Shown in pieces: positions 1 to 64,000 of a stretch of 64,000 bases of DNA (positions are counted from its first letter, which is position 1; each line of letters opens with the position of its first letter). The translations under genes were made by a program, and so were the position numbers. The DNA lies in assembly GCF_050320075.1 (NCBI RefSeq), contig NZ_CP190021.1; one strand, given 5' to 3'. The notes under the pieces were generated by a model that did not search any database, was not told the origin of the DNA, and was given only the letters and a program-made list of their open reading frames with translations. The DNA is from Escherichia coli (lineage in GTDB: Bacteria > Pseudomonadota > Gammaproteobacteria > Enterobacterales > Enterobacteriaceae).

Positions 1-1077
1 GTGTATAAATACACGGCACAATCGCTCCGCCATAAGCGACAGCTTGTGGCAGGTCTGAAGAATACTCCATATAACGCAGTACACTGGAGTCAGTTAGCAC
101 CCGAAGAGCAGATCCGTTTCTGGGAAGACTATGAAGCGGGAAGGGCGACCACTTTCCTGGTTGAACCGGAAAGGAAGCGCACGAAGCGTCGTCGTGGTGA
201 GCACTCCACCAAACCCAAATGCGAAAATCCGTCCTGGTATCGTCCTGAGCGCTATAAGGCGCTGAGCGGGCAGCTCGGGCACGCCTACAACCGTCTGGTG
301 AAAAAGGACCCGGTGACCGGCGAGCAGAGCCTGCGCATGCACATGTCTCTGCATCCTTTTTACGTGCAGAAACGAACGTATGTCGGTCGCAAATATGCTT
401 TCCGTCCGGAAAAACAACGCCTCCTCGATGCCGTCTGGCCGGTTCTGGTCAGCTTCAGTGATGCGGGCACACATACCGTAGGCATGAGTGTTTCCCGTCT
501 GGCCAGAGAAATCAGCCCGAAAGACAGCAAGGGGAAGGTTATTCCGGAACTGGAAGTGACGGTCTCCCGCCTTTCCCGTTTGCTGGCCGAACAGGTACGT
601 TTTGGTGTGCTGGGTGTTTCAGAGGAAACCCTGTGGGACCGTGAAACCCGCCAGCGTCTGCCACGTTACGTCTGGATAACACCGGCAGGCTGGCAGATGC
701 TGGGCGTCGACATGGTAAAACTTCACGAACAGCAGCAGAAACGACTGCGTGAAAGTGAAATCCGCCAGCAGCTCATTCGGGAAGGTGTTCTGCGTGAGGA
801 TGAAGATATCTCCGTACATGCGGCCAGAAAACGCTGGTATCTGCAGCGCAGTCAGGATGCGCTGAAACACCGTCGTGCGAAAGCAGCAGCCAGTAAGCGC
901 GCCAGACGCCTGAAGAAACTGCCTGCCGACCAGCAGATTCATGAGATGGCAGAGTATCTCAGGAAGCGTCTGCCTCCGGATGAAGCCTATTTTTGTTCCG
1001 ATGACCATCTGAAGCGAATGGCCATCAGGGAGTTGCGTCAGCTTGAACTGACGCTGGCTGCCCCGCCACCGCACTAG
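1..1077 (+). CDS. repZ: Replication initiator RepZ/RepA of I-complex plasmids; ORF opens at window position 1, so the true 5' end is probably upstream
   Basis: 358-aa ORF recognised from memory as IncI1-type RepZ (KRTKRRRGEHSTKPKCENP, C-terminal LAAPPPH); consistent with yacABC, nikAB, trbABC and traL-Y backbone in the same window. Confidence 0.8.
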   Translation: MYKYTAQSLRHKRQLVAGLKNTPYNAVHWSQLAPEEQIRFWEDYEAGRATTFLVEPERKRTKRRRGEHSTKPKCENPSWYRPERYKALSGQLGHAYNRLVKKDPVTGEQSLRMHMSLHPFYVQKRTYVGRKYAFRPEKQRLLDAVWPVLVSFSDAGTHTVGMSVSRLAREISPKDSKGKVIPELEVTVSRLSRLLAEQVRFGVLGVSEETLWDRETRQRLPRYVWITPAGWQMLGVDMVKLHEQQQKRLRESEIRQQLIREGVLREDEDISVHAARKRWYLQRSQDALKHRRAKAAASKRARRLKKLPADQQIHEMAEYLRKRLPPDEAYFCSDDHLKRMAIRELRQLELTLAAPPPH

Positions 1078-1650
1078 ACAGCACCATTCCCTCAGCACTG
1101 AATCATCACCAGCCCCTCCGGGGCTTTCGGCGCTGGTTCCGCTCAGCCCAAAATCCGCAGTAATCACCTTAAATCCCCTCAGAGGGGCATATCTGCCCAT
1201 AAAACCACGCATCAGTCATCAGAACATGGCCACGTTGTTTCAGTTATCCACATAAATCCGCAAACAAAGAACTTTAAGAAGCTGCAAACCTGAAACAGCA
1301 AACCTGCAATATAGTCTTAACCCCATTATTTAATCCCCTGCGTTGCTTCGCCGCAGGGAAAATCTTTATCTCTGAGACCACTGTGAACAAATACAAAGAG
1401 GCCTTCGCTTGCAGCGGCCAAGGCCGCGCCGCTCAGAATCTAAAAGCACCTCCCACGCTAACGCGCGGGCCCCGAACCTCACCGTTCTGAAACCACAACA
1501 AAAAGACATCAGGAATAAAAACACCACACAAACGCAGCACCGTGCCCACCCCTCATAACTGAAAAGCGAGGCCGCCCCCGCCCAAAGGGCGGGAACAACA
1601 TCGCTTTTAATTATGAATGTTGTAACTACATTATCATCGCTGTCAGTCTT
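1078..1650. other. Probable CIS/oriV region downstream of repZ (position approximate)
   Basis: Non-coding stretch immediately 3' of repZ; in IncI/IncFII-like replicons the origin lies downstream of the rep gene (established knowledge); no specific motif verified. Confidence 0.3.
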
Positions 1651-1985
1651 CTGGCTGGATGTTCTCAGTACACGCTCGTAAGCGGCCCTGACGGCCCGCT
1701 AACGCGGAGATACGCCCCGACTTCGGGTAAACCCTCGTCGGGACCACTCCGACCGCGCACAGAAACTCTCTCATGGCTGAAAGCGGGTATAGCTTAGCAG
1801 GGCTGGGGATGGGTAAGGTGAAATCTATCAATCAGTACCGGCTGACGCCGGGCTTCGGCGGTTTTACTCCGGTATCACATGTAACCACAGCGTGCCGCCT
1901 TCCATGCCGCTGGCGCGGCATATCCTGGTGACGATATCTGAATCGTTATATACTGTGTATATACGTAGTAATGACGAGGTGATAA

Positions 1986-2255
1986 ATGGCACAGGTTAAT
2001 ATGAGTTTAAGAATCGACGCTGAACTGAAGGATGCTTTTATGGCCGCTGCAAAAAGCATGGACCGTAATGGCTCTCAGTTAATCCGGGATTTTATGCGCC
2101 AGACCGTTGAACGGCAGCATAATACCTGGTTCCGTGACCAGGTTGCGGCAGGACGTCAGCAACTCGAGCACGGCGATGTGCTTCCCCATGACATGGTCGA
2201 ATCCTCTGCTGCAGCATGGCGGGATGAAATGAGCAGGAAGGTTGCCGGTAAATGA
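1986..2255 (+). CDS. yacA: RelB/DinJ-like antitoxin (YacA)
   Basis: 89-aa ORF, stop overlaps start of the next gene (ATGATGG); small acidic C-terminus typical of type II antitoxins. Confidence 0.7.
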   Translation: MAQVNMSLRIDAELKDAFMAAAKSMDRNGSQLIRDFMRQTVERQHNTWFRDQVAAGRQQLEHGDVLPHDMVESSAAAWRDEMSRKVAGK

Positions 2256-2533
2256 TGGAGATATTCTGGACCATGCTGGCCAGCCAGGACAGGAAGCGCA
2301 TTCGTGAGTACATTGCGGAGCAGAACCTGATGGCTGCCATTGAACTGGACGAACGGATTGGTTATTCAGCCAGCAGCCTGGCCGGGCAGCCGTATAAAGG
2401 CCGCAACGGTCGTGTGGAAGGTACCCGGGAACTGGTTATTCACCCGCATTTTGTTCTGGTTTATGAGGTCGACAGCCAGTGGGGAAAAGTGTATATCCTG
2501 CGCGTGTTGCATACTGCACAGAAGTGGCCATAG
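2252..2533 (+). CDS. yacB: RelE/ParE-superfamily toxin (YacB)
   Basis: 93-aa ORF translationally coupled to yacA; size and position typical of RelE/ParE toxin. Confidence 0.7.
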   Translation: MMEIFWTMLASQDRKRIREYIAEQNLMAAIELDERIGYSASSLAGQPYKGRNGRVEGTRELVIHPHFVLVYEVDSQWGKVYILRVLHTAQKWP

Positions 2534-2572
2534 AGGGGCTGTCCGGATATAAGGAAAGGAGATGCAATAACC

Positions 2573-3421
2573 ATGAATAATGATGAGCTGGCCACCAGAC
2601 GTGCGCAGGCGATTGCCGAAGACAGGTGTTTCTCGAAAGGACGTTTGCGCGATGAATTCAGAATGAAACCAGCCCCCGGTGCTGAGCCGGTTAAGTGGTA
2701 TAAAAACACTTATGGTGGCAGGTTCGCTGTATACCGAATTGCAGACTGTGTTCCGATGCGTGAGAAACGCCCTCTGACGAGTAAACAACAGCTGGCTGGC
2801 CAGCGACTTTCCGTTTTATCCAGACTTAACAGCACCAGTGGCCGGATGGCACGGCAGGCATATGACTGGCTGAGTCTGGCACCGCTCTTTCTGGATACTG
2901 AAACGACAGGACTGGATAATACCGCGGAAGCCCTGGAAATCGGCCTGACCGATGCGGCCGGTCAGGTGGTATTTGAAACCAGGCTGAAGCCCACGGTCGC
3001 CATCGGGGCGCAGGCCGCCGCTGTGCATGGTATCAGCGAGCAGGCTCTCTGCGGCGCACCATCATGGACAGATGTGGCGCGGCAACTGCGTCATGCAATC
3101 GGGGACCGACCAGTAATTATCTTTAATGCCCGGTTCGACATCCGCATTCTGAAACAGACTGCTGCCGCACATAGCGATCCGGCTGACTGGCTGGAAGAAC
3201 TGACGGTATATTGTGCGATGGAGCTGGCTGCAGGATATTATGGGGCCACCAACCGCTATGGCACGATTTCACTGGCCTGTGCTGCCAGCCAGGCCGGACT
3301 GACCTGGGAAGGGCAGGCACACTCAGCGATCGCCGACGCACGGATGACGGCAGGGGTGGTAAACGCTATTGCTGCATATCATCTGGAACTGCTGCAGGAA
3401 CAGGCACGGCTGAAAATCTGA
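2573..3421 (+). CDS. yacC: DnaQ-like DEDDh 3'-5' exonuclease domain protein (YacC)
   Basis: 282-aa ORF with Exo I motif (LFLDTETTGLD) and a C-terminal H-x4-D motif (HSAIAD). Confidence 0.7.
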   Translation: MNNDELATRRAQAIAEDRCFSKGRLRDEFRMKPAPGAEPVKWYKNTYGGRFAVYRIADCVPMREKRPLTSKQQLAGQRLSVLSRLNSTSGRMARQAYDWLSLAPLFLDTETTGLDNTAEALEIGLTDAAGQVVFETRLKPTVAIGAQAAAVHGISEQALCGAPSWTDVARQLRHAIGDRPVIIFNARFDIRILKQTAAAHSDPADWLEELTVYCAMELAAGYYGATNRYGTISLACAASQAGLTWEGQAHSAIADARMTAGVVNAIAAYHLELLQEQARLKI

Positions 3422-3492
3422 CCGCCTGGCCTGTATACCGCAATCATTTACGTTATCCAGACGTAAATCCGCCGCTTGTTGCTGTCAGCATG

Positions 3493-3524
3493 TTAATGCT
3501 AATGTATGTGTACATTAGCATTAA
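3493..3524. repeat. Perfect 14-bp inverted repeat with 4-bp spacer (TTAATGCTAATGTA-TGTG-TACATTAGCATTAA)
   Basis: Read directly from sequence between yacC and the Tn21-type IR. Confidence 0.8.
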
Positions 3525-3624
3525 TGAGGGATGATATGTGAGAGACAAAACCAGGGAGGCCATGCGGCTTTTTTTAGGCGGCAGGTGCTACACGGCTGAA
3601 AAACTTGAAAAGGATTATCTGGCT

Positions 3625-3662
3625 GGGGGCACCTCAGAAAACGGAAAATAAAGCACGCTAAG
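3625..3662. mobile_element. Tn21-subfamily 38-bp terminal inverted repeat (IRmer-type)
   Basis: Exact match from memory to GGGGGCACCTCAGAAAACGGAAAATAAAGCACGCTAAG. Confidence 0.85.
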
Positions 3663-3783
3663 GCATAGCTGACCTTGCCAGGCCTGCTTCGCCCTGTAGT
3701 GACGCGATCAACGGGCAGGAAACATTCCCCTTTCGTGCATGGCAGGCGCACACGAGTTCAGACAGCACGGTTTCCATGCGCGC
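3658..3783 (-). pseudogene. merR: merR 3' remnant (last ~41 codons of MerR)
   Basis: Minus-strand translation ends ...[39 protein letters not shown], matching the Tn21/Tn501 MerR C-terminus; upstream residues are unrelated. Confidence 0.75.
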
Positions 3784-4960
3784 CGTCGTGCGGAGATCAT
3801 CAGTCCGTTGGCGCAGTCGGAGACGGTCGGGCACGAAGCGGCCGATATGGCGGCTCAGGCGCTGGGCTTGTCTCGGCGCCAGGTATACGTTCTGATCCGG
3901 CGTGCCCGGCAAGGCAGCGGCCTCGTGACGGATCTGGTGCCCGGCCAGTCCGGTGGAGGTAAAGGTAAGGGGCGCTTGCCGGAACCGGTCGAGCGCGTCA
4001 TCCACGAGCTACTGCAAAAGCGGTTCCTGACCAAGCAGAAGCGCAGCCTAGCGGCCTTTCACCGCGAAGTCACTCAGGTGTGCAAGGCTCAAAAACTGCG
4101 AGTGCCGGCGCGCAATACCGTGGCCTTACGGATCGCTAGCCTTGACCCGCGCAAGGTCATCCGCCGGCGGGAAGGCCAGGATGCCGCTCGTGACCTACAA
4201 GGTGTGGGCGGCGAGCCTCCTGCCGTGACCGCGCCGCTGGAGCAGGTGCAGATAGACCATACGGTCATCGACCTGATCGTGGTCGATGACCGCGACCGGC
4301 AACCTATTGGCCGCCCGTACCTGACCCTCGCCATCGACGTGTTCACCCGCTGCGTGCTCGGCATGGTCGTCACGCTGGAAGCGCCGTCTGCCGTTTCGGT
4401 TGGCCTGTGCCTCGTGCATGTCGCCTGCGACAAGCGCCCTTGGCTGGAAGGACTGAACGTGGAAATGGATTGGCAGATGAGCGGCAAGCCCTTGCTGCTC
4501 TACCTAGACAACGCGGCCGAGTTCAAGAGCGAGGCCCTGCGCCGGGGTTGCGAGCAGCATGGCATCCGGCTGGACTATCGCCCGCTGGGACAGCCGCACT
4601 ATGGCGGCATCGTGGAACGGATCATCGGCACGGCGATGCAGATGATTCACGACGAACTGCCGGGAACGACCTTCTCCAACCCTGACCAGCGCGGCGACTA
4701 CGATTCCGAAAACAAGGCCGCCCTGACGCTGCGCGAGCTAGAGCGCTGGCTCACATTGGCGGTCGGCACCTACCACGGTTCGGTGCACAACGGCCTGCTC
4801 CAACCGCCGGCCGCGCGCTGGGCCGAGGCCGTGGCGCGTGTCGGCGTACCGGCCGTCGTCACACGCGCTACTTCGTTCCTGGTCGATTTTCTGCCGATCC
4901 TCCGGCGCACGCTGACCCGCACCGGCTTTGTCATCGACCACATCCACTACTACGCCGATG
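3781..4960 (+). pseudogene. tniA: tniA (Tn402/Tn5053-type transposase) fragment, 5' end replaced and 3' end cut by IS26
   Basis: ORF 3739-4977 matches TniA from memory from [19 protein letters not shown] onward; the last codons (GHCCK) are read from the IS26 terminal repeat. Confidence 0.7.
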
Positions 4961-5780
4961 GGCACTGTTGCAAATAGTCGGTGGTGATAAACTTATCATC
5001 CCCTTTTGCTGATGGAGCTGCACATGAACCCATTCAAAGGCCGGCATTTTCAGCGTGACATCATTCTGTGGGCCGTACGCTGGTACTGCAAATACGGCAT
5101 CAGTTACCGTGAGCTGCAGGAGATGCTGGCTGAACGCGGAGTGAATGTCGATCACTCCACGATTTACCGCTGGGTTCAGCGTTATGCGCCTGAAATGGAA
5201 AAACGGCTGCGCTGGTACTGGCGTAACCCTTCCGATCTTTGCCCGTGGCACATGGATGAAACCTACGTGAAGGTCAATGGCCGCTGGGCGTATCTGTACC
5301 GGGCCGTCGACAGCCGGGGCCGCACTGTCGATTTTTATCTCTCCTCCCGTCGTAACAGCAAAGCTGCATACCGGTTTCTGGGTAAAATCCTCAACAACGT
5401 GAAGAAGTGGCAGATCCCGCGATTCATCAACACGGATAAAGCGCCCGCCTATGGTCGCGCGCTTGCTCTGCTCAAACGCGAAGGCCGGTGCCCGTCTGAC
5501 GTTGAACACCGACAGATTAAGTACCGGAACAACGTGATTGAATGCGATCATGGCAAACTGAAACGGATAATCGACGCCACGCTGGGATTTAAATCCATGA
5601 AGACGGCTTACGCCACCATCAAAGGTATTGAGGTGATGCGTGCACTACGCAAAGGCCAGGCCTCAGCATTTTATTATGGTGATCCCCTGGGCGAAATGCG
5701 CCTGGTAAGCAGAGTTTTTGAAATGTAAGGCCTTTGAATAAGACAAAAGGCTGCCTCATCGCTAACTTTGCAACAGTGCC
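4961..5780 (+). mobile_element. IS26 copy 1 (820 bp)
   Basis: GGCACTGTTGCAAA terminal repeats at both ends; internal tnpA. Confidence 0.95.
5006..5728 (+). CDS. tnpA: IS26 transposase Tnp26
   Basis: 240-aa ORF MNPFKGRHFQRDIILWAVRWYCKYGISYREL... Confidence 0.95.
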   Translation: MLMELHMNPFKGRHFQRDIILWAVRWYCKYGISYRELQEMLAERGVNVDHSTIYRWVQRYAPEMEKRLRWYWRNPSDLCPWHMDETYVKVNGRWAYLYRAVDSRGRTVDFYLSSRRNSKAAYRFLGKILNNVKKWQIPRFINTDKAPAYGRALALLKREGRCPSDVEHRQIKYRNNVIECDHGKLKRIIDATLGFKSMKTAYATIKGIEVMRALRKGQASAFYYGDPLGEMRLVSRVFEM

Positions 5781-5903
5781 GGATTATGTCCACGATAAGC
5801 ACCTGGGTCGATTCCTGGGAGGCGGCCATGAGGGTAGGGAAGCGCCGTCCCGTCAAGTCAGCGTAATGCTCTGCCAGTGTTACAACCAATTAACCAATTC
5901 TGA

Positions 5904-6719
5904 TTAGAAAAACTCATCGAGCATCAAATGAAACTGCAATTTATTCATATCAGGATTATCAATACCATATTTTTGAAAAAGCCGTTTCTGTAATGAAGGA
6001 GAAAACTCACCGAGGCAGTTCCATAGGATGGCAAGATCCTGGTATCGGTCTGCGATTCCGACTCGTCCAACATCAATACAACCTATTAATTTCCCCTCGT
6101 CAAAAATAAGGTTATCAAGTGAGAAATCACCATGAGTGACGACTGAATCCGGTGAGAATGGCAAAAGCTTATGCATTTCTTTCCAGACTTGTTCAACAGG
6201 CCAGCCATTACGCTCGTCATCAAAATCACTCGCATCAACCAAACCGTTATTCATTCGTGATTGCGCCTGAGCGAGACGAAATACGCGATCGCTGTTAAAA
6301 GGACAATTACAAACAGGAATCGAATGCAACCGGCGCAGGAACACTGCCAGCGCATCAACAATATTTTCACCTGAATCAGGATATTCTTCTAATACCTGGA
6401 ATGCTGTTTTCCCGGGGATCGCAGTGGTGAGTAACCATGCATCATCAGGAGTACGGATAAAATGCTTGATGGTCGGAAGAGGCATAAATTCCGTCAGCCA
6501 GTTTAGTCTGACCATCTCATCTGTAACATCATTGGCAACGCTACCTTTGCCATGTTTCAGAAACAACTCTGGCGCATCGGGCTTCCCATACAATCGATAG
6601 ATTGTCGCACCTGATTGCCCGACATTATCGCGAGCCCATTTATACCCATATAAATCAGCATCCATGTTGGAATTTAATCGCGGCCTCGAGCAAGACGTTT
6701 CCCGTTGAATATGGCTCAT
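5904..6719 (-). CDS. aph(3')-Ia: Aminoglycoside 3'-phosphotransferase APH(3')-Ia (kanamycin/neomycin resistance)
   Basis: 271-aa ORF MSHIQRETSCSRPRLNSNMDADLYGYKWARDNVGQSGATIYRLYGKP...; flanked by direct IS26 copies (Tn4352-like). Confidence 0.95.
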   Translation of the reverse strand: MSHIQRETSCSRPRLNSNMDADLYGYKWARDNVGQSGATIYRLYGKPDAPELFLKHGKGSVANDVTDEMVRLNWLTEFMPLPTIKHFIRTPDDAWLLTTAIPGKTAFQVLEEYPDSGENIVDALAVFLRRLHSIPVCNCPFNSDRVFRLAQAQSRMNNGLVDASDFDDERNGWPVEQVWKEMHKLLPFSPDSVVTHGDFSLDNLIFDEGKLIGCIDVGRVGIADRYQDLAILWNCLGEFSPSLQKRLFQKYGIDNPDMNKLQFHLMLDEFF

Positions 6720-6806
6720 AACACCCCTTGTATTACTGTTTATGTAAGCAGACAGTTTTATTGTTCATGATGATATATTTTTATCTTGTGCAATGTAACA
6801 TCAGAG

Positions 6807-7626
6807 GGCACTGTTGCAAATAGTCGGTGGTGATAAACTTATCATCCCCTTTTGCTGATGGAGCTGCACATGAACCCATTCAAAGGCCGGCATTTTCAGC
6901 GTGACATCATTCTGTGGGCCGTACGCTGGTACTGCAAATACGGCATCAGTTACCGTGAGCTGCAGGAGATGCTGGCTGAACGCGGAGTGAATGTCGATCA
7001 CTCCACGATTTACCGCTGGGTTCAGCGTTATGCGCCTGAAATGGAAAAACGGCTGCGCTGGTACTGGCGTAACCCTTCCGATCTTTGCCCGTGGCACATG
7101 GATGAAACCTACGTGAAGGTCAATGGCCGCTGGGCGTATCTGTACCGGGCCGTCGACAGCCGGGGCCGCACTGTCGATTTTTATCTCTCCTCCCGTCGTA
7201 ACAGCAAAGCTGCATACCGGTTTCTGGGTAAAATCCTCAACAACGTGAAGAAGTGGCAGATCCCGCGATTCATCAACACGGATAAAGCGCCCGCCTATGG
7301 TCGCGCGCTTGCTCTGCTCAAACGCGAAGGCCGGTGCCCGTCTGACGTTGAACACCGACAGATTAAGTACCGGAACAACGTGATTGAATGCGATCATGGC
7401 AAACTGAAACGGATAATCGGCGCCACGCTGGGATTTAAATCCATGAAGACGGCTTACGCCACCATCAAAGGTATTGAGGTGATGCGTGCACTACGCAAAG
7501 GCCAGGCCTCAGCATTTTATTATGGTGATCCCCTGGGCGAAATGCGCCTGGTAAGCAGAGTTTTTGAAATGTAAGGCCTTTGAATAAGACAAAAGGCTGC
7601 CTCATCGCTAACTTTGCAACAGTGCC
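6807..7626 (+). mobile_element. IS26 copy 2
   Basis: Terminal repeats identified; same orientation as copy 1. Confidence 0.95.
6852..7574 (+). CDS. tnpA: IS26 transposase
   Basis: 240-aa ORF nearly identical to copy 1 (one difference, D vs G near the C-terminus). Confidence 0.95.
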   Translation: MLMELHMNPFKGRHFQRDIILWAVRWYCKYGISYRELQEMLAERGVNVDHSTIYRWVQRYAPEMEKRLRWYWRNPSDLCPWHMDETYVKVNGRWAYLYRAVDSRGRTVDFYLSSRRNSKAAYRFLGKILNNVKKWQIPRFINTDKAPAYGRALALLKREGRCPSDVEHRQIKYRNNVIECDHGKLKRIIGATLGFKSMKTAYATIKGIEVMRALRKGQASAFYYGDPLGEMRLVSRVFEM

Positions 7627-7695
7627 GGATTGAATATAACCGACGTGACTGTTACATTTAGGTGGCTAAACCCGTCAAGCCCTCAGGAGTGAATC

Positions 7696-8601
7696 ATGAC
7701 CGTAGTCACGACCGCCGATACCTCCCAACTGTACGCACTTGCAGCCCGACATGGGCTCAAGCTCCATGGCCCGCTGACTGTCAATGAGCTTGGGCTCGAC
7801 TATAGGATCGTGATCGCCACCGTCGACGATGGACGTCGGTGGGTGCTGCGCATCCCGCGCCGAGCCGAGGTAAGCGCGAAGGTCGAACCAGAGGCGCGGG
7901 TGCTGGCAATGCTCAAGAATCGCCTGCCGTTCGCGGTGCCGGACTGGCGCGTGGCCAACGCCGAGCTCGTTGCCTATCCCATGCTCGAAGACTCGACTGC
8001 GATGGTCATCCAGCCTGGTTCGTCCACGCCCGACTGGGTCGTGCCGCAGGACTCGGAGGTCTTCGCGGAGAGCTTCGCGACCGCGCTCGCCGCCCTGCAT
8101 GCCGTCCCCATTTCCGCCGCCGTGGATGCGGGGATGCTCATCCGTACACCGACGCAGGCCCGTCAGAAGGTGGCCGACGACGTTGACCGCGTCCGACGCG
8201 AGTTCGTGGTGAACGACAAGCGCCTCCACCGGTGGCAGCGCTGGCTCGACGACGATTCGTCGTGGCCAGATTTCTCCGTGGTGGTGCATGGCGATCTCTA
8301 CGTGGGCCATGTGCTCATCGACAACACGGAGCGCGTCAGCGGGATGATCGACTGGAGCGAGGCCCGCGTTGATGACCCTGCCATCGACATGGCCGCGCAC
8401 CTTATGGTCTTTGGTGAAGAGGGGCTCGCGAAGCTCCTCCTCACGTATGAAGCGGCCGGTGGCCGGGTGTGGCCGCGGCTCGCCCACCACATCGCGGAGC
8501 GCCTTGCGTTCGGGGCGGTCACCTACGCACTCTTCGCCCTCGACTCGGGTAACGAAGAGTACCTCGCTGCGGCGAAGGCGCAGCTCGCCGCAGCGGAATG
8601 A
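7696..8601 (+). CDS. mph(A): Macrolide 2'-phosphotransferase Mph(A)
   Basis: 301-aa ORF MTVVTTADTSQLYALAARHGLKLHGPLTVNELGLDYRIV...; high-GC codon usage; followed by mrx and mphR. Confidence 0.95.
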   Translation: MTVVTTADTSQLYALAARHGLKLHGPLTVNELGLDYRIVIATVDDGRRWVLRIPRRAEVSAKVEPEARVLAMLKNRLPFAVPDWRVANAELVAYPMLEDSTAMVIQPGSSTPDWVVPQDSEVFAESFATALAALHAVPISAAVDAGMLIRTPTQARQKVADDVDRVRREFVVNDKRLHRWQRWLDDDSSWPDFSVVVHGDLYVGHVLIDNTERVSGMIDWSEARVDDPAIDMAAHLMVFGEEGLAKLLLTYEAAGGRVWPRLAHHIAERLAFGAVTYALFALDSGNEEYLAAAKAQLAAAE

Positions 8602-9836
8602 GCGAACGTCGATATAGCCCGCTCGCGACGCTGTTCGCGGCGACCTTTCTCTTCCGGATCGGCAACGCGGTGGCGGCCCTCGCGCTTCCATGGTTCGTCC
8701 TGTCTCATACAAAGAGCGCGGCCTGGGCGGGCGCCACGGCCGCTAGCAGCGTCATCGCGACCATCATCGGCGCGTGGGTTGGTGGTGGCCTCGTCGATCG
8801 GTTCGGGCGCGCGCCCGTCGCATTGATCTCGGGTGTGGTGGGCGGCGTGGCCATGGCGAGCATCCCACTGCTCGATGCCGTTGGCGCCCTCTCGAACACT
8901 GGGCTGATCGCTTGCGTGGTGCTCGGTGCCGCGTTCGACGCACCCGGTATGGCCGCGCAGGACAGTGAGCTGCCCAAACTCGGCCACGTCGCCGGGCTCT
9001 CCGTTGAGCGCGTCTCGTCACTGAAAGCGGTGATCGGGAACGTCGCGATTCTAGGTGGCCCGGCCCTTGGGGGGGCCGCAATCGGCCTGCTTGGCGCTGC
9101 GCCAACGCTCGGGCTGACGGCGTTCTGCTCCGTCCTTGCAGGTCTGCTCGGCGCGTGGGTGCTTCCCGCGCGTGCCGCTCGGACGATGACCACGACGGCG
9201 ACTCTCTCCATGCGCGCCGGCGTCGCTTTTCTCTGGAGCGAACCCCTGCTGCGCCCTCTCTTTGGTATAGTGATGATCTTCGTGGGCATCGTTGGCGCCA
9301 ACGGCAGCGTCATCATGCCTGCGCTGTTTGTAGATGCAGGACGCCAAGTAGCAGAGCTCGGGCTGTTCTCCTCAATGATGGGGGCTGGTGGTCTCCTTGG
9401 CATTGCCATTCATGCGTCGGTCGGCGCCCGGATATCAGCGCAGAACTGGCTGGCGGTGGCATTTTGTGGCTCTGCGGTGGGCTCGCTTCTGCTTTCACAG
9501 TTGCCAGGCGTGCCGGTGCTGATGTTGTTGGGCGCGCTCGTGGGACTGCTGACCGGCTCAGTCTCTCCCATTCTCAACGCTGCCATCTACAACCGCACGC
9601 CGCCAGAACTTCTCGGCCGGGTACTCGGCACGGTCTCGGCGGTGATGCTGTCAGCCTCGCCCATGGTTATGCTTGCGGCCGGCGCGTTTGTCGACCTTGC
9701 TGGTCCGCTCCCTGGCCTCGTTGTATCGGCCGTGTTTGCGGGGCTCGTGGCTCTACTCTCGCTCCGTCTTCAATTTGCTACAATGGCGGCGGCAGCCACA
9801 GCCTCCGCCCCAACCCATACAGAAGGTGAACACTGA
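8598..9836 (+). CDS. mrx: MFS-type membrane protein Mrx
   Basis: 412-aa hydrophobic ORF overlapping the mph(A) stop; canonical mph(A)-mrx-mphR(A) order. Confidence 0.9.
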   Translation: MSERRYSPLATLFAATFLFRIGNAVAALALPWFVLSHTKSAAWAGATAASSVIATIIGAWVGGGLVDRFGRAPVALISGVVGGVAMASIPLLDAVGALSNTGLIACVVLGAAFDAPGMAAQDSELPKLGHVAGLSVERVSSLKAVIGNVAILGGPALGGAAIGLLGAAPTLGLTAFCSVLAGLLGAWVLPARAARTMTTTATLSMRAGVAFLWSEPLLRPLFGIVMIFVGIVGANGSVIMPALFVDAGRQVAELGLFSSMMGAGGLLGIAIHASVGARISAQNWLAVAFCGSAVGSLLLSQLPGVPVLMLLGALVGLLTGSVSPILNAAIYNRTPPELLGRVLGTVSAVMLSASPMVMLAAGAFVDLAGPLPGLVVSAVFAGLVALLSLRLQFATMAAAATASAPTHTEGEH

Positions 9837-10420
9837 TGCCCCGCCCCAAGCTCAAGTCCGATGACGAGGTACTCGAGGCCGCCACCGTAGTGCTGAAGCG
9901 TTGCGGTCCCATAGAGTTCACGCTCAGCGGAGTAGCAAAGGAGGTGGGGCTCTCCCGCGCAGCGTTAATCCAGCGCTTCACCAACCGCGATACGCTGCTG
10001 GTGAGGATGATGGAGCGCGGCGTCGAGCAGGTGCGGCATTACCTGAATGCGATACCGATAGGCGCAGGGCCGCAAGGGCTCTGGGAATTTTTGCAGGTGC
10101 TCGTTCGGAGCATGAACACTCGCAACGACTTCTCGGTGAACTATCTCATCTCCTGGTACGAGCTCCAGGTGCCGGAGCTACGCACGCTTGCGATCCAGCG
10201 GAACCGCGCGGTGGTGGAGGGGATCCGCAAGCGACTGCCCCCAGGTGCTCCTGCGGCAGCTGAGTTGCTCCTGCACTCGGTCATCGCTGGCGCGACGATG
10301 CAGTGGGCCGTCGATCCGGATGGTGAGCTAGCTGATCATGTGCTGGCTCAGATCGCTGCCATCCTGTGTTTAATGTTTCCCGAACACGACGATTTCCAAC
10401 TCCTCCAGGCACATGCGTAA
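9836..10420 (+). CDS. mphR(A): TetR-family repressor MphR(A)
   Basis: 194-aa ORF immediately after mrx. Confidence 0.9.
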   Translation: MPRPKLKSDDEVLEAATVVLKRCGPIEFTLSGVAKEVGLSRAALIQRFTNRDTLLVRMMERGVEQVRHYLNAIPIGAGPQGLWEFLQVLVRSMNTRNDFSVNYLISWYELQVPELRTLAIQRNRAVVEGIRKRLPPGAPAAAELLLHSVIAGATMQWAVDPDGELADHVLAQIAAILCLMFPEHDDFQLLQAHA

Positions 10421-10858
10421 ACGGAGGTGTGCAGAGTCCCTGCGGCAGGCGACGAACACGACCGTCGTCGATTAGTACCGGTACGGTCGGTGGTATCGAA
10501 GTCTTGATCACCACTCAGGTCTACGGCTTACAAATGGTGACCATCCCGATACTTGCGTCAGAGCACCGGGCCGATTCTTTGACAGTGAATCACTCCCGTA
10601 AGGTTGTGCCGGTGTGGGTGTCCCGGGTCGAGACGATACTCCGCCAATGCGCCCAGCAAACAACCTGGCCATCGCAGGTGGTGGGGAGCGGTGTGGCGGA
10701 TGAGTTGGACAAGTTGGTGTAGCAGCACGAGCACGGCGAGATAACATCGCAGGAGTTCGACATGCTCAAGAGACAGCTGATTGCGAATCGCGATGCAGAT
10801 TCATAACCCGATTGCGGGTTGGCTTCACTCCACCATCACCGAGCAGACTAGCACGGCG

Positions 10859-11297
10859 GGCTCTGTTGCAAAGATTGGCGGCAGTCAGAGGTAGGCTGTC
10901 GCTCTGCGCCGATCAGGCGGCTGCTGCGAAATGGTGGTTGAGCATGCCCATGGCCTCCGTCAGCGCCGAGGGCCCAATGCCAAAAGCTCTCTCCACAAGG
11001 CGCACCTCGCCCCTGATGCCGGGCTGCAGGCACCAGGGGCGAGCCTGTCCTTTGCGCAGGGCTCGCATGACTTCGAATCCCTTGATCGTGGCATAGGCCG
11101 TGGGGATCGATTTGAAACCGCGCACCGGCTTGATCAGTATCTTGAGCTTTCCGTGATCGGCCTCGATCACGTTATTGAGATACTTCACCTGCCGGTGGGC
11201 CGTCTCCCGGTCCAGCTTTCCTTCGCGCTTCAATTCGGTGATCGCTGCACCATAGCTCGGCGCTTTGTCGGTATTGAGCGTGGCAGGCTTTTCCCAG
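10859..11297 (-). mobile_element. IS6100 remnant (IR plus 3' part of tnpA), truncated by IS26 copy 3
   Basis: GGCTCTGTTGCAAAGATTGGCGGCAGTCAGAGG end at 10859; IS6-family tnpA C-terminal translation on the minus strand runs into the IS26 terminal repeat. Confidence 0.8.
10913..11297 (-). pseudogene. tnpA: IS6100 transposase 3' fragment
   Basis: Translation WEKPATLNTDKAPSYGAAITELKREGK... is IS6-family but distinct from IS26; the N-terminal 16 residues of the ORF are read from the IS26 end. Confidence 0.8.
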
Positions 11298-12117
11298 GGC
11301 ACTGTTGCAAAGTTAGCGATGAGGCAGCCTTTTGTCTTATTCAAAGGCCTTACATTTCAAAAACTCTGCTTACCAGGCGCATTTCGCCCAGGGGATCACC
11401 ATAATAAAATGCTGAGGCCTGGCCTTTGCGTAGTGCACGCATCACCTCAATACCTTTGATGGTGGCGTAAGCCGTCTTCATGGATTTAAATCCCAGCGTG
11501 GCGCCGATTATCCGTTTCAGTTTGCCATGATCGCATTCAATCACGTTGTTCCGGTACTTAATCTGTCGGTGTTCAACGTCAGACGGGCACCGGCCTTCGC
11601 GTTTGAGCAGAGCAAGCGCGCGACCATAGGCGGGCGCTTTATCCGTGTTGATGAATCGCGGGATCTGCCACTTCTTCACGTTGTTGAGGATTTTACCCAG
11701 AAACCGGTATGCAGCTTTGCTGTTACGACGGGAGGAGAGATAAAAATCGACAGTGCGGCCCCGGCTGTCGACGGCCCGGTACAGATACGCCCAGCGGCCA
11801 TTGACCTTCACGTAGGTTTCATCCATGTGCCACGGGCAAAGATCGGAAGGGTTACGCCAGTACCAGCGCAGCCGTTTTTCCATTTCAGGCGCATAACGCT
11901 GAACCCAGCGGTAAATCGTGGAGTGATCGACATTCACTCCGCGTTCAGCCAGCATCTCCTGCAGCTCACGGTAACTGATGCCGTATTTGCAGTACCAGCG
12001 TACGGCCCACAGAATGATGTCACGCTGAAAATGCCGGCCTTTGAATGGGTTCATGTGCAGCTCCATCAGCAAAAGGGGATGATAAGTTTATCACCACCGA
12101 CTATTTGCAACAGTGCC
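11298..12117 (-). mobile_element. IS26 copy 3 (inverted relative to copies 1 and 2)
   Basis: Terminal repeats at 11298 and 12117; tnpA on minus strand. Confidence 0.95.
11350..12072 (-). CDS. tnpA: IS26 transposase
   Basis: 240-aa ORF identical to copy 2. Confidence 0.95.
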   Translation of the reverse strand: MLMELHMNPFKGRHFQRDIILWAVRWYCKYGISYRELQEMLAERGVNVDHSTIYRWVQRYAPEMEKRLRWYWRNPSDLCPWHMDETYVKVNGRWAYLYRAVDSRGRTVDFYLSSRRNSKAAYRFLGKILNNVKKWQIPRFINTDKAPAYGRALALLKREGRCPSDVEHRQIKYRNNVIECDHGKLKRIIGATLGFKSMKTAYATIKGIEVMRALRKGQASAFYYGDPLGEMRLVSRVFEM

Positions 12118-12550
12118 CCACAAAATCCCCACGGCAGGCCTGATACGTTATGCCGTTCAGCTCCACCTCCAGATCAGTGGCAGAAGTGCCATCTGCGGGC
12201 AGACCTGCTGCCGGGACCAGCGGCAGTACGACGACTTCTGCCGCACGCTGTTCTGCCCGGAGGCGGTCCTGTTCTGTCAGCAGCAGAGGCTGTGCCACGG
12301 CCCGGCCGGCGTCCGTCAGCTCCACTGCCAGCTGCAGGTTCGGAGCGCGCAGGGTACGCAGCCAGCCGGCATCCTCCAGACGACGGCAGGAGGCGCGCAG
12401 GTTTGGCCCGTAGACCGGGGCTTCCCCGCTTCGCTCCAGCACCCGTTCTATGTCCCGCGTCAGCACGGGTCCTGGCCGTTTTTCATCAAGGGCAGCCAGC
12501 ACAATCAGCACTCTCCGCTGCAGTGGCGACGGTCGGCGGCTCTGAGTCAT
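12118..12550 (-). pseudogene. GC-rich gene of unknown function, 3' end truncated by IS26 copy 3
   Basis: ORF MTQSRRPSPLQRRVLIVLAALDEKRPGPVLTRDIERVLE... ends in GHCCK read from the IS26 terminal repeat; start overlaps the upstream gene stop. Confidence 0.6.
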
Positions 12551-12816
12551 TTCCAGTCATCCTCCGGCCAGATGAGCTTTCTGAGGCGCTGAAAGTCGGC
12601 GTCAATGAGCTCCTGTCTCTTTATGGCATTCATTGAGGCATAGCCATTTATGGCCAGTTCATGCCAGAAGATCAGCACGGCTCCGGCTTTGGCTGACTCG
12701 CAGAGATAAATCGCGCCCTGGCTGTCCAGATTGCATTCCCGGATGCGTCGTTCCGTAAACCGGGTTAGTTGTTCATAGCTGAGTGAAAACACCCTTTCTT
12801 CATCCATCCTGCACAC
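12547..12816 (-). CDS. Hypothetical protein, first gene of a two-gene operon
   Basis: 89-aa ORF translationally coupled to the truncated downstream gene. Confidence 0.5.
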   Translation of the reverse strand: MCRMDEERVFSLSYEQLTRFTERRIRECNLDSQGAIYLCESAKAGAVLIFWHELAINGYASMNAIKRQELIDADFQRLRKLIWPEDDWK

Positions 12817-12837
12817 TCCATCTGATAATGTTCTTAA

Positions 12838-12937
12838 AGGTAAAAATCACATCCTGCATGATTTGTGTGTTATTGATTTATGATAATATCAGGTATGGTT
12901 TTATATTTAATGGTGAAAATCACATCAGATATGATTT
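12838..12937. promoter_or_regulatory. Two ~26-bp direct repeats (GGTRAAAATCACATC-N4-ATGATTT) in an AT-rich intergenic region; candidate operator/res sub-sites
   Basis: Repeats at 12838-12863 and 12911-12937 read from sequence. Confidence 0.5.
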
Positions 12938-13375
12938 TATGTGTGCTGCTTAATTATCATATCTCCTGCCCGTTCTCTGCCGCACAGATCCGGTTTCCGG
13001 CTGTTACGGATCTTCCTCTCCCTCCGCACAGCGCCATCTCCCGTCAGCACAACATGTAGTGCTGAATTCAGCTGCTGATGACACTATATGTTGTGTCATC
13101 TCCCTGACCTGTGATGCGCCGCGCAGGGGCGGAAAACAGCGATATGATGATTTTCTCAGCGTGGTACACTTCCGGAAAGTTGTGATATTCCGGAAAGTCG
13201 GATCTGACGGAAACGGCTCTCCGGTAATTTAACGGCGTGGTTATATGGATGCTTGTTATCATGGTGATGATGATAACGGCATGATGTTATCAGACGGCGT
13301 GACGGTAAGGGCAGTGATGATGGATGACGTTATCGCATGACCGTCCCTGCCCGGAAAAGAAAAAAGGAGTCACCC

Positions 13376-13789
13376 ATGTTTTTTATTGAGAATGAAGGTC
13401 AGGCTGTCGCCGGAACGGATTACTGGCAGTCTGTACAGGCGCAGGCCGGATATGTCTACCTCAGCTGGAATGCCGGCGCAGCCAGGCTGCTTGTCCCGGA
13501 TGCGGCAAAACATTTACTCAGGGAGATGCGGGGGGCTGAGTACGTCATCATCAGTAAGGGAGCACTGCATGGCCGCGATGCGCTGGAACTGGTATTTGAA
13601 GACGGCAGCGATGCGCCGTTTGTGATCCACATGCTGAGTGAGCAGTGCGATCGCCTGCTCCCCGAAAACAACCAGGGAGGGGGTTTTGTTGTCACCGTCT
13701 GGACGCGTGGAGGTAACCAGCTCCGTTATCCGGGAAAGTACCGTGTTGTGGAAAACCTGCCCGACGTTTCCCCGTGGAGTGAACACTGA
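13376..13789 (+). CDS. Hypothetical protein translationally coupled to the downstream recombinase
   Basis: ATG at 13376 with AGGAG RBS (ORF track starts earlier at 13337); stop TGA overlaps TGATATG start of the recombinase. Confidence 0.6.
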   Translation: MFFIENEGQAVAGTDYWQSVQAQAGYVYLSWNAGAARLLVPDAAKHLLREMRGAEYVIISKGALHGRDALELVFEDGSDAPFVIHMLSEQCDRLLPENNQGGGFVVTVWTRGGNQLRYPGKYRVVENLPDVSPWSEH

Positions 13790-13790
13790 T

Positions 13791-14576
13791 ATGCAGCACC
13801 TGCCGGCACCGATCCACCATGCCCGGGATGCTGCTCAGCTTCCTGTTGCCATCGATTATCCGGCAGCGCTGGCACTCCGCCAGATGTCGATGGTTCATGA
13901 TGAACTGCCAAAATACCTGCTGGCCCCTGAAGTGAGCGCCCTGCTCCATTACGTGCCGGATCTGCGCCGCAAAATGCTGCTGGCCACACTGTGGAACACC
14001 GGTGCGCGCATTAATGAAGCACTGGCGCTGACGCGGGGGGATTTTTCGCTTGCGCCTCCGTATCCGTTTGTGCAGTTGGCCACTCTGAAGCAGCGGACCG
14101 AAAAAGCCGCCAGGACGGCAGGAAGAATGCCCGCCGGTCAGCAGACTCACCGGCTGGTTCCGCTCTCTGACGCCTGGTACGTCAGCCAGCTGCAGACGAT
14201 GGTGGCCACACTGAAAATCCCCATGGAACGGCGTAATAAACGAACAGGCAGGACAGAGAAAGCGCGGATCTGGGAAGTGACGGACAGAACGGTCAGGACC
14301 TGGATTGGGGAGGCGGTTGCCGCCGCTGCCGCTGATGGAGTGACGTTCTCTGTCCCGGTCACGCCACATACGTTCCGCCATTCCTATGCGATGCACATGC
14401 TGTATGCCGGTATACCGCTGAAGGTCCTGCAGAGTCTGATGGGGCATAAGTCCATCAGCTCAACGGAGGTCTACACGAAGGTCTTTGCGCTGGATGTCGC
14501 GGCGCGTCATCGTGTGCAGTTCGCCATGCCGGAAGCCGATGCGGTAGCGCTGATAAAACAACTTGAGAGGCGTTAA
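13791..14576 (+). CDS. Tyrosine site-specific recombinase (XerD/ResD-like, probable multimer resolvase)
   Basis: C-terminal HTFRHSYAMHMLYAG...LMGHKSISSTEVYTKV motifs (catalytic R-H-R-Y region); probable start MQHLPAP at 13791 within track ORF 13638-14576. Confidence 0.8.
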   Translation: MQHLPAPIHHARDAAQLPVAIDYPAALALRQMSMVHDELPKYLLAPEVSALLHYVPDLRRKMLLATLWNTGARINEALALTRGDFSLAPPYPFVQLATLKQRTEKAARTAGRMPAGQQTHRLVPLSDAWYVSQLQTMVATLKIPMERRNKRTGRTEKARIWEVTDRTVRTWIGEAVAAAAADGVTFSVPVTPHTFRHSYAMHMLYAGIPLKVLQSLMGHKSISSTEVYTKVFALDVAARHRVQFAMPEADAVALIKQLERR

Positions 14577-14823
14577 AAAGCCGTATTCGCGGTTCAGTCA
14601 AGGGGGAGCTGGTGCATTCATCTATGGAAGATAGAGCACCAAACTCATAGAGGCCACGTTCTCAGGCCAGAACAGTCTTATATCTCTGGCGCTGACAACC
14701 CATAGTACTTGCCTGGATGGGAAACTCTTCTTGTGCCGAGCGTAAGAGCCATCTGCCGGAACGCTTCCTCGCCAGTTCGCTCGCTACGCACAGTTACATG
14801 GCTGCGGCGAGGGCTGCCTGATT

Positions 14824-15150
14824 CTAATAATGATATTTCAGCATGATAGCAGCAATAAAATAGATTGCAGCTATCATGCTGTACACATACGGCCTAGCGC
14901 TCTGTTTATGTTATGCTATCTGCAATCTTGCGGCAATCTTGCTTCATCTGTCGATGCGATTCTGAATGAGGTTTCTTTTATTGTTAACGTGACACAAGTA
15001 TTCGGCTGTCAATTCCAGCACTCTGCTAAGTAGCAAGATTATTTATTGTTGCAATCTTGCTGCAAGCTGTTATCTTGTTCTGGAAGAGTTACTCTACCTA
15101 ATCTCAATCTGGTTTATATTGATGTTTGCTGCAAGATAGCAGCAAGTAAA
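14824..15150. repeat. Partition-site/operator iterons upstream of parA (TGCAATCTTGC and GCATGATAGCAGCAA units)
   Basis: At least six copies of the GCAAGATTGCA-type motif in both orientations, read from sequence. Confidence 0.7.
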
Positions 15151-15159
15151 GGGGGCTAA

Positions 15160-15792
15160 ATGGCCTGGATAGTTGGTTTTATTTCTCAGAAAGGTGGTGT
15201 GGGCAAAAGCACTAAAGCGAGAGCGTTAGCGCGTGAAGCATCCGCCTGTGGTATCAAAACAAAATTAGCTGATCTCGACTTGGAACAGGCAACGAGTGCT
15301 GAGTGGCATCGTAGACGTCTGTCAGCTGGTTTGTCACCGGTTGCTTCCGTTGAAGTGTTTTCAACAGCAAAGCAGGCGATAGAATCTGCCGGCGATTTTG
15401 ACCTTCTGATTCTTGATGGCCCTGCTCGTGCAAGTAAAGGTACTTCAGAAATTGCTAAGGTCGCCGACCTTATCGTCCAGCCAACGGGAGCCTCCCTTGA
15501 CGATCTTGTCCCGGCAATTAAAGTTTTCAACGCGTTGGTAAAAGAAGGTATACCACGTTCAAAACTGGTCTTCGCTTTAAGCCGGGTAGGTACCGAAGCG
15601 GAAGAGCTGGATGCTCGTGCATATATCAGTGAAGCAGGTTATGAAACTTTATCTGGATGCCTTTTTGAGAAGCCAGCATACAGAAAAGCGATGAATTCAG
15701 GACTCGCTGTGACAGAAACACGTTATAAAGGTTTAAACGAGAGAGCTGATGAACTTATCCAGGCACTCATCGATAAGATTGGAGAAGAGTAA
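15160..15792 (+). CDS. parA: ParA-family Walker ATPase (small type Ib partition ATPase)
   Basis: 210-aa ORF with deviant Walker A KGGVGKST. Confidence 0.9.
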   Translation: MAWIVGFISQKGGVGKSTKARALAREASACGIKTKLADLDLEQATSAEWHRRRLSAGLSPVASVEVFSTAKQAIESAGDFDLLILDGPARASKGTSEIAKVADLIVQPTGASLDDLVPAIKVFNALVKEGIPRSKLVFALSRVGTEAEELDARAYISEAGYETLSGCLFEKPAYRKAMNSGLAVTETRYKGLNERADELIQALIDKIGEE

Positions 15793-16166
15793 TGGCTGAT
15801 GCGTCAAAACTTAGAACTAAAAGAACCCGTAGTGGGTTGGGGGTACCCCCGGGCCCCGACGAAGTGGCTACCAGCTTGAATGCGCCTGAGATAGCTCCGG
15901 CTGTCGCTGCCACTGATGTTCAGAGACAACAGGCAGACTCATCGCCAGTGCACCATGAGCCTGTGGTTACGCAAACAGTGACCGAGGTATATACCCGCCG
16001 CGATGGCCGTTCTGCCAGAAAAACAAACAGGACGCTGGCATTTGCAACACGTGTCACACCTGCTTTCGACCAAGAGATCCGGGATATCGCAGAGCGTGAG
16101 GGGTTGAAACTGGTGGAAGTTCTGGAAAAAGCAGTTGAGGCATATAAGGAAAAACAGGGCTATTAA
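15792..16166 (+). CDS. parB: Partition adaptor (ParG/ParB-like, probable RHH C-terminus)
   Basis: 124-aa ORF coupled to parA (stop/start overlap); flanked by iterons. Confidence 0.6.
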   Translation: MADASKLRTKRTRSGLGVPPGPDEVATSLNAPEIAPAVAATDVQRQQADSSPVHHEPVVTQTVTEVYTRRDGRSARKTNRTLAFATRVTPAFDQEIRDIAEREGLKLVEVLEKAVEAYKEKQGY

Positions 16167-16167
16167 T

Positions 16168-16270
16168 CCGGGATGCAGCAATCTTGCTGCATTCTTTTTT
16201 TGTGTGCAATCTTGCAGCAAGATTTATGCTAGATAAATGCTAGATTGCTGCAAGATAAATGATATAATGC
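16168..16270. repeat. Second cluster of TGCAATCTTGC-type iterons downstream of the par operon
   Basis: Read from sequence (GCAATCTTGCTGCA, TGCAATCTTGCAGCAAGATT, AGATTGCTGCAAGAT). Confidence 0.7.
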
Positions 16271-16274
16271 TCAA

Positions 16275-16400
16275 ATTGAGTAGTTAACTGCCCAAGTGAA
16301 GTACGCAGCTTGAGTACTTACCTGTGGTTTATGAGCGTATTTACTTAATGTGAGTAGTTATTGTGTAAAGATGAATACTCAAGTTGAGTATAAATGGAGA
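16275..16400. repeat. parC-like iterons (TGAGTAnTTA units) upstream of the actin-like partition ATPase
   Basis: About six copies of (T/G)TGAGTA(G/C)TTA read from sequence. Confidence 0.6.
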
Positions 16401-16404
16401 TGGT

Positions 16405-17379
16405 ATGAGAATTTTTTGCGATGATGGTTCTACAAATGTGAAACTTGCCTGGTTTGAAGGCAAGACGCTGAAAAGTGCGGTATCAGTGAACTCTTTTCGC
16501 CATAACTGGAAAGTCGAGGGCTTAGGCAGCAGTCGTACTTATAACTATCTGCTTGATGGCCGTAAATATACCTACGACCCGGTCAGCGAAGATGCGATCA
16601 GCACGACTCATATTGAGTATCAGTACTCTGATACAAATGTGTTGGCAGTTCACCACGCATTACTGAACAGTGGCATTGAACCCCAGGAGATCGATCTCAC
16701 CGTTACGTTACCTATCAGCGAGTTTTACACGGCCGACTGCCAGAAAAATACGCTTAACATTGAGAGAAAAATTCGCAACCTGATGCGAGAAGTCACCCTG
16801 AACAAAGGGGGAACTTTTACCATTAAAAGCGTTGAAGTGATGCCTGAATCACTCCCGGCTGTATTTACTCGCCTAGTTACTGACAACGTTGGTCAGTACG
16901 AAAAATCATTGGTTATCGATCTCGGTGGTACAACTCTGGATGTCGGGGTTATTGTTGGCCAGTTTGAGGATGTTTCGGCTGTACATGGTAATCCTGATAT
17001 TGGTGTATCAATGGTCACGAAAGCCACGCTCACTGCACTGAAAATGGCCAGCAGTGATACCAGTCCAATGATTGCTGACGAGTTGATCAAAAACAGGAAT
17101 AACCTGGATTTTGTGGGGCAGGTTGTAAATGAGGTCTCTAAACTAAATCTGGTGCTGGATACCATTGATACAGCGATAAATAAACTGGGCGAGCTAGTTG
17201 TTGATGATTTGCTGCAGTATCGAAACGTAAACCGCGTATATATTGTCGGTGGCGGGGCTGCACTCATTGCTGATGCTGTTCGTAAGGCATGGAACCACCT
17301 TGGCGAAAAGGTGGTTCTTATGGATGAACCTCAGACAGCGCTGGTCCAGGCTATTGCACGCTTCAAAGCGGAGGAGTAA
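16405..17379 (+). CDS. stbA: Actin-like segregation ATPase ParM/StbA
   Basis: MRIFCDDGSTNVKLAW N-terminus (ParM phosphate-1 motif), DLGGTTLD and VYIVGGGA motifs; ATG at 16405 preferred over the TTG at 16384 used by the track. Confidence 0.85.
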   Translation: MRIFCDDGSTNVKLAWFEGKTLKSAVSVNSFRHNWKVEGLGSSRTYNYLLDGRKYTYDPVSEDAISTTHIEYQYSDTNVLAVHHALLNSGIEPQEIDLTVTLPISEFYTADCQKNTLNIERKIRNLMREVTLNKGGTFTIKSVEVMPESLPAVFTRLVTDNVGQYEKSLVIDLGGTTLDVGVIVGQFEDVSAVHGNPDIGVSMVTKATLTALKMASSDTSPMIADELIKNRNNLDFVGQVVNEVSKLNLVLDTIDTAINKLGELVVDDLLQYRNVNRVYIVGGGAALIADAVRKAWNHLGEKVVLMDEPQTALVQAIARFKAEE

Positions 17380-17382
17380 TCG

Positions 17383-17775
17383 ATGTACGAAGGCGAAGAA
17401 AGGAAAAAACTTTCACTCTACCTTCACCCGGAGGACTCTGCCGATTGTCTTGCACTGGCTGAAATCGAAACTGTTCCCCGGAAAAAACGGGGGGAGTTAT
17501 ATCGGCAGGCTTTGATAACCGGCCTGATAATGCATCAGCTTGATGAGCGAATTCCCGCCGTGTTAACCGCGCTATTCACCAGAGAATTGAATGCGGATGA
17601 GGTCATTAGTCAGATTGCCAGGATAACAGGCTGGAAACCCTCCTCCGGTGATTTAAAAGAGGTACTGAAGGCGTTGGGAGGGCTTCAGAGTACAGTTTCA
17701 CCAGAACACTCTCAGGATGACGGTGAACAGGCCCGTCTGAAAGCGGCTAGGGTGAAGATGCAAAACCTGATCTAA
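17383..17775 (+). CDS. stbB: ParR/StbB-like partition adaptor
   Basis: 130-aa ORF 4 bp after stbA. Confidence 0.6.
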   Translation: MYEGEERKKLSLYLHPEDSADCLALAEIETVPRKKRGELYRQALITGLIMHQLDERIPAVLTALFTRELNADEVISQIARITGWKPSSGDLKEVLKALGGLQSTVSPEHSQDDGEQARLKAARVKMQNLI

Positions 17776-17858
17776 AAAAGTCTCGCTCCGTGAAACCTGC
17801 AAAATTTCTCGGGGTGTGCGGCTTAATTTTTAGATTTCCGCGTTTCCCGTCATTTGAG

Positions 17859-18038
17859 TCAATGGAGTGCTGGTTGACAGCTCCTCACTCTGAAGGACGG
17901 GGATTCCCACATATGCAGCCAGATTTCCGGGTAGTGTGGTTTCAGACGTTGTTCGATTTCATTCTGTAGCGCCTGAAGTGTGCCTGATTTGAGTTTTTTT
18001 GTGCTCTGGCGGTCGAAAAGAATTTCAATGCGGATCAT
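17859..18038 (-). pseudogene. impC: impC-like (DinI-family) remnant, 59 codons, diverging after ~40 residues
   Basis: Minus-strand translation MIRIEILFDRQSTKKLKSGTLQALQNEIEQRLKPHYPEIW..., recognised from memory as the ImpC N-terminus; no umuD/umuC-like impA/impB follow; below the track's length cutoff. Confidence 0.55.
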
Positions 18039-18061
18039 GTTCTCATCTTCCTTTTCTTTTG

Positions 18062-18077
18062 CTGTATATATATACAG
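18062..18077. promoter_or_regulatory. Consensus LexA (SOS) box CTGTATATATATACAG
   Basis: Exact CTGT-N8-ACAG palindrome 24 bp upstream of the impC-like start. Confidence 0.85.
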
Positions 18078-18431
18078 TATTCTAATAACTGAATCCGCAC
18101 ACAGTCAAATGTCATTGTTCTGACTAAAAAACGCTCAATTCTCTGAGGGTATGGCTGTATGCCTGCTGTGGAGTGCTGTGTCCAGCTTATCCACAGCATT
18201 TTGTGCACGGTTCTGTGGACAAAATACCTGGTTACCCAGGCCGTGCCGGCACGTTAACCGGGCTGCATCCGATGCAAGTGTGTCGCTGTCGCCGGCCTCC
18301 TCACCCGGTCACGTTTCGTCGTTCCTCCTCCACGCGCTGCGGCTTCGGGGCCGCACCTGCATTCGTATGCGGTCGCCCGGTTACAGGTGCGGCACGGCCT
18401 GATGGAGGCCGCATGTGAGAGGAGAATTCCC

Positions 18432-19358
18432 ATGCCAAACTGGTGCAGTAACCGTATGCATTTTTCTGGTGAACCGGCACAGATTGCTGAGATTAAACGA
18501 CTGGCCAGTGGTGCCGTCACACCGTTTTATCGCCGCGCCACAAATGAAGGTATTCAGCTGTTTCTGGCCGGAAGTGCCGGACTTCTGCAGACCACTGAAG
18601 ATGTGTGGTTTGAACCGTGCCCCGGACTGACGGCTGCCGGACGTGGCGTTGTATCGCCGGAGAATATCGCGTTCACCCGCTGGCTGACACACCTGCAGAA
18701 CGGTGTACTGCTGGATGAGCAAAACTGCCTGATGCTGCATGAACTCTGGCTGCAGAGCGGTACTGGCCAGCGTCGCTGGGAAGGATTACCGGACGATGTC
18801 AGGGATACCATCACCGCGCTTTTCACCGCAAAAAGAGGTGACTGGTGTGGCTTCTGGAGTAACGAGGATGTATCGGTGTGGTGGAACCGTCTGTGTGACA
18901 ACGTACTGCCGGAAAAAACCATGCCGTTTGACCTGCTGACGGTTCTGCCCACCCGCCTTGATGTTGAAGTGAATGGCTTTAACGGTGGTGTTCTGAACGG
19001 TGTTCCTTCTGCATATCACTGGTATACCGAACAGTATGGCGTGAAGTGGCCTTGTGGGTATGACCTGAATATCAGCAGTCAGGGAGACAACTTCATTCAG
19101 GTTGATTTCGACACGCCGTGGTGTCAGCCGGAAAGCGACGTTATTGCAGAATTAAGCCGCCGTTTCAGCTGCACGCTGGAGCACTGGTATGCCGAACAGG
19201 GCTGTGATTTCTGTGGCTGGCAGTTGTATGAGCGCGGAGAGCTCGTTGATGTGCTGTGGGGGGAGCTGGAATGGTCTTCCCCGACAGATGACGATGAGCT
19301 GCCGGAAGTCACCGGACCTGCGTGGATAGTCGACAAGGTGGCGCATTATGGCGGATGA
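18432..19358 (+). CDS. Conserved leading-region protein of unknown function (cysteine/tryptophan-rich)
   Basis: ATG at 18432 with GGAGAA RBS (MPNWCSNRMHFSGEP...); track ORF starts earlier at 18387. Confidence 0.65.
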   Translation: MPNWCSNRMHFSGEPAQIAEIKRLASGAVTPFYRRATNEGIQLFLAGSAGLLQTTEDVWFEPCPGLTAAGRGVVSPENIAFTRWLTHLQNGVLLDEQNCLMLHELWLQSGTGQRRWEGLPDDVRDTITALFTAKRGDWCGFWSNEDVSVWWNRLCDNVLPEKTMPFDLLTVLPTRLDVEVNGFNGGVLNGVPSAYHWYTEQYGVKWPCGYDLNISSQGDNFIQVDFDTPWCQPESDVIAELSRRFSCTLEHWYAEQGCDFCGWQLYERGELVDVLWGELEWSSPTDDDELPEVTGPAWIVDKVAHYGG

Positions 19359-19742
19359 AGTATGACGGAGACGGGCGGGCTACCGCCCGTTTCTTTTCCG
19401 GTAAAGGATGTCGCCGTGCTCCTCTTTTTACTGCGCCGGCTGACGCGGCGCGGCATAAACGCTGCCTGTGGTCAGTGTCCCGCGTCCGGCCGGGCACGGG
19501 ACGGGCGCTTTTACCGCTCCCGGCTGGCGTCGGTGACAGTGTACGCCAGCCTGTCGCCCTTTTCTGATGAACGCCCTTCAAGCCGCTTTCGCGGCATAAC
19601 CTTGCCGTCAGAAAGACGACGGCTGCGGTATTCCACGGTCGGCCTGACCCGTTACCGGACGCGGTGAACAGCCCACAGGCAGCGGGGAACGGGCACCACA
19701 GGGGTGCCCTCCCGGTGCCCTCTGTAAGAGAAGGAGTTTGGT

Positions 19743-20426
19743 ATGTCCCGTTTTGTCCTCGGTAACTGCATCGATGTTATGGCCCGTATCCCTGATAACG
19801 CCATTGATTTCATCCTCACCGACCCGCCATATCTCGTCGGTTTCCGTGACCGTTCCGGGCGCACCATCGCCGGCGATAAAACCGATGAGTGGCTGCAACC
19901 GGCCTGTAATGAAATGTTCCGCGTACTGAAAAAAGACGCGTTAATGGTGAGCTTCTACGGCTGGAACCGCGTCGATCGCTTTATGGCCGCCTGGAAAAAT
20001 GCGGGATTCAGCGTTGTTGGTCACCTGGTCTTCACCAAAAACTACACATCGAAGGCCGCATATGTGGGCTATCGCCACGAATGCGCCTACATCCTGGCAA
20101 AAGGCCGTCCACGTCTGCCACAAAACCCGCTGCCGGACGTGCTGGGCTGGAAATATTCGGGCAATCGCCATCACCCGACGGAAAAGCCCGTTACCAGCCT
20201 GCAACCGCTGATTGAGAACTTCACACACCCGAACGCAATTGTGCTGGACCCGTTTGCAGGCAGCGGCTCAACCTGCGTCGCCGCCCTCCAGTCCGGACGC
20301 CGGTATATCGGTATCGAGCTGCTTGAGCAGTATCACCGTGCCGGGCAGCAACGCCTTGCCGCCGTGCAACGGGCCATGCAGCAGGGGGCCGCGAATGATG
20401 ACTGGTTTATGCCGGAGGCTGCGTAA
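19743..20426 (+). CDS. Orphan beta-class DNA amino-methyltransferase (N6-adenine or N4-cytosine)
   Basis: Motif IV DPPY at residues 27-30 precedes motif I (LDPFAGSGST) near the C-terminus; no restriction endonuclease gene adjacent. Confidence 0.85.
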   Translation: MSRFVLGNCIDVMARIPDNAIDFILTDPPYLVGFRDRSGRTIAGDKTDEWLQPACNEMFRVLKKDALMVSFYGWNRVDRFMAAWKNAGFSVVGHLVFTKNYTSKAAYVGYRHECAYILAKGRPRLPQNPLPDVLGWKYSGNRHHPTEKPVTSLQPLIENFTHPNAIVLDPFAGSGSTCVAALQSGRRYIGIELLEQYHRAGQQRLAAVQRAMQQGAANDDWFMPEAA

Positions 20427-20648
20427 ATGAACTATGCAGGACACGAAAAACTGCGCGCCGAAGTGGCGGAGGTGGCCAATGCCATGTGCGACCTGCGTAC
20501 AACCATGAATGAGATGGAGCAGCGGTACAGCTTTAATGCCGACACCCTGCCGGAACGTCTGGTGCGTCAGACGCTGTTTCGCGCAAACCGCCTCCTGATG
20601 GAGGCATATACCGAAATTCTGGAACTGGAAGCGTGCTTTAAAGATTGA
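20427..20648 (+). CDS. Hypothetical small protein coupled to the methyltransferase
   Basis: 73-aa ORF starting at the MTase stop (TAAATG). Confidence 0.5.
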   Translation: MNYAGHEKLRAEVAEVANAMCDLRTTMNEMEQRYSFNADTLPERLVRQTLFRANRLLMEAYTEILELEACFKD

Positions 20649-20661
20649 GAAGGAGACGAGA

Positions 20662-21096
20662 ATGTACGGAACATGCGAAACGCTATGCCGGGAGCTGGCA
20701 GTAAAGTATCCGGGAGACATGCCGCTGATGCTGGTTATCTGGTCCCCGGAAGAGATTCAGGCCCTCGCTGACGGAATGGATATTTCCCTGTCCGATCATG
20801 AAATCAGAACCGTCCTGGCGCGCCTGGAGGACATCCCGGAAGACCAGCGGACTGAATCCGGTATTTCTTCCGGCGTGGCGATGGAGATCATCAATAACGT
20901 GAGCGAAAACCGCCAGGTGACCGTCCCTGCTGAACTGCTGGCGTCCCTGATTCAGACCGCTGAACAGGCATTGTGGAAACGTGAATGGGCCGCCCGGGAT
21001 CATGGCCTCGCCGTCCCGGAATGCGTCACCCGCCGTCAGGCGGTGATTAATCAGGCCCGCACCCTGCTGAAAAACAACAGACACGAAAACGACTGA
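20662..21096 (+). CDS. Hypothetical protein, paralog of the 22808-23230 gene
   Basis: 144-aa ORF with RBS AAGGAGACGAGAA-ATG identical to that of the paralog; shared RQVTVPA motif. Confidence 0.65.
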   Translation: MYGTCETLCRELAVKYPGDMPLMLVIWSPEEIQALADGMDISLSDHEIRTVLARLEDIPEDQRTESGISSGVAMEIINNVSENRQVTVPAELLASLIQTAEQALWKREWAARDHGLAVPECVTRRQAVINQARTLLKNNRHEND

Positions 21097-21141
21097 TGTT
21101 ATCGCCGCCTCCGGGCGGCGATTCAGGGAGAACGATTAATC

Positions 21142-21918
21142 ATGAACGAAAACACAACACTGAACGCACTGATTTGTCGTCACGCCCGCAACCTGCTGCT
21201 GGCGCAGGGCTGGCCGGAAGAGACGGATGTTGACCAGCGGAACCCGAACCATCCGGGCTGGATCAGCATTTATGTTCTGCTGGATGCGCCCCGGCTGGCG
21301 ACGTTACTTATCAACCGTCACGGCGGCGCACTGCCGCCGCTCCTGGCCTCCGCCATTCACAAACTGACCGGAACCGGGGCGGAACTTGTACTGTCCGGCA
21401 GTCAGTGGCAGTCGCTGCCGGTACTTCCGGCAGACGGAACGCAGGTGTCTTTCCCGTATGCCGGTGAGTGGCTGGCAGAGGACGAAATCAGGGCAGTTCT
21501 TGATGCGGTACGCGATGCAGTACGCTGTGTCAGTTACCAGGTGGCAGAAGATACGCGGCGTATCCGGGCGGCGCTGACCACCACCGGTCAGACGTTACTG
21601 ACCCGCCAGACGCGCCGCTTTCGCCTGGTCGTGAAGGAGAGCGATCACCCCTGCTGGCTCGATGAGGACGACGAAAACCTGCCCGTGGTGCTCGACGCCA
21701 TCCTGAACCGGGGCGCACGTTTTTCGGCGGTGGAAATGTATCTGGTCAGCGATTGTATTGAACATATCCTGTCCAGTTGGCTGGCCTGGGATGTGCTGCG
21801 TATACCGGATGAACCGCCCCGCCGCTGGTTTGACCGTGGTGTTCTGCGGGAGGTGGTCCGGGAAGCCCGGAACGAAATCCGCAGCATGGCGGATGCCCTG
21901 GCAAAAATCCGGAAATGA
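21142..21918 (+). CDS. Hypothetical protein
   Basis: 258-aa ORF with GGGAGA RBS. Confidence 0.6.
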
Positions 21919-21974
21919 TGACACTGGCGGGGTAAATCCCCGCCTTTTTCCTGCCGGTCCCCGGACAGAGCACA

Positions 21975-22315
21975 AAGGACGTCGCCGCCGGCTCCGCTTT
22001 ACCCGGCCATGCAGGGCATGGCCTTGTGGTTTTTCAGTTATGTGGCCGCCGTGTCGTGTGCGGGCTGTGCCGTGCCTCCATCTTAGCCGGGCTGGCAGGG
22101 ATGCAAGGGTACGCTTCGCCGCTGCGGTCACCCGGTCCCTCCTTCCCGTCTGCCGTGATTTTCCGGTCGTTCACCCGCTCAGATTTCGCGGTCTCACCCT
22201 CCAACTCCCGCCAGCCGTGTGCGTCAGGCTGCGGCTTCCCTTGCGCCCTGTGCATCCCCACCTTATCGCCCGGCTTTTATGGAGGCACGGCACCGCCCGG
22301 TGTCGCGGAATATGT
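21975..22315. repeat. Leading-region repeat family A, copy 1 (~340 bp), candidate ssDNA promoter (Frpo/ssi-like)
   Basis: Near-identical to 28922-29265; ends immediately upstream of the KlcA-like gene. Confidence 0.65.
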
Positions 22316-22335
22316 GAACAACGGAGGAAAACATC

Positions 22336-22761
22336 ATGCAATATGCGAAACCTGTCACTCTGAACGTTGAAGAGTGCGACCGTCTGTCTTTTCTGCCTTA
22401 CCTGTTTGGCCAGGATTTTCTGTATGCCGAAGCGTCTGTATACGCGCTGGCGAAACAAATGATGCCGGAATATGAAGGCGGATTCTGGCACTTCATCCGA
22501 CTGCCGGACGGTGGCGGTTACATGATGCCGGATGGCGACCGTTTTCACATGGTGAACGGTGCAAACTGGTTTGACCGTACCGTGAGTGCTGATGCCGCAG
22601 GCATCATCCTTACCTCCCTTGTGATTAACCGCCAGTTGTGGCTGTACCACGACAGCGGGGATGCAGGACTGACCCAGCTTTACCGGATGCGCGATGCGCA
22701 GTTGTGGCGTCACATCGAATTTCACCCTGAATGCAACGCGATTTACGCAGCACTGGACTGA
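22336..22761 (+). CDS. klcA: KlcA/ArdB-family anti-restriction protein
   Basis: 141-aa ORF with pattern LSFLPYLFG...[19 protein letters not shown]...[10 protein letters not shown] resembling RK2 KlcA from memory. Confidence 0.75.
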
Positions 22762-22807
22762 TTAACGGACGGGGCGGCAATGCCGCCCCTGTAAAGGAGA
22801 CGAGAAC

Positions 22808-23230
22808 ATGTACTGTACTGTTAAAGAAATTATCCGCGATGTACTGGATACAGACGTGCCGGACAGTGAATGCGTTTTTGCCGTGGTGCTGACCCGTGGG
22901 GATGTGCGCCACATAGCCCAGGACTGGAGTCTGACAGACGATGAGCTGGAAACCGTCATGCAGCGGCTGGACGATGCCTTTGAATATGGTGCGGATGTCA
23001 GCGTTGTTCACGGCGTTGTTCGTGAACTGATGGAAGAAAAGCGCGCCAGCCGTCAGGTGACAGTCCCGGCGGTGATGCTGGAAAAAGTGTTGGCGCTGGC
23101 AGGCAGTGAAATGAAGCGCCTGTATGCCGTCGGGAGTGAGAACGGGGGCGACGGTGATGCGTTCGTCAGGGAAGAACGCGAAGCAATGGACGTTGTGTTA
23201 CAGGCGCTGGACGGGGAGCACATGTCATGA
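22808..23230 (+). CDS. Hypothetical protein, paralog of the 20662-21096 gene
   Basis: 140-aa ORF; shared RBS and RQVTVPA motif. Confidence 0.65.
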   Translation: MYCTVKEIIRDVLDTDVPDSECVFAVVLTRGDVRHIAQDWSLTDDELETVMQRLDDAFEYGADVSVVHGVVRELMEEKRASRQVTVPAVMLEKVLALAGSEMKRLYAVGSENGGDGDAFVREEREAMDVVLQALDGEHMS

Positions 23231-23418
23231 ATATCAGCACAGAAACCCGCGAAATTCTGCGCAATTACAAAGCCGTGATTAATGCGCGGCGTCGTGAAAT
23301 GGGGCAGAAACCGCTCACCACTGCGCAGATTGTTGATGAAATCTGCGATTTTGTGGCGAATCAGCAGGCGGTTTTCCTCGGTGGTCACTATATCCTTCAG
23401 GGCAGCAGAAACAGGTGA
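23227..23418 (+). CDS. Hypothetical small protein, translationally coupled (TCATGA overlap)
   Basis: 63-aa ORF. Confidence 0.4.
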   Translation: MNISTETREILRNYKAVINARRREMGQKPLTTAQIVDEICDFVANQQAVFLGGHYILQGSRNR

Positions 23419-23620
23419 TACAGGGCAGGCGGTGGAGGCCGCCTGTCAGCCCGCGCGAAAACCCCTGGCAGGCTGACGCCTGCCGGAAATGCGGGGTGCA
23501 GCGCCTGCGGCGCTGCCGGCCCGGCTTTCCGGTCAGAAGGTAGTGTATGGCTGTATGCAGGGAACAGGTGTGATATTCCGTGACACTGTCACCGTTTCTG
23601 GCTGTCTTTTATTGCGCCCA

Positions 23621-24125
23621 CTTCGGCTCCCGGCTGCCTGGCGGCATCCGGTCGTCAGGCCCGACTCCGACAGGCAGCTGCTGGCGCACCCGCCAGTCTC
23701 CGCCGAACCCGCTGGCGCGGTTTCGGGCTGCCGCTACGGTCCGATGCGTGAAAACCCGGCTTGCAGCGACCGTTCCGGTCGCGCCGCCCCTGTCGCGCCG
23801 TGACCTGCGCTCCCTGCACACCTGACGGTGTGTGAGGAAACTGCGCCTGATGGCGCAGCAGTCTTCCCTCCTGCCACCACCCCTGCGGCCTGTTTCCCGC
23901 TGTGGACTTTCCGGGGGGCAGACGTAACCCCCTCCCGTTCCATCTGTCCAGGGTGAGATGCACCGGCCACAAAATTTTTAGCCATGAACCCGGCTAAAAA
24001 TTTTGCGTCCGCCCCCGGACAGCTGTCCCGTGAGGCGGTAAACGGGCCCCCATCGGAAAGGTCCACTGCGGGGAGAAACCCCTGTGAAGTGGACGGCAGG
24101 AGGAGCTTTCGCTCCTCTGAAGGGG
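23621..24125. repeat. Leading-region repeat family B, copy 1 (~505 bp), candidate ssDNA promoter upstream of ssb
   Basis: Highly similar to 29964-30465 and partly to 33013-33345; contains a 14-bp perfect hairpin CAAAATTTTTAGCC-N8-GGCTAAAAATTTTG. Confidence 0.65.
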
Positions 24126-24186
24126 CACATGAACGTCCCGTCGCCGGTATCCGGTTTATCTCACATCTTTCAGTCAGGAGGTTCTT

Positions 24187-24714
24187 ATGAGTGCACGTGG
24201 TATCAACAAGGTCATCCTCGTCGGGCGTCTGGGCAATGATCCGGAAGTCCGTTACATCCCCAACGGGGGCGCAGTGGCAAACCTGCAGGTGGCCACATCA
24301 GAAAGCTGGCGTGACAAACAGACGGGGGAGATGCGGGAGCAGACGGAATGGCACCGCGTGGTGCTGTTCGGCAAGCTCGCGGAAGTGGCAGGTGAATATC
24401 TGCGCAAGGGTGCGCAGGTCTACATCGAAGGTCAGCTTCGCACCCGTAGCTGGGAAGATAACGGTATCACCCGTTACGTCACTGAAATTCTTGTTAAGAC
24501 CACGGGCACCGTGCAGATGCTGGGACGTGCACCACAGCAGAACGCTCAGGCGCAACCGAAGCCTCAGCAGAATGGGCAGCCACAGAGTGCTGACGCGACG
24601 AAAAAAGGTGGCGCGAAAACGAAAGGCCGTGGACGTAAGGCCGCGCAGCCAGAGCCTCAGCCGCAACCGCCGGAGGGGGAGGATTACGGGTTTTCAGACG
24701 ATATCCCGTTCTGA
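24187..24714 (+). CDS. ssb: Single-stranded DNA-binding protein
   Basis: 175-aa [36 protein letters not shown]... with Q/P-rich linker and acidic DDIPF tail. Confidence 0.95.
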
Positions 24715-24765
24715 CTGGCCTGACTGTGATAACCGCCCCGCCCTGCGCGGGGCATCACCGGAGAG

Positions 24766-25005
24766 ATGAGGATGAGCGAATATTTCAGAATACTTCAGGG
24801 ACTGCCGGACGGCTCCTTTACCCGCGAACAGGCGGAAGCCGTTGCCGCACAGTACCGGAACGTCTTTATCGAGGATGATCAGGGAACGCATTTTCGCCTG
24901 GTTGTCCGTCAGGATGGCACGTTGATCTGGCGCTCCTGGAATTTTGAGGACTGTGCCGGGTACTGGATGAACCAGTACATCAGGGATTTCGGGATTCTTA
25001 AGTAA
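24766..25005 (+). CDS. Hypothetical small protein
   Basis: 79-aa ORF between ssb and the ParB-like gene. Confidence 0.5.
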
Positions 25006-25057
25006 GAGAGGTGCCGGACGCGCGAACGTCCGGCAGGACATAAGCAATTATAAGGGG

Positions 25058-27022
25058 ATGATTATGCCTGTAACGAAGTGTGAACCAGAAACCACCCGCA
25101 AAGCAAGCCGTAAATCTGTAAAAACGCAGGAAACTGTCCTGTCTGCCCTGCTGGCGCAGACGGAGGAAGTGAGCGTGCCGCTGGCCTCGCTGATTAAATC
25201 ACCGCTGAATGTGCGCACGGTGCCGTATTCTGCGGAGTCCGTCAGCGAACTGGCGGAGTCCATTAAGGGCGTCGGACTGCTGCAGAATCTGGTCGTGCAT
25301 ACCCTGCCTGGTGACCGTTACGGTGTCGCCGCAGGTGGTCGCCGACTGGCTGCACTCAACATGCTGGCAGAGCGTGGCATCATTCCGGCTGACTGGCCTG
25401 TACGCGTGAAGGTTATTCCGCAGGAGCTGGCGACGGCTGCATCAATGACTGAAAACGGTCATCGTCGGGATATGCACCCTGCCGAACAGATTGCCGGATT
25501 CCGTGCGATGGCGCAGGAAGGCAAAACGCCTGCACAAATCGGTGATTTGCTGGGCTATTCGCCCCGCCACGTTCAGCGAATGCTGAAACTGGCAGACCTT
25601 GCGCCTGTCATCCTCGATGCGCTGGCAGAAGACCGCATCACCACAGAGCACTGTCAGGCGCTGGCGCTGGAGAACGACACCGCGCGTCAGGTGCAGGTGT
25701 TTGAAGCCGCCTGCCAGTCGGGATGGGGCGGTAAACCGGAAGTACAGACCATTCGTCGTCTGGTGACCGAAAGTGAAGTGGCGGTGGCAGGTAACAGTAA
25801 ATTCCGCTTCGTGGGGGCTGATGCTTTCTCACCTGACGAACTGCGTACTGATTTGTTCAGCGATGACGGGGACGGTTATGTCGACCGCGTGGCGCTCGAT
25901 GCTGCCCTGCTGGAAAAACTCCAGGCTGTCGCTGAACACCTTCGGGAAGCCGAAGGCTGGGAATGGTGCGCCGGACGCATGGAGCCTGTCGGTGAGTGCC
26001 GTGAGGATGCCGGAACATACCGCTGTCTGCCGGAGCCGGAAGCGGTGCTGACGGAGGCAGAAGAAGAACGCCTGAACGAACTGATGACGCGTTACGACGC
26101 GCTGGAAAACCAGTGTGAGGAATCCGACCTGCTGGAAGCAGAAATGAAGCTGATGCGCTGCATGGCGAAGGTCAGGGCGTGGACGCCGGAGATGCGTGCC
26201 GGAAGTGGCGTGGTGGTGTCCTGGCGTTATGGAAACGTATGTGTCCAGCGTGGTGTGCAGTTGCGCAGTGAAGATGACGCGACTGATGACGCTGACCGCA
26301 CGGAACAGGTGCAGGAGAAAGCGTCAGTGGAGGAAATCAGTCTGCCGTTGCTGACGAAAATGTCTTCCGAACGCACGCTGGCAGTCCAGGCAGCACTGAT
26401 GCAGCAACCGGACAAATCTCTGGCACTGCTGGCATGGACGCTCTGCCTGAATGTGTTTGACAGCGGAGCGTACAGTAAACCAGCACAAATCAGCCTGGAA
26501 TGTAAACATTATTCGCTGACCAGCGATGCGCCGTCAGGGAAGGAAGGTGCCGCATTCCTGGCGCTGATGGCAGAAAAAGCCCGTCTTGCGGCCCTGTTAC
26601 CGGAGGGATGGTCACGGGACATGACGACGTTCCTGTCACTCAGTCAGGAGGTGCTGTTATCCCTGCTCAGTTTCTGCACCGCATGCAGCCTTAACGGTGT
26701 CCAGACCCGCGAGTGTGGTCGCACGTCACGCAGTCCGCTTGACTCACTGGAGAGCGCCATCGGTTTTCACATGCGCGACTGGTGGCAGCCGACGAAAGCA
26801 AACTTCTTCGGACACCTGAAAAAGCCGCAGATTATCGCAGCCCTGAATGATGCCGGACTGTCCGGTGCCGCACGGGACGCAGAGAAGATGAAGAAAGGCG
26901 ATGCCGCTGAACATGCAGAGTTCCATATGAAAGACAACCGCTGGGTGCCTGGCTGGATGTGTTCACCACGTCCACAGACGGATGCCACTGAACGCGCCGA
27001 TAACCTGGCTGATGCCGCCTGA
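25058..27022 (+). CDS. ParB/Srx-like N-terminal domain protein of the leading region
   Basis: 654-aa ORF; N-terminal region has a ParB-box-like GGRRLAA motif and an HTH-like segment. Confidence 0.75.
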   Translation: MIMPVTKCEPETTRKASRKSVKTQETVLSALLAQTEEVSVPLASLIKSPLNVRTVPYSAESVSELAESIKGVGLLQNLVVHTLPGDRYGVAAGGRRLAALNMLAERGIIPADWPVRVKVIPQELATAASMTENGHRRDMHPAEQIAGFRAMAQEGKTPAQIGDLLGYSPRHVQRMLKLADLAPVILDALAEDRITTEHCQALALENDTARQVQVFEAACQSGWGGKPEVQTIRRLVTESEVAVAGNSKFRFVGADAFSPDELRTDLFSDDGDGYVDRVALDAALLEKLQAVAEHLREAEGWEWCAGRMEPVGECREDAGTYRCLPEPEAVLTEAEEERLNELMTRYDALENQCEESDLLEAEMKLMRCMAKVRAWTPEMRAGSGVVVSWRYGNVCVQRGVQLRSEDDATDDADRTEQVQEKASVEEISLPLLTKMSSERTLAVQAALMQQPDKSLALLAWTLCLNVFDSGAYSKPAQISLECKHYSLTSDAPSGKEGAAFLALMAEKARLAALLPEGWSRDMTTFLSLSQEVLLSLLSFCTACSLNGVQTRECGRTSRSPLDSLESAIGFHMRDWWQPTKANFFGHLKKPQIIAALNDAGLSGAARDAEKMKKGDAAEHAEFHMKDNRWVPGWMCSPRPQTDATERADNLADAA

Positions 27023-27073
27023 TGAACAACCACACCGCCCCGCCGGAGACGGGGCGGCAGAGGGAGAAATACG

Positions 27074-27511
27074 ATGATGAATACCGAACTGACACTGAAT
27101 GCCCTGCAGTCCATGAATGCCCAGGAATATGAAGAAATCCGTGCTGCGGGAAGCGATATGCGCCGTAATCTCACTCACGAGGTGATGCGTAAAGTGGACG
27201 CACCGGCTAACTGGATGATGAACGGAGAGTATGGCAGCGAGTTCGGGGGCTTTTTCCCCGTCCAGGTTCGTTTCACGCCAGCCCACGAACGTTTCCACCT
27301 GGCATTATGTTCGCCGGGAGACGTCTCTCAGCTCTGGATGCTGGTTCTGGTGAATGGTGGTGGACAGCCTTTCGCCGTCGTTCAGGTGCAACATATCTTC
27401 ACGCCTGCCGCGATCAGTCACACGCTGGCGCTTGCCGCGACACTGGATGCGCAGGGATACAGTGTTAACGACATCATCCATATCCTGATGGCAGAAGGAG
27501 GTCAGGCATGA
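27074..27511 (+). CDS. psiB: Plasmid SOS inhibition protein PsiB
   Basis: 145-aa ORF recognised from memory; immediately followed by psiA. Confidence 0.9.
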
Positions 27512-28227
27512 GCGCACGTTCACGGGCACTGATCCCCCTCAGCGCAGAACAACAGGCCGCCATGCAGGCGGTGGCTGTCACAGAACAACGTCGTCGTCAG
27601 GGACGCACACTTTCAGCATGGCCTTATGCCACCGCTTTCTTTCGCTGCCTGAATGGCAGTCGCCGGATTTCGCTGACCGATCTCCGCTTTTTTGCCCCTG
27701 CGCTGACGAAGGAGGAATTTCATGGCAACCGTCTCCTGTGGCTGGCTGCCGTGGATAAACTGATTGAAAGTTTTGGGGAAGTCTGTGTTCTTCCCCTGCC
27801 ATCCGATGCGGGGCACCGTCTGTTCCCGTCCGTGCCTTTTCGTGAAGGTGAGCGTCGTCGTCAGAAAACCACGCTGACAGAGCAGAAATACAGCCGCCAG
27901 CGGGAACGTGAGGCAGAACGACGGGAACTGGAATACCAGACATGTTTTGCTCAGGCGCAGATTGACCTTGCGTTTCATACTCCCGCCACGGTCGGAAGCT
28001 GGTTGTCCCGCTGGTCTGGTGTTGTTGAGGAGCATGATCTGGAAACGATTTTCTGGGGGTGGTGCGGGCGTTTTCCATCACTGTCATCATTTGACCGGTT
28101 TTTCTGGCAGGAGGAACCACTCTGGCGGCTGATTTTTGAAGCCGGTGAGGCCGGTCGTGGTGCACCGGTACAGGTACGTGCACTTGAGCAGTGGATGATC
28201 CCGAACAAGCTGGAGAACGTAATATGA
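27508..28227 (+). CDS. psiA: Plasmid SOS inhibition protein PsiA
   Basis: 239-aa ORF overlapping the psiB stop (ATGA). Confidence 0.9.
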
Positions 28228-28820
28228 TGAAATCAGACGAAAAATACCAGGTTCCCGCGTGGATGCGACCTCTGTTGCCGTTGCTCTGCAACACCGGGGG
28301 GAACGATCCGGAAGAACTGCTGAATGATACAGAAACCACTGCCAGTGCGAATGTTGTCCGTTATGTACTGATAGTTGCTGTGCGGTCGCAGGTTGATCTG
28401 CTGCAGCTTCTGTACAGGAAAGGGCTGTTGCGCACAGAGATACCAGGTGGCTTTTCACCGGAAGAAGCGCAGGCACTCCTGGATAATCTGGTGCGCAGCC
28501 ATATCAGCAAGGCGCTGTCGGGCGAGCGAATGGCAGCCCGTGACAGAAATGCCGATCTGGCCTGGATTGGACAGCAACTGGTCGATGACGCCTGGTTTGT
28601 CCGTGCCACACTGGAAGCGCATGGGATGAGCGTCGGAAATGAGAGTCCCCCTGCTCCGCCGGAGACAATGCCGGACATACAGACACGGGAACTGGTGATG
28701 TTGATCAAGCGACTGGCATCATCGCTGAAAGCGGTGAAACCGGACAGTTGTGTGGTGCGTGAAGCGCAGGACTGGCTGCGCGACAGAAAACTTGTGGATA
28801 TCACAGATATTCTCCGGTGA
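28224..28820 (+). CDS. Hypothetical protein translationally coupled to psiA
   Basis: ATGATGA overlap with psiA stop; 198 aa from ATG 28224 (track ORF starts at 28191). Confidence 0.55.
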   Translation: MMKSDEKYQVPAWMRPLLPLLCNTGGNDPEELLNDTETTASANVVRYVLIVAVRSQVDLLQLLYRKGLLRTEIPGGFSPEEAQALLDNLVRSHISKALSGERMAARDRNADLAWIGQQLVDDAWFVRATLEAHGMSVGNESPPAPPETMPDIQTRELVMLIKRLASSLKAVKPDSCVVREAQDWLRDRKLVDITDILR

Positions 28821-28921
28821 ACCAGGCATGTATATTTTACGCAGGGACACGCCGATCATGATCGTTTCATATCAGGGGTGGTCTGGAGGTCATGCGGCGT
28901 GTCCTCTGCACTCGCCGGAAT

Positions 28922-29265
28922 AAGGAAGTCGCCGGCGGCTCCGCTTTTACCCGGCCATGCGGGGCATGGCCTTGTGGGGTTTCAGCTCTGTGGCCTCAGC
29001 GTCGTGTGCGGGCTGTGCCGTGCCTCCATCTTAGCCGGGCTGGCAGGGATGCAAGGGTACGCTTCGCCGCTGCGGTCACCCGGTCCCTCCTTCCCGTCTG
29101 CCGTGATTTTCCGGTCGTTCGTCCGCTCAGGTTTCGCGGCCTCACCCTGCAACTCCCGTCAGCCGTGTGCGTCAGGCTGCGGCTTCCCTTGCGCCCCTGC
29201 ATCCCCGCCTTATCGCCCGGCTTTTATGGAGGCACGGCACCGCCCGGTGTCGCAGAACATGTGAC
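28922..29265. repeat. Leading-region repeat family A, copy 2, candidate ssDNA promoter upstream of ardA
   Basis: Near-identical to 21975-22315. Confidence 0.65.
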
Positions 29266-29281
29266 TATGGAGGATTCGGGA

Positions 29282-29782
29282 ATGTCTGTTGTTGCACCTG
29301 CTGTATACGTTGGAACCTGGCACAAATACAACTGTGGAAGCATCGCCGGACGCTGGTTTGACCTGACCACGTTTGATGATGAGCGCGACTTTTTCGCCGC
29401 CTGCCGTGCTCTTCACCAGGATGAAGCCGATCCTGAACTGATGTTTCAGGATTATGAGGGATTCCCGGGGAATATGGCCTCTGAATGCCATATCAACTGG
29501 GCCTGGGTTGAAGGCTTCCGCCTGGCACGGGATGAAGGCTGCGAAGAGGCTTATCGTCTCTGGGTGGAGGATACCGGTGAGACGGATTTTGACACCTTCC
29601 GCGATGCCTGGTGGGGCGAGGCTGACAGTGAGGAGGCTTTTGCGGTTGAGTTCGCCAGTGATACCGGCCTGCTGGCTGACGTGCCGGAGACGGTGGCGCT
29701 CTATTTTGACTATGAGGCGTATGCGCGGGATTTATTCCTGGACTCCTTCACCTTTATTGACGGTCATGTGTTCCGTCGGTGA
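29282..29782 (+). CDS. ardA: Anti-restriction protein ArdA (type I R-M inhibitor)
   Basis: 166-aa acidic protein [38 protein letters not shown]...; the track ORF 28892-29782 extends upstream through the repeat. Confidence 0.95.
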
Positions 29783-29963
29783 TTTACTCCCCCGCTCCGG
29801 CGGGGGTATGGCCTGCCAGGCCGCCGGAAAACCCTGGCAGGCTTACGCCTGCCTGAAATGCAGGAGGGCCGCGCCTGCGGCGCTGCCCTTCCTGCCCGTC
29901 ATGGTGTGAGGCATTTTTCTGTTATGTCGTTTCTGTTGTTCTGATTTCCGGAGGCGGGGACAC

Positions 29964-30465
29964 CTTCGGCTCCCGGCTGCCTGGCGGCATCCGGTCGTCA
30001 GGCCCGACTCCGACAGGCAGCTGCTGGCGCACCCGCCAGTCTCCGCCGAACCCGCTGGCGCGGTTTCGGGCTGCCGCTACGGTCCGATGTCTGAAAAACC
30101 AGGCTTGCAGCGACCGTTCCGGTCGCGCCGCCCCTGTCGCGCCGGAAACGGCGCTCCCTGCACACCTGACGGTGTGTAAGGCCACTGCGCCTGATGGCGC
30201 AGTCAACCCTTCCGCCGCCACCCCTGCGGCCTGTTTCCCGCTGTGGACTTTCCGGGGGCTGGAGTAACCACATCCCGTTTCAGCAGTCCAGGGGAAGATA
30301 TACCGTCCACAAAATTTTTAGCCATAAACCCGGCAAAAAATTTTGCGTCCGCCCCCGGACAGCTGCCCCGTGACGTGGTGACGGACGCCCCATCGGAAAG
30401 GTCCACTGCGGGGAGAAACCCCGAAGAAGTGGACGGCAGAAGGGGCTTTCGCCCCTCCGGGGAGC
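29964..30465. repeat. Leading-region repeat family B, copy 2
   Basis: Aligned by eye to copy 1 over ~500 bp. Confidence 0.65.
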
Positions 30466-30510
30466 AACCGGTCGGCCCGGCGACCTGATTCAGCAGAAGG
30501 AGACGTTTTC

Positions 30511-30945
30511 ATGACAGTCAGCAGCACGATTTCCGTTTTTTGCCGCGACGGGGTGTTCCGTACCGTTTACTGCCACCTGCACGGGGAGCCGACCTGGAAC
30601 GGTCGCATCCTGCATACCCACTATGCCACCGGTCAGCAGGCCGAAGCCCTGGTTGAACACGGTGATATCCGTTGCCTCGGTCCCCGTTGCGACAAACCCG
30701 CCGGGCATACGCTTCAGAACCCGGTGGACGGTGTGACGGCTTATTACGGACGTGACAGTGGTTTCCGGATGGACAGTGAGGCGCGTGAGTACCGTTCTTT
30801 CAGGGAGGCTATTGCCACTGAAAGCACTGAAGAGGTGCGCTTCCATTATGTGTTCATCGACGGCTACTGGAAGGTGATGTACCGCACGCCGGAAGGCTGG
30901 AAGATGAAAGCGCTCGCGCTGGCACTGCGTCGCTGTCCGAAATGA
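30511..30945 (+). CDS. Hypothetical protein
   Basis: 144-aa ORF with GAAGGAG RBS directly after repeat B2. Confidence 0.6.
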   Translation: MTVSSTISVFCRDGVFRTVYCHLHGEPTWNGRILHTHYATGQQAEALVEHGDIRCLGPRCDKPAGHTLQNPVDGVTAYYGRDSGFRMDSEAREYRSFREAIATESTEEVRFHYVFIDGYWKVMYRTPEGWKMKALALALRRCPK

Positions 30946-31038
30946 AAAAAAGGCAGGGCGATAAACCCTGCCTCTCTCCGCCGGCGCTTCCCCGCCAGGA
31001 AGTCCGGCATCTCAATCACTATCTATGGAGATTATGCC

Positions 31039-31305
31039 ATGAGACCATCAATTATCTTCGCAACCGCCGAGTATGTAAAGCGTCTGCGTGAAGAGTGCCT
31101 GCGGGAGAATAAACCCCTGCACCGCCATACCCGCTTCAGACGTCAGGAGCTGGCACAGGATGAGATTAACCCGGACGTCCTGGCGATGAGCGGCCATATC
31201 GCCAGACGCTGCAGTGAGCAGAAGCGGGTGCGTATCCCCGCTATGAAAGTCAGCGAATGGGGCCACCTGCTCCGCGCGCTTGAAATTGAGCGGGTCTGCC
31301 ACTGA
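31039..31305 (+). CDS. Hypothetical small basic protein
   Basis: 88-aa ORF upstream of the Rpn-like gene. Confidence 0.45.
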   Translation: MRPSIIFATAEYVKRLREECLRENKPLHRHTRFRRQELAQDEINPDVLAMSGHIARRCSEQKRVRIPAMKVSEWGHLLRALEIERVCH

Positions 31306-31369
31306 TTAACCCTTGCCGTCTGCCTGTGCAGGCGGCAGGATACGTTCAGACATCTCACCAGGAGGAACC

Positions 31370-32308
31370 GTGAGTCAGAAGAAAACCACCACGACGCCCA
31401 CGCCGCATGATGCCGCGTTCCGGTCGTTCCTGGCGAATCCCGACGTCGCCAGAGATTTTCTGGAACTGCATCTTCCGGCGGAGTACCGGCAGTTGTGCGA
31501 CCTGTCCACGCTGAAGCTGGAACCCGCCACCTTTGTTGAGCCGGACCTGCATCAGTACGCCAGCGATATCCTCTGGAGTGTGAAAACCACCGGGGGTGAA
31601 GATGGCTATGTTTATACGCTCATCGAGCACCAGAGCACCGAAAATCTGTACATGCCTTTCCGCATGTTACGTTACAGTGTGGCGGCGATGCAGAGACATC
31701 TGGAGCAGCACAAAACGTTGCCACTGGTGATTCCTGTACTGTTCTATCATGGTGAGCGCAGCCCGTACCCGTACAGCATGAACTGGCTGGACTGTTTTGA
31801 GAATCCGGCACTTGCGGCTAAAATATACACAAAGCCGTTTCCGCTGGTTGATATCACTGTCGTTGATGACAATGAAATCATGAACCATCGCCGGATGGCC
31901 GCACTGACGCTGCTGATGAAGCATATCCGCCATCGTGACATGATGGAGCTGCTGGACAAACTCCCGCAGGTCATGGTGGAAATTTCAGACGAGCAGGTGC
32001 GTGTTCTGATTCATTACATCGTTAACGCAGGGGACTCTGTATCACCGGAATTTATGCGGGCGCTGGCTGAGCGTCTGCCGCAGCATGAGGATAAACTGAT
32101 GACTATCGCAGAACGTCTTGAGCAAAAAGGTCGCCAGGAGGGCAGGATGGAAGGACGCATGGAAGGACGCATGGAAGGACGCATGGAAGGAGCGCTTGAA
32201 AAAGCCCTGGCTATTGCGTGCCAGCTTCAGAAAATGGGGATGACGCCGGAGCAGATTAAGCAGGCTACCGGACTTTCCGATGACGAACTGAAGAAAATCA
32301 CTCACTGA
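31370..32308 (+). CDS. Rpn (YhgA-like) family PD-(D/E)xK nuclease/recombination-promoting protein
   Basis: GTG at 31370 with GGAGG RBS; N-terminal TPHDAAFRSFL, core YVYTLIEHQSTEN...FRMLRYSVAAMQRHL, recognised from memory as the YhgA/Rpn family. Confidence 0.75.
   Translation: MSQKKTTTTPTPHDAAFRSFLANPDVARDFLELHLPAEYRQLCDLSTLKLEPATFVEPDLHQYASDILWSVKTTGGEDGYVYTLIEHQSTENLYMPFRMLRYSVAAMQRHLEQHKTLPLVIPVLFYHGERSPYPYSMNWLDCFENPALAAKIYTKPFPLVDITVVDDNEIMNHRRMAALTLLMKHIRHRDMMELLDKLPQVMVEISDEQVRVLIHYIVNAGDSVSPEFMRALAERLPQHEDKLMTIAERLEQKGRQEGRMEGRMEGRMEGRMEGALEKALAIACQLQKMGMTPEQIKQATGLSDDELKKITH
32141..32188. repeat. In-frame 12-bp tandem repeat (GGACGCATGGAA x ~4) encoding (EGRM)n inside the Rpn-like gene
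   Basis: Read directly from sequence. Confidence 0.9.
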
Positions 32309-32314
32309 GTAAAC

Positions 32315-32345
32315 ATCACAGCCCGGCAAAATGCCGGGCTTTTTT
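32315..32345 (+). terminator. Rho-independent terminator after the Rpn-like gene
   Basis: AGCCCGGCA-AAA-TGCCGGGCT stem followed by TTTTTT. Confidence 0.7.
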
Positions 32346-32369
32346 GTCAGCAGGAGCAGAGCAAATAGC

Positions 32370-32528
32370 ATGACGATTGCAGAACGTCTTATTCAAAAAG
32401 GCGCACTTGAAGTGGCGCGGGAAATAGCCTGCCGGCTGCGGGATATGGGCTGGACGCCGGAACGGATTCAGGAGGCAACCGGACTTTCCGGTGAAGAACT
32501 GAAAAAGCTGTTTCCTGATGAGCAGTAG
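32370..32528 (+). CDS. Small protein duplicating the C-terminal module of the Rpn-like protein (RpnS-like candidate)
   Basis: 52-aa ORF MTIAERLIQKGALEVAREIACRLRDMGWTPERIQEATGLSGEELKKLF..., parallel to the Rpn tail MTIAERLEQKG...ALAIACQLQKMGMTPEQIKQATGLSDDELKK. Confidence 0.55.
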   Translation: MTIAERLIQKGALEVAREIACRLRDMGWTPERIQEATGLSGEELKKLFPDEQ

Positions 32529-32558
32529 CCTGGCATTCAGCCAGGCTGTGAATCACGC

Positions 32559-32810
32559 TCACACATCCTCTGCCGTTTCCCCCAGTTCATTTTCCAGTCG
32601 CCTGATGATATCTGCCTTACGCATCCCCTGCATGTGAGGCAGCAGGTCACGGACTGAAAGTGCCTGGGTGGTCCTCCAGACGGTGACGTCCACCTGTTCC
32701 GCATTTTCCCAGGCGTGCCATGTTCTCTGCGTCACGCCAAATTCTCTGGCCGCTTTTTCGCGTGACCAGAGCATGCTTTTTCGCCAGATTCGCAGTTCCC
32801 AGCCGGTCAT
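32559..32810 (-). CDS. Small HTH DNA-binding protein (Cro/Xre-like)
   Basis: 83-aa ORF with EFGVTQRTWHAWENA HTH-like segment; twin palindromes in its 5' region. Confidence 0.6.
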   Translation of the reverse strand: MTGWELRIWRKSMLWSREKAAREFGVTQRTWHAWENAEQVDVTVWRTTQALSVRDLLPHMQGMRKADIIRRLENELGETAEDV

Positions 32811-32824
32811 AAAACACCTTTGAA

Positions 32825-32912
32825 AAAGTGAAAAAACTTCACTTTATTTTATCATCACAATTGCCAAATCAGCGCGATAAATAAGTGTAAAAAAGTGAAG
32901 AAATTTCACTTT
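32825..32912. promoter_or_regulatory. Two palindromic operator candidates AAAGTGAA-N5-TTCACTTT (32825-32845 and 32892-32912)
   Basis: Identical 8-bp arms in both copies, 67 bp apart, read from sequence. Confidence 0.6.
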
Positions 32913-33012
32913 TTTTGCTTGTAAATGTCGTGCGGTTTTCTCTGTTTTCACCTGTGCGGGAGTGGTGTGCCAGTGACCACCACATGCCATTGTTGTGCCG
33001 TCGTTTTTCTTC

Positions 33013-33345
33013 AGTCGCGCCGTATGCGGCGCTCCCTGCACACCTTACGGTGTGTAAGGCCACTGCGCCTGATGGCGCAGCTGTCTCTGCCTGTCTGCCG
33101 CCGCACTGCGGCCTGTTCTCCGCAGACGGACTTTCCGGGGGTACATACATGACCACATCCCGTTTCAGTCGTCCAGGGGGGAGATGTACCAGCCACAAAA
33201 CTTTTTGCCGCAGGCGTCAAAAACTTTTGCGTCTGCCCCCGGACAACTGCCCCGTGACGTGGTGAGCGTCCCCCGTCGGAAAGGTCCACTGCGGGGAAAT
33301 CCCCGAAGACCCGGACGGCAGAAGGAGCTTCGCTCCTCCGGGAAA
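33013..33345. repeat. Leading-region repeat family B, copy 3 (partial, 3' two-thirds)
   Basis: Aligns to 23792-24125 of copy 1, including a degenerate version of the hairpin. Confidence 0.6.
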
Positions 33346-33389
33346 TGACCTGGCTGTCCCGGCAGTCGTGACGATGAGGAGACAATGTG

Positions 33390-34238
33390 ATGAATCAGAC
33401 TTTACCCACTGCTGACCTGAATACTGCCGGCACGACAGATGTTATTCCGTCTGTGGCTATCGACCGCATCATCGCGCAGCGTAACGAAGGTATTGCACTG
33501 TTCATGCAGGCGATGGAATGCCTGGCGACAGCGCGCAAGATTCTGCTCGATGCGTCAGGTGATATTTTTCTTTACGGGTTTGAAGACTGCGTGACTGATT
33601 CCGTTCGTCGCATAGATAAACCGGAAGAAGCGAAAAGGAATATCACCCGTCTTGCCGACCGGAAAATCTGGGACCGCCTGATGACAGATACGGGCATGTA
33701 CACCTTCATGAGTTCATGCCAGCGTGATGAGTGGAACAGCCAGCTGATGAGCGACACCTGTCCTGAAATCACCCTGGACAATGTACTGGCAACATTCCGC
33801 CATCTGAATGCCTGCAAGATGCAGACATTTGAACAGGGACTGATTGATGTCTACCGGAAATTGTCATGGGATTACAGAACCAATAATCCCTGCCGTCTGG
33901 GTAAGAAAATCATTATTGAAAACCTGCTGTACCGCTGGAGTAACGGGCGTGTGACGCTGGACTGCAGCGGACGGGAGGCACTGGATGACCTGGTACGTCC
34001 GTTTTATCTGCTGGAGGGGCGCAACGTTCCTGACTTCAGGAACAGTATCGGGGCGCAGTATGGTGAATTTCTCGGGAACGGCGACAATGTCGGTAAGCTG
34101 TTAGAAGGGGAATATTTTACGGTGCGTGGCTACCAGAAAGGGACCGTACACATTGTCTTTAAGCGTTCTGACCTTGTTGAAAAACTGAATGATATTATTG
34201 CACGGCATTATCCAGGTGCATTGCCGCCACGAGTCTGA
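33390..34238 (+). CDS. Hypothetical protein, last leading-region gene before oriT
   Basis: ATG at 33390 with GAGGAG RBS (track ORF 33387-34238 starts at a GTG one codon earlier). Confidence 0.6.
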   Translation: MNQTLPTADLNTAGTTDVIPSVAIDRIIAQRNEGIALFMQAMECLATARKILLDASGDIFLYGFEDCVTDSVRRIDKPEEAKRNITRLADRKIWDRLMTDTGMYTFMSSCQRDEWNSQLMSDTCPEITLDNVLATFRHLNACKMQTFEQGLIDVYRKLSWDYRTNNPCRLGKKIIIENLLYRWSNGRVTLDCSGREALDDLVRPFYLLEGRNVPDFRNSIGAQYGEFLGNGDNVGKLLEGEYFTVRGYQKGTVHIVFKRSDLVEKLNDIIARHYPGALPPRV

Positions 34239-34243
34239 TTAAA

Positions 34244-34282
34244 CAGAAAAGCCCTGGTATTTATGCCGGGGCTTTTTTTTCT
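34244..34282 (+). terminator. Rho-independent terminator
   Basis: AAGCCCTGG-loop-CCGGGGCTT stem followed by a T8 run. Confidence 0.7.
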
Positions 34283-34323
34283 GTAATCATCATAATCTCA
34301 GAACACGATGTGACATTGTCACA

Positions 34324-34665
34324 TCAATTGTTGTTCATATCGATGCCATCTTTCCTGCCTGAATCTGTCTTTTTAGGTGCTGTTTTAGAGGAAGAACGGC
34401 GGGATGGTTTTTTCGATTCTGCTTCCCGAATAATGTCACGAAGTGCCTTCTCTCCTACTTCATACCCTGCATTTTTGAGCGTGTCACGAACATCTGCCAG
34501 TGTATAACCCTTTGTCCTTACCAGGACAATAATGTCATCACGAATGGCATCAAGAAAATCACGCAATGTTTTCCGTTGAGCGGTGAGATCTGGCAATTCC
34601 GATAAAGCAGCTTTTGCCAGCTGGATGTCATCATCTGAGTAAAATTTTTTAGAAGCCATTGGCAC
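34324..34665 (-). CDS. Hypothetical protein with basic C-terminal tail, divergent from nikA next to oriT
   Basis: 113-aa ORF ending ...KKPSRRSSSKTAPKKTDSGRK... Confidence 0.5.
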   Translation of the reverse strand: MPMASKKFYSDDDIQLAKAALSELPDLTAQRKTLRDFLDAIRDDIIVLVRTKGYTLADVRDTLKNAGYEVGEKALRDIIREAESKKPSRRSSSKTAPKKTDSGRKDGIDMNNN

Positions 34666-34718
34666 TTTCTCTCCGTTTCATGTTGAAGTCTGATTTTATC
34701 ATCAAAAACTGACTCCTG

Positions 34719-34846
34719 GCAGGGCTGCGCCCTGCCTCTGCCGTCTGCATAAGACTATGATGCACAAAAATAACAGGCTATAATGGCCTGAAAAACGGGA
34801 CAGGATGTGCAATTGTATAACCGCGCACGCGCGATTATACAATTGC
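34719..34846. other. oriT: oriT region: 8-bp perfect inverted repeat (GGCAGGGC-TGC-GCCCTGCC, 34719-34737) and 18-bp imperfect inverted repeat (34809-34846) upstream of nikA
   Basis: Inverted repeats read from sequence; position upstream of nikAB matches IncI1 oriT organisation. Confidence 0.65.
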
Positions 34847-34891
34847 CTCCTGGTCAGGGCTTCGCCCCGACACCCCAGTAAGGAGCTGACC

Positions 34892-35224
34892 GTGAGTGAT
34901 AAACGTCAAAGAAGTGGTAGTGAAAGACGGCAAAAGACGATCCTGAGAGCGGTCCGGTTCTCACCGGATGAGGATGAAACTATCTGTAAGAATGCTGAAG
35001 ATTCCGGACTTACTGTATCTGCTTACATCCGAAATGCAGCACTGAATAAGCGAATTAACTCCCGTACAGATGATGCTTTTCTGAAGGAGTTAATGAGACT
35101 GGGAAGGATGCAGAAGCATCTGTTTGTTCAGGGAAAAAGAACCGGTGACAAGGAATACGCAGAAGTGCTTGTTGCCATAACCGAACTTACAAATACATTG
35201 CGTAAACAGTTAATGGAAGGTTGA
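34892..35224 (+). CDS. nikA: oriT-binding relaxosome protein NikA
   Basis: 110-aa product from GTG 34892 with AGGAG RBS; the track ORF 34805-35224 is an upstream extension. Confidence 0.85.
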   Translation: MSDKRQRSGSERRQKTILRAVRFSPDEDETICKNAEDSGLTVSAYIRNAALNKRINSRTDDAFLKELMRLGRMQKHLFVQGKRTGDKEYAEVLVAITELTNTLRKQLMEG

Positions 35225-35234
35225 GGATTCTCCG

Positions 35235-37934
35235 GTGAATGCAGTCATTCCGAAAAAGAGAAGGGACGGCAAGTCTTCGTTCGAAGACCTGGTATCCTAC
35301 GTCTCTGTCCGGGATGACATGACCGATGAGGAACTGGATTTATCTTCTTCTTCGCAGGCTGAACAACCGCACCGAAGCCGTTTCAGTCGCCTTGTTGATT
35401 ATGCGACACGTCTTCGAAATGAGTCATTCGTGGCGCTGGTTGATGTCATGAAGGACGGCTGCGAATGGGTCAACTTTTATGGTGTCACCTGCTTTCATAA
35501 CTGTACTTCTCTTGAAACTGCCGCTGCAGATATGGAGTACATTGCCCGGCAGGCACACTATGCAAAAGATGACACTGACCCTGTTTTTCACTACATCCTT
35601 TCCTGGCAGTCACATGAAAGCCCGCGTCCGGAACAGATTTATGACAGTGTACGTCATACGCTGAAATCACTCGGCCTTGCCGACCATCAGTATGTCTCTG
35701 CCGTGCATACTGATACAGATAATCTGCACGTCCATGTGGCTGTTAACCGGGTACACCCTGAAACGGGTTATCTGAACCGGTTATCATGGAGTCAGGAAAA
35801 ACTCAGTCGTGCCTGCCGTGAGCTTGAACTGAAGCATGGTTTTGCTCCGGATAACGGTTGCTGGGTCCATGCGCCGGGAAATCGTATCGTTCGCAAAACT
35901 GCCGTTGAACGTGATCGCCAGAACGCCTGGACACGCGGAAAAAAACAAACTTTTCGTGAGTATGTTGCGCAGACAGCGGTCGCTGGTTTACGCAGTGAAC
36001 CTGTACATGACTGGTTATCCCTGCATCGTCGTCTTGCGGAAGATGGTCTGTACCTGTCTCAGATGGACGGAAAATTTCTGGTGATGGATGGCTGGGATCG
36101 CAACAGGGAAGGTGTACAGCTTGACTCGTTTGGTCCCTCCTGGTGTGCAGAAAAACTCATGAAAAAAATGGGTGACTACACGCCAGTGCCAAAAGACATT
36201 TTCAGCCAGGTGGAAGCACCAGGACGCTATAATCCGGACTTCATTGCAGCTGATGTTCGCCCGGAAAAAATCGCTGAAACAGAAAGTCTGCAGCAGTATG
36301 CCTGTCGTCATCTTGGAGAACGTCTGCCGGAAATGGCACGGGAAGGACGGCTGGAAAACTGCCTGGCTATTCACCGCACACTGGCTGAAGCGGGATTATG
36401 GATGCGTGTTCAGCATGGTCACCTGGTTATCTGTGACGGTTATGATCATAACCAGACTCCCGTTCGTGCTGACAGCGTATGGTCACTGCTGACGCTCGAC
36501 AATGTGAATCAACTCGATGGTGGCTGGCAGCCTGTACCAACAGATATTTTCCGCCAGGTTACGCCAACAGAACGCTTCCGTGGTCGTCGTATGGAGAGCT
36601 GTCCTGCGACCGATAAAGAATGGCACCGTATGCGTACAGGTACGGGGCCGCAGGGGGCTATCAAACGCGAACTGTTTTCTGACAAAGAAAGTCTGTGGGG
36701 ATACAGCATCAGCCATTGTAGCCCTCAGATTGAAGAAATGATCACACAGGGTGAGTTTACCTGGCAGCGTTGTCATGAGTTGTTTGCACAACAGGGACTG
36801 ATGCTACAGAAACAACATCACGGGCTTGTTGTCGTTGATGCTTTTAATCATGAGCAAACGCCGGTGAAAGCCAGCAGCATTCATCCTGATCTGACACTGG
36901 GGCGTGCGGAGCCACAGGCCGGACCTTTTGTGAGTGCTCCAGCAGATTTGTTTGACAGGGTGCAACCTGAAAATCGCTATAACCCGGAGCTGGCTGTCAG
37001 TGACAGGTACGGGGTCAGCAGTAAACGTGACCCAATGCTGCGCCGGCAGCGACGTGAAGCCAGGGCTGAGGCCCGTGCTGACCTGCGTGCCCGCTATCTG
37101 GCATGGCGTGAACAATGGCGTAAACCGGATCTGCGTTATGGGGAACGTTGTCGGGAAATTCATCAGGCATGCCGTCTGCGGAAGTCACACATTCGTGCGC
37201 AGTACGATGATCCGGCATTACGTAAGCTGCATTATCACATTGCAGAAGTTCAGCGAATGCAGGCATTGATCAGGCTGAAAGAAGACATCAGGGATGAGCG
37301 ACAGAAACTTATTGCTGACGGGAAATGGTATCCACCCTCTTACCGTCAGTGGGTCGAAATTCAGGCTGCTCAGGGAGACAGGGCTGCTGTATCGCAGTTG
37401 AGAGGCTGGGATTATCGCGATCGCCGTAAAGACAAGTCACGCACAACGACGACAGACCGCTGTGTCGTGCTTTGTGAACCGGGCGGAACGCCGGTATACG
37501 GTAATACCGGTGATCTCGAGGCCCGTCTGCAGAAGAACGGGAGTGTTCGTTTCCGTGACCGTCGGACGGGAGAGTTTGTCTGTACGGATTATGGTGACAG
37601 AGTTGTTTTCCGTAATCACCATGACCGCAATGCGCTGGCAGATAAACTGGATTTGATTGCACCGGTATTATTCGGGCGTGATCCACGCATGGGGTTTGAA
37701 CCAGAAGGAAACGACAAACAATTTAACCAGGTCTTTGCTGAAATGGTTGCCTGGCATAATGTGACAGGCCGTACCGGTCACGAAGACTACAGGATTACGC
37801 GACCGGACGTGGATCATCACCGTGAAGGAAGTGAACGCTACTACCGCGATTATATCGCGGCGAACAGCAACGATGACGCATCACTGCCTCCGCCGGAGCA
37901 GGATAAACGCTGGGAACCGCCTTCTCCAGGTTAA
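35235..37934 (+). CDS. nikB: Relaxase NikB (MOBP family)
   Basis: 899-aa ORF immediately after nikA; histidine triad region HTDTDNLHVHVAVNRVH. Confidence 0.9.
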   Translation: MNAVIPKKRRDGKSSFEDLVSYVSVRDDMTDEELDLSSSSQAEQPHRSRFSRLVDYATRLRNESFVALVDVMKDGCEWVNFYGVTCFHNCTSLETAAADMEYIARQAHYAKDDTDPVFHYILSWQSHESPRPEQIYDSVRHTLKSLGLADHQYVSAVHTDTDNLHVHVAVNRVHPETGYLNRLSWSQEKLSRACRELELKHGFAPDNGCWVHAPGNRIVRKTAVERDRQNAWTRGKKQTFREYVAQTAVAGLRSEPVHDWLSLHRRLAEDGLYLSQMDGKFLVMDGWDRNREGVQLDSFGPSWCAEKLMKKMGDYTPVPKDIFSQVEAPGRYNPDFIAADVRPEKIAETESLQQYACRHLGERLPEMAREGRLENCLAIHRTLAEAGLWMRVQHGHLVICDGYDHNQTPVRADSVWSLLTLDNVNQLDGGWQPVPTDIFRQVTPTERFRGRRMESCPATDKEWHRMRTGTGPQGAIKRELFSDKESLWGYSISHCSPQIEEMITQGEFTWQRCHELFAQQGLMLQKQHHGLVVVDAFNHEQTPVKASSIHPDLTLGRAEPQAGPFVSAPADLFDRVQPENRYNPELAVSDRYGVSSKRDPMLRRQRREARAEARADLRARYLAWREQWRKPDLRYGERCREIHQACRLRKSHIRAQYDDPALRKLHYHIAEVQRMQALIRLKEDIRDERQKLIADGKWYPPSYRQWVEIQAAQGDRAAVSQLRGWDYRDRRKDKSRTTTTDRCVVLCEPGGTPVYGNTGDLEARLQKNGSVRFRDRRTGEFVCTDYGDRVVFRNHHDRNALADKLDLIAPVLFGRDPRMGFEPEGNDKQFNQVFAEMVAWHNVTGRTGHEDYRITRPDVDHHREGSERYYRDYIAANSNDDASLPPPEQDKRWEPPSPG

Positions 37935-37937
37935 AAA

Positions 37938-37968
37938 AAAGGCCGCGCCAGAATCCGGCGCGGCCACT
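37938..37968 (-). terminator. Stem-loop terminator for the minus-strand trbC operon, at the convergent nikB/trbC junction
   Basis: GGCCGCGCC-AGAATCC-GGCGCGGCC stem; T-run follows on the minus strand. Confidence 0.7.
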
Positions 37969-37970
37969 GT

Positions 37971-40262
37971 TCAGTACATTCCGTCCCAGTCCGGACGGTT
38001 GGTTTTTTTATGATGAAACCCGTTTACAGGACGCCCTGTCGGGTGGTTATTGTCCTGTGGAAGCGTTAACAGGTTTATACCTGCTCTTTCTGCTCTCACT
38101 GATATCTGATTTTCCTCTTTTGTTTCAGGTAGTTCTGGTCTGTTCAGCGTGATATAGCGAATTCGTCGCTCTTCCCGTGTGGTCGTTTTAAGCGTATTCA
38201 CCGCTGTTTCCCACAAGGCACTTTCACGTGCGTTGATATCTGTGTCGTACTCTTCCAGCATTGCCATAGCCGCCTGACGTCCTGCAATGCGTTGCTGAAA
38301 TGTATCCACGATCGTGTGCGGCTCTGTGCGAATTTTTCGTCTTTTTCTGGAGGGTTTTGCAGTCAGGACGCCAATGATGGCACTGACATTTTCCGGTGAC
38401 GGTATTCGACGTTGAGTAGTACGGGGAACAAGACGGCGGAGACGGTCCAGGCGTGGCGCATCCACGCTGATATACCTGTTTATAACAACGGGATCGCTGC
38501 TGCAGCTTTTCTCATCGTCAGGGATGAAGAATGATGCTGATGGTACGGTTTCTCCCCGGAAAATAGAAAAGAACTCGCCAGGATGAAGTTCAATCAACTC
38601 CTGAACATTTATCTTGCTTTCCATCAGGATGCTGATTTGTGGGCTGTCAATCCATGATTCACCAAATATGCCGTCCTGACGCTGCAGGTTGTTCATTCTC
38701 GCCCTGGCTTCTTCACCGGCGGCGCTTTTCAGCGTTCTGGCCGTACTACCCTCGCTGACAATCCTGCCGGCAAATTTTGTCCCCGTGTTCTGCATCAGTG
38801 TTGCAGTATTCGTGGCTGTTGTCTGTCCTTCTATACGTTCCTGGTCCTGTGCCATCAAAATCAGAGCAAAATCCAGTGAACGCACCTGAGTGGCTTCCAC
38901 AGCAATACGGTCCGTATAGTATGCCCCTACTTCATCAAGGAAACACAGATAAGGGAAACGCCCCTTATATTTTTTGACTTCCAGTGCATCGGAATCAGTT
39001 CCTTCGAGGCGGTAGCCCAAATCACGGGCGAGAATCATACTTTTCTGGGTGATAAACATTCGTCCAAGAGCAGACGTTGTATGCGCTGATGTATCCAGAG
39101 CGGGGATCATTACCATCAGAATCCTGTCGCTGTGAATGCTGTCACGGATATCGATATCACCGGAATCTTCAGCAAAAATATCCCCGAATGCTTCCGTGAA
39201 TGTGCTGAAAGTTTCAGAAAACTGCCCGGAGAGATAAGCATGTTGTTTTCTGGGTTCTTCCGTCCAGGCTGATGGTGTCCTGACCAGCGACAGGTCGAAA
39301 CCGGGAACGTCCTGAAGGTAGTTACGTAACGGTGCGATAGCTTCTTCCGGCCACTGATCATCGAGGCCACGACAGTAAAGTTTGGCCATCCCTTCGAGAG
39401 TCATATGTTCACGGAGCATCTGCAGCGACATTGTTTTGCCTTCGCGCACACACCAGAATTTAGTACCAAATACCAGTGCCTTATTCATGGCAATGGCCCG
39501 GGACTGCCACTCGCCCCCCTGGACGTTCTGGGGCAGCATTGACTGCATTGTCTCCGCTGTGAATGCCTCGGTGCTGTAACAGAAGGGATTCCAGGTATTT
39601 GACTGAGGACGCGTTTTTTCACCACTCAGAATGATTTCACTGCGGGATTTTCCTCCGTTCATGAAGTTAATGACTTCCACATCGTCTTCACGTCCAAAGC
39701 GTCTGGCCAGATACCAGATCGTTCTTGCCGTATCATTCTGTGCCTTGCCATCGACAAGGGTGAATCCTCTTGCCCAGCAAAGTGGGTTAATCGCCCAGGC
39801 AAAGATGGTTTCCGTTTTACCGCCACCGGTGGTGGCGAAAAACATTATATGGCGGGTCAGATCGTCCATACTCAGCCATAACTCCCTGCCAATATCCCTG
39901 ACGCGTTGATAACCAACATAGAATATGCCGCTGGCCGGTGATTCCAGAATGACCTCATACTGGAACAGGGTTGGCCAGAAGCTGAAAAGACTTCTTTTAA
40001 TCATTCTGTCCTGTGACGGGTCAGCACATTCCAGCGTCATGGGCATACGAAGAGGGCAGCGCCATCGCTGCAGACTAAATACCAGCATTGTTATCAGTGT
40101 GAACAACAGACATGCCGGTAATGCAAGTGGCCAGATAAAACTGGCCACAAGACTTGCCACCAGGCAAAAGCCATAGATATTGAGACTCTGGAGTGCATTC
40201 CAGACAGGATTTCCCCAGGCTGTACGATGTAAAAGCTCGGGGTTAACGCGATGTTCACTCAT
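37971..40262 (-). CDS. trbC: TrbC, DotL-like type IV coupling protein ATPase
   Basis: 763-aa ORF with N-terminal TM segments and Walker A GGGKTET. Confidence 0.85.
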   Translation of the reverse strand: MSEHRVNPELLHRTAWGNPVWNALQSLNIYGFCLVASLVASFIWPLALPACLLFTLITMLVFSLQRWRCPLRMPMTLECADPSQDRMIKRSLFSFWPTLFQYEVILESPASGIFYVGYQRVRDIGRELWLSMDDLTRHIMFFATTGGGKTETIFAWAINPLCWARGFTLVDGKAQNDTARTIWYLARRFGREDDVEVINFMNGGKSRSEIILSGEKTRPQSNTWNPFCYSTEAFTAETMQSMLPQNVQGGEWQSRAIAMNKALVFGTKFWCVREGKTMSLQMLREHMTLEGMAKLYCRGLDDQWPEEAIAPLRNYLQDVPGFDLSLVRTPSAWTEEPRKQHAYLSGQFSETFSTFTEAFGDIFAEDSGDIDIRDSIHSDRILMVMIPALDTSAHTTSALGRMFITQKSMILARDLGYRLEGTDSDALEVKKYKGRFPYLCFLDEVGAYYTDRIAVEATQVRSLDFALILMAQDQERIEGQTTATNTATLMQNTGTKFAGRIVSEGSTARTLKSAAGEEARARMNNLQRQDGIFGESWIDSPQISILMESKINVQELIELHPGEFFSIFRGETVPSASFFIPDDEKSCSSDPVVINRYISVDAPRLDRLRRLVPRTTQRRIPSPENVSAIIGVLTAKPSRKRRKIRTEPHTIVDTFQQRIAGRQAAMAMLEEYDTDINARESALWETAVNTLKTTTREERRIRYITLNRPELPETKEENQISVRAERAGINLLTLPQDNNHPTGRPVNGFHHKKTNRPDWDGMY

Positions 40263-41325
40263 GGCCAGACTCGCTGTCGGTGGTTTTCAGGAATAAATTA
40301 AGCGTGCCAGTTTCCTGCAGAATTCCTGTAGGCAGATGCCAGCCGGTGTCGGACAGCACCCATGGGGTACCGGCAAATCCGAACTTACGGAAGGCGACAT
40401 TGTTAACATCAATCGCAGCTCTGGCTGCTTTCAGGCATGTTTCATCTGCAGGCGTTGTTTCTTCTGATGGCGTCATCATTCCGTTATCTGCGGAATACAG
40501 TCGGTGCCAGCCGGCAGCACGTTTCTGAGCATCTTTTTCACACAGCAGTGGTGCCACACGGTCGGTGGATTCCTCTCCACCAATAACTGAAACCGGGTAG
40601 ATAACGACATTGAAGTCGCTGGCCAGGCGTTTTAAGGCCGGCTCCAGAAGTCTGCAGTTAGGACAGGCAGGATCGAGAAATGCGAACAGGGTTCGTTCAT
40701 GACCGGATGACAGGTTGATGGTAAACATGCCCCGATCGGCGTTCCGCTTCAGAACAGTAGCCAGATTATGTCGCGCAGCTGCGGCTTCCGGATTTTTGCT
40801 TGTGATTGTTTTCTCCGGTACCTGGACGTCTTTTTTCGGGGGAACCGGGAGTTGAATGCCTTCATTTAATGGCACAGTGTGATTCAGGTGAGGGGGAAGC
40901 AGTCGTGGCTCACCTGCTGTCTGTACTGCTTCAGGCGTTGTATCATCCCAGAATACACGATCAACATAGCGGAACAGAGAGAAGCCAATCGTTGCCATTA
41001 CGAACAGCACAACGCTGGCGATTATGCCACGGAACAAAGGTGTTCTGCTGAAGCGGCGTTCCATCAGATATTCAAGGCGCAGGCAGGAATCAATAGCTGT
41101 AAGTATCTGGTCAGCGTTATGCTCCTGTTTATCAATCAGGACGGTTTCTCTGTTACGGGTGCCCATGGCGTCAAAGGCTATATGAATCAGTTGATTATTT
41201 CGTGTTACCAGCCCTGACAGGGCATCCCGTGGAAGGACGGCAATAATTTCTGTCCTGCCATCCGGCCAGATTGCCTGCACGGAAATATGTTTTGCAATAC
41301 GTGTTGCAAAGTACTCGATTGTCAT
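40255..41325 (-). CDS. trbB: TrbB, thioredoxin-fold disulfide isomerase-like transfer protein
   Basis: 356-aa ORF with CPNC motif. Confidence 0.85.
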   Translation of the reverse strand: MTIEYFATRIAKHISVQAIWPDGRTEIIAVLPRDALSGLVTRNNQLIHIAFDAMGTRNRETVLIDKQEHNADQILTAIDSCLRLEYLMERRFSRTPLFRGIIASVVLFVMATIGFSLFRYVDRVFWDDTTPEAVQTAGEPRLLPPHLNHTVPLNEGIQLPVPPKKDVQVPEKTITSKNPEAAAARHNLATVLKRNADRGMFTINLSSGHERTLFAFLDPACPNCRLLEPALKRLASDFNVVIYPVSVIGGEESTDRVAPLLCEKDAQKRAAGWHRLYSADNGMMTPSEETTPADETCLKAARAAIDVNNVAFRKFGFAGTPWVLSDTGWHLPTGILQETGTLNLFLKTTDSESGHE

Positions 41326-41343
41326 TTTCAGTTCTCCGGATAA

Positions 41344-42552
41344 TCAGAATTCGTTGTCTGTAGCAGGTGTGCGGGGCAGGATGTCGTCGGTGAGGGACCA
41401 GTTGGTCAGGATGCGGCGTTTCCGGTCGCGATCTGGTTGTGGTTCATCCCAGATAAGACCGAGACTGAGCATATCCCGCCGTAAGCCTTCCACCGCTTCA
41501 TCAACACAGGGTTCAGGGCAGGGAAGGCCAAAACGCATGGCTTCGGCCTCTGCACGTGCAACGGCCACCACGCCAGCGCCTTCAATAAATCCTTTCGTGG
41601 TATTGGCGCGGTGTAATGCATAAAACAGCGTCCTGTCCACGCCTTTCAGCCAAATCCAGTTGGGTGGCGTAAGCCGCAGGTCATGTGCATACAGCCAGAC
41701 CAGCCCACTGCGGACGTAGCGATGTTGTTTCAGCCATTGCTGTGCTCCGTTGCTTTTAATCACTCTCTGGAAAGCTGATTTGGCCAGTGAATAAACAGGG
41801 GTACAGAATTTCCCACTGTCCCGTTTGCTTTTAATTCTGCATGAGAGGTTCAGTGTATCCATGAGCTTTAATGCTGCCTTACGATCATCCAGGAAATACT
41901 GAAGACCAAATATGGCAAAGAGCGCTTTTTCATGTGGTGCCATGTCTTTCCAGGACGTTAAAGGTTTACCCAACTGGGCCATGAAACATCGTCTTGCAGC
42001 TGCAACATCGAGCTGCATATTGGTGATGAGAGTATGCTGCTCGACAAATGCTTCCGGGGTGAGAGCAACCCGCCGTTCAGGTCGTTTGCCACCATGAAAG
42101 AGTTTTTCCGGATCACCATCTGCCAGTACAGGGGCGATAGCAGGGGACAACGAAGCAAAGATGTATGGCAGGCGGGTAATATCTACTGGTCTGCGGGTGA
42201 AACGACTTTGTCCCGGATGTTGATACCACTCCCACAAACACCAGAGTGTCACAGGTAAGAGGTACATCCACAGAATACCTATGGTCTGCTCCATGACGTT
42301 AACCCACTGGCTATAGCTTATGTTGGCGGCGTTGTTACCGGTCATGGCAAGCAGGTTGTATCGTGGTGCTGCATAGTTATGAAATGGTCCCCAGTCAACC
42401 AGTCCCCATAAGGTATGAAGAATCAGGCAGCTGGCGTAAACCACTTCCGGCAAGAATAACCATATAACGAATAGCAGCAGGATAAGAAGGACACCAACAG
42501 CGCCCCATATCTGCATAGGATCTTCTGCGACAGGCTGTCGATTGTAAGACAT
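41344..42552 (-). CDS. trbA: TrbA, inner-membrane transfer protein (DotM-like)
   Basis: 402-aa ORF with hydrophobic N-terminus; position in trbABC. Confidence 0.85.
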   Translation of the reverse strand: MSYNRQPVAEDPMQIWGAVGVLLILLLFVIWLFLPEVVYASCLILHTLWGLVDWGPFHNYAAPRYNLLAMTGNNAANISYSQWVNVMEQTIGILWMYLLPVTLWCLWEWYQHPGQSRFTRRPVDITRLPYIFASLSPAIAPVLADGDPEKLFHGGKRPERRVALTPEAFVEQHTLITNMQLDVAAARRCFMAQLGKPLTSWKDMAPHEKALFAIFGLQYFLDDRKAALKLMDTLNLSCRIKSKRDSGKFCTPVYSLAKSAFQRVIKSNGAQQWLKQHRYVRSGLVWLYAHDLRLTPPNWIWLKGVDRTLFYALHRANTTKGFIEGAGVVAVARAEAEAMRFGLPCPEPCVDEAVEGLRRDMLSLGLIWDEPQPDRDRKRRILTNWSLTDDILPRTPATDNEF

Positions 42553-42785
42553 GACAAAGTCTCCATTTCTGGAATTTAAATCAAACGGAAAGGTTAAAAA
42601 TTTATTTGCAGGCGATAAGAGCTAACCAGAGGAATTAGCCGTGTGATAAAAGGATTGTTGCAGATACGAAAGTCGTTAGAATAGCTGCGGGCGCTTGAGG
42701 CTGTATGCCGAAAGCGTTTTGTGGACGGTATACAGCAGAAAGCCCCTGGAGATTTTTTTATCAATCAACCAAGGGCTCTACTGTA

Positions 42786-42989
42786 ATGCCTAGACAACAT
42801 TATAGTAGCCCGATAACCGCCGTAAGGCAATGGAGGGGCTATGATGCCACAGCGAACGTTTTTAATGATGTTAATCGTCATCTGTGTGACGATTCTGTGT
42901 TTTGTCTGGATGGTGAGGGATTCGCTTTGCGGACTCCGGCTCCAGCAGGGAAACACAGTGCTTGTGGCAACGTTAGCCTACGAAGTTAA
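42786..42989 (+). CDS. pndC: Possible PndC (mok-like overlapping reading frame); start uncertain
   Basis: Frame overlapping pndA in the track ORF 42705-42989, as in hok/mok systems. Confidence 0.35.
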   Translation: MPRQHYSSPITAVRQWRGYDATANVFNDVNRHLCDDSVFCLDGEGFALRTPAPAGKHSACGNVSLRS

Positions 42990-42996
42990 ACGTTAA
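42841..42996 (+). CDS. pndA: PndA, Hok-family membrane toxin (type I toxin-antitoxin)
   Basis: 51-aa ORF MMPQRTFLMMLIVICVTILCFVWMVRDSLCGLRLQQGNTVLVATLAYEVKR, read by hand (below track cutoff). Confidence 0.85.
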   Translation: MMPQRTFLMMLIVICVTILCFVWMVRDSLCGLRLQQGNTVLVATLAYEVKR

Positions 42997-43472
42997 CGGG
43001 CAACACGGCGGCAGGTTTTCTGCCGCCGCTTTGTTGCGAAGGCTGACCTCATTGCGCCCTTTCTTCTTCAATGAAGCGTATCCGGTATTGTTTCATTTCC
43101 CCTGAAGCCGATTAGCTCCAGCCGAATGCCTTTGCCATCCGGGGCCACGTTCTGCATTTCGCAGATACCACGTCGGGTCATGAGTGTGAAGGCTGTCATT
43201 GCCAGCATGGCTAACGCATTTTCCTCGCTTCCGCTGCGTTTCTCGAGAGCATCGGCAATTTATTCTATGCTCCCCACCTGAAAGCAAGAGTCGAATTCTT
43301 TACTCCACTTTTCTGACATCGGATTTTCTCTCTGTATTTATGGGTAGTTATCGAACTGAATGTGCCAGTTTTTTCAGGAGACGGCAAAGTTGAGATGGTT
43401 GGTTCTGATTCAAAGCATGAGTTTCCCCGGTGTGACGGGCATGTCGGGCGGATTTTGAGAAACAACAGATGT

Positions 43473-43503
43473 AAAAAAACCGACTGGTGAGGTCGGTTTT
43501 TTT
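43473..43503. terminator. Bidirectional rho-independent terminator candidate (A7-ACCGAC-loop-GTCGGT-T7)
   Basis: Read from sequence. Confidence 0.55.
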
Positions 43504-43526
43504 ACTGTTCCGTTACAGAGTGGGTG

Positions 43527-43747
43527 GCTCTGGTCGGAAAAGAACTGTCTATAACTGACCTGTAGATAGTACGTCTGGAATTATATTTCTGCAAGTACTG
43601 GATAAGTGTATACTCGGCATGTCAGCTCTGAGGCATGTTCTGTCCGGCATATTGTTCAGCGGGAAGAACAGGTTACAAGTCCTGGCCAAAACATCAGGTG
43701 GTGCTGGTTTTGGTGCTCTGGTCGGAGAAGAACTGTCTATAACTGAC
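43527..43747. repeat. Pair of 33-bp direct repeats (43527-43559 and 43715-43747, 32/33 identical)
   Basis: GCTCTGGTCGGARAAGAACTGTCTATAACTGAC read from sequence. Confidence 0.85.
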
Positions 43748-43979
43748 ACTATAGAAACCGTTGTGACAGGCAGTGTAAGAGCGAACAACGGGGTTCTTTC
43801 TCCAGTGATGGAGAAGCGGATGATTAATCTGTTAATCATCGTTCTCAGGGCAGTAGTTGCCGTTGCAAACGCGCTGATTGCTGTTCTGGAACTGATCCGG
43901 GAACTTATCGACTGATAAGCCTGGAAACGTAACTAAGGGCAGGGAGTTACCGCTTCCTGCCCTTTAACAAAAAGAGATC

Positions 43980-44156
43980 TCACGTTAAAAATTTGTACCC
44001 TTCTTTAACTTCCAGTGCCTGCTCCTTTGACTCAAACATCAGTCTTGTTTTCCCGGGAACGCCCCATGAAATGTATTCAACATCTATCCACCATTTTCCA
44101 TATTCTTTATATGGCCCGGATATTACTTTTTTGACAAAGGCATCTACCAGATTCAT
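43980..44156 (-). CDS. Hypothetical small protein in the AT-rich block upstream of excA
   Basis: 58-aa product from an internal ATG with AAAGGA RBS inside track ORF 43980-44264. Confidence 0.3.
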   Translation of the reverse strand: MNLVDAFVKKVISGPYKEYGKWWIDVEYISWGVPGKTRLMFESKEQALEVKEGYKFLT

Positions 44157-44541
44157 TGTTTTTTCCTTTTTGTGTTGAAAATAATTAATGCCAGAGCACA
44201 GCGAAAATAATGAATGCGCTGGCTGTGATAATTGCGATTTTCTCCCATATGATATTTTTCTCATGGGGGTTTCTACGGAGATTATTTCTTCGCATTGAGA
44301 TACCGGTATTCATGTTTTATCTTGGACTTTTGTTTTGTTGTCTGTCTGGCAGGCTGTTCTGCGCCCGTTTGTGACAAGGTTAGCTTATGGGGTTAAATGG
44401 TCACGGACATCATGCGGACGGTTCCCTGTCACATGCCATCTGGTTTTTTCATTCAAATTGAGAGATATTGCTAAGTTGAGTCGCTTGCGATAGTGGACTC
44501 CTGTTTGTAAGTGAGTGCCATTGTTTATTTCATGAAGAGGA

Positions 44542-44757
44542 TTGATTATGAGCATGCCTCCTGCGATAGCTAATACTTTCTTGTTTGAAATGATGAAGAG
44601 TAAATCAAAAGACGTTACACTTGCTGCGATCTATGCATTAGGTGAAGGCCGGTGTCAGGCGGAGAACATTACTCGTGAATTACATAGATTGAGTCAAAGT
44701 GATGATATGGAAATAAAAATTGCTGCGATTAAAGCACTTGGTCGAATTTATCGGTAA
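44542..44757 (+). CDS. Hypothetical small protein
   Basis: 71-aa ORF in AT-rich region; weak RBS. Confidence 0.3.
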   Translation: MIMSMPPAIANTFLFEMMKSKSKDVTLAAIYALGEGRCQAENITRELHRLSQSDDMEIKIAAIKALGRIYR

Positions 44758-44828
44758 CGGCATAAGTTATCTGTTGTAATGAACAAAAGCCGGCTCATTT
44801 GAACCGGCTGTTATGGAGGGAGCTTATC

Positions 44829-45491
44829 TTAAAATACTTCGGCTACAGGCATGCCTGCAATCTGCTCCCACTCCTTACGCTTCTCCTGAATCAGGCGAGG
44901 AAAGTCGACAGGGTAATCATATCCTCGACTTGCCATAGCGTGCATGGTGTTTGATGCGGTTTCTGGATGAGTACACCATGATGGAATAGGAACCATTGGC
45001 AGGTTGATGTATTTCGTATGAATTTCCAGTGTTTTGTCGTCTGTTACAGTACGAGTGAAATTATGAATGTCAAAACCGATAACATCCATAATGTTGCCTG
45101 GATAGATACGGACATACAACATTGTGCCATTTTTAAGGTCAATACCGAAATAAGCTCCCTGAGTTAAAGATAATCCTTCATACCCCTTCTCTGGAGAGTA
45201 GAAGCCTGACTCTTTTATTGTTTGTACAACTTTTCTTATCTTTTCTCTCCTTGTTTTTGCACGTGAATACATCCATATACCTGGCGCAAGTAATAAGAAC
45301 CAACTACCAAAAGTGACAACATAATCTTCAATGTTGTCACCATAATAACGAGAACTAAATAACATCAGTGTAGATGTCAGTGCGCAAAATAAAAAGAAAG
45401 GTATTCCTAAAAAGAAGTAAGCCTTCCTTAATACATAATATAACAACCACCAAGTTGGAAATCTGTCAGGTGTCTCTTTTTTATCTTTCAT
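44829..45491 (-). CDS. excA: Entry-exclusion protein ExcA
   Basis: 220-aa ORF with N-terminal TM helices, directly downstream of traY. Confidence 0.85.
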
Positions 45492-45555
45492 ACAATGCCT
45501 CCCCTCGTACTATCTATTATTTTAATGCCGATGGGGAGGTTGTGCAATATTTATA

Positions 45556-47787
45556 TTATCCTTTTATTCCGTCCTTGTCGTCACTTCCTTTATCTTTAAG
45601 ACGATCTGTTTTCATTCCAGGAGTATGTCGGATATTGCGACTTCCTCCAATAAATATTTCTTTAACAGAATTTGCCATGCTGCCAAGAGTGTTGGCTCCC
45701 TCACGCCCACCAAGGAAATTAATAACATGATCAGGTAGGTAGGCCTGAAGGGCAAATATGGCAGCTACAGAGGTTGTACAAATTCTGGCGTATATCAGCA
45801 AGAAACCAGCAAGACTGAAAATACCGGTCAGCGAATTGAACTGTACGTTAACCAGGGCAGCGCCAAATAATGCATTCAGTATTGTGCCTACGGCGATGAT
45901 GGCAACAGAAGCAAAGAAAAAACCAAAGACCATGATGGGCGGCCTTATCATACTATCAATTAAGTATATATAACCGTAGGCTGCCCGACTTCCTCTATCT
46001 TCTGATGTTCCGAGATGTGTTGCAGCCCACAGAGGTCCGGCGGTACATCCTATTAATACACTGACTATCCAGTTCCCAATGCCTGTCATCCAGAAAATGA
46101 ATGGTATAAATGGTAGGTAAATTGATAAGGAAAAACCCGCACAAAACAACAGGAACAACAAGAAATATATTGGGGGAGCTGCAGCATCCAGCAGAGCAAC
46201 TAATCCTTTAGGTAATCCAGAGAATAAATTGGCAACCTTTCCGAAAATAGAGTTATCACCTACTGTCGCGAGAACTCTAACTGTTGTATATCCACTCCAG
46301 AGAATCTCTGTTGTTCCTAATGTATAATCACCAATATTTTTCATCTTTATCAATGGATTGACCTGATCGCTTGTTGTTCCTGTGCCACTTATCTCTGTTG
46401 CTATCCAGTTGGTTCGATAGACAAAGAAGCTCATCATTTCAGATAAGGCAGACTTAGGATCTTGCGCATTGGCCATTCGTTGCTCATTGGCTGATGTAAC
46501 AGTGCCCAGAGGTGGTGTATAGGTGGTGTTCTGTAATTGAGTCTTGTAGGCACTCATGACTGCACTGAATAAGTCAGTATCACCAACTTCTCCCAGTGAT
46601 GACATTGAAGTTACAGCTGGAGCTCTGTCAGCCAGCTCGGCCAGACGCTGGTTAGCAGTGGCAAAGGTCTGATACCATGCGCCAAGCGTTACCCACCCGT
46701 AGGTTGTGAGATAAGATTTAAGAGCCTCTTTTCTGGATTGCTCTCCGTTATCAGTGGGTAGCGATTTTTGTACAGCACGTTCATACTCGTCGGCTGCTCT
46801 CTGAATCCGTGTCTCGATATCCGGCAATGTTCCGTTGCCAGAATTTCTTTTTTCCAGAAATGTTGTCACAAACTCACTGGCAGCGTTGTCCATGTCGCTA
46901 ATCATATTATCCATGGCTGCACGTTGTGCTGAGATAACACCGCTGTATTCGTTTTTACTGAAGGGATTAAAGAATTTTCCAATCGTCGATTGATCTGTTG
47001 TTCCGTTTCCTTCTACTGACAGGCTGGCTGAACCACAGATACCGCTGCCATTGGATACCGTGACAGTGTAATTACCACTGGCGGTTTTAGCTGATTCTGT
47101 CATCAGTGAAGTCGAGGATTTGGCCGTCTGATTAAAATCATTTAGTCCTGCGTTAACCGCATACTTACACAGTTCCATTTCAAAAATGCCACGCGCTGCT
47201 GTTTGTGTGGATGCCTGAACTGGCTGTACAGTCATTGAATAACCATTTGCGATATTATCAGCGGCAAGTTGCACCATCACATTGGCGGACCCAACCCCCA
47301 TTATCGATGCGCCCCATAACATAATGAGCTGAGCGATACTCCAGCCATTTCCGGTTGGAACGATCATCAGAAAACCTGCAACGACACTCAGTGTGCCGAC
47401 GATATCGCGTCCGGTGCTGAATACCTGTCCCTGATGCCCCGAACGCACAACATGACGGATACCAATGAACATAAACCAGACAACGGCAAGTACGGCGATG
47501 ATACTGTTGAACGCCCCGAACATGCTTCCGATCAGAGTGGGGGCGCTGGTTGACAGTGGATTGGTGACTACATCACCGAATATCGTGACCAGCGCCTGGC
47601 GAGACAGATCGTCAGGATTGGTTGCGGCAGACACAATATCCTGATAGGTCACTGAAGCCATTGCCGGCAGTGAGGATATAGCAAGGCCTGCACAGAGTGC
47701 GCGAAGTAAAATTTTCACAGTAACTCCGGAATAGAATTGCGTATGGGCAAAGGCCACACAGGATTTAATTAAGGGGGATGGCGACAT
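45556..47787 (-). CDS. traY: TraY, polytopic inner-membrane transfer protein
   Basis: 743-aa multi-TM ORF; gene order. Confidence 0.85.
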   Translation of the reverse strand: MSPSPLIKSCVAFAHTQFYSGVTVKILLRALCAGLAISSLPAMASVTYQDIVSAATNPDDLSRQALVTIFGDVVTNPLSTSAPTLIGSMFGAFNSIIAVLAVVWFMFIGIRHVVRSGHQGQVFSTGRDIVGTLSVVAGFLMIVPTGNGWSIAQLIMLWGASIMGVGSANVMVQLAADNIANGYSMTVQPVQASTQTAARGIFEMELCKYAVNAGLNDFNQTAKSSTSLMTESAKTASGNYTVTVSNGSGICGSASLSVEGNGTTDQSTIGKFFNPFSKNEYSGVISAQRAAMDNMISDMDNAASEFVTTFLEKRNSGNGTLPDIETRIQRAADEYERAVQKSLPTDNGEQSRKEALKSYLTTYGWVTLGAWYQTFATANQRLAELADRAPAVTSMSSLGEVGDTDLFSAVMSAYKTQLQNTTYTPPLGTVTSANEQRMANAQDPKSALSEMMSFFVYRTNWIATEISGTGTTSDQVNPLIKMKNIGDYTLGTTEILWSGYTTVRVLATVGDNSIFGKVANLFSGLPKGLVALLDAAAPPIYFLLFLLFCAGFSLSIYLPFIPFIFWMTGIGNWIVSVLIGCTAGPLWAATHLGTSEDRGSRAAYGYIYLIDSMIRPPIMVFGFFFASVAIIAVGTILNALFGAALVNVQFNSLTGIFSLAGFLLIYARICTTSVAAIFALQAYLPDHVINFLGGREGANTLGSMANSVKEIFIGGSRNIRHTPGMKTDRLKDKGSDDKDGIKG

Positions 47788-47814
47788 GCCAGTGGTACTG
47801 GCATCTGGACGTGA

Positions 47815-48399
47815 TCAGTATTGTTTACTGGTTACGGCAATTAACGTGGCATTGCGCCAGCCATTGCGGTCGTTCAGAAAATCACGGAAAGTCCCCTGCT
47901 CGGGTTCGCTGACTTTTCGTTCATGCAACTGCCAGAGGCGGTATGTAACAATCAGTGCTCTGGAAGCACAAAGAGCGACGCCTGACAGTATCAGCACAAG
48001 AGTGCTGATGGCGCGTACCAGAGTCGTAAGAGGTAATGAAGAGGCGGCAAAGAGCATACCACTGAGAAACAAAGCGATGGCCAGCAGACTCCAGCAACAG
48101 AATCGCCATACTGTTCTGCGCCGGCGGAAACGACGATCCAGATCGTCTACTGACATATGGCTGGCCTGCAGAGCTTCTTCCCACGTGAGGTGGAGTTGCG
48201 CCTTTTTATTATTTACCTGACGAAATCTGTCCAGTCTGCGTTTTTGTTGTTCCAGCATATGCTGTACAGAATTCGTTATCAGGCGAGTCTCCATCAGAGG
48301 AACAAAAATGTTAATAATCCCCCGGGTGGCTATGCGGGTTATGGATGGTGATTTTTTGACGTTTTTCGTCTGGTCTGAATTTTCCGGTAACTTATTCAT
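47815..48399 (-). CDS. traX: TraX transfer protein
   Basis: 194-aa ORF; gene order. Confidence 0.75.
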   Translation of the reverse strand: MNKLPENSDQTKNVKKSPSITRIATRGIINIFVPLMETRLITNSVQHMLEQQKRRLDRFRQVNNKKAQLHLTWEEALQASHMSVDDLDRRFRRRRTVWRFCCWSLLAIALFLSGMLFAASSLPLTTLVRAISTLVLILSGVALCASRALIVTYRLWQLHERKVSEPEQGTFRDFLNDRNGWRNATLIAVTSKQY

Positions 48400-48427
48400 T
48401 TTTTCAGTCCTGTTCTGACGTCAGCTT

Positions 48428-49630
48428 TCAACGTGCGTTTGCCTGATTGATTGTTTTCTCAAGGCTACCGAGTTGTTTTTCATAATACTGGCGGGCGGTC
48501 AGAGCCAGTTGCTGTCCAGAGATGACATTACCCTGGCGGATCTGTTCTTTCAGGTCGTTCAGTTGCCAGTTCATTTGCGCAGTGATTCTTACCAGTTCAC
48601 GGAGCAGGTTATCTCCCTGCATTTCCTGTAAATCCACCAGGTATGCTGTGTTGGCGTAGCGCCGGCCAGCCTCAAAAGCTTCAAACTCACGGGTACTCAT
48701 ATATCCCCGTGCTTTTGCTTCTGGTGAAGCCACCTGGTCGAAGTAAGCGGCCGCTGAGTCTGACTGCAGTGTTTCAGCCAGTGCTTTACGTGTGCTTTCA
48801 TTAGGCGTGCTGTCAGCAATCAGCGTCAGTTGGGGATTCGACGCAGAATCAATGATGCCGTTGTATTCGTTCTGGAGTCCGACGTAGGTTCGCCCACTCT
48901 GGGTATTCACTTCTCCTTTACCCAGAGCACGACCGGCAGAGGGGCGGGAAGTGTTTTTCATGTAAGCCGTCGCTGCATCTATTTGCTTCTGATCCCATGT
49001 CAGTGCTGCAGGTGTGTCCGCTGTACCTGCGCCGTGGTAAATCGAGCGTACCTGACTGTCTCCACCTGGTATTTCGCCCACAGAAGGACAAACGGCGGTT
49101 CCTCCAAAACGTGCATATTCTGCTTCTGTACAGTAACTGGCGTGTATGGCCGCGCCATCATAAGCTTCCCGCACGGGAGAGTTTGCTGCGCTGGCCAGAC
49201 GGTCGCGGATGCTACGGTTGCTCACACCGCCACCTTTACTGAGTTTTGAGGCTGCGGATGCTGAGGCACTTTTGCTTTCTGTTGCAATCCCTGATGCGGA
49301 TTCACTGCAGATGGAGTCTGGCACGGTGAAGCTTTTCCGTGCCTCCTCGAGGCGCTGAGTTTCATTACTGAAAATCATCTGCTGACGTGTCGCCTGTCCG
49401 TTCTGGGCAATGACACTTGCCAGCTTTTCAGAGTTCTGATTGATAGCGGTACCCGTGGCTGTCTGGGTACTCAGTATGTTGCCAAGGACATCTTTGATGG
49501 CTTCCATTCTGGGGATGACCTGCTCTTCAACAGGCCGGCTGGCGACGACGGTGACTGAATAAGCATGAGCCTGGCATGCCGTTCCACTCAGGGTGGCTAT
49601 AAGGGCTGCGAGTAATGTTTTTCTTTGCAT
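48428..49630 (-). CDS. traW: TraW lipoprotein
   Basis: 400-aa ORF with signal peptide and lipobox-like LSGTAC. Confidence 0.8.
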   Translation of the reverse strand: MQRKTLLAALIATLSGTACQAHAYSVTVVASRPVEEQVIPRMEAIKDVLGNILSTQTATGTAINQNSEKLASVIAQNGQATRQQMIFSNETQRLEEARKSFTVPDSICSESASGIATESKSASASAASKLSKGGGVSNRSIRDRLASAANSPVREAYDGAAIHASYCTEAEYARFGGTAVCPSVGEIPGGDSQVRSIYHGAGTADTPAALTWDQKQIDAATAYMKNTSRPSAGRALGKGEVNTQSGRTYVGLQNEYNGIIDSASNPQLTLIADSTPNESTRKALAETLQSDSAAAYFDQVASPEAKARGYMSTREFEAFEAGRRYANTAYLVDLQEMQGDNLLRELVRITAQMNWQLNDLKEQIRQGNVISGQQLALTARQYYEKQLGSLEKTINQANAR

Positions 49631-50211
49631 TTTATTGTCTCCTGCTCGGGATGGAGCACAAGGTCAGGAAGGCTGTCGTATTTTCTGTTTTCAGGTAGTG
49701 GGGCCAGTGGGAAACACTGAAATCGCCTGGTGATATAACCTTTCCTGTTCCGGTTATCGATGATGCTGAAAGAACGACGTCTGACGCGCCGTAAGGTGGA
49801 AGGGTCAGTATCCATAACAGGCCAGTCACCGGCACTCAGTGCCGGCGTTCCGGGAACGGATGGCCATAACCAGGTATCATCGGACATCAGCGAAGCCAGC
49901 GGTGAAGGGAGTATCCACTGGATGACATGCTGAACGTCGAATGGTGCTTCATCCGGGACAGAAACCTGCCATATTGCCGTTGTTATCAGCTCATCTGTGC
50001 TGGACGGCAACAACAACCGCATGCCTGTAACCTTTCCCTGTGTTCTGGCATCCGAGGCGTATATCACTCTGGGATTGGGGGCCGGATGTAACCTGAAGAC
50101 ACGTGACGGCAGAGTGAATGAGAAACTGTCACCTTTTACCTCAAGTTTTTTAAGAAATACCTGCCCTCTGGCAGGTCTCCGGCAGCGTGGGGTGATATGA
50201 ATTGTACACAT
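49597..50211 (-). CDS. traV: TraV transfer protein
   Basis: 204-aa ORF; gene order. Confidence 0.75.
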   Translation of the reverse strand: MCTIHITPRCRRPARGQVFLKKLEVKGDSFSFTLPSRVFRLHPAPNPRVIYASDARTQGKVTGMRLLLPSSTDELITTAIWQVSVPDEAPFDVQHVIQWILPSPLASLMSDDTWLWPSVPGTPALSAGDWPVMDTDPSTLRRVRRRSFSIIDNRNRKGYITRRFQCFPLAPLPENRKYDSLPDLVLHPEQETIKCKEKHYSQPL

Positions 50212-53200
50212 CAGAGATTGTATCCCTGTTTTCGGATGAGCTCCGAGGCCAGTTCTTCAATAACATTGTCACTGTTATGTTGGCCCGCCCGGTGCTCAAT
50301 TAATGACGTTGCAGAACCTCTGGGGAAGTTTTCGGCCAGAATCTTACGTGCCCGAACTGAACCTAACTTATTTGTCAGTGTTTTACGCAGGGCACTGTCT
50401 TTTGGCGATGAGTTCAGCGCCCATAGCTCCAGTGGACCGACGGTAAATTTGAGTATTCTCGCAAGCGTGCCACTTTTTACCCTGAATACTCCCAGAACAG
50501 GAACACCACTACCATCTGGTGCCGGGCCTTCCGGCATTTTCAGGAAGCGTTTCAGCATAAATTCAGGAACGTTGAAGTTATCCCTCAGTACGGGGATATC
50601 TTCGGGTTTGTAGCGCAGTAACCAGAGAGTATTTGCTGACTTAAGAACGCTTTCCGGGTAGTCCCTCAGATACTGCGTACTCAGAACCGTGCGGATAGCA
50701 AACTTGCGTTGCTCACGCTCCTGGGTATCCAGATTTTCCCAGATGAAGTCAATGCCCCGGGCGTTATGCAGTTCATCATAAACTTTTGTCTTAACCTCCT
50801 GATCAAGTTGGTTAATACGTTTAAGAGCGATTTCATGGTATTCCCGTGGAAGCTGCTTTAACACTTCATCCCTGTATTGTGGCAGGGTGAAGTCACCACC
50901 GGCGATCTGACCTGCAAGCAGGTACATGATGCCGGTTTTAAGCCTGCCTGCAGGCGTTTTGTCACCGGCAACATTATTCAGATCGACAGCGATGACCCGG
51001 GTTTCCGGGTTGATCATAAACCGGGTATACCCGGATATCATGGGGTAGTCGTTATGTCCCTGCTCCAGGGCGCGGCGGATGTAGTCCAGCAGAAGCTCGT
51101 TTGAACCATCACGCTGAACAGTACCGAAAACATCCCTGAGACTGGTATGGCCCAGCATCGAGGACACTTCGGGAAGCTGGGGCATTGCCTGATAATGTGC
51201 CCGCTGAGCCGCCATGATATACCCGGCATTGTGGAGCATATCCCGGACTTCGAACCAGGTTGATCTGGCCCACCAGGTTGCATCATGTTTTTCATACAGT
51301 CCCGAGTCCTGCAGTGCTGAATCCACCAGTTCTTCCGTTGAGGCGCGATAAAGTCGCGGATTATTTTCACCGTACTCTTTAAAAGCCAGCTCGATAAGCT
51401 GGTTGATAATTTGTCGGGTGTCTCCGGGGTTACAGGGTTGACCGGTACCGGTATCGACACAGAGAGCACACAGCACCGATGACATGAAATTCTTTTCCGG
51501 CGTAATAGGCTTTTTAGCGCCGTACATCACGTCAAAAAGGTTACGGGTGTATTCCGGATCATTGCTCAGAATAATACCGACAGCTTCGTCTTTTCTTTCC
51601 GGAGGAAGACTGTCGCGAATAAGCTGAACCAGTCCCTGAGCACTGTATCCCTTATCGATATAGGCAATGAAGGGCAGGTTTTTCTGAGCAGATGATATCT
51701 GTATTTCCGACAATGTATTAATCAGAACTGATTTACCCAGTCCCGGATCGCCTGGTGCGAGTTCTGTATGTTTATTTTGTTGGGATGACGCCAGACCAAC
51801 CTCAATTGCGGAACCGTCTTCTGTATGTAACATCAGATTCCCTTTGCCTCGCCAGACAGAGCCTGCCCTGTTAAGCGGGAAAAGCGAGATGGCATGTGAC
51901 AACGGGGGATACAGGGGAACCGGGCCGGAGCCTCCGGATGCCGCGAGAATGGTATTCACCCAGGCGCGTCGGGGATCGCCAAATGTTGTCGTGGTGCCAC
52001 ATACGCCCCAGCCTTCAATGGCTGATTTCAGAATGGCCTGGTTTCGTGTGCATATTTCACGTGTTTTTCCCCACGTGGAGGCCATGATGGTCATTATGCA
52101 GACAGGTTCTTTTTCATCCGTTGCCGCCAGGGCCATAACGGATTCATACATTGGACGAACGGCAGAAATGAAACTGCTGTAAGTCAGAAGCGTTTTCTTC
52201 AGATTAAGAGCCTTCATCCCGCCGGGCATCAGATCCATTCTGATGCGCCAGGGGACTGCGCGTGGGACGGCACGGACCAGTTCGTTAAACGTCTGCAGAT
52301 TTTGCGGAGGTAAAGTAATCGATACCATTCCGTGCCAGAGTCCGCCCGCCTGAACCAGGTTGCCCTGTGTGGTCACCTGAGTGTTGAATAACTGCAAATG
52401 CAATGAAGGAGCATGTAGTACGGATTCATCGTCAGTCCAGCGATATCCCGCTGGCTGGGCATCTTCAGGCAGGTGGGGTTGCCAGTTACGCGGTGTGCTG
52501 TGCCGTTCTGTCTGACGACGTATTTCACGCCCGACCTCGTGTATATCCAGTAGCCGGAGAATCAGGCCATCAGATGAATGTCTCAGTGCCTGTTCCACAT
52601 TATCAAGAAAAGCTTCGTGGCGGATTTTCAGTGCAGATAAGGTCCACTGCCAGGGGGACTGGGCAAAGCGTGCTTTCGGTACCCGTTCAGCCAGTCTTCT
52701 GACAAGCTCATCATGGGCGGTACGATCGCTGTTGCTGATAAGGTCGGGTCCACTCCAGATCGCCAGCCAGCAACGCTCCCGGACCAGCCATGGGGACAGT
52801 GTTGTGACTTTCTCATCGACCACATCCTGTAACTGGATACCTGTATTAGCCAGTGAGCGCTTTTGTGGGGCGACCATGTCTTCGATTTCTTCTTTCCCCA
52901 TGTCAGGATCACGCTCAAAAACGAAGCTGATTTTATGACCGCTGTTTTTATATGCCGTATTCAGGCTGTCACTCATGCTGGTGATCAGCGATTCCAGTGA
53001 ACCTGGGCCAGTCTGGTCGGATGCTTCATCCATTTCCCTGAAAGCACCGCTGACTTCAAAGACAGAGAGATATTCTCCACGCTTTGTGGCTGCAATATAG
53101 GGCGAATTCAGCCATGGGCGACGTTCACGATCCTGTCTGTCCAGACCTATTACAGTACGTAAATCGCAATACTCAACAAAACTGCTTGCGACAGAGAAAC

Positions 53201-53255
53201 GGGATAGCGTGTTCAGACAGTCTTCGATAGTGAAGATTAAACGGTTTATGTTCAT
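50211..53255 (-). CDS. traU: TraU, DotO/IcmB-like transfer ATPase
   Basis: Walker A GDPGLGKS; start at internal ATG (MNINRLIFT) with GGAG RBS gives 1014 aa; the track ORF extends to 53348. Confidence 0.85.
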   Translation of the reverse strand: MNINRLIFTIEDCLNTLSRFSVASSFVEYCDLRTVIGLDRQDRERRPWLNSPYIAATKRGEYLSVFEVSGAFREMDEASDQTGPGSLESLITSMSDSLNTAYKNSGHKISFVFERDPDMGKEEIEDMVAPQKRSLANTGIQLQDVVDEKVTTLSPWLVRERCWLAIWSGPDLISNSDRTAHDELVRRLAERVPKARFAQSPWQWTLSALKIRHEAFLDNVEQALRHSSDGLILRLLDIHEVGREIRRQTERHSTPRNWQPHLPEDAQPAGYRWTDDESVLHAPSLHLQLFNTQVTTQGNLVQAGGLWHGMVSITLPPQNLQTFNELVRAVPRAVPWRIRMDLMPGGMKALNLKKTLLTYSSFISAVRPMYESVMALAATDEKEPVCIMTIMASTWGKTREICTRNQAILKSAIEGWGVCGTTTTFGDPRRAWVNTILAASGGSGPVPLYPPLSHAISLFPLNRAGSVWRGKGNLMLHTEDGSAIEVGLASSQQNKHTELAPGDPGLGKSVLINTLSEIQISSAQKNLPFIAYIDKGYSAQGLVQLIRDSLPPERKDEAVGIILSNDPEYTRNLFDVMYGAKKPITPEKNFMSSVLCALCVDTGTGQPCNPGDTRQIINQLIELAFKEYGENNPRLYRASTEELVDSALQDSGLYEKHDATWWARSTWFEVRDMLHNAGYIMAAQRAHYQAMPQLPEVSSMLGHTSLRDVFGTVQRDGSNELLLDYIRRALEQGHNDYPMISGYTRFMINPETRVIAVDLNNVAGDKTPAGRLKTGIMYLLAGQIAGGDFTLPQYRDEVLKQLPREYHEIALKRINQLDQEVKTKVYDELHNARGIDFIWENLDTQEREQRKFAIRTVLSTQYLRDYPESVLKSANTLWLLRYKPEDIPVLRDNFNVPEFMLKRFLKMPEGPAPDGSGVPVLGVFRVKSGTLARILKFTVGPLELWALNSSPKDSALRKTLTNKLGSVRARKILAENFPRGSATSLIEHRAGQHNSDNVIEELASELIRKQGYNL

Positions 53256-53344
53256 AGGTGAGGGAACTCCGGACTTACAGGAGGGAGGTTTGTGCAGTTT
53301 GATTTTTTTAATGCCACCCCGCGCTGGAGTGGCATGAAGAAAAA

Positions 53345-54145
53345 TCAATCAACGTATTCTTTTTTGATGAATGAATCTGGTGTCAGAATCAGGGCAATCC
53401 CGTTCATTTTTTCACGCAGGGGCGAACGACCGGAAGGTGGATAGCGACGAAAAACGTCAGCGAAATCGGCCGGGCGGAAACTGCGGAATTTATCCTCAAC
53501 CGCCAGTCTGTTTTGCATCAGTGCAGAGAGCGCTTCCCGTCCCCGCCGGACCCGGAACTTATCATTACTGAAAACTTCCTGTAATGAACGACGGTTAAGG
53601 GCCACGACCGTGGATGGATGAAGGTCGGGTAGCCACACCATAACGCCCTGTGCTGCGGCATAACCATTCAGTGAATGCCAGGCGTGGCAGAAAGCACATA
53701 AGCTGTAAGGCGGGCCGTCTTCATGAAACAGTTCCTGCTCTTTCTCTGACAACGACTCTGTACTGGTGATTTCAGCTTTCTGTACATGGCGGAGTGAAAG
53801 ACGTCTGGCAGACAGACGGGCCTGCTCAAGCGCCCGTTCAGCGGCTTTTACTGCCGTGTTGTACTTTTCCTTTTCGCCGGTTGCGACTGGTTCACCACGC
53901 TTTTTTAACTTATCCAGATGTTCTGTGGCCTTATTAAGACGAACTCGTGTGTCACTGATTGTGTCGGTAAGCTGTCTGAGTGGCCATGAGTCATCCAGTC
54001 TGAAACGGTGCCTGACGTTTTGCCGGCAGCAGATACATCGACCGGGCGTTGTTAATTCCGGTTCCGGTAACAGTGGCTCCTGTGTATGAACCACATCAAT
54101 TTCTGGAAAGGGATACAACCACAAGTCTTTAATGCTGTGTTGCAT
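53345..54145 (-). CDS. traT: TraT transfer protein
   Basis: 266-aa ORF; gene order. Confidence 0.75.
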   Translation of the reverse strand: MQHSIKDLWLYPFPEIDVVHTQEPLLPEPELTTPGRCICCRQNVRHRFRLDDSWPLRQLTDTISDTRVRLNKATEHLDKLKKRGEPVATGEKEKYNTAVKAAERALEQARLSARRLSLRHVQKAEITSTESLSEKEQELFHEDGPPYSLCAFCHAWHSLNGYAAAQGVMVWLPDLHPSTVVALNRRSLQEVFSNDKFRVRRGREALSALMQNRLAVEDKFRSFRPADFADVFRRYPPSGRSPLREKMNGIALILTPDSFIKKEYVD

Positions 54146-54317
54146 GAGCAGGCTCCGTACTGGTGTAACGTTTCACGGCTTCCAGAATGATGTTTGCGAT
54201 TTCATCGGAACAGCATTCTGCAAAAATGAATTCCTGATCGTCCCGACTGTCGTGGGCAATCACATTGCCGTTTTCTGTTCGTCGTAACGTTATGTGCTCC
54301 GGGCTCCAGGCAGACAT
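54129..54317 (-). CDS. traS: TraS small transfer protein
   Basis: 62-aa ORF overlapping the traT start. Confidence 0.55.
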   Translation of the reverse strand: MSAWSPEHITLRRTENGNVIAHDSRDDQEFIFAECCSDEIANIILEAVKRYTSTEPAHATQH

Positions 54318-54380
54318 ATGTGCCTCCTTGTATTGCCGAACAGGAAGGGCACCGGATAAATGCCAGTGCCCTGGACAGGA

Positions 54381-54785
54381 TTAGCCAATGGAAATTGAGG
54401 AAATCCCCAACTGTTTCTGGCTGCGACTCATCATTTCAGGTCCGGCGGCAAGTAGCGCCCCAATGACGATAGATAGAATGCAACCAGCCAGTCCCATCCC
54501 CCCTTGTTTCCCAACTTTTTTCAGCCCAATCAGGCCCCCGAGAAACGCAATTACGCCGATGAACTGCGCAATAGTCAGTGATGATGACTGTGCTGTTTTG
54601 GCACCTTGTTCGACATTGCGAACCATATCGGCAAGATCTCCATCGGCAAGAACGGCTTTGGGCAGCAACATCATGGGAATGAGCAGCAGGAACTTAGTCA
54701 GTTTGCTCCGGCATGACATTACAAACAGTTGTGCGTGGATAAATGCGGCGTACAGACGGGCCGCTACGACACGAATACGTGACAT
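54381..54785 (-). CDS. traR: TraR membrane transfer protein
   Basis: 134-aa hydrophobic ORF. Confidence 0.75.
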   Translation of the reverse strand: MSRIRVVAARLYAAFIHAQLFVMSCRSKLTKFLLLIPMMLLPKAVLADGDLADMVRNVEQGAKTAQSSSLTIAQFIGVIAFLGGLIGLKKVGKQGGMGLAGCILSIVIGALLAAGPEMMSRSQKQLGISSISIG

Positions 54786-54835
54786 AGTTTCTCCTTAAAT
54801 GGATATATCAGTGGTTTATATGAAGGTGAAAAAAA

Positions 54836-55363
54836 TCAGAAGACGATTCCAATGCTTGCCAGCAGGGCATTGAGGACACGATCGATAAAGACCAGCAGGA
54901 CGCCGGCAATAAATTTGACGTTTCCCTTACTGACGGATTCACTGGCACTCAGTGCGGTATGTCCATCGAGTCCGGCCTTGCGCCAGATGGATATCCCGTT
55001 CATTACAAATCCAACACCGGCCAGCTTGGCCAGCGACAGAACTGCATTTGCTGCGCCAGCAGCAGCGCCAAACGTCTGAGGTTGTACATATGCAATCGGG
55101 CCAAATGAGTCAGCCCTGAATCCCATTTGTACGCCTCCGGCGTTAATCATTGCCGGGAGTGATACGAGCATGCAGCTGGTTAACATCCCCGCAATAAATT
55201 TTCCGGGAGACATTTTTACCGGACCGGCTGAACGGGCGCGGGCAAACAGGGTAATCATGCTGATCACCCCGATGAATTCTCCCCAGGTAAACAGGAAATC
55301 CATTCCGGCACTGAAAATACTGCTGGCAAAGTTCTCAATGGCGGTCAGGGCATCCATGTTCAT
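54836..55363 (-). CDS. traQ: TraQ membrane transfer protein (DotE-like)
   Basis: 175-aa hydrophobic ORF. Confidence 0.75.
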   Translation of the reverse strand: MNMDALTAIENFASSIFSAGMDFLFTWGEFIGVISMITLFARARSAGPVKMSPGKFIAGMLTSCMLVSLPAMINAGGVQMGFRADSFGPIAYVQPQTFGAAAGAANAVLSLAKLAGVGFVMNGISIWRKAGLDGHTALSASESVSKGNVKFIAGVLLVFIDRVLNALLASIGIVF

Positions 55364-56067
55364 CAGCGTAACGTCCCTGCACTGGTGATGATGGTCCGGG
55401 TAGTCGGATCAATCCGCTGGATCACCACATTGCCCAGCGTCTGACCTTCTCTGACAGCCCAGGTACTACCCTGCCAGCGAATCCAGGCCATACCAGTTTC
55501 CATCGACATGATTTTCATTCCGTTAAGTACAGACGACGTTTTTTTCTTTGCTGGATGCGGTGTGGAAGAGGATTCAGTGACGCTTTTCTGTGTCATTATT
55601 CCGTTCAGGCGGCTCCGGATATCATCCAGCTGACGGCGTGTTTCCTGTGCGTATTCTTCATCCTTTTTTATAGCTTCGCCCAGCTTGTTAATGCTGTCGT
55701 GAAGCATATTCAGTGTTGCCTGAATTTTTTCATCGCGGTTATCCAGCTCTGTTTTTACATCCCGGGCAAGCTGGCTCATATCTTCTCCTGTCCGGACAGT
55801 CATAGTCTCAGTGGACTGAACGGAAGGTGATGATTCTTGTGTGGTTTGCCAGGTCTGTACGCCAGCATCCGCATCATTAAACGGAGGCATGCCTGTTTCC
55901 GATGGCGCTCTCAGGAACAGATACCATATGGCTGCGAGCAACACGACTGCACATAGCCCCCATGTTGCTACAGATATCCCCCAGACGGAACGTTTCCAGA
56001 AGGGGGCGGGTTTCTCTTCGGGTTCACCGAAGCTGCCGGTTTCATCTATTTCTGTTTCAGGTTTCAT
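55363..56067 (-). CDS. traP: TraP transfer protein (DotF-like)
   Basis: 234-aa ORF with one TM segment. Confidence 0.75.
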   Translation of the reverse strand: MKPETEIDETGSFGEPEEKPAPFWKRSVWGISVATWGLCAVVLLAAIWYLFLRAPSETGMPPFNDADAGVQTWQTTQESSPSVQSTETMTVRTGEDMSQLARDVKTELDNRDEKIQATLNMLHDSINKLGEAIKKDEEYAQETRRQLDDIRSRLNGIMTQKSVTESSSTPHPAKKKTSSVLNGMKIMSMETGMAWIRWQGSTWAVREGQTLGNVVIQRIDPTTRTIITSAGTLR

Positions 56068-57356
56068 TATGGTGTCTCCGGTTGTTCATCATACCGACGT
56101 TGCATCACAGCTTTTCTTTGCTCCATGGCTGTCTGCATTCGTGCCTGCGAGCGTTGTTCCGCCTGTGATGTACGATTAACTGAAGGGGAAATGCCACTGG
56201 AAAGGGAAGATGACCTGGCGTCGTTTGTCATTACCGGGTCAACAAACAGAATTGATACGACTTCATGCTGATACACTTCTACCTGTTTATAGGGCTCACT
56301 TTCTGCCTGGCGGGTTAATATCTGACTTCCTCTTTCCGCCATACCACCGGCAATAACGCCCGCAACAGCTTCACCACTGGGCATTCCCACGCGTCCGGTA
56401 ACCGTGCCATAGTTACCCTGAATAACCTGCGTGTTGGCATCTTTATAAAGTGTGCCAATACTGCCCACACCTCCTAACACTGACGGCAGAATGATATGTT
56501 TAAACCAGCGTGTATTCACATTGCTGGCCACGGATGACATCAGGTTGTCTTCCCGTTGAGCATATGCATTGACCTTAAGGTCCATGCCGTTCCAGCTCAT
56601 CCGGTCGAAATGGATCTCCACGCCGTTACCCACCAGTTTGACTCCCGGACTGAACAGCGTTGCCCCTGCCCAGGGGCCAGCGGGAATGGTTGCGATAACC
56701 TTGGATGACGGGTTATCAGAATCCACTGCAGTATCAATATATGCCGGTATACGGGTCAGGGCAGGTATCAGTTGTATCCCTTTTTCTGCTACAGGCGTGG
56801 ACAGGCTGGCATTCTGTAATGCGAATTGCTGCGTACCATTCTGCCCTGTTGTTTCTGCCGGAGATTTATTCCACATAGTCGTTGCTATGGTTGGTGTACT
56901 ACCGGCAGGATGCTGATCTTTTATTCTTACAATCAGCTTTTGCAGCCGTTCCATACGCTTTTCACTGGCTGCTCGATCCTCCTGTGGTGTGCCGGAAGCC
57001 TGGCGATAAGCATAGTTTTCCGGTTTTGCTGCAGGCTGTTGTTGCTTTTCCGGAGTGTCCGGAATATCAAGCCCCTGCGGAAGACTGGCAATGAACGTCT
57101 GATTATTGCGGGCTGCCGCCGCAGCCCCTCGTTCATTATCCGCTCTTAACAGTTCACGATAGTGAGGCGTTTCGGTAACGCTGCGCGTACCGCCACTTGC
57201 AGCACTGTTTATGTTCACGGCTGACTGCATATCGCTGTTACTCCCTGATACTTTGGAAAACGCGATATAGCTGCCGCCAAATAAGATGATGCTGCTCAGC
57301 CCAAGCAGGGCAGCCAGTTTCTTTCCGGATTTACCGGCATCCTGTTCAGCACTCAT
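56067..57356 (-). CDS. traO: TraO transfer protein (DotG-like)
   Basis: 429-aa ORF; gene order. Confidence 0.8.
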   Translation of the reverse strand: MSAEQDAGKSGKKLAALLGLSSIILFGGSYIAFSKVSGSNSDMQSAVNINSAASGGTRSVTETPHYRELLRADNERGAAAAARNNQTFIASLPQGLDIPDTPEKQQQPAAKPENYAYRQASGTPQEDRAASEKRMERLQKLIVRIKDQHPAGSTPTIATTMWNKSPAETTGQNGTQQFALQNASLSTPVAEKGIQLIPALTRIPAYIDTAVDSDNPSSKVIATIPAGPWAGATLFSPGVKLVGNGVEIHFDRMSWNGMDLKVNAYAQREDNLMSSVASNVNTRWFKHIILPSVLGGVGSIGTLYKDANTQVIQGNYGTVTGRVGMPSGEAVAGVIAGGMAERGSQILTRQAESEPYKQVEVYQHEVVSILFVDPVMTNDARSSSLSSGISPSVNRTSQAEQRSQARMQTAMEQRKAVMQRRYDEQPETP

Positions 57357-57358
57357 GA

Positions 57359-58342
57359 TTACTCCAGTTCTGGTGTCACGTGAACGGACTGGCCATTCAC
57401 AGAGAAAGTCAGTAGTGGGGTGACGGGAAGCTTCCAGAGATGAGTTCCGTCGGCAGAGGACAAGGTCTGTTCAAATTCATCGCGCAATATCGCCCGGGAA
57501 CGAACCAGAAGGTCATCGCCGTGTTGCCAGATCGTTGTATCCGGGACATTACCTGTGAATTTCAGCCTCTTAACTGAAGGGTCCCGGGGAGGAATACCAT
57601 CCAGAAATGCCTGTAATGTTGCATCATGCAGGGCGATTTTATCCGTCGGGATGGAGACAACCGGGCTGGTTGGTCCCTGCCGTGGTATTCGCAGATCCAG
57701 ACGACTGTCCATTTCCTGACTGGATGACGGCGTATCTGTTTCGCCACTGGTTACGTTCAGGATGACCGGTACCGACAGACCTTTCAGGTAGACAGAAATG
57801 TTTCCGGATGCCCATGGCCGCAATGGTGTGATTGTCACCATGTTCTCGTTGTACTGCACATCAAAGAGTTTTGGTGCCGCGTTATAAGGAGGATCGGATT
57901 GTGGCCATGGTGAACCGTTGATATCGGTAAATGTCACTACGCTCAGGTTGTTCATGGCTGTGCGAACAAGAGGAAGGCTGGCACCGGGGGACAGATTAAC
58001 TGTCAGAGAGCTGATACGGGGTACAACACTGGTGATGGGCGCATTGATGGCCCGCTCGTTATCCGCCATGAGACTGCGTAGTGAGCGAATCTCATCGGCG
58101 GAGAGCTCAGAATCAAGTCTTGCCGCATCCTGTACCAGCGGGCTGGCCTGCCCGGGGGCAGGCAGCTCACCTTTTACCAGTGTTGCCGGAACACCTCCGG
58201 TGTTTTGGGAGGCGTTCTGAACGTGATCGCTGGCAGAATTTGTCGTTTGTGGTGTGCGTGCGTTCTGCCATCCTGCGTTATCGGCAGACGTGGCGGCGCT
58301 GCACACCAGGAGCAGTGTGCTCAGTAAATAACGTGATTGCAT
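57359..58342 (-). CDS. traN: TraN secretin-like outer-membrane protein (DotH-like)
   Basis: 327-aa ORF with signal peptide. Confidence 0.8.
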   Translation of the reverse strand: MQSRYLLSTLLLVCSAATSADNAGWQNARTPQTTNSASDHVQNASQNTGGVPATLVKGELPAPGQASPLVQDAARLDSELSADEIRSLRSLMADNERAINAPITSVVPRISSLTVNLSPGASLPLVRTAMNNLSVVTFTDINGSPWPQSDPPYNAAPKLFDVQYNENMVTITPLRPWASGNISVYLKGLSVPVILNVTSGETDTPSSSQEMDSRLDLRIPRQGPTSPVVSIPTDKIALHDATLQAFLDGIPPRDPSVKRLKFTGNVPDTTIWQHGDDLLVRSRAILRDEFEQTLSSADGTHLWKLPVTPLLTFSVNGQSVHVTPELE

Positions 58343-58352
58343 ATTACTTATC

Positions 58353-59045
58353 TCAGGAGTTCGGTCCGGCGTTACGGGAGATCATCTGCCGGATTTCCAT
58401 ACCGGATGGTTTCAGTCTGGGGTCAACACGCTGGATGGTGATTTCGAAAACAAAAGACTGTTCTGGCTTGCTGGTTGTCTGGCCGACCAGACGCATACGG
58501 ACAGGATACTGAAATGTCCAGAACCATACGCCGTCGGACATTTGTCCCTGTCGTACCAGAACGCCAGCGCCTGTCGTGGCGGTCAGATTCATCTTCTCTT
58601 TCTTGATCGTCTCCAGAATGTTAGATGCCTGTAATGCATTCACATATCCGGCAAAACCTTCGTCAGAAAAACGCGGAGACAGGGAGGAAATCTGTGAACG
58701 ATAGTGCACAAAATCCAGGTTGAATGCGGTCGCCAGTGCCTGGCTGCCAAAGGCCATTGCGTCATTCTGACTCCATGCTGGCTGATTTGTTGGTGCCAGC
58801 CTGACCAGACGACCATTGTCTGTAGCGAAATATTCGCGCTCCACATTCGTTGAGTGCCAGTACTGAATGGCGTTGCCAGTAATACTGATAAGAAGACATG
58901 TGCCCGTACATAAAAGCGCTTTTATCAGCGCAGGGACATTATTTGCCCGCTGTTCTGACTGCTTCATAGCCCTGATTGTGCTCTTCAGTATTTCCGGGTC
59001 AGGTGCCGGATGTGATGGCGAGGATAGCTCGGTATTTTCGGTCAT
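58353..59045 (-). CDS. traM: TraM transfer protein
   Basis: 230-aa ORF; gene order. Confidence 0.75.
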   Translation of the reverse strand: MTENTELSSPSHPAPDPEILKSTIRAMKQSEQRANNVPALIKALLCTGTCLLISITGNAIQYWHSTNVEREYFATDNGRLVRLAPTNQPAWSQNDAMAFGSQALATAFNLDFVHYRSQISSLSPRFSDEGFAGYVNALQASNILETIKKEKMNLTATTGAGVLVRQGQMSDGVWFWTFQYPVRMRLVGQTTSKPEQSFVFEITIQRVDPRLKPSGMEIRQMISRNAGPNS

Positions 59046-59389
59046 AGGTTGTAGTCCTTCCAGGGATCAATATTCCCCGGCAGCTTTTCATTCACCTTGT
59101 CCACGACCGCGTCGCAGACCTGGTTTTCCAGCTGCGACAGAATGTCGTCAAGGCTGGGGAACTGGGGGAGGTTTATGCTGATTTTTTTGATTCGTGACAG
59201 ACAGGACTGCAGGGATGAGGAAACATCGTTTTCACGTTGTGACCATGCATCCGCAGCTGCACGTGCTCGCTCATATCCTGTATTACTACCGGCCTGTGCC
59301 GCGCTACCCGCACGACAGGTTGCAGCACTTGCCGTGGATGAAATCAGGATAAGGCCGAGCACGGCAACCAGAGACTTATGCATGTTCAT
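59042..59389 (-). CDS. traL: TraL transfer protein
   Basis: 115-aa ORF with signal peptide. Confidence 0.75.
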   Translation of the reverse strand: MNMHKSLVAVLGLILISSTASAATCRAGSAAQAGSNTGYERARAAADAWSQRENDVSSSLQSCLSRIKKISINLPQFPSLDDILSQLENQVCDAVVDKVNEKLPGNIDPWKDYNL

Positions 59390-59406
59390 ATGGCTTCCTT
59401 ACCGGC

Positions 59407-62400
59407 TCATCGGCCGGGGCTGTGGGAGAGATCCTGATGCAGAGTTTTTTCCTGCCTGTCCTCCGGCTTTTGGCTGTTGGACCACTGCTGCCATGACTGC
59501 TCGAAGCCCAGGTTCCGGTACAACGCATCAGGTTGTTTTTCCGGCGTGTAGACAGCAGCAAAAAGCGGTTCTTCCCGGGTTTTCAGATGAAACTGCATAA
59601 GCTCCGGTGCGGGGCGATTCGTGCTGTCAGCATCGTGGTTTACCGCTTCACCATAACCTGCAAAGCGTAAACCTTTGTCGGTCAGCGCATTGATAACCAA
59701 CTGACTGTTGTCGGCCGATGGGGTGGCCAGTGCCGGATACAATGTGCCGTTCAGCCGGACCACACCCTGCAGATGTTCATCGGCACTCTGGACAAGTAGC
59801 AGGTTGAGTTCACGCGTATCCTTATCCACTGATCCCAGAACAGGTGTCAGCTTGTCAGGGGCTGCGCTGGTTATTTCTGTTACCTGATTTGCGTTCTGTG
59901 GCGCGGAGACCGGATGTCGGTCTTCACCGATAAACAGATGTGAGCCGACGTTTTCTGGCATACGTAACGCTTTCATCTCTTCGGGCCACCCCTGGCTGAT
60001 TTGCGCAGCCACTTTCATAAAGGTTTCGACCGGAATCGCCTGAATACGCTGACCTTTATCCGGATTATCATGTGATACCGAGATCCCGTTGGTAACTGAC
60101 TCCATGGACCACTTATTCCGGAAACGTGCTTTTTGCTCACCAGGGAGAATGAATTGTTCGCGGTTCTGAAGTGTCAGTGTCACCACGTCACCTTTCTGAT
60201 GGTTTTTGACCAGACTTTCCAGTTGTTCCCCCCAGTAGAGTTTGCTGCCACTGCGGTTTTTAAGCTCAACAAAGAAACTCTCTCCTTTGCCGGGTGCATA
60301 TTCAGCACGACCAAAATTGTGCAGTACGGCAGTCACGCTCTCTCCCGGGCGAAGTTTTCCTGGTGGTTCTTCACCTTGTGCCGCATCTGCCGTTTTGCCA
60401 GGTTCAGCCGGTGATGATGCAGGGACGGTGCTGACGGTTGATGCTTCAGGGGCAACTGGGGACGCCGGGGATTGTGTGGCTTCTTTTTCCTGAACGGGGT
60501 CAGGGACAACCGGTTGTTCAGGGGTATTCCGGTTAAGTTCCGGCGTTGGCTGATGGGTGACAACAGCATCCTTACCGACAGCCATTTCCTTACGTAATGT
60601 ATCGAGCTCCAGACGCTGATCAGCGTGTTTCATGCGCACATTGATGTTGTGCTCGATAATCAACCGCATCGCTTTTTGCTTAAAGGCATCACTGCCTGTC
60701 AGCTCAATGACGCCACCATAGAAATTAGTGGCCACAGCAAGTGCGGCCAGAACACTGCGATCGTCATTGCTGGCACCGTCGACCATTTCCAGCCGGTTTA
60801 CCCGGTCAATGAAGGCTGGTTTGCCATCCAGCTTGTACAGGACGGTTCTGTCTGCTCGTTTTTCACCCTTCAGTGATTTTATGATTTCGTCCAGATTAAG
60901 CGATATCGGTGCATCAGGACGTTCCGGGGCGTAGACAATACTGTCAGGTGTCGGTGTGGTCGTCGTGGTTTCCGGTGAGGGCGTGGGATCACTGTTCTCA
61001 TGTGCCTGTGAATCCGTTTTTTTACGCGTAAAAAAGCCACGCGCTTTGTCGAGAAACGATGAAGTATTATCAGAAGGTGATGTGCTCTGAACAGGTTGCT
61101 GTGGATTGGGTTCATCCCGGACAGCCGGTTCTGCAGTATCTGTTGTGGCCTGAAGTTCTGACTCATCTGCCTGAACGTGGTCTGTGTCCGGTTGCGACGG
61201 CATATCACTGTTTTCCTGCAGATGCTCAGGATTTTCATTGTTCATCAGCTCCTGATATGCGCTGTAGTTTTCGTATTCTTCGGGGCCATCTGACTCAGGA
61301 AGGAACGGCTCTGGCTGAAGGGGAATGTCTTCAGTTACATGGCTGACCGCCTCTTCCCGGGGAGTATCCGGGGATATTCCGGTGCTTTGTTTGTCATCAG
61401 GCTCCGTCATCACGGTCATTTCCTCTTTGACTGCATCAGGGGAAGGTGATGGCTCGGCTGATTCATTCATGGTTTCAGATGAGGGACTGTCTTCAGGGGA
61501 TGCGGGGGCGGCAGCAGGGGCCGGTATTTCAGGTGAAGTGCCGGATTCCTGTTGTGACTCGTTTTTTTCCGGTTGTGACAGTTCGGCTTCAAATTCACGC
61601 CAGTCTTTATCTGTGGCCACCGAGACAACTTTTTCCGGAGGTTCCGCCGGATGAGCGGGTTCATCAGGGGCAGATGCCGTTGTACTTTCCGGGGACGCCG
61701 GTGATTCTGCAGGGGAGTCCTGAACTACAGAGCTTTCCGTTTGCGCCTGAACGTTATCAGCGTGCCGCTCATCTTTGCCGTTATTTTCAGTGGCGTGACT
61801 GGTAAATGACTGTGTTTCGTCAGCAATGTTACTGCTGGAAGCAGCTGGTTGTTCCTGCTGCGTGGCGGACGGCAGAGAAGGTCCCTGGTCATGGCTGTGC
61901 CCTGTATCGGGTGATGTTTCAGGATATTCTGTCGGAGTCATGGTTTTTTCCTCAGTGTGGACCGGTGTAAAAACGAGGTTGCCGATCACCAGTGCCTCGC
62001 GGATTTCCGGGGTGTTACTGTTGGGGGTGGAAACCCCGATGTGTTCTAACTGGGCGTTGATGACATGCTGAAAAGCGGCCCGTCCCCGGCTTGCGTCCAG
62101 GTCATTGAAATCGGTCAGCCCCTGCGCTTTTTCGGCATCGGTGAACGCAGGAAAGATGACCGTTCCTCCTGTCAGTTCTGCGGCTTTTGTTGCACTGACG
62201 ATACCTTTGTTAACCCGGATTGCATGATCGTTGTCGGCACAGAAGATAAAGGGGCTTTGCGTCCACTTTTGCCGGGCATTTTCGGCAACGGCAATCATGT
62301 TGCCTCCATCCACCGTCATCAGTACCGGAAGGCCCGTGGCTTCGTGCAGGGAGGCCGCAGTGGCATAGCCCTCGGCAAACAGTACCGGCTGACCGTTGCG

Positions 62401-63174
62401 CGGTGTGCCCAGCGCAAACCAGTTACCGGTTTTCTCTGAATCTTTCAGGATGCGGGCATCCTTCCCCCCGGTGACCGGAATACGCTGGTAAGAGCGTATC
62501 GCGCCGTTACGGTTACTGAAGGGAATAACCAGTTCATTTTTGTTGTTTACCCGCACCCCCGGTGCAGCCTGAATGCCTTTCCGGGTCAGGTATTCATGTG
62601 CTGTGGCCTGCGGCCATTTGTTGACATAGCGGCGGGCATACGCGGCCTGTCGGTTGTACTGTGCTTTCAGTTCCCGCTCCGCGTCCTCCCTGCGTTGCAT
62701 TGAATGCGCTTTCAGGTGGAGTCTTGCGCGGGGATCTGTCTGTTCTCCGCCGGAGAAGGTCCAGGTGATCGGCGAATCATCCGCGCTGCGATAATCCCTG
62801 TACCAGCCGGCAGGTCTGCCGTCCAGGAATCCGCGATATGCGCCACTTTTTTGTCCTTTTTTGTCATCGGCAGTCGGGACACGGTGGATTTTCCCGTCCA
62901 TGACCGGCAGTTCTTTCAGAACCAGTCCGGCATTCTCCAGAACCTGGGCAAACTCGGTGACCGGATCACTGCCGTTCATGGAGACGTCCTGTGGCCGGGG
63001 CAGCCAGCGGTCCAGCCTGGACAGGTCCGCCCCCGGGCGGGCGAACCAGAGTTTGTGCTCCTTGTCCCAGATGACGGGCGTGTGCCCGTTCATCGGGGGA
63101 TGTGCTTTTTTGAGATCTTCTATTTCATCTGCAGGCACGGCAAGCCAGGTGCGGTAGCGGGATACAGACGGCAT
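59407..63174 (-). CDS. sogL: SogL DNA primase (SogS expected from an internal in-frame start)
   Basis: Start at MPSVSRYRTW gives 1255 aa (track ORF 59407-63210 is 1267 aa); long P/E/S/T-rich low-complexity linker. Confidence 0.85.
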   Translation of the reverse strand: MPSVSRYRTWLAVPADEIEDLKKAHPPMNGHTPVIWDKEHKLWFARPGADLSRLDRWLPRPQDVSMNGSDPVTEFAQVLENAGLVLKELPVMDGKIHRVPTADDKKGQKSGAYRGFLDGRPAGWYRDYRSADDSPITWTFSGGEQTDPRARLHLKAHSMQRREDAERELKAQYNRQAAYARRYVNKWPQATAHEYLTRKGIQAAPGVRVNNKNELVIPFSNRNGAIRSYQRIPVTGGKDARILKDSEKTGNWFALGTPRNGQPVLFAEGYATAASLHEATGLPVLMTVDGGNMIAVAENARQKWTQSPFIFCADNDHAIRVNKGIVSATKAAELTGGTVIFPAFTDAEKAQGLTDFNDLDASRGRAAFQHVINAQLEHIGVSTPNSNTPEIREALVIGNLVFTPVHTEEKTMTPTEYPETSPDTGHSHDQGPSLPSATQQEQPAASSSNIADETQSFTSHATENNGKDERHADNVQAQTESSVVQDSPAESPASPESTTASAPDEPAHPAEPPEKVVSVATDKDWREFEAELSQPEKNESQQESGTSPEIPAPAAAPASPEDSPSSETMNESAEPSPSPDAVKEEMTVMTEPDDKQSTGISPDTPREEAVSHVTEDIPLQPEPFLPESDGPEEYENYSAYQELMNNENPEHLQENSDMPSQPDTDHVQADESELQATTDTAEPAVRDEPNPQQPVQSTSPSDNTSSFLDKARGFFTRKKTDSQAHENSDPTPSPETTTTTPTPDSIVYAPERPDAPISLNLDEIIKSLKGEKRADRTVLYKLDGKPAFIDRVNRLEMVDGASNDDRSVLAALAVATNFYGGVIELTGSDAFKQKAMRLIIEHNINVRMKHADQRLELDTLRKEMAVGKDAVVTHQPTPELNRNTPEQPVVPDPVQEKEATQSPASPVAPEASTVSTVPASSPAEPGKTADAAQGEEPPGKLRPGESVTAVLHNFGRAEYAPGKGESFFVELKNRSGSKLYWGEQLESLVKNHQKGDVVTLTLQNREQFILPGEQKARFRNKWSMESVTNGISVSHDNPDKGQRIQAIPVETFMKVAAQISQGWPEEMKALRMPENVGSHLFIGEDRHPVSAPQNANQVTEITSAAPDKLTPVLGSVDKDTRELNLLLVQSADEHLQGVVRLNGTLYPALATPSADNSQLVINALTDKGLRFAGYGEAVNHDADSTNRPAPELMQFHLKTREEPLFAAVYTPEKQPDALYRNLGFEQSWQQWSNSQKPEDRQEKTLHQDLSHSPGR

Positions 63175-63263
63175 GAGTGCTTCTCCTGAAAAAAGACGGA
63201 AAAAAACCACCGCCGGAAGCCGGGGGTGGCTGGGGGGATAGAAAATCGGGGGAGAAATGTTTG

Positions 63264-63815
63264 TCAGGGTTTCCAGTCTGTACCCTTATTCCAGCGATCC
63301 TGCCAGTGTTCAAGATATTGTGCGGCTACATCCGGCATATTCTTGAGCACAACGACATTCTCTGAATTCTTGCGTGCAGCAGCACGAGAGAAGTTATAGG
63401 AGCCAGTTTCAACCGTGTTTCCGTCAACAATGATGACTTTGTCGTGATGGATGGGGAAGGCATCTACAGTCCGGAGAGGAATGTCCAGCAGGTTGATATA
63501 TTTCATCGCTTCCTGACTTGCCCGGTTCGTATTCCCCTTGTCATCAACAACAATACGGACGTCCACTCCGCGTTTTTTCGCTTTTGCCAGCGCATGCATT
63601 ACATCCGGGTCGGTGAAGGAATATGCCATCATCCTGATGGAGCTTTCCGCACTGTTGATTGTGTCAAGCACCAGAGCGGATGCGCTTCCTTCAGGAGAAA
63701 AGCCGACCTTCACGGATGGCGTGTCGATCATTGCAAACGATGGTGTCGTGAACAGTAACGGGCATGCCAGTAGCGATACCCGGAGCAGAGTAACGATAGT
63801 TTTTTTACCTGACAT
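63264..63815 (-). CDS. nuc: Nuc endonuclease (phospholipase D superfamily)
   Basis: Start at MSGKKTIVTLL (signal peptide) inside track ORF 63264-63998; HxK motif in PIHHDKVIIVDG. Confidence 0.85.
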   Translation of the reverse strand: MSGKKTIVTLLRVSLLACPLLFTTPSFAMIDTPSVKVGFSPEGSASALVLDTINSAESSIRMMAYSFTDPDVMHALAKAKKRGVDVRIVVDDKGNTNRASQEAMKYINLLDIPLRTVDAFPIHHDKVIIVDGNTVETGSYNFSRAAARKNSENVVVLKNMPDVAAQYLEHWQDRWNKGTDWKP

Positions 63816-64000
63816 AAAGACTCCAGAATTTAATCGAGGCCAGTCCAGTCTCGTGGTGATTCCGTATGGTGGCGATACCACCATGGACGACCGGAGGCGA
63901 TGGCCCCTCTCAGAATGCTGAAAATGCGTGTACAGATAGTCCTGACAGTCCAGCCTGAACGGTCGAGAATAACGAAAAATAAAATGATGCCGGTGCAAAT

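Follow-up and report, generated by a model that had tools for sequence, protein, structure and literature searches.

Five long repeats in the leading region of an IncI1 conjugative plasmid are, with a probability of roughly 0.9, the single-stranded DNA (ssDNA) promoters of that region. The window (the whole stretch of 64,000 nucleotides from Escherichia coli that was analysed) represents this plasmid; it is 100% identical to pND11_107 and collinear with pESBL-EA11. The initial annotation had described two families of long repeats immediately before leading-region genes and had suggested that they act as promoters on the entering single strand. Repeat alignment recovered both families, with all copies oriented like the genes and directly upstream of a klcA-like gene, ardA, ssb, and the ORFs starting at 30511 and 33390. 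The promoter reading was borne out by the observed identity with published elements (Family B with ssi1-3 and Family A with class 2 of pESBL), and the strand assignment, the hairpin folds, the covariation, and the position of promoter-like hexamers established here agree with it. Both families have already been published; the proposal is therefore a correct rediscovery rather than new biology.

Repeat identities and the transferred strand

The oriT core was located at 34795-34846 on the minus strand as an inverted repeat (I11) followed by the motif ATCCTG, which we take to be the nick region from the known IncP/IncI1 oriT consensus. Because the minus strand carries this motif beside the oriT inverted repeat, and all downstream genes lie on the plus strand, the minus strand is both the transferred strand and the template strand for the genes; the position and strand of the core likewise place everything below approximately 34800 in the leading region. 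With the nick site set by this consensus, the Family B copies share the leading-region location and have the transferred strand as template for their downstream genes.

The two Family A copies (21975-22317 and 28922-29264, both read on the minus strand) are direct repeats that are 94-96% identical over approximately 340 nt, with one 1-nt indel. Their 3' ends lie 18-19 nt before the ATG at 22336 of a klcA/ardB-like antirestriction gene (22336-22761, plus strand) and the ATG at 29283 of the ardA antirestriction gene (29283-29783, plus strand), both annotated in RefSeq; the former is the first gene after copy 1, and the two genes are putatively driven by copies 1 and 2, respectively. In a four-way alignment, both copies were near identical across the hairpin to the hairpins upstream of klcA and ardA in pESBL. 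According to Wen et al. (NAR 2025, PMC12672017), pESBL has six ssDNA promoters in three classes, with start sites determined by 5'RACE and early induction of up to approximately 500-fold; the klcA and ardA hairpins are class 2, with mapped 5'RACE starts and strong early induction in transconjugants by RNA-seq. Class 2 is also named ssp2, was independently found in F as Frpo3 (bioRxiv 10.1101/2025.04.03.647016), and corresponds to the candidate Frpo'4 of Samuel et al. (Nature 2024), which shares 82% identity with Family A copy 1 and 84% with copy 2. Judged by sequence, Family A is the published class 2 (ssp2-type) ssDNA promoter, and its function in this plasmid would follow from near identity to the tested elements.

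Family B comprises two copies of approximately 500 nt (23621-24125 and 29964-30465) that are 85-98% identical, and a third at approximately 33012-33340 that has only the 3' 330 nt in common with them, at 79-82% identity; all three were read on the minus strand. A 330-nt core is thus present in every copy, and a 170-nt extension is found only in copies 1 (23621-23790) and 2 (29964-30134); this extension is not accounted for by the promoter model. Copy 1, which contains an inverted repeat (I7), precedes the plasmid ssb gene (24187-24714, plus strand, RefSeq annotation), the first gene of the ssb-psiB-psiA operon; its core (23790-24120) matches ColIb-P9 ssi3, an element of class 1 (Frpo type), at 99.1% (AJ238399:11381-11711), making ssi3 the putative driver of ssb. 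The core of copy 2 (30134-30459), upstream of the 30511 ORF, matches ssi2 at 99.7% (AJ238399:4353-4678), and copy 3, which consists of the core only and lies upstream of a DUF4942 gene (33390, plus strand), matches ssi1 at 98.8% (AJ238399:1459-1787). The ColIb-P9 matches span 326-331 nt, whereas ssiD of F is 74-75% identical to Family B over 80-116 nt. By these alignments, the Family B copies are ssi1, ssi2, and ssi3 of ColIb-P9 and not merely similar to them. These class 1 elements are known as ssi1-3 (Bates et al. 1999; Nasim et al. 2004) or ssp1, with Frpo1 and Frpo2 of F as relatives (Masai and Arai 1997; Couturier et al. 2023), and their single-strand-specific initiation and early transient expression have been published for ColIb-P9, F, and pESBL.

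Hairpin folding, covariation, and promoter-like motifs

Folded as ssDNA, the transferred strand of every copy forms a long hairpin well beyond shuffled controls (z -3.5 to -8), in line with what had been anticipated for single-strand promoters. Family A copy 1 folds at -87.8 kcal/mol (z -3.5) on the minus strand and at -78.2 kcal/mol on the plus strand, and copy 2 folds at -93 kcal/mol (z -5.0) on the minus strand; the transferred-strand hairpins extend over 22061-22299 and 29009-29246. The Family B copies give z scores of -7.9 to -8.1 (-8.1, -7.9, and -7.9 for copies 1 to 3), with none of 100 shuffles folding as well; likewise, no shuffle matched the minus-strand folds of Family A. In both families, folding of the minus strand is favoured over that of the plus strand by 10-13 kcal/mol.

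Pairing in the Family A hairpin was followed through 32 long-form homologues from Enterobacterales genomes, with slid pairing partners as the control. Paired cells amounted to 98%, compared with 31-45% for slid partners, and the covariation score was 0.247 against at most 0.075; compensated pairs numbered 13 of 49, compared with 1-7 in the controls, many of the compensatory changes tracing to one deep split (11 versus 21 sequences), so that independent events are fewer than the cell counts suggest. In 16 short-form homologues, 15 of 42 pairs were compensated. These results support the conclusion that the Family A transferred-strand hairpin is maintained by selection.

For Family B, the initial annotation had described a 14-bp hairpin in each copy with compensatory variation between copies, which holds in part. 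The perfect 14-bp A/T-rich hairpin (CAAAATTTTTAGCC-N8-GGCTAAAAATTTTG, 23970-24005) occurs in the first copy only; the second has one A.A mismatch, and the third has a C.C mismatch, a different loop, and one truly compensated pair (A-T to T-A). The 14-bp element forms the tip of a longer imperfect hairpin of approximately 200 nt, whose non-template arm carries a conserved -35-like hexamer (TGGACA, TGGACT, or TGGACG). The hexamer 17 nt past it (TTACGT, TTACTC, or TCATGT) is poorly conserved and lies inside an internal loop, and a search of class 1 for canonical -35/-10 elements, by eye and by consensus scan, found no convincing -10.

Three matches to a 39-nt promoter core, CTTG-N11-GCCCGGYTA-N3-T-N5-CACGGC, are present in the window, all on the minus strand, with zero expected by chance; two of these are in Family A (22069-22107 and 29017-29055), and the same core is present in the class 2 copy of plasmid F. 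The core presents TTGCAT-N15-TAAGAT on the non-template arm, and the boxes are conserved as TTG-N18-TA-N3-T in more than 60 homologues. Within the -10-like hexamer, positions 2-4 are unpaired in every sequence, and positions 1, 5, and 6 are paired, with position 5 covarying; these mismatches may aid strand opening. TTGCAT and TAAGAT are putative as the exact hexamers used, the spacer as read being 15 nt against a canonical 16-18 nt, and the hexamers really used may differ.

Proposed mechanism and competing explanations

In the proposed mechanism, the minus strand would enter the recipient 5' end first from the nick near 34800 and would be briefly single-stranded. Each repeat on the entering strand would fold back into a long imperfect hairpin with a stem that mimics duplex promoter DNA, the gene-distal arm serving as the non-template strand that bears the -35-like and -10-like hexamers. 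Host sigma-70 RNA polymerase would then bind the hairpin and transcribe out of its base into the adjacent gene, serving klcA/ardB, ardA, ssb-psiB-psiA, and the 30511 and 33390 operons. Synthesis of the complementary strand would remove the hairpin and switch the promoter off, which would confine the output of anti-restriction, SOS-inhibition, and ssDNA-binding proteins to a brief pulse. By analogy with the literature, in which deletion of these elements abolishes early expression and the downstream genes depend on them, the present elements would share the published start sites, early induction, and roadblock activity.

The strongest alternative is that the repeats are mainly priming sites (ssi signals) for complementary-strand synthesis, with the RNA serving as primer and not as messenger, an explanation considered rather unlikely. 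Frpo originally came to light as a single-strand initiation sequence whose transcripts are able to prime DNA synthesis (Masai and Arai 1997, cited in later work); additionally, in vivo evidence that ssp1 transcripts seed conversion has been reported. A priming role is nevertheless compatible with promoter function. The same papers show that the elements are needed for the downstream genes, and in every case a correctly oriented gene with a Shine-Dalgarno sequence starts 18-130 nt downstream of the copy. For class 2, moreover, what has been published is a stall of DNA synthesis and not priming: in F, ssp2 is reported to act as a roadblock that holds up complementary-strand synthesis until the UvrD helicase removes it, prolonging the single-stranded state (bioRxiv 10.64898/2026.01.09.698686).

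It is far less probable that the structures act as RNA, either as structured 5' leaders or as small RNAs on plus-sense transcripts, rather than as DNA hairpins. The plus strand of Family A copy 1 does fold beyond shuffled sequence (z -3.1), as any inverted repeat must, but the better minus-strand folds in both families point to selection for G.T pairs on the transferred strand. An Rfam scan of the whole window returned only sok and AgrB and had no match over the repeats. Furthermore, the RNA cannot contain both arms, since the published pESBL start sites fall inside the hairpin (PMC12672017).

The initial annotation had also held that ORFs predicted inside the repeats are not genes, and the coding analysis agrees. 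The RefSeq record of pND11_107 annotates no CDS inside the repeats, and the common reading frame of the two Family A copies is interrupted by their 1-nt indel. Pfam scans gave no match even at an E value of 10, whether in all six frames of Family A copy 1 or in the five (of six) frames scanned for Family B copy 1. In a few database records, the Family A match falls on annotated hypothetical ORFs, in one case a DUF1472 protein; the idea prompted by this record, that a Pfam family had been built on these repeats, was dropped because the frames scanned gave no Pfam match. Five neighbouring hypothetical proteins had no match in an NCBIfam scan. It is scarcely credible that the repeats lack a function of their own, having arisen passively by duplication or recombination between genes, or that they are small overlapping protein genes: recent gene conversion could explain the high identity between copies (94-98%), and the annotated hypothetical ORFs lend some support, but against this stand the compensatory changes that preserve pairing across genera, the constant orientation and placement before gene starts (18-130 nt upstream), the broken frame and the lack of a Pfam match, and the loss of early expression in published deletions.

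Related hairpins and comparison with known systems

Related hairpins were also seen beyond the repeats originally described. The third occurrence of the 39-nt core (18240-18278), an exact match, lies in a shorter minus-strand hairpin (18232-18406) located 26 nt upstream of the ATG at 18432 of a DUF1281 gene. This hairpin folds at -65 kcal/mol (z -3.5), is identical in pESBL and F, and aligns and covaries with 15 short-form homologues. Direct BLAST comparison of class 2 with this hairpin was not significant; homology between them is drawn from the common 39-nt motif, a candidate (Frpo*1) that matches both, and their joint architecture. A second, long transferred-strand hairpin of unrelated sequence (19460-19684, minus strand, inverted repeat I3) lies immediately upstream of an M.EcoGIX-type methylase gene (ATG 19743), within a CDS annotated as hypothetical (19362-19667); a terminator-like hairpin precedes it. 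The long hairpin folds at -100.8 kcal/mol (z -6.3), is 96% conserved in F and pESBL, and has homologues of approximately 80% identity in other Enterobacterales loci.

The hairpin at 19460-19684 is probably the published class 3 promoter, and that at 18232-18406 is either class 3 itself or an unreported seventh element. In all, the transferred strand of the leading region carries seven long promoter-like hairpins, one more than the number of ssDNA promoters (six) on record for pESBL, which is near identical. Two readings of this surplus follow, somewhat against the odds. Should class 3 be the hairpin at 19460-19684, the DUF1281 gene would be driven from 18232-18406 by a seventh, so far unreported ssDNA promoter; this hairpin would represent a short form of class 2, the two forms constituting one superfamily defined by the core and widespread in plasmids of Pantoea, Erwinia, Enterobacter, and Yersinia. 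Were the hairpin at 18232-18406 to be class 3, on the other hand, classes 2 and 3 would be homologous, contrary to the published statement.

Elements of this type would let the plasmid express anti-restriction, SOS-inhibition, and ssDNA-binding genes before the second strand is made, and such early expression is central to the establishment of resistance plasmids in new hosts. Experimental support for the principle and for exactly these sequences has already been published (1997-2026). The modest additions made here are evidence from covariation, across genera, for the class 2 hairpin, and a compact signature with which class 2-type promoters can be found in unannotated genomes; the hairpin upstream of the DUF1281 gene has this signature as well.

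Family B does not depart in any essential way from ssi1-3 of ColIb-P9, agreeing in the order relative to oriT, the downstream genes, and the long hairpin with an A/T-rich tip. The tip of ColIb-P9 ssi3 has a mismatch, whereas that of the ssi3 copy in this plasmid is a perfect 14 bp, and the ColIb-P9 elements are usually quoted as 330 nt, whereas in copies 1 and 2 the shared sequence continues for another 170 nt upstream. Family A shows no essential difference from class 2 of pESBL; it occupies the equivalent places before klcA/ardB and ardA and has the hairpin of approximately 240 nt as well. In F, ssp2 is present as a single copy, for which alone roadblock activity has been shown, whereas this plasmid has two copies. 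For class 3 (ssp3), assigned to the M.EcoGIX methylase operon by Wen et al. (2025), this plasmid offers two candidate hairpins upstream of that operon, both conserved in pESBL and F; that paper describes class 3 as unlike all other hairpins, yet the hairpin at 18232-18406 has the exact 39-nt core in common with class 2.

Repeats in the IncI1 leading region

The reading of the two repeat families as single-strand promoters, proposed in the initial annotation, is supported by their identity with published elements, the strand involved, the folds and the covariation. Several IncI1 plasmids, e.g., pND11_107 (NC_019043), carry the 11.5 kb surrounding the repeats at 100% identity; at least 5000 plasmid records match this region, which is collinear with pESBL-EA11 (NC_018659; pESBL). 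The RefSeq annotation of pND11_107 describes a typical IncI1 leading region with every gene on the plus strand, in the order DUF1281 gene, M.EcoGIX-type methylase, klcA/ardB-like antirestriction gene, ssb, parB-like gene, psiB, psiA, ardA, several hypothetical genes, DUF4942 gene, nikA and nikB. On the minus strand (34846-34795), an inverted repeat (AATTGTATAATCGCGCG / CGCGGTTATACAATT) is followed by GCACATCCTGTCCCG; ATCCTG beside an inverted repeat is the established nick-region signature of the IncP and IncI1 oriT. Because both lie on the minus strand, this is the nicked strand; it enters 5' end first, and coordinates below ~34800 therefore form the leading region. The transferred (minus) strand is the template for all plus-strand genes, the same arrangement that was stated for ColIb-P9 (Bates et al. 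1999). Past the transfer genes, Rfam detected sok antitoxin RNA (hok/sok) and AgrB antisense RNA (42689-42846 and 43471-43558), which are ordinary plasmid toxin-antitoxin loci.

Repeat comparison placed both families where they had been claimed, oriented like the genes, with a start codon shortly after the end of every copy. Family A is a direct repeat (21975-22317, A1, upstream of the klcA/ardB-like gene; 28922-29264, A2, upstream of ardA) with 94-96% identity and one 1-nt indel. Family B comprises two long copies with 85-98% identity (B1, 23621-24125, before ssb; B2, 29964-30465, before the 30511 ORF) and a third (B3, 33012-33340, before the DUF4942 gene) that has only the gene-proximal 330 nt in common. 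Distal to this core, B1 and B2 share an additional 170 nt (23621-23790 and 29964-30134; 98% identity) containing several small hairpins, and a 40-nt hairpin lies further upstream of both extensions (23456-23495 and 29825-29864); B3 carries neither. The 40-nt hairpin is kept near loci of class 2, the klcA/ardA promoter type, in ~20 other genomes. Just upstream of B3, an A/T-rich inverted repeat (32823-32914; 26-nt arms, 85% complementary) adjoins two divergently oriented small regulator genes, and a 109-nt direct repeat (32187-32506; 75% identity) surrounds the end of an Rpn-family gene. The ORFs predicted inside the repeats had been dismissed as genes, and this agrees with the absence of any annotated CDS within the repeats in the RefSeq record of pND11_107 and of any Pfam match to translations of Family A copy 1 (all six frames) and Family B copy 1 (five of six). 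A whole-window scan returned no Rfam family over the repeats.

Folding, covariation and promoter-like elements

Folding of the transferred strand as ssDNA, suggested as a check, gave long hairpins in all five copies, with none of the shuffled controls folding as well (A1, -87.8 kcal/mol, z -3.5; A2, -93 kcal/mol, z -5.0; B1, B2 and B3, z about -8). The plus strand folded 9.6 kcal/mol worse for A1 and 12-13 kcal/mol worse for the B copies, a difference that fits selection on the transferred strand. Family A forms a ~240-nt hairpin in which GTGCCGTGCCTCCAT..GCCGGGC is paired with GCCCGGC..ATGGAGGCACGGCAC.

A signature derived from the copies in the window together with three candidates of Samuel et al. 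(CTTG-N11-GCCCGGYTA-N3-T-N5-CACGGC) has exactly three matches in the window, all on the minus strand (22069-22107, 29017-29055 and 18240-18278), where none is expected by chance. Scanning one genome per species yielded 54 loci, nearly all in Enterobacterales (Pantoea, Erwinia, Enterobacter, Buttiauxella, Rahnella, Klebsiella, Yersinia pestis and others); the few in unrelated taxa resemble chance matches or plasmid contigs introduced by contamination. Assemblies labelled as Streptomyces, Oscillibacter, Alicyclobacillus, Raphidiopsis and Lachnospiraceae (hits L005, L006, L007, L015, L035, L038 and L039) contain class 2/3-type hairpins that match the E. coli plasmid copies exactly or nearly so, most likely through contamination with enterobacterial plasmids.

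The CACGGC block is paired with a distant partner in 49 distinct sequences, which come in two forms: the long form spans ~240 nt, as in Family A, and the short form ~175-190 nt, as in a hairpin at 18232-18406. Across the 32 long-form sequences, 98% of cells are paired (slid-partner controls, 31-45%) and the covariation score is 0.247 (controls, 0.075 or less); compensatory change affects 13 of 49 pairs (controls, 1-7), many of these changes tracing to a single deep division of the alignment (11 vs 21 sequences), which leaves fewer independent events than the counts suggest. Among 16 short-form sequences, including 18232-18406, 15 of 42 pairs are compensated, with up to four pair types per position. 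A base-by-base alignment of the copies for covariation had been suggested initially; across homologues, the pairing of the Family A hairpin is kept through compensated pairs.

Transcription can leave the hairpin towards the gene only if the gene-distal arm serves as the non-template strand. In Family A this arm reads CTTGCATCCCTGCCAGCCCGGCTAAGATGGAGGCACGGC, with a -35-like TTGCAT and a -10-like TAAGAT 15 nt apart. In every long-form sequence the -10-like hexamer has unpaired positions 2-4 flanked by paired positions 1, 5 and 6, and position 5 covaries with its partner; we infer that the folded hairpin may hold the -10 element partly open, which would favour single-strand initiation. The duplex non-template strand reads GTGCAT...TTTTAT, a poorer match than TTGCAT/TAAGAT.

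In the B copies (class 1, the ssi/Frpo type), an A/T-rich 14-bp hairpin is the tip of a ~200-nt hairpin. This short hairpin had been described in each B copy, with compensatory variation; it is perfect in B1 but has one mismatch in B2, and B3 combines one truly compensated pair with one mismatch. Samuel et al. (2024, PMC11541004) describe for promoters of this type an A+T-rich UP element that precedes the -35, which we take to be the A/T-rich tip. The class 1 non-template arm contains a conserved TGGACA-type hexamer and, 17 nt on, a poorly conserved hexamer in an internal loop, a candidate -10 only.

Additional hairpins upstream of early genes

Scanning the transferred strand between 12 and 36 kb without reference to homology recovered seven long hairpins: the five repeats, 18232-18406 and 19460-19684. 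The minus-strand hairpin at 18232-18406 contains an exact class 2 core (18240-18278), lies 26 nt upstream of the DUF1281 ATG (18432) and recurs without change in pESBL and F. It is of the short form, which occurs in Pantoea, Erwinia and Rahnella loci. In plasmid F (L058, 6811-7781), the DUF1281 gene is frameshifted into two overlapping ORFs, its upstream hairpin still being identical to the IncI1 copy.

The minus-strand hairpin at 19460-19684 (~225 nt, z -6.3) is unrelated in sequence and immediately precedes the M.EcoGIX-type methylase gene, between a terminator-like hairpin (19371-19398) and the start of that gene (19743). Conservation is 96% in F and pESBL, and ~80% homologues are present in loci of Erwinia, Enterobacter and Klebsiella (two of them in L051). 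Because this hairpin lies within it, the annotated hypothetical CDS 19362-19667 is probably spurious. Promoter hairpins are closely preceded by terminator-like plus-strand hairpins with T-rich tails, one following the DUF1281 stop (19371-19398), one following the 21918 stop (21926-21944) and one in the distal part of Family A (22005-22023), which suggests that the early operons are each shielded from read-through.

Correspondence with published single-strand promoters

Wen et al. (2025, PMC12672017) report six induced operons and six hairpin promoters in pESBL, with starts mapped by 5'RACE. They sort these into three classes: ssi1-3 and Frpo form class 1, the promoters of klcA and ardA class 2, and that of M.EcoGIX class 3, which is said to differ from all other hairpins. 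That count of six compares with seven hairpins here, and either 18232-18406 or 19460-19684 may be the published class 3. If 19460-19684 is class 3, then 18232-18406 would be a seventh ssDNA promoter so far unreported; if 18232-18406 is class 3, then class 3 is homologous to class 2 through their common core, against the published statement. In plasmid F, class 2 was independently named Frpo3 and, as ssp2, stalls complementary-strand synthesis until UvrD resolves it.

Reference sequences from Supplementary Table 2 of Samuel et al. 2024 (PMC11541004) were compared with the window by BLAST. B3 (33012-33340), B2 (30134-30459) and B1 (23790-24120) correspond to ssi1 (AJ238399:1459-1787; 98.8% identity), ssi2 (AJ238399:4353-4678; 99.7%) and ssi3 (AJ238399:11381-11711; 99.1%) of ColIb-P9, respectively, and the Family A copies match candidate Frpo'4 from an insect-gut metagenome (82-84% over ~340 nt). 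In alignment with the klcA and ardA hairpins of pESBL, the copies of Family A agree at nearly every base. Both families had therefore been published before, one from 1999 onwards and the other from 2024-2025. Families A and B are known sequence for sequence, their experimental support coming from near-identical plasmids.

Follow-up and report, generated by a model that had tools for sequence, protein, structure and literature searches.

The ParB-like gene upstream of psiB in an IncI1 leading region: almost certainly the orthologue of F-plasmid yfjB/herB

What does a large ParB-like protein do in the leading region of a conjugative plasmid, beside SOS-inhibition genes and with no ParA next to it? 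The question was raised by the open reading frame at 25058..27022 (+ strand) in the 64,000-nucleotide stretch of Escherichia coli DNA analysed here (the window). Positions 12115-41021 of the window matched the IncI-gamma/K1 plasmid pND11_107 at 99.7% identity, and the remainder matched IncI1-type plasmids. The operon reads ssb, DUF905, ParB-like gene, psiB, psiA, and all genes around lie on the + strand: the plasmid ssb as the operon's first gene (24187..24714; NCBIfam PRK13732, 385.8 bits, cut-off 265); the DUF905 gene, called ykfF in IncI and yfjA in F, directly upstream of the ParB-like gene (24766..25005; RefSeq on near-identical DNA; phrog_8779, E 1e-35); the SOS inhibitor gene psiB (27074..27511; PRK13701, 264 bits, cut-off 100); and psiA (27508..28227; PRK13704, 376 bits, cut-off 243). 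An orphan DNA methyltransferase gene (19743-20426, +, above the curated NCBIfam cut-off) and a klcA/ardB-like antirestriction gene (22336-22761, +) precede the operon and ardA (~29280-29782, +) follows it. Downstream of the ParB-like gene, nikA (34805/34892-35224) and nikB (35235-37934) together mark oriT.

Within the IncI1 leading region the ParB-like gene lies ~7.8 kb from nikA/oriT, some 8 kb in from the plasmid end that enters the recipient first. The position claimed in the initial annotation, in the leading region beside SOS-inhibition genes, was thereby confirmed, psiB and psiA being followed downstream by nikA and nikB; the further claim of a place between ssb and psiB held for psiB, which adjoins, and failed for ssb, which is separated by DUF905/ykfF. 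No ParA adjoins the gene, its flanking genes being DUF905 and psiB, just as the initial annotation had it. The nearest ParA-family ORF was found 9.3 kb upstream (15160-15792) with its own small partner ORF (15160-16166 together), and a ParM gene ends at 17379, the ParA-type and ParM systems occupying 15160-17379, 8-10 kb upstream. Without an adjoining ParA, the gene was therefore treated as an orphan ParB homologue of the leading region, its large product having the ParB/Srx fold.

The six-frame ORF list gave 654 aa for 25058..27022, counted from the first ATG, as described earlier. Two in-frame ATGs are present, 25058 and 25064, two codons apart; a Shine-Dalgarno-like AAGGGG (25052-25057) ends directly before the first and 6 nt ahead of the second, the RefSeq start on 100%-identical DNA is 25064, and the F-plasmid gene has only one ATG here, the counterpart of 25064. 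The second ATG was preferred on account of this spacing, the RefSeq start and the F gene; the product is likely to be of 652 aa (CDS 25064..27022, +, stop codon included), not 654, and residue numbers below are those of the 652-aa product.

The protein was 93% identical to F YfjB (604 of 652 residues, 0 gaps; UniProt Q9S4W2); with the R64 copy the identity was 96% (623/652; record NC_005014, which comes without the original gene names). D1-D4, the four domains of HerB, are all colinear, with per-domain identities to F HerB of 91.7-95.6%; the criterion of family membership in the HerB preprint of July 2026 (PMC13370423; bioRxiv 10.64898/2026.07.07.736705) is at least 80% coverage of each of D1-D4. 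Ten of the 48 differences from F YfjB fall in the disordered first 23 residues, D3 is the most diverged domain, and one substitution, H553R, sits in a protruding loop of D4. The dN/dS ratio against F was 0.18 overall, 0.08 for D1 and 0.11 for D4, by which the gene is under purifying selection. On these identities the gene is almost certainly the IncI1 orthologue of F YfjB/HerB. It has been named yfjB (F), yfhA (IncI), parB2 (pED208), parB_2 (pMS7163B) and, in the preprint, HerB; that the window protein is also the yfhA product of the PNAS study (PMC10104558) and the ParB2 of pED208 we infer from gene order and description.

In PLSDB, megablast with the gene gave at least 5,000 records at ≥80% identity, of which 4,977 of those listed cover ≥80% of the gene; among the matches listed, all but 25 of 5,000 were at ≥90% identity, and the carriers were mostly conjugative plasmids of Escherichia, Salmonella, Klebsiella and Shigella. 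The tblastn search with the window protein likewise gave at least 5,000 records with copies at ≥80% identity. The family, called widespread in the initial annotation, indeed occurs on no fewer than 5,000 sequenced plasmids of enterobacteria, among which resistance plasmids are numerous. The window gene encodes a nearly identical copy of a protein that is very common, has been named and was recently characterised. As such it is already known, and the window adds no new biology.

D1, the ParB N-terminal CTP-binding domain (residues 24-136; 25133..25471, +), contains Pfam ParB_N (residues 43-133, E 3e-7), Box II, GGRRLAA, at residues 91-97 with R94, and Box III, MTENG, at residues 128-132 with E130. 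D2, a ParB-type helix-turn-helix DNA-binding domain (residues 137-235; 25472..25768, +), contains Pfam HTH_ParB (residues 138-224, E 5e-8) and R168, R172 and K175. The NCBIfam ParB domain model TIGR00180 gave 64.3 bits (cut-off 58.45); solved ParB/Spo0J/Noc structures aligned over residues ~28-220 with E down to 3e-17, the best being Spo0J 1vz0 (E 3e-17, residues 28-205). The ParB-like N-terminal domain with a GGRRLAA motif, for which a profile search without any ParB-like domain had been named as the refuting outcome, was thus recovered by Pfam, NCBIfam and solved structures. D3 (residues 238-417; 25775..26314, +) is a mixed alpha/beta domain without known relatives; D4 (residues 418-636; 26315..26971, +) is a helical module, 94.5% identical to that of F, with the conserved motifs SERTLAVQAAL and KMKKGDAA. 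GGRRLAA, MTENG, R94, E130, R168, R172 and K175 are the same as in HerB, and all residues mutated in the preprint are identical in the window protein. The structure models made here were AF2 monomers.

The phrog_7783 profile spans residues 37-644, and no relatives of the D3-D4 half were found outside the family. A query of D3-D4 only (window 25775-27019), searched against 1.84 billion representatives, matched 2,130 clusters (50% identity) with E ≤ 1e-3, of which 1,055 had E ≤ 1e-10; full-length matches were nearly all of 600-700 aa, the aligned part starting at residue ~205-260. By this length and match start, the four-domain architecture is the unit of conservation. By the same search the family exceeds the 429 plasmid and phage homologues of the preprint. 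In a 65-sequence alignment reaching down to 27% identity, G91, R94, E130, N131, Q209, L264, A440, K610, W627 and P629 were invariant; these positions make up the CTP pocket and sites in D3 and D4. Membership of PRTRC_parB/PRK13832 (NCBIfam) was considered and rejected, the matches covering the N-terminal ~160 residues only, far under the cut-offs, and appearing also in nine distant homologues.

On either side of the operon lie long direct repeats, which fall into two families. Family B consists of 23456-24117, before ssb, of 29825-30457 and of a further copy, diverged to a greater extent, at 33014-33342. Patches of it are 78-94% identical to F elements sitting where Frpo2 and Frpo1 are described, and its transferred (-) strand folds far better than shuffled sequences (z -7.5 for 23456-24117, also -7.2; for comparison, -5.6 for the F Frpo2 region). 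Family A consists of 21998-22317, before the klcA-like gene, and 28946-29264, before ardA. The leading genes are all oriented toward oriT, which is the orientation that the entering strand requires if it is to act as template for leading-region transcription. Consensus scans of 23400-29300, which are weak evidence, gave no sigma-70-like promoter or terminator on the + strand; this result fits a single ssi3-driven unit that is silent when double-stranded. Conserved hairpins, which may serve in processing or stability, flank the ParB-like gene.

In the IncI1 plasmid pESBL, six operons stand behind single-stranded DNA promoters, ssi1-3 among them, ssb and psiB being named; the class 1 promoters share homology with Frpo, their 5' ends having been mapped, and some leading-region genes rise by up to ~500-fold within 15 min (PMC12672017). 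Family B corresponds to the published class-1 promoters ssi1-3, and family A to the published class 2. The element at 23456..24117 (annotated on +), of ColIb-P9 ssi3/F Frpo2 type, would work as a promoter on the strand that is transferred, which is the window's - strand, as may be expected from the promoter function described for its relatives (PMC9849209, PMC12672017). Visual inspection of the folded class-1 element allowed no confident assignment of -35/-10 boxes; its identity relies on Frpo/ssi homology and the published 5' RACE. F YfjB was undetectable in donors and appeared in transconjugants before the plasmid was double-stranded, together with Ssb, YfjA and PsiB; ssb and yfjA, of the operon that includes yfjB, were shown to need the single-strand promoter Frpo2 (PMC9849209).

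F HerB is a homodimer; D1-D2 was crystallised with CTPgammaS and Mg2+, the pocket including Box II G91-A97 and E130, and in the 3.6 A cryo-EM structure D4 forms a domain-swapped dimer that gives a V-shaped core, D4 being a new C-terminal module for dimerisation and nucleoid association (PMC13370423). Nucleoid-associated foci required R94, E130, the HTH residues R168/R172/K175 and D4; ChIP gave 156 chromosomal peaks without a motif and without enrichment of F, ectopic HerB altered ~870 genes, and the ChIP peaks and expression changes overlapped non-randomly (PMC13370423). Deletion of herB left F positioning and short-term transfer unchanged, raised the acquisition cost by ~10%, and the deleted plasmid lost ground over repeated transfer cycles (PMC13370423). 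This functional model comes from one preprint that is not peer-reviewed; its experiments used the F allele and K-12 as the E. coli host, mostly with ectopic expression, and the fitness effect is modest. The description of such proteins as functionally unresolved is consequently out of date, an orthologue of 93% identity having been characterised in structure and function, and CTP-dependent clamping, one of the roles offered, is supported by the CTPgammaS-bound crystal and the D4 dimer of that orthologue. The deletion experiment that had been suggested (conjugation frequency, SOS induction) is already published: deletion in pED208 or F left both unchanged (PMC8406263, PMC9849209, PMC13370423).

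Our preferred reading, which we hold to be probable, is that the window protein would act as a ParB-like CTP-binding clamp, made in a burst from single-stranded DNA and loaded on the chromosome without parS, where it would remodel the host and lower the cost of acquisition. Going by the F orthologue, herB would be silent in established donors. It would be transcribed from the single strand within minutes of the latter's arrival and be switched off once the complementary strand is made. Dimerisation through D4, again as in the F orthologue, would give a V-shaped clamp; foci would form on the recipient chromosome and not on the plasmid, without parS, and would need CTP binding (R94, E130) and the HTH (R168, R172, K175). 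A few generations of shifted host transcription and metabolism might then lower the cost of a freshly acquired plasmid. Through this family a plasmid that has just arrived appears able to retune its host, and a partition protein the window protein is not.

Deletions spanning psiA and psiB have arisen in parallel in IncI1 plasmids after transfer to human isolates. Parallel loss-of-function mutations in yfhA or ssi3 were found in clinical IncI1/Igamma ESBL plasmids (PNAS 2023; p1ESBL/p15ESBL; PMC10104558); a clean yfhA deletion raised the transfer rate in one clinical strain (strain 15) and had no effect in another, and what yfhA did in trans varied with the state of ykfF, the gene next to it (PMC10104558). 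In pMS7163B, a plasmid of the I-complex, the gene was dispensable for maintenance by TraDIS, its dN/dS was 0.116, and overexpression in cis was costly, for which the authors propose interference with parAB (PMC10286972). A ParB2-Cre fusion of pED208 was translocated via the T4SS (PMC8406263). The clinical yfhA deletion and the in cis cost fit poorly with an always beneficial role, and the size, even the sign, of the effect on spread probably depends on the host strain. The F data, by which HerB aids spread, are at odds with those from IncI1, where a plasmid without yfhA can be transferred at a higher rate in some clinical strains.

Since the yfhA deletion was strain-specific and the in trans effect dependent on ykfF, the net effect is taken to be host-dependent, which makes a host-conflict or anti-defence factor the main rival. 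Such a factor would neutralise or evade a recipient system, for instance a defence system or a resident element that K-12 lacks; what ectopic expression does to the transcriptome would be secondary. The gene is indeed set among anti-restriction and anti-SOS genes (klcA/ardB-like, ardA, psiB, ssb, the orphan methylase), distant homologues adjoin ArdC, ArdA, methylases and PsiA/B, the deletion effect varies strongly with the clinical host (PMC10104558), and deletions leave the transfer frequency unchanged in laboratory strains. No defence system countered by the protein is known, however; a search for known defence proteins with PADLOC gave marginal, N-terminal matches only (PD-Lambda-5_A, E ~0.005), by which it is not a known defence protein, transfer of strain 15 went up on deletion and not down, and HerB ChIP peaks overlap non-randomly with expression changes (PMC13370423). 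We regard this explanation as unlikely.

The name under which the protein is annotated, 'ParB/RepB/Spo0J family partition protein', and its score above the TIGR00180 cut-off would rather suggest a further ParB for plasmid partition or centromere binding, or else a protein that modulates the partition system which the plasmid already has, and the parAB interference proposed for pMS7163B (PMC10286972) points the same way. Against it stand the separate ParA-type and ParM systems at 15160-17379 with no ParA adjoining, the TraDIS result on maintenance (PMC10286972), the unchanged positioning of F and its lack of ChIP enrichment (PMC13370423), and the absence of YfjB from established donors (PMC9849209). 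The C-terminal half is moreover unrelated to canonical ParB C-terminal domains, and a search of 24100-28300 for parS-like palindromes gave two weak, imperfect ones of 12-14 nt, nothing convincing. The partition reading is largely refuted and we give it very little credence. Least credible of all is a ParB-like nuclease or a coat protecting the incoming single strand; nuclease activity and DNA protection had been among the roles offered in the initial annotation, and nothing in support of either was found in this analysis.

With F HerB the window protein shares the four domains, the CTP-binding and HTH residues, the ssb-DUF905-X-psiB-psiA operon and the type of single-strand promoter upstream; the plasmid backbone, in contrast, is unrelated (MOBP/MPF_I in the window plasmid, MOBF/MPF_F in F), and the promoter element matches Frpo2 in conserved patches only. 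The IncI YfhA (R64, p1ESBL/p15ESBL) is the same gene in the same ssi3 operon; the host-specific rise in transfer, the in cis cost and the T4SS translocation reported in the YfhA/ParB_2/ParB2 studies are left unexplained by the HerB model. Canonical ParB proteins (Spo0J, SopB) share the HTH and the ParB N-terminal domain, including its GxxR and ENxxR motifs, but end in a short C-terminal dimerisation domain, which the window protein lacks; it has instead a C-terminal half of ~415 aa of another type, no ParA partner and no convincing parS-like palindrome in 24100-28300. Judged from the orthologues, the HerB family differs further in being dispensable for maintenance and transiently expressed after transfer.

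KorB of RK2 belongs to the ParB family, clamps DNA in a CTP-dependent manner and regulates transcription; VirB of Shigella pINV is, like KorB, a transcription regulator of this kind. The sites of action of both are defined operators or parS-like sequences on the plasmid that encodes them, whereas HerB acts on the host chromosome without a motif, and neither has a counterpart of the D3-D4 of the HerB family. Membership of the KorB family was rejected, the sequence relation to KorB being marginal (8qa8, E 0.03) and no palindromic operator being found in 24100-28300; the likeness lies in mode of action, not in family.

Gene contexts of the family were sampled with a distant homologue as query. 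DUF905 stood directly upstream of a 38%-identical metagenomic homologue, and PsiB then PsiA downstream of one at 40%; a Klebsiella IncFII plasmid kept ssb-DUF905-X-psiB-psiA, and on Serratia and Providencia plasmids PsiB and/or PsiA followed the homologue. A 29% homologue was near ArdC and a 31% homologue near a T4SS coupling protein. From these contexts it appears that the family keeps company with sets of early-entry genes associated with transfer. On the non-mobilizable plasmid pMT of Y. pestis the order is ardA-DUF905-X and then an IS100-family gene, psiB/psiA being absent downstream of the HerB-like gene. The adjacency of DUF905 and HerB was kept in homologues of 33-38% identity. The frequency of this neighbour raises the idea, which we rate as rather improbable, that the DUF905 protein (YkfF/YfjA, 24766-25005) may be a loading or specificity partner of HerB. 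Such a partner would account for the failure to find a parS-like motif and for the differing effect of yfhA in trans with wild-type and knockout plasmids (truncated ykfF), and might add to the host-dependent outcome. Within the HerB family, DUF905 is a frequent, not a universal, neighbour.

A long repeat was found in three copies, at 23456-24117, 29825-30457 and 33014-33342, segments of which are 82-98% identical; sequence comparison revealed partial homology of all three to Frpo1 and Frpo2, the single-strand promoters of the F plasmid, and the - strand of this repeat family is predicted to adopt a very stable fold (z about -7). In the order given, the copies match the published class-1 ssDNA promoters ssi3, ssi2 and ssi1 of IncI1 plasmids. 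The two copies of a second repeat family (ca. 320 nt; 94-96% identity) are located directly 5' of antirestriction genes, namely at 21998-22317 before a klcA/ardB-like gene and at 28946-29264 before ardA, and correspond to the 'class 2' ssDNA promoters reported in 2025 for the IncI1 plasmid pESBL.

The DUF905 gene (ykfF in IncI, yfjA in F; 24766-25005 in the window) was found directly 5' of HerB-like genes down to 33-38% identity (distant loci L003, L010 and L011). In one of these cases, the non-mobilizable Yersinia pestis plasmid pMT, the order ardA-DUF905-HerB-like gene is kept and is followed downstream by an IS100-family gene. The short intergenic spacers flanking the HerB-like gene of the window are occupied by GC-rich stem-loops without T-run, one per side: 25012-25035 (9-bp stem) and 27035-27057 (8-bp stem). 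Both stems are conserved in the F plasmid, the loop of the first one being different; the elements may serve in mRNA processing or stability, or may be single-strand DNA structures. The best match of the region to a sigma-70-like consensus (GTTACA-16-TATAAT, 10/12) was located at 25074-25047 on the - strand, antisense to the HerB-like gene and overlapping its start; it may be due to chance.

The end of psiA is overlapped by an ORF of 209 aa (28191-28820; RefSeq: hypothetical protein of 198 aa), the C-terminal part of which weakly matched functionally uncharacterised PHROG families; the gene is also present at homologous positions in plasmids R64 and pND11_107 (IncI-gamma/K1). The plasmid has maintenance genes of its own at 15160-17379, apart from the ParB-like gene of the leading region: a ParA-family ATPase gene with a partner ORF of 124 aa, and a ParM-type gene. 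At 31313-32308, an Rpn-family recombination-promoting nuclease gene carries a C-terminal GRMEGRME repeat run, and a direct repeat (32187-32506, 75% identical) was found nearby. The cargo at 1-12100, which differs from pND11_107, includes a block of 65% GC at 8001-10000; records matching the cargo bear annotations for macrolide resistance (mph(A)/mrx(A)) and for integron and IS genes.

Follow-up and report, generated by a model that had tools for sequence, protein, structure and literature searches.

The rpnP2 toxin-antitoxin locus of an IncI-complex plasmid and the free-standing copy of its antitoxin tail

The window analysed here, a stretch of 64,000 nucleotides of Escherichia coli DNA (contig NZ_CP190021.1), contains a nuclease gene whose C-terminal module is encoded a second time by a small gene of its own, and this arrangement raises the question of which system the locus belongs to and what the second copy of the tail does. 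The region between positions 31370 and 32528 corresponds, with high confidence, to the rpnP2 locus of the IncI-complex conjugative plasmids, a gene-within-a-gene toxin-antitoxin system acting against phages. Both the system and its plasmid locus were characterised in 2023 and do not represent a new kind of system; the rpnP2 identity of the locus, its anatomy, repeat variation, fold and purifying selection were obtained directly in the present analysis. New are the observations that the two copies of the tail vary independently in the number of a four-residue repeat, that the published non-toxic constructs do without the free-standing copy, that the gene row is preceded by a putative single-strand promoter element, and that the HTH gene shows no link to rpn. 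The features of the locus and its surroundings are as follows (window coordinates):

30136-30421, minus strand: ssi/Frpo-like (class 1) putative single-strand promoter element, heading the ygcA-ygdA-rpn row and predicted to act on the transferred (minus) strand
30511-30945, plus strand: ygcA, 144 aa, opening the row, named 'PndC' in many records
31039-31305, plus strand: ygdA/YdfB, 88 aa, located mostly within the published RpnP2 'native promoter' fragment
31370-32308, plus strand: rpnP2, long product RpnL, 312 aa, GTG start, AGGAGG at 31360-31365
32087-32308, plus strand: RpnS, predicted intragenic antitoxin, 69 aa, Shine-Dalgarno sequence (SD) GAGGA at 32087-32091, 7-nt spacer, in-frame ATG at 32099
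32132-32191, plus strand: five four-residue units (RQEG followed by 4 x RMEG) in helix 1 of RpnS and RpnL, RpnS residues 12-31
32320-32346, plus strand: terminator-like hairpin (9 bp, 7 G-C pairs) with T run, between rpn and rpnSs
32352-32528, plus strand: rpnSs, 52 aa, F-type tail that lacks repeat units, AGGAG at 32352-32356, 13 nt from the ATG at 32370
32559-32810, minus strand: ygeA, XRE-type HTH protein, 83 aa, Pfam HTH_31, convergent with rpnSs
32827-32843 and 32894-32910: two perfect palindromes AGTGAA-N5-TTCACT in the ygeA promoter region
33014-33304, minus strand: second ssi/Frpo-like element, heading ygfB (DUF4942) and bounding the module on its oriT side

Identity of the nuclease gene

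A reading of the sequence alone had proposed an Rpn-like gene at 31370-32308, to be checked by a profile search, and this gene was confirmed together with all the other features that it had described. The 312-aa RpnL protein gave significant matches to the Rpn/YhgA profiles: residues 11-207 match Pfam PF04754 (Transposase_31/YhgA-like) at 2.4e-78, and TIGR01784 (Rpn family) scores 180 bits, where the cutoff is 52.1. Residues 1 to approximately 187 comprise a PD-(D/E)XK nuclease domain, which is followed by a variable linker and the tail. Residues D14, D66, E86 and Q88 are intact, and it is these same residues that were altered in the published RpnP2 active-site mutant (gBlock AO730). No model of PADLOC-DB 2023 matched Rpn, RpnS or RpnSs, a null result that is uninformative because this library predates the system. 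A second 312-aa open reading frame of the window (13638-14576), considered as another rpn gene, was found to encode a tyrosine recombinase.

The assignment to rpnP2 is based on the oligonucleotide and gBlock sequences listed in Dataset S2 of the preprint of the original study (PMC10327210). The published synthetic "RpnP2" fragment, gBlock AO591, is identical to window positions 31070-31468 at 396 of 399 bases, and since it starts at 31070 the published 'native promoter' fragment corresponds to 31070-31369. The 300 bp located 5' of the GTG codon at 31370 are identical to those of the published RpnP2, as are the GTG start and its SD, and the arm of the published deletion primer AO739 is found without mismatch at 31330. 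The remaining RpnP2 oligonucleotides match two sister loci, L030 and L017, exactly, as do the 349 nt of gBlock AO714 that are wild type.

In the founding study (Zhong et al. 2023 PNAS, PMC10400941), RpnP2-L was toxic, RpnP2-S neutralised RpnP2-L, and the pair protected against T-even phages; these three properties were established on the allele of an E. coli plasmid from ECOR13 (PMC10400941; PMC10327210). The window allele resembles RpnP2 of ECOR13 in its nuclease domain (approximately 99% identical as far as residue 187, and sharing its catalytic residues), in having an internal SD and ATG at the homologous codon, in the same hairpin after the gene, and in a free-standing tail gene located downstream. 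The ECOR13 allele departs from that of the window in codons 3-8 and in its tail. RpnL is a mosaic whose C-terminal type differs from residue ~188 onward, with an identity of 45-50%: the window encodes an R-type tail, RQEG(RMEG)4, versus an I-type tail, (IQQG)4VQQG, in ECOR13. The downstream gene differs as well, having zero repeat units in the window versus four in L030, the sister locus that matches the wild-type part of AO714. By analogy, toxicity, neutralisation and phage protection would extend to the tail allele of the window, but the strength of neutralisation and the range of phages may differ, since residues 188-312 are just 45-50% identical to the ECOR13-type protein.

The locus can equally be compared with the chromosomal rpnA-E genes of E. 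coli, with which it shares family membership (TIGR01784), the gene-within-a-gene layout, a four-residue repeat that varies 8-20 residues past the internal methionine, the three-helix tail (the RpnSs model resembles RpnA-S, 7TH0), and a paralogous small gene downstream, as for RpnE-Ss (YpaA) and RpnC-Ss. Unlike the chromosomal genes, rpnP2 is plasmid-borne and located in a conjugative leading region, and some of its relatives carry up to two consecutive free-standing tails; RpnL is no equivalog of RpnA or PRK09956 (319 and 335 bits, NCBIfam). The idea that the gene encodes a transposase, which is suggested by the record names 'putative transposase' and 'ISNCY family transposase', deserves practically no credence, because these equivalog scores fall far under the 583 cutoffs, no inverted repeats surround the gene (the only flanking repeats, those of the two ssi elements, are in direct orientation at a distance of 2.88 kb), its position is fixed in the IncI backbone, and neither ends nor target duplications were seen for rpn genes by Zhong et al. 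(PMC10400941).

The internal start and the two tail copies

The internal ATG at 32099, preceded by GAGGA with a 7-nt spacing and opening a frame of 69 codons, is present exactly as the sequence-only reading had described it. The ATG and GAGGA core are kept in two allele classes despite differing flanking codons (HEDKL-M and HEDSI-M), and the published RpnP2-L* mutation (gBlock AO714) alters precisely the SD and ATG homologous to 32087-32091 and 32099. Separate translation of the small protein was demonstrated by tagging for RpnA-E and RpnP2 (PMC10400941), and the sequence context suggests that translation would likewise start from the ATG at 32099, and from that at 32370. The pN/pS ratio of the RpnS part is 0.19. 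The statement in the earlier reading that such internally translated C-terminal proteins act as antitoxins of anti-phage Rpn nucleases agrees with what has been published for the rpnP2 locus itself (Zhong et al. 2023).

The free-standing 52-aa frame at 32370-32528, which had been taken for a duplicate of the C-terminal module, is indeed one: its product and the 69-aa tail share the start MTIAERL and 49% identity (E 2e-16), with a sole gap of 20 residues falling exactly over the repeats. In all of approximately 110 related loci rpnSs begins at the homologous methionine and, together with the conservation of the internal ATG and GAGGA in two allele classes, this indicates that the features described are more than chance. 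RpnSs is a real, selected gene: its reading frame is intact in approximately 100 loci, its ATG and SD are conserved, its pN/pS ratio equals 0.295 (48 alleles), and the length of its repeat tract changes by whole 12-nt units, the exceptions being contig-end cuts, locus L108 with one in-frame internal deletion, and the natural plasmid L111, in which a blaCTX-M-55 insertion truncates rpnSs and leaves rpn intact. Newer PGAP records name the product 'RpnC/YadD family protein'. The AF2 model of RpnSs (pLDDT 79) displays helices at residues 3-25, 30-37 and 41-47, and its top Foldseek match in the PDB is RpnA-S (7TH0; TM 0.77/0.86, rmsd 1.0 Å), which was also found with a tail profile (E 5e-10). A single-sequence phmmer search of the PDB with RpnS returned mostly spurious helical-repeat matches, with 7th0 at E 0.04, and Pfam gave on repeat-bearing RpnSs a weak Yae1_N match on the GxxxG-like repeats that is not meaningful.

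Expression of rpnSs may be low, given the 13 nt that separate its SD from the ATG and the terminator-like hairpin located 5' of the gene, which is kept in 18 of 18 aligned loci. A promoter candidate at 32344-32371 (TTGTCA-16-TAGCAT) was rejected, its -10 hexamer overlapping the ATG and lacking conservation in relatives. Longer rpnSs annotations (65-93 aa, with starts inside or before the hairpin) were likewise discarded, because the rpn stop codon and the ATG of MTIAERL lie either 61 or 62 nt apart, so that the upstream frame is not conserved.

The 12-bp repeat of the small protein, which had been read as (EGRM)n, was recovered as the identical repeat in another register, RMEG; TRF reports an exact tandem repeat of ATGGAAGGACGC x3.8 at 32147-32191, 100% matching. 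The suspicion that its copy number varies proved correct when related plasmids were compared. Across 16 plasmids and 93 metagenome stretches, the units number 0-6 in RpnS and 0-6 in RpnSs, vary independently and occur in 30 combinations; among the 86 R-type loci, the repeat again comprises 0-6 units, and its number changes even among loci with identical flanking haplotypes. In the window the repeat starts at residue 12 of RpnS. The numbers in the two copies are unequal in 81 of these 86 loci, the window having five units versus zero, which corresponds to 20 residues in helix 1. Ignoring relatedness, the two numbers are weakly anticorrelated, and equal numbers are under-represented with P 0.01-0.03 when ancestry is ignored; avoidance of equal numbers was dropped as a firm result for these reasons. 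Variation of the four-residue repeat and free-standing downstream tail genes (RpnSs) had each been described by Zhong et al. (PMC10400941).

The tails of the related loci are arranged in several orders (I|R|F, I|R, I|F and R|F). One locus (L036) bears the signature of unequal crossing-over, having two free-standing tails and a chimeric 5' end, and a free-standing R gene combines a 5' end of F-like sequence with an R-like body. No full-length Rpn protein with an F-type tail was found among the 120 best of 321 homologues, all of which measure 52-89 aa.

Position in the leading region and neighbouring genes

The rpn gene row is located between ardA/psiB/ssb and oriT-nikAB, and all genes except ygeA lie on the strand that can be read from the transferred T-strand. 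The two ssi/Frpo-like elements (30136-30421 and 33014-33304) are direct repeats of one another, with a third copy near 23807, and as single-stranded DNA the first folds with -94 kcal/mol (z -9.0) and the second with a z of -7.3. A function of the first as a single-strand promoter would follow by analogy with the elements described in PMC12672017; an Rfam search of 29500-34500 gave no match at E values up to 0.1. Six operons of the IncI1 plasmid pESBL are transiently induced in transconjugants (NAR 2025, PMC12672017), and the leading-region position, the readable strand and the single-strand promoter element together suggest that the rpn row is probably expressed soon after its arrival in a new host. 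The locus resembles the leading-region anti-defence islands (Samuel et al. Nature 2024, PMC11541004; PMC12672017) in its region, in its T-strand-readable orientation and in the class-1 ssi-like hairpin elements that head the gene rows. Unlike in those islands, the cargo consists of a defence toxin-antitoxin pair and includes no known anti-defence protein, and the main texts of both studies make no mention of Rpn. The first gene of the row, ygcA, matched only PHROG families of unknown function.

The convergent HTH gene noticed in the sequence-only reading is present as ygeA, but its inclusion in the module did not hold up. Both palindromes at 32827-32910, which are probably operators, are confined to the promoter region of ygeA itself, and no perfect AGTGAA-N5-TTCACT occurs elsewhere in the 64 kb, hence none near rpn. 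Regulation of rpn or rpnSs by YgeA is therefore highly improbable: RpnP2 constructs without ygeA behave normally, and although the gene is annotated in all related plasmids and invariably lies next to the locus where the right flank is intact, the whole IncI backbone is syntenic in this manner, which makes the synteny uninformative. YgeA is a neighbour for which no link to rpn was found.

Possible roles of the free-standing tail

In the mechanism that we consider most likely, RpnL would be a PD-(D/E)XK DNA endonuclease that is toxic when alone, while ribosomes would additionally initiate at the internal ATG and produce RpnS, which would pair with the identical tail of RpnL via its long first helix and hold the nuclease in an inactive state, from which infection or another trigger would release it. 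Each 12-bp unit would add four residues to this first helix, and slippage could rapidly alter the repeat number and thereby re-tune the specificity of pairing. RpnSs would be a diverged, free-standing copy of the tail with the fold of RpnS, would have arisen through unequal crossing-over where the tail modules share a conserved start of ~30 nt, and would not be required to neutralise RpnL.

The sequence-only reading had seen in the free-standing frame an extra dose of antitoxin. That rpnSs acts in this way, as a second antitoxin in trans raising the antidote dose for the RpnL encoded in cis, is consistent with the common fold and family of RpnSs and RpnS, with the conserved start and SD of the gene, with the purifying selection that it experiences, and with the production in cells of its chromosomal analogue RpnE-Ss (YpaA; PMC10400941). 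Nevertheless, this role appears unlikely. The published RpnP2-LS constructs stop 101 bp past the rpn stop codon, inside codon ~13 of rpnSs, and are still non-toxic, which makes the free-standing gene dispensable as an antidote; the natural plasmid L111 retains rpn with a truncated rpnSs; RpnSs is merely 49% identical to the cis tail and its repeat number mostly does not match; and in RpnC a single added repeat abolishes neutralisation, according to published data.

Alternatively, recombination of tail modules by unequal crossing-over could be the source of rpnSs, which would then be chiefly a by-product and reservoir of this process, able to be fused back so as to swap tails, the protein itself having a small role. 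The mixed tail arrays and the chimeric R gene would fit such a history, as would the fusions and tandem duplications reported by Zhong et al. (PMC10400941). Against it stand the intact reading frames, the selection (pN/pS 0.30) and the conserved translation signals, along with the failure to find an RpnL-F fusion among the best 120 of 321 homologues, and we judge the probability of this explanation to be quite small.

A third explanation, to which we attribute only a slender chance, is that rpnSs acts as an orthogonal 'anti-Rpn' decoy that is made early from the leading region and neutralises the Rpn nucleases of a recipient or of rival IncI plasmids, in anti-defence or plasmid competition. 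Anti-defence genes and orphan antitoxins are enriched in leading regions, rpnSs is located behind an ssi element on the T-strand-readable strand, its repeat number shows no coupling to that of the cis tail and a weak anticorrelation with it, and the gene is dispensable for the cis toxin. On the other hand, the gene lies behind a terminator-like hairpin and has a poorly spaced SD, the anticorrelation ignores relatedness, and no full-length F-tailed Rpn that could be a matching target of the decoy occurs among those best 120 of 321 homologues.

The under-representation of equal repeat numbers, the anticorrelation of the two copies and the dispensability of the gene for neutralising RpnP2-L lead us to put forward, very tentatively and at a low probability, that rpnSs is an orthogonal module kept in a different register from the cis pair RpnL/RpnS and not its neighbour's spare antidote. 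If rpnSs is such an orthogonal module, its probable expression from the leading region at the time of entry could allow it to disarm the Rpn nucleases of recipients or competing IncI plasmids; another possibility is that it sets the threshold at which the defence is activated.

The arrangement had been thought unusual, an expectation that its frequency contradicts: rpn with a free-standing tail was found on approximately 2,040 PLSDB plasmids, and in 1,378 of 5,426 complete E. coli genomes, a quarter of them, and RpnSs genes were already described (Zhong et al.). The rpnP2 locus ranks with the most frequent defence loci of IncI-complex resistance plasmids, and it shows that a gene-within-a-gene toxin-antitoxin system is recognisable from raw sequence. 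With its leading-region location and the putative single-strand promoter element that precedes it, a toxic nuclease is probably one of the plasmid genes that a new host expresses first, a point that is discussed neither in the Rpn paper (PMC10400941) nor in the texts of PMC11541004 and PMC12672017. The free-standing copy is conserved, yet dispensable as an antidote, and the two tail copies with their fast and independent repeat changes constitute a natural experiment on the repeat-number rule. Should rpnSs act in either of the two ways just given, on foreign Rpn nucleases or on the activation threshold, the hypervariable repeat numbers would represent a specificity code in the conflict between plasmids, or between plasmid and host.

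Identity of the rpn locus with rpnP2

An Rpn nuclease gene with an internal start, a repeat tract, a free-standing copy of its tail and a convergent HTH gene had been described in the sequence-only reading, and all of these features are present:

31370-32308, + strand: rpn ORF of 312 aa, from GTG 31370 to the stop at 32308, with AGGAGG four bases before the GTG
32099, + strand: in-frame ATG, predicted internal start of RpnS, with GAGGA at 7-nt spacing; predicted product of 69 aa
32147-32191: ATGGAAGGACGC repeated 3.8 times with 100% matches (Tandem Repeats Finder), encoding one RQEG and then four RMEG units at residues 12-31 of the 69-aa product
32370-32528: free-standing tail gene rpnSs, 52 aa
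32559-32810, - strand: ygeA, 83 aa, HTH_31 domain, convergent with rpnSs

The proposed family was confirmed, the 312-aa rpn product matching the Pfam Transposase_31/YhgA-like profile at 2.4e-78 and scoring 180 bits (cutoff 52) with TIGR01784, the NCBIfam Rpn family model. The database label "transposase" was rejected: no terminal inverted repeats were found, the position in the backbone is fixed, and the equivalog scores are below cutoff.

Rpn genes are gene-within-gene toxin-antitoxin systems, in which full-length RpnL is a toxic endonuclease inhibited by RpnS, the C-terminal tail made from an internal start (Zhong et al., PNAS 2023, PMC10400941). The first helix, common to RpnL and RpnS, carries repeats of four residues in a number that differs from strain to strain, and RpnC neutralisation is lost with one extra repeat; free-standing tail genes (RpnSs, e.g. 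ypaA) are found downstream of some rpn genes, both chromosomal and plasmid-borne, and rpnP2, a plasmid gene of ECOR13, confers protection against T-even phages (PMC10400941).

The window was linked to rpnP2 through the oligonucleotide table of preprint PMC10327210 (supplement 3). The AO591 gBlock ("RpnP2, 300 bp upstream and 101 downstream") differs from window 31070-31468 at 3 of 399 positions, all within codons 3-8, and the 40-nt deletion arm AO739 matches exactly at 31330. The sister loci L030 and L017 contain exact matches to the other RpnP2 oligos and to gBlock AO714 over its 349-nt wild-type part. The four residues altered in the published RpnP2 active-site mutant (D14, D66, E86 and Q88) are all present in the window protein, and the published RpnP2-L* mutation substitutes GAGGAC...ATG at the homologue of the 32099 codon. 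Aligned with the ECOR13-type allele (carried by L030), the protein of the window shows about 99% identity through residue 187 and 45-50% from there to the C-terminus; the two have the same nuclease domain and a different type of linker and tail. Judged by these matches, the window locus is rpnP2. The core of the earlier interpretation, an Rpn toxin with an internally translated antitoxin, is correct and, being already published for this exact locus, is not new; its two further claims, an unusual arrangement and an extra antitoxin dose, fared less well.

Leading region and neighbouring genes

The plasmid gene order is ssb, parB-like, psiB, psiA, ardA, ygcA, ygdA, rpn, rpnSs, ygeA (opposite strand), a DUF4942 gene (ygfB), mobC, nikA and nikB, which places rpn in the IncI leading region, about 2.5 kb to the left of oriT. 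Three related ssi/Frpo-like elements (single-strand promoter elements) are located here:

23790-24090: third related copy, preceding ssb
30136-30421: direct repeat of about 290 nt, preceding ygcA-ygdA-rpn
33014-33304: direct repeat of about 290 nt, preceding the DUF4942 gene on the other flank of the module

In single-stranded form, the minus strand of either direct repeat folds far better than shuffled sequences (z -9.0 for 30136-30421 and -7.3 for 33014-33304). The three elements probably correspond to ssi1-3 of ColIb-P9/pESBL. On the IncI1 plasmid pESBL, six operons are headed either by one of three class-1 elements (ssi1-3) or by one of three other hairpins, and their expression rises by up to 500-fold in transconjugants (2025, PMC12672017). 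By its position, the 30136-30421 element heads ygcA-ygdA-rpn, from which we reasonably infer that rpn would be expressed early after transfer, putting a toxic nuclease among the first plasmid genes to be switched on. The published constructs place a conventional promoter within 300 bp 5' of the GTG (Zhong et al.).

Many records name the first gene of this row, ygcA (30511-30945, 144 aa), "post-segregation killing protein PndC"; it matches only PHROG families of unknown function, and no hok/pnd-type locus adjoins it. Four related loci (L006, L009, L111 and L112) carry an extra 390-nt ORF between ygdA and rpn (locus coordinates 585-974), named ccgAII or mislabelled CbiX, which overlaps the rpn start by 4 nt and takes the place of the sequence from which the published constructs drew their native promoter.

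The ygeA gene showed no link to rpn. Its promoter region contains two perfect AGTGAA-N5-TTCACT palindromes (32827-32843 and 32894-32910, 67 bp apart), with no further perfect copy elsewhere in the 64 kb, which points to autoregulation. Every other gene of this stretch can be transcribed from the transferred strand; ygeA alone has the opposite orientation and may therefore be a "late" regulator, active once the second strand has been made. Elsewhere in the window, AGTGAATGTCGATCACT, one mismatch from the palindrome pattern, occurs three times (5140-5156, 6986-7002 and 11922-11938), each time within an apparent repeated mobile-element end.

Far from being unusual, as had been suggested, the arrangement is common. 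In PLSDB the 2-kb module occurs on 2,040 plasmids of Escherichia, Salmonella, Shigella and Klebsiella, of which 1,903 are conjugative; it is also present in 1,378 of 5,426 complete E. coli genomes, where 1,469 of its 1,533 sites are plasmid-borne. The replicons are IncI-gamma/K1, IncK2/Z, IncI1/B/O and some IncF cointegrates, all with MOBP and MPF_I.

Tail types and repeat numbers

Related loci were compared in a set of 16 plasmid loci and 93 metagenome stretches, the latter retrieved with a pattern that joins the conserved intergenic sequence to the beginning of the free-standing gene. In the rpn tail and in the free-standing gene, the four-residue units lie at the equivalent site, between MTIAERLxQKG and ALE, and define the following tail types and combinations.

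Tail types, and their order from rpn tail to free-standing gene(s)
R: repeat units RQEG(RMEG)n
F: repeat units FDEG, FKEG, FKQG or FEKG
I: repeat units (IQQG)n VQQG
I2: variant of I
R then F: 86 loci
I then F: 7 loci
I2 then F: 4 loci
I then R: 3 loci (L028, L079, L101)
I2 then R: 1 locus (L060)
I then R then F: 1 locus (L036)

The suggested variation in copy number was borne out: in the R-then-F class, S (RpnS) and Ss (RpnSs) each have 0 to 6 units, in 30 distinct combinations, the window being (5, 0). Loci identical outside the repeats vary in unit number (e.g. Ss = 2 with S = 1, 3, 4 or 5), and repeat number thus shifts faster than point mutations build up. S and Ss are equal in 5 of the 86 R-then-F loci (L002-L110), compared with 12.2 expected under independence, and are negatively related (Spearman -0.43); after haplotype collapse, 4 are equal for 9.4 expected (P 0.027). 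Because all these statistics ignore shared ancestry, we regard the deficit as unexplained rather than established.

Locus L036 (metagenome contig OERV01000189.1, bases 1-800, reverse complement) has an I-type rpn tail and two free-standing tails, R-type with 2 units and then F-type with 0 units, with a hairpin-plus-SD unit repeated ahead of each. Its free-standing R gene is F-type at the 5' end and R-type in the remainder, a chimera that bears the mark of unequal crossing-over within the ~30 conserved nt at the start of the tail modules.

The free-standing tail gene

The 52-aa rpnSs product is 49% identical to the 69-aa rpn tail (E 2e-16), and the single 20-residue alignment gap coincides exactly with the repeats. 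A hairpin (32320-32340) with T run, AGGAG and the ATG are kept among related loci; the distance from the rpn stop to this ATG is 61 or 62 nt, which leaves the MTIAERL ATG as the sole conserved start. The ORF is full length and uninterrupted across about 110 loci, except for L108 (in-frame internal deletion), L111 (CP125015.1, pKFS-D24_1; locus 1861-3216), where a blaCTX-M-55 insertion cuts it after codon 8 and also removes ygeA, and a few contig-end cuts. Its pN/pS is 0.295 (48 alleles), versus 0.187 for the intragenic R tail. The AlphaFold2 model (helices 3-25, 30-37 and 41-47; pLDDT 79) has E. coli RpnA-S (7TH0) as top PDB match (TM 0.77/0.86, rmsd 1.0 A, 48% identity), and the Rpn tail profile also matched 7th0 (E 5e-10). 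By its conserved start, SD and hairpin, intact ORFs, pN/pS and predicted fold, rpnSs is a real gene. The best 120 of 321 RpnSs homologues are all 52-89 aa long, and none of these 120 is a full-length Rpn with an F-type tail.

Several side observations concern this module. IS421 lies beside or within it in L011 and in CP057400.1 (hit H1). A 7-bp inverted repeat without T run, GCCTGGC-ATTCA-GCCAGGC (32528-32546), lies between the convergent rpnSs and ygeA stops and may be a bidirectional terminator or RNA-stability element. A further match of the tail profile (E 1e-25) is to repeats inside the Legionella type IV secretion protein IcmE/DotG, via a motif like "GMTPEQIxxATGLSxxELK", which may be a common helical repeat motif or a low-complexity effect.

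That rpnSs supplies an extra antitoxin dose, as had been proposed, is doubtful. The published RpnP2-LS constructs stop 101 bp past the rpn stop, their reverse primers AO619 and AO738 encoding LIQKGFDE (rpnSs codons 7-14), and without rpnSs they are still non-toxic and protective (Zhong et al., PMC10400941). Furthermore, rpn is left intact in L111, and S and Ss repeat numbers are rarely equal. The gene is conserved yet dispensable for neutralisation, its repeat number runs independently of that of the cis tail, and the obvious role does not fit it.

Follow-up and report, generated by a model that had tools for sequence, protein, structure and literature searches.

The DNA analysed here, a stretch of 64 kb to which we refer as the window, represents the leading region of a plasmid of the IncI1 type. 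Many IncI1, I-gamma and K plasmids of Escherichia, Salmonella, Shigella and Klebsiella are 100% identical to it in this region, which is matched by 2,049 PLSDB records. In the IncI1 plasmid pND11_107 the order of genes is ssb, a parB-like gene, psiB, psiA, ardA, two small genes, an Rpn gene and a small ORF, followed by a helix-turn-helix (HTH) gene on the opposite strand, a DUF4942 gene, a small gene labelled 'MobC' by PGAP, and nikA-nikB. In R64-style records the HTH gene is named ygeA, the DUF4942 gene ygfB and the 'MobC' gene yggA. The origin of transfer (oriT) lies between yggA and nikA, near position 34700, and the leading region extends leftward from it. Because the leading genes all lie on the plus strand, the transferred strand is the minus strand (PMC12672017, PMC10104558, and standard conjugation geometry). 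ygeA runs in the sense of the transferred strand, so that the complementary strand would have to serve as its template.

IncI1/K/Z plasmids and their MOBP relatives are major vehicles of resistance genes, including those for ESBL, and their leading region is under active study for its single-strand promoters and anti-defence genes. Within this region ygeA is the exception to the orientation of its neighbours, and has no published function. A literature search found no paper on the IncI1 ygeA product; the gene called 'ygeA' in the literature is a separate F-plasmid gene, ORF95, which lies downstream of Frpo1 and is driven by it.

An earlier reading of this DNA, made from the sequence only, had placed the HTH gene between an Rpn-like module and a 'partial B3 repeat', and this is the arrangement that we find. 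On one side is the Rpn gene (31313–32308, plus strand, from the ORF list and annotation). On the other is the third copy of an ssi-type repeat, the first two copies of which are at 23621–24117 and 29964–30457; the third is partial and aligns at 32973–33274. The minus (transferred) strand from 32913 to 33390 is predicted to fold with an energy of -119.5 kcal/mol (z = -7.2). From its repeat, its fold and its position upstream of ygfB (33387–34238, plus strand, ORF and annotation), the third copy is a Frpo/ssi-type single-strand promoter, ssi1, the element of this type nearest to oriT. It occupies approximately 32950–33380 on the plus strand and drives ygfB, the divergent neighbour of ygeA; the identity of the element is taken from PMC12672017 and PMC10104558. 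Two other repeats of about 320 bp (21998–22317 and 28946–29264) are 94–96% identical to each other, and the second lies shortly before ardA. Their locations agree with those of the 'class 2' single-strand promoters that have been described in pESBL in front of klcA and ardA (PMC12672017), the Frpo/ssi copies being class 1.

The Rpn gene contains, at about 32130–32190 (plus strand), a short run of 12-nt DNA repeats that specify the peptide (MEGR)x4-5 in tandem, and the length of this repeat could be variable. Directly after the Rpn stop codon is a strong, bidirectional-looking terminator hairpin (32320–32340; AGCCCGGCAAAATGCCGGGCT followed by a T-run), which parts the ssi2-driven operon from a 65-aa ORF at 32331–32528 (plus strand) and the convergent ygeA. 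This ORF is a free-standing duplicate of the Rpn C-terminal tail, lacking the MEGR repeat. It is 49% identical to the Rpn protein (BLASTP, E = 3e-15), and the DNA segments concerned, 32187–32295 and 32398–32506, are 75% identical. It gives weak matches to Rpn HMMs, is absent from the Salmonella variant (L018), and could either encode a small RpnS-like protein that stands alone or be left over from a duplication. A second 65-aa ORF, at 32844–33041 on the minus strand (PGAP WP_001161115.1), overlies ssi1 and the distal palindrome described below, and reaches up to the predicted ygeA -10 element. No such ORF is called in the Salmonella variant, and we consider it probably spurious.

The ygeA product and its homologues

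The ygeA gene (32559–32810, minus strand) is an ORF of 83 codons, annotated in identical plasmids as a helix-turn-helix transcriptional regulator, and is predicted to encode a repressor of the XRE type. R64-style annotation uses a later start that gives 71 aa. We favour the 83-aa start because the N-terminal sequence MTG[WYF]EL..WR that it supplies is conserved across the family. The window protein matches Pfam HTH_31 (E = 1.2e-4) and, more weakly, HTH_3 (E = 0.022); among 25 family members 17 match HTH_31 and 16 match HTH_3 at E ≤ 1e-3.

An AlphaFold2 model built with a 94-sequence alignment has a pLDDT of 91.8 and is all-helical, with five helices (residues 3–12, 17–24, 28–35, 42–60 and 65–76). 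This is the five-helix XRE fold, in which helices 2 and 3 form the HTH. The best Foldseek matches to the model are HipB, SinR, NHTF, C-proteins and Aca2, with weak E-values of 0.3–1, as expected for so small a domain. Of these, HipB, SinR, the C-proteins and Aca2 are all palindrome-binding repressors.

The YgeA family corresponds to phrog_6962, a PHROG entry to which no function is assigned (window protein, E = 1.8e-13; four homologues, 5.5e-24 to 7.7e-18). Searches of NCBIfam and PADLOC returned nothing specific for YgeA. A family profile recovered 417 clusters at 90% identity, nearly all from Enterobacterales and nearly all bearing no name beyond 'XRE family transcriptional regulator' or 'YgeA'. 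By tblastn, a homologue is encoded on 3,699 of 72,556 PLSDB plasmids, 3,222 of which are conjugative. YgeA is probably a new, uncharacterised member of the well-known XRE kind of autorepressor.

Two palindromes upstream of ygeA

The sequence-only reading had drawn attention to twin palindromes with identical 8-bp arms and a 5-bp centre, 67 bp apart, at the 5′ end of the HTH gene, and exact searches reproduced them. The window was searched with the pattern AAAGTGAANNNNNTTCACTTT. Exactly two copies of AAAGTGAA-N5-TTCACTTT are present, both directly upstream of the minus-strand ORF 32559–32810 and neither assigned to a strand. The proximal putative operator, AAAGTGAAAAAACTTCACTTT, is at 32825–32845, and its centre is 25 bp before the ygeA ATG. 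The distal putative operator, AAAGTGAAGAAATTTCACTTT, is at 32892–32912, 67 bp from the proximal one measured start to start, and its perfect arms reach 11 bp (32889–32915; AAAAAAGTGAA/TTCACTTTTTT). No third match was found across the 64-kb window when up to two mismatches were allowed. In 100 dinucleotide shuffles of the window the mean number of matches was 0.03, and no shuffle contained two.

Homologous loci, at which the sequence-only reading required the palindromes to recur, were collected from PLSDB, GTDB genomes and public assemblies. In 21 loci encoding proteins 31–83% identical to the window YgeA, we scored the core AAGTG-N9-CACTT, with at most one mismatch, in the 100 bp that precede the start codon. 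The core was present in 16 of the 21, as two copies in 11 and as a single copy in five. In 13 of the 16 the proximal core had its centre 24 to 27 bp from the ATG on the upstream side; in the remaining three it was at -36, -42 and -55. When 102 kb of sequence from 16 loci was searched with the same tolerance, all 27 hits were at the position upstream of the start codon and none was elsewhere. A separate peptide-pattern scan of genome contigs for homologues yielded only seven loci.

The inner bases of the half-site vary by clade, and the palindromic form is retained. In the IncI1 clade the half-site is AAAGTGAA or AAAGTGTA (inner bases GAA or GTA); in plasmids of Enterobacter, Salmonella, Citrobacter and Pectobacterium it is AAGTGCA(G/A) (inner bases GCA); in locus L009 it is AAAGTGTCA (inner GTCA); and loci from Klebsiella (L005) and Serratia (L015) have arms of the type ATGTGCAG. 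Imperfect sites are tolerated, as in L018, where AAAGTGAA is paired with AAAGTGTA. Among eight IncI/K/Z variants, whose sequences are not independent, 1 of 33 arm columns varied compared with 23 of 61 columns of flanking non-coding DNA (Fisher p = 1.3e-4). The single varying arm column is an indel artefact in the adjoining T-run.

The module is found beside genes for DUF4942, DUF5983, DUF932 and DUF1281, beside psiA and umuDC, and beside toxin-antitoxin genes. Taken together, these results are a clear phylogenetic footprint that belongs to ygeA and not to the genes around it. This bears on whether another protein, either a host factor or a different plasmid regulator, might bind the palindromes, with YgeA a mere neighbour. 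We consider that very unlikely. The motif accompanies the gene into varied plasmids and surroundings, always at a set distance from the start codon; it is found nowhere else in those loci or in the IncI1 plasmid, and its inner bases differ between clades of the YgeA protein. In favour of another binder, similar AT-rich palindromes are also present in viral contigs that are unrelated and encode no YgeA homologue. A scan of viral contigs for the exact operator found 61 loci, two of which are IncI1 fragments. The remainder encode no YgeA homologue and mostly have single sites, the exceptions being the IMG/VR loci L051 (6986–7133) and L077 (1543–1622), which have two or three copies of AAAGTGAAA-N3-TTTCACTTT. 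These repeats are presumably the operator of another regulator. As the arm occurs there without YgeA, the arm sequence alone is not diagnostic.

Another family member lacks these operators. In L002, a pOXA-48-like IncL plasmid, the homologue (4001–4249) has no AAGTG-N9-CACTT sites. It is one of the genes of an operon and overlaps another whose annotation is 'restriction endonuclease'. Upstream of that operon, at 3452–3473, there is one 22-bp palindrome, AAATGTTCA-AATA-TGAACATTT. This arrangement is more like that of a C-protein or controller.

The palindromes might also function as nucleic-acid hairpins rather than as protein sites, either by folding in the transferred single strand within the promoter or priming signal of ssi1, or by weakly terminating transcription in both directions, or insulating, between the operons of ssi2 and ssi1. 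Both palindromes fold in the minus strand, where a 120-nt region has z = -2.5, they are flanked by A-runs and T-runs, and they are positioned at the edge of ssi1. Against this, the stems are AT-rich and were not called by a terminator scan. The palindromes end at 32912 and lie outside the repeated ssi unit, the copies of which align from 32973; nor are they included in the strongly folding segment, and we rejected the idea that they are part of the class 1 Frpo/ssi promoter on these grounds. What is conserved is the specific sequence AAGTG...CACTT and not the mere ability to pair, and imperfect half-sites such as those of L018 are tolerated. The position of the palindromes is fixed with respect to the HTH start codon and not to any ssi element. 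A search of the region against Rfam found no RNA family. A role as hairpins therefore seems extremely improbable.

Predicted promoter and probable autoregulation of ygeA

Read along the minus strand, the distal operator (32912–32892) is followed by a variable spacer of 37 nt, a predicted extended -10 element, TGaTAAAAT (32854–32846; hexamer TAAAAT, 32851–32846), the proximal operator (32845–32825), and a Shine-Dalgarno-like AAGGTG (32820–32815) that ends 4 nt before the ATG at 32810. The -10 and the Shine-Dalgarno-like element were identified by inspection of the sequence. All nine columns of the -10 element (TGATAAAAT) are invariant across the variants, including the Salmonella locus of 83% identity, in which the spacer between the operators is otherwise rewritten. 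The Shine-Dalgarno-like element is near-invariant in IncI/K/Z variants, where 1 of 14 leader and ribosome-binding-site columns varies. A TAAAAT-like hexamer abuts the proximal core in all 11 loci with twin sites, and is TAATAT in Pectobacterium. No convincing -35 element was found for ygeA, and a scan for consensus promoters called none for this gene on the minus strand. An extended -10 element would make a -35 dispensable.

The conserved palindromes in front of the gene suggest that YgeA binds them sequence-specifically as a dimer. We propose that YgeA is probably a negative autoregulator that acts through the two palindromic operators at its own promoter. A YgeA dimer would bind each of the two 21-bp palindromes, which share the family core AAGTG-N9-CACTT, and so repress ygeA. 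The proximal operator begins immediately after the predicted -10, and a transcription start about 7 nt beyond the -10 would fall inside it. A bound dimer could then either exclude RNA polymerase or block formation of the open complex. The distal operator is 67 bp farther upstream, a distance of roughly six helical turns of 11.1 bp, and would probably raise occupancy through cooperative contacts or by forming a small DNA loop. We take the whole to be a real, conserved cis-regulatory module in which the proximal operator would be essential and the distal one auxiliary.

Cooperative autorepression had been suggested by the sequence-only reading. The autorepression part is strongly supported by the phylogenetic footprint, and the cooperative part is only suggested by the operator spacings. 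A second site is present in 11 of the 21 homologous loci, 45–67 bp from the proximal one. The distances in six lineages are 45, 54, 56, 56, 57 and 67 bp, five of which depart by no more than 2 bp from 4, 5 or 6 helical turns at about 11.1 bp each; the 54-bp spacing is within 2 bp of a multiple of 11. The distal operator is not fixed relative to the -35 region, its centre being at about -63 from the predicted start in the window, about -52 in the lineages with 56- or 57-bp spacing and about -41 in Pectobacterium, and its distance from the proximal site is stepped. These stepped spacings, from six lineages, are a weak hint of cooperativity on one face of the helix. A strict looping geometry does not appear to be required, as five loci have a single site and the spacing differs by ±1 bp among close variants.

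The orientation of ygeA suggests when it could be expressed. In the window and in eight homologous plasmid loci (L003, L004, L017, L018 and L024–L027), the YgeA-family gene is the sole gene on its strand, and is antiparallel to genes that include psiA/psiB and those for antirestriction proteins, an N6 methylase, DUF5983, DUF932 and hok. In all nine plasmids it is thus antiparallel to its leading-region neighbours, and it would therefore be expressed only after synthesis of the complementary strand. The module would therefore set a low, self-limited level of YgeA in the established double-stranded plasmid.

It had also been suggested that the HTH protein might gate the expression of neighbouring genes, and a search for further sites on the plasmid had been proposed. 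In the complete 107-kb pND11_107 no other AAAGTGAA-N5-TTCACTTT site was found with up to two mismatches. A site with three mismatches at 17399 and a match to the core at 2693 are both inside coding sequence and have unrelated inner bases, and were treated as chance occurrences. The lack of further sites here and in the 102 kb of homologous loci, together with poor conservation of the divergent promoter-like match described next, argues against gating of neighbours by YgeA.

A more limited form of control would be bidirectional, with the same operators also repressing rightward transcription of double-stranded DNA into ssi1 and ygfB. On this view YgeA would silence the adjacent operon of the leading region after conversion of the plasmid to double-stranded form, a role compatible with autoregulation. 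The operators do lie between divergent genes, a promoter-like sequence on the plus strand (GTGAAA-16-TATCAT, 32828–32855) overlaps the proximal operator, and at many homologous loci the HTH gene adjoins a long, GC-rich, structured intergenic region in front of a divergent leading-region gene. However, this is the only promoter-like match on the plus strand that faces the neighbour. In three of eight close variants its -10 is changed to TATCAC, with loss of the critical last T, and it is absent from distant homologues. The divergent gene differs from plasmid to plasmid (DUF4942, DUF5983, DUF932 or DUF1281), and at L017 the module has no neighbour of this kind. Single-strand promoters are, moreover, reported to switch off on conversion to double-stranded DNA without the need for any repressor (PMC12672017). 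Bidirectional control consequently appears unlikely to us.

Known regulators compared with YgeA

By analogy, the YgeA module would work like those of XRE-class autorepressors such as Aca proteins, C-proteins and HipB-type antitoxins. The closest solved relative of YgeA by sequence is Aca2, the anti-CRISPR-associated autorepressor of phage ZF40 and its relatives (PDB 7ezy and 7vjo). The match to 7ezy, over residues 1–70, has E = 7e-5 using a profile of five sequences and 1.6e-4 using one of 94 sequences. The match includes the N-terminal motif MT.YEL, and Foldseek gives 31% identity over 65 columns. Aca2 is, as we propose for YgeA, a small HTH autorepressor with two similar inverted repeats at its own promoter (PMC6765145). 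The two differ in several respects. Aca2 proteins are 116–125 aa long with a C-terminal dimerisation domain, whereas the 83-aa, all-helical YgeA lacks this domain and its alignment to 7ezy (125 aa) covers only residues 1–70. The Aca2 operator is TTCG-N6/8-CGAA (PMC6765145), unlike the YgeA core AAGTG-N9-CACTT. No acr gene lies upstream in the ygeA operon; the promoter and operators directly precede ygeA, and there is no co-directional gene on either side. The Pfam family Aca2_YdiL (PF08965) gave no match to the window YgeA, and only 1 of 25 family members reached E ≤ 0.1. Membership of the Aca2/YdiL family, raised by the PDB profile match, was rejected on these four counts: Pfam, dimerisation domain, operon context and operator sequence.

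The C proteins of restriction-modification systems (C.AhdI, C.Esp1396I and C.BclI), which appear among the fold matches, are XRE-type dimers of about 80 aa that autoregulate cooperatively through two palindromic operators at their own promoter. Their C-boxes are adjacent, whereas 67 bp separate the two putative operators of YgeA. ygeA shares no transcript with a restriction or modification gene, its neighbours being the Rpn-tail ORF and the DUF4942 gene, both on the opposite strand. A gene with a restriction-endonuclease annotation adjoins only the pOXA-48 homologue, which is without these operators. In the absence of partner genes, we rejected ygeA as a restriction-modification controller.

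XRE antitoxins of the HipB, HigA and MqsA types also autorepress through several palindromic operators, and HipB is among the top structural matches to YgeA. They differ from ygeA, which has no co-directional partner gene. A 57-aa ORF overlapping the end of ygeA at its stop codon runs antisense to the Rpn-tail ORF, in a segment that is entirely missing from the Salmonella variant. With no toxin operon, no conserved co-directional partner and nothing specific from PADLOC or NCBIfam, ygeA was also rejected as a type II antitoxin.

A functional parallel is offered by leading-region-linked repressors that limit expression after establishment, such as ArdK of IncN and IncW plasmids, KorA/KorB of IncP plasmids and Reg_p576 of the Bacillus plasmid p576. 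All of these control several establishment operons through operators that precede them. YgeA differs from the establishment repressors in having sites only at its own promoter, and has no sequence relationship to them. Repressors of plasmid establishment regions are described in PMC8708921 and PMC6289460, and Reg_p576 is a ribbon-helix-helix protein (PMC8708921).

It would be biologically incomplete for a repressor to have no detectable target but itself, and some further function must therefore exist. One possibility, which we consider unlikely, is that YgeA-type regulators constitute a conversion-dependent late switch of leading regions, acting in trans to end or reshape establishment. YgeA would be made only after complementary-strand synthesis, and the operators at its own gene would serve merely as its homeostat. 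The targets could be host genes, co-resident or incoming related plasmids, or degenerate sites. Such a switch would resemble the action of Aca proteins, which curb the early anti-CRISPR burst of phages. There is room for a trans-acting role of this kind, since the gene is antiparallel to its neighbours in nine diverged plasmids and the analysis detected no target besides ygeA itself.

Taken by itself, an XRE protein that represses its own gene through two palindromic operators is textbook biology. The defined operator AAGTG-N9-CACTT, the predicted promoter and the proposed autoregulation of ygeA nevertheless offer a handle on whether these leading regions have a regulator that acts at the double-stranded stage.

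A gene at the other side of ygfB also encodes a regulator. yggA (34324–34665, minus strand), which specifies the 113-aa protein called 'MobC' by PGAP, is the IncI1 homologue of orf35 of pCTX-M3, deletion of which raises nikA, nikB and traH transcripts 23- to 80-fold (PMC6112013). As the homologue of Orf35, the yggA product is thus a second and better-supported regulator, encoded two genes from ygeA and next to oriT.
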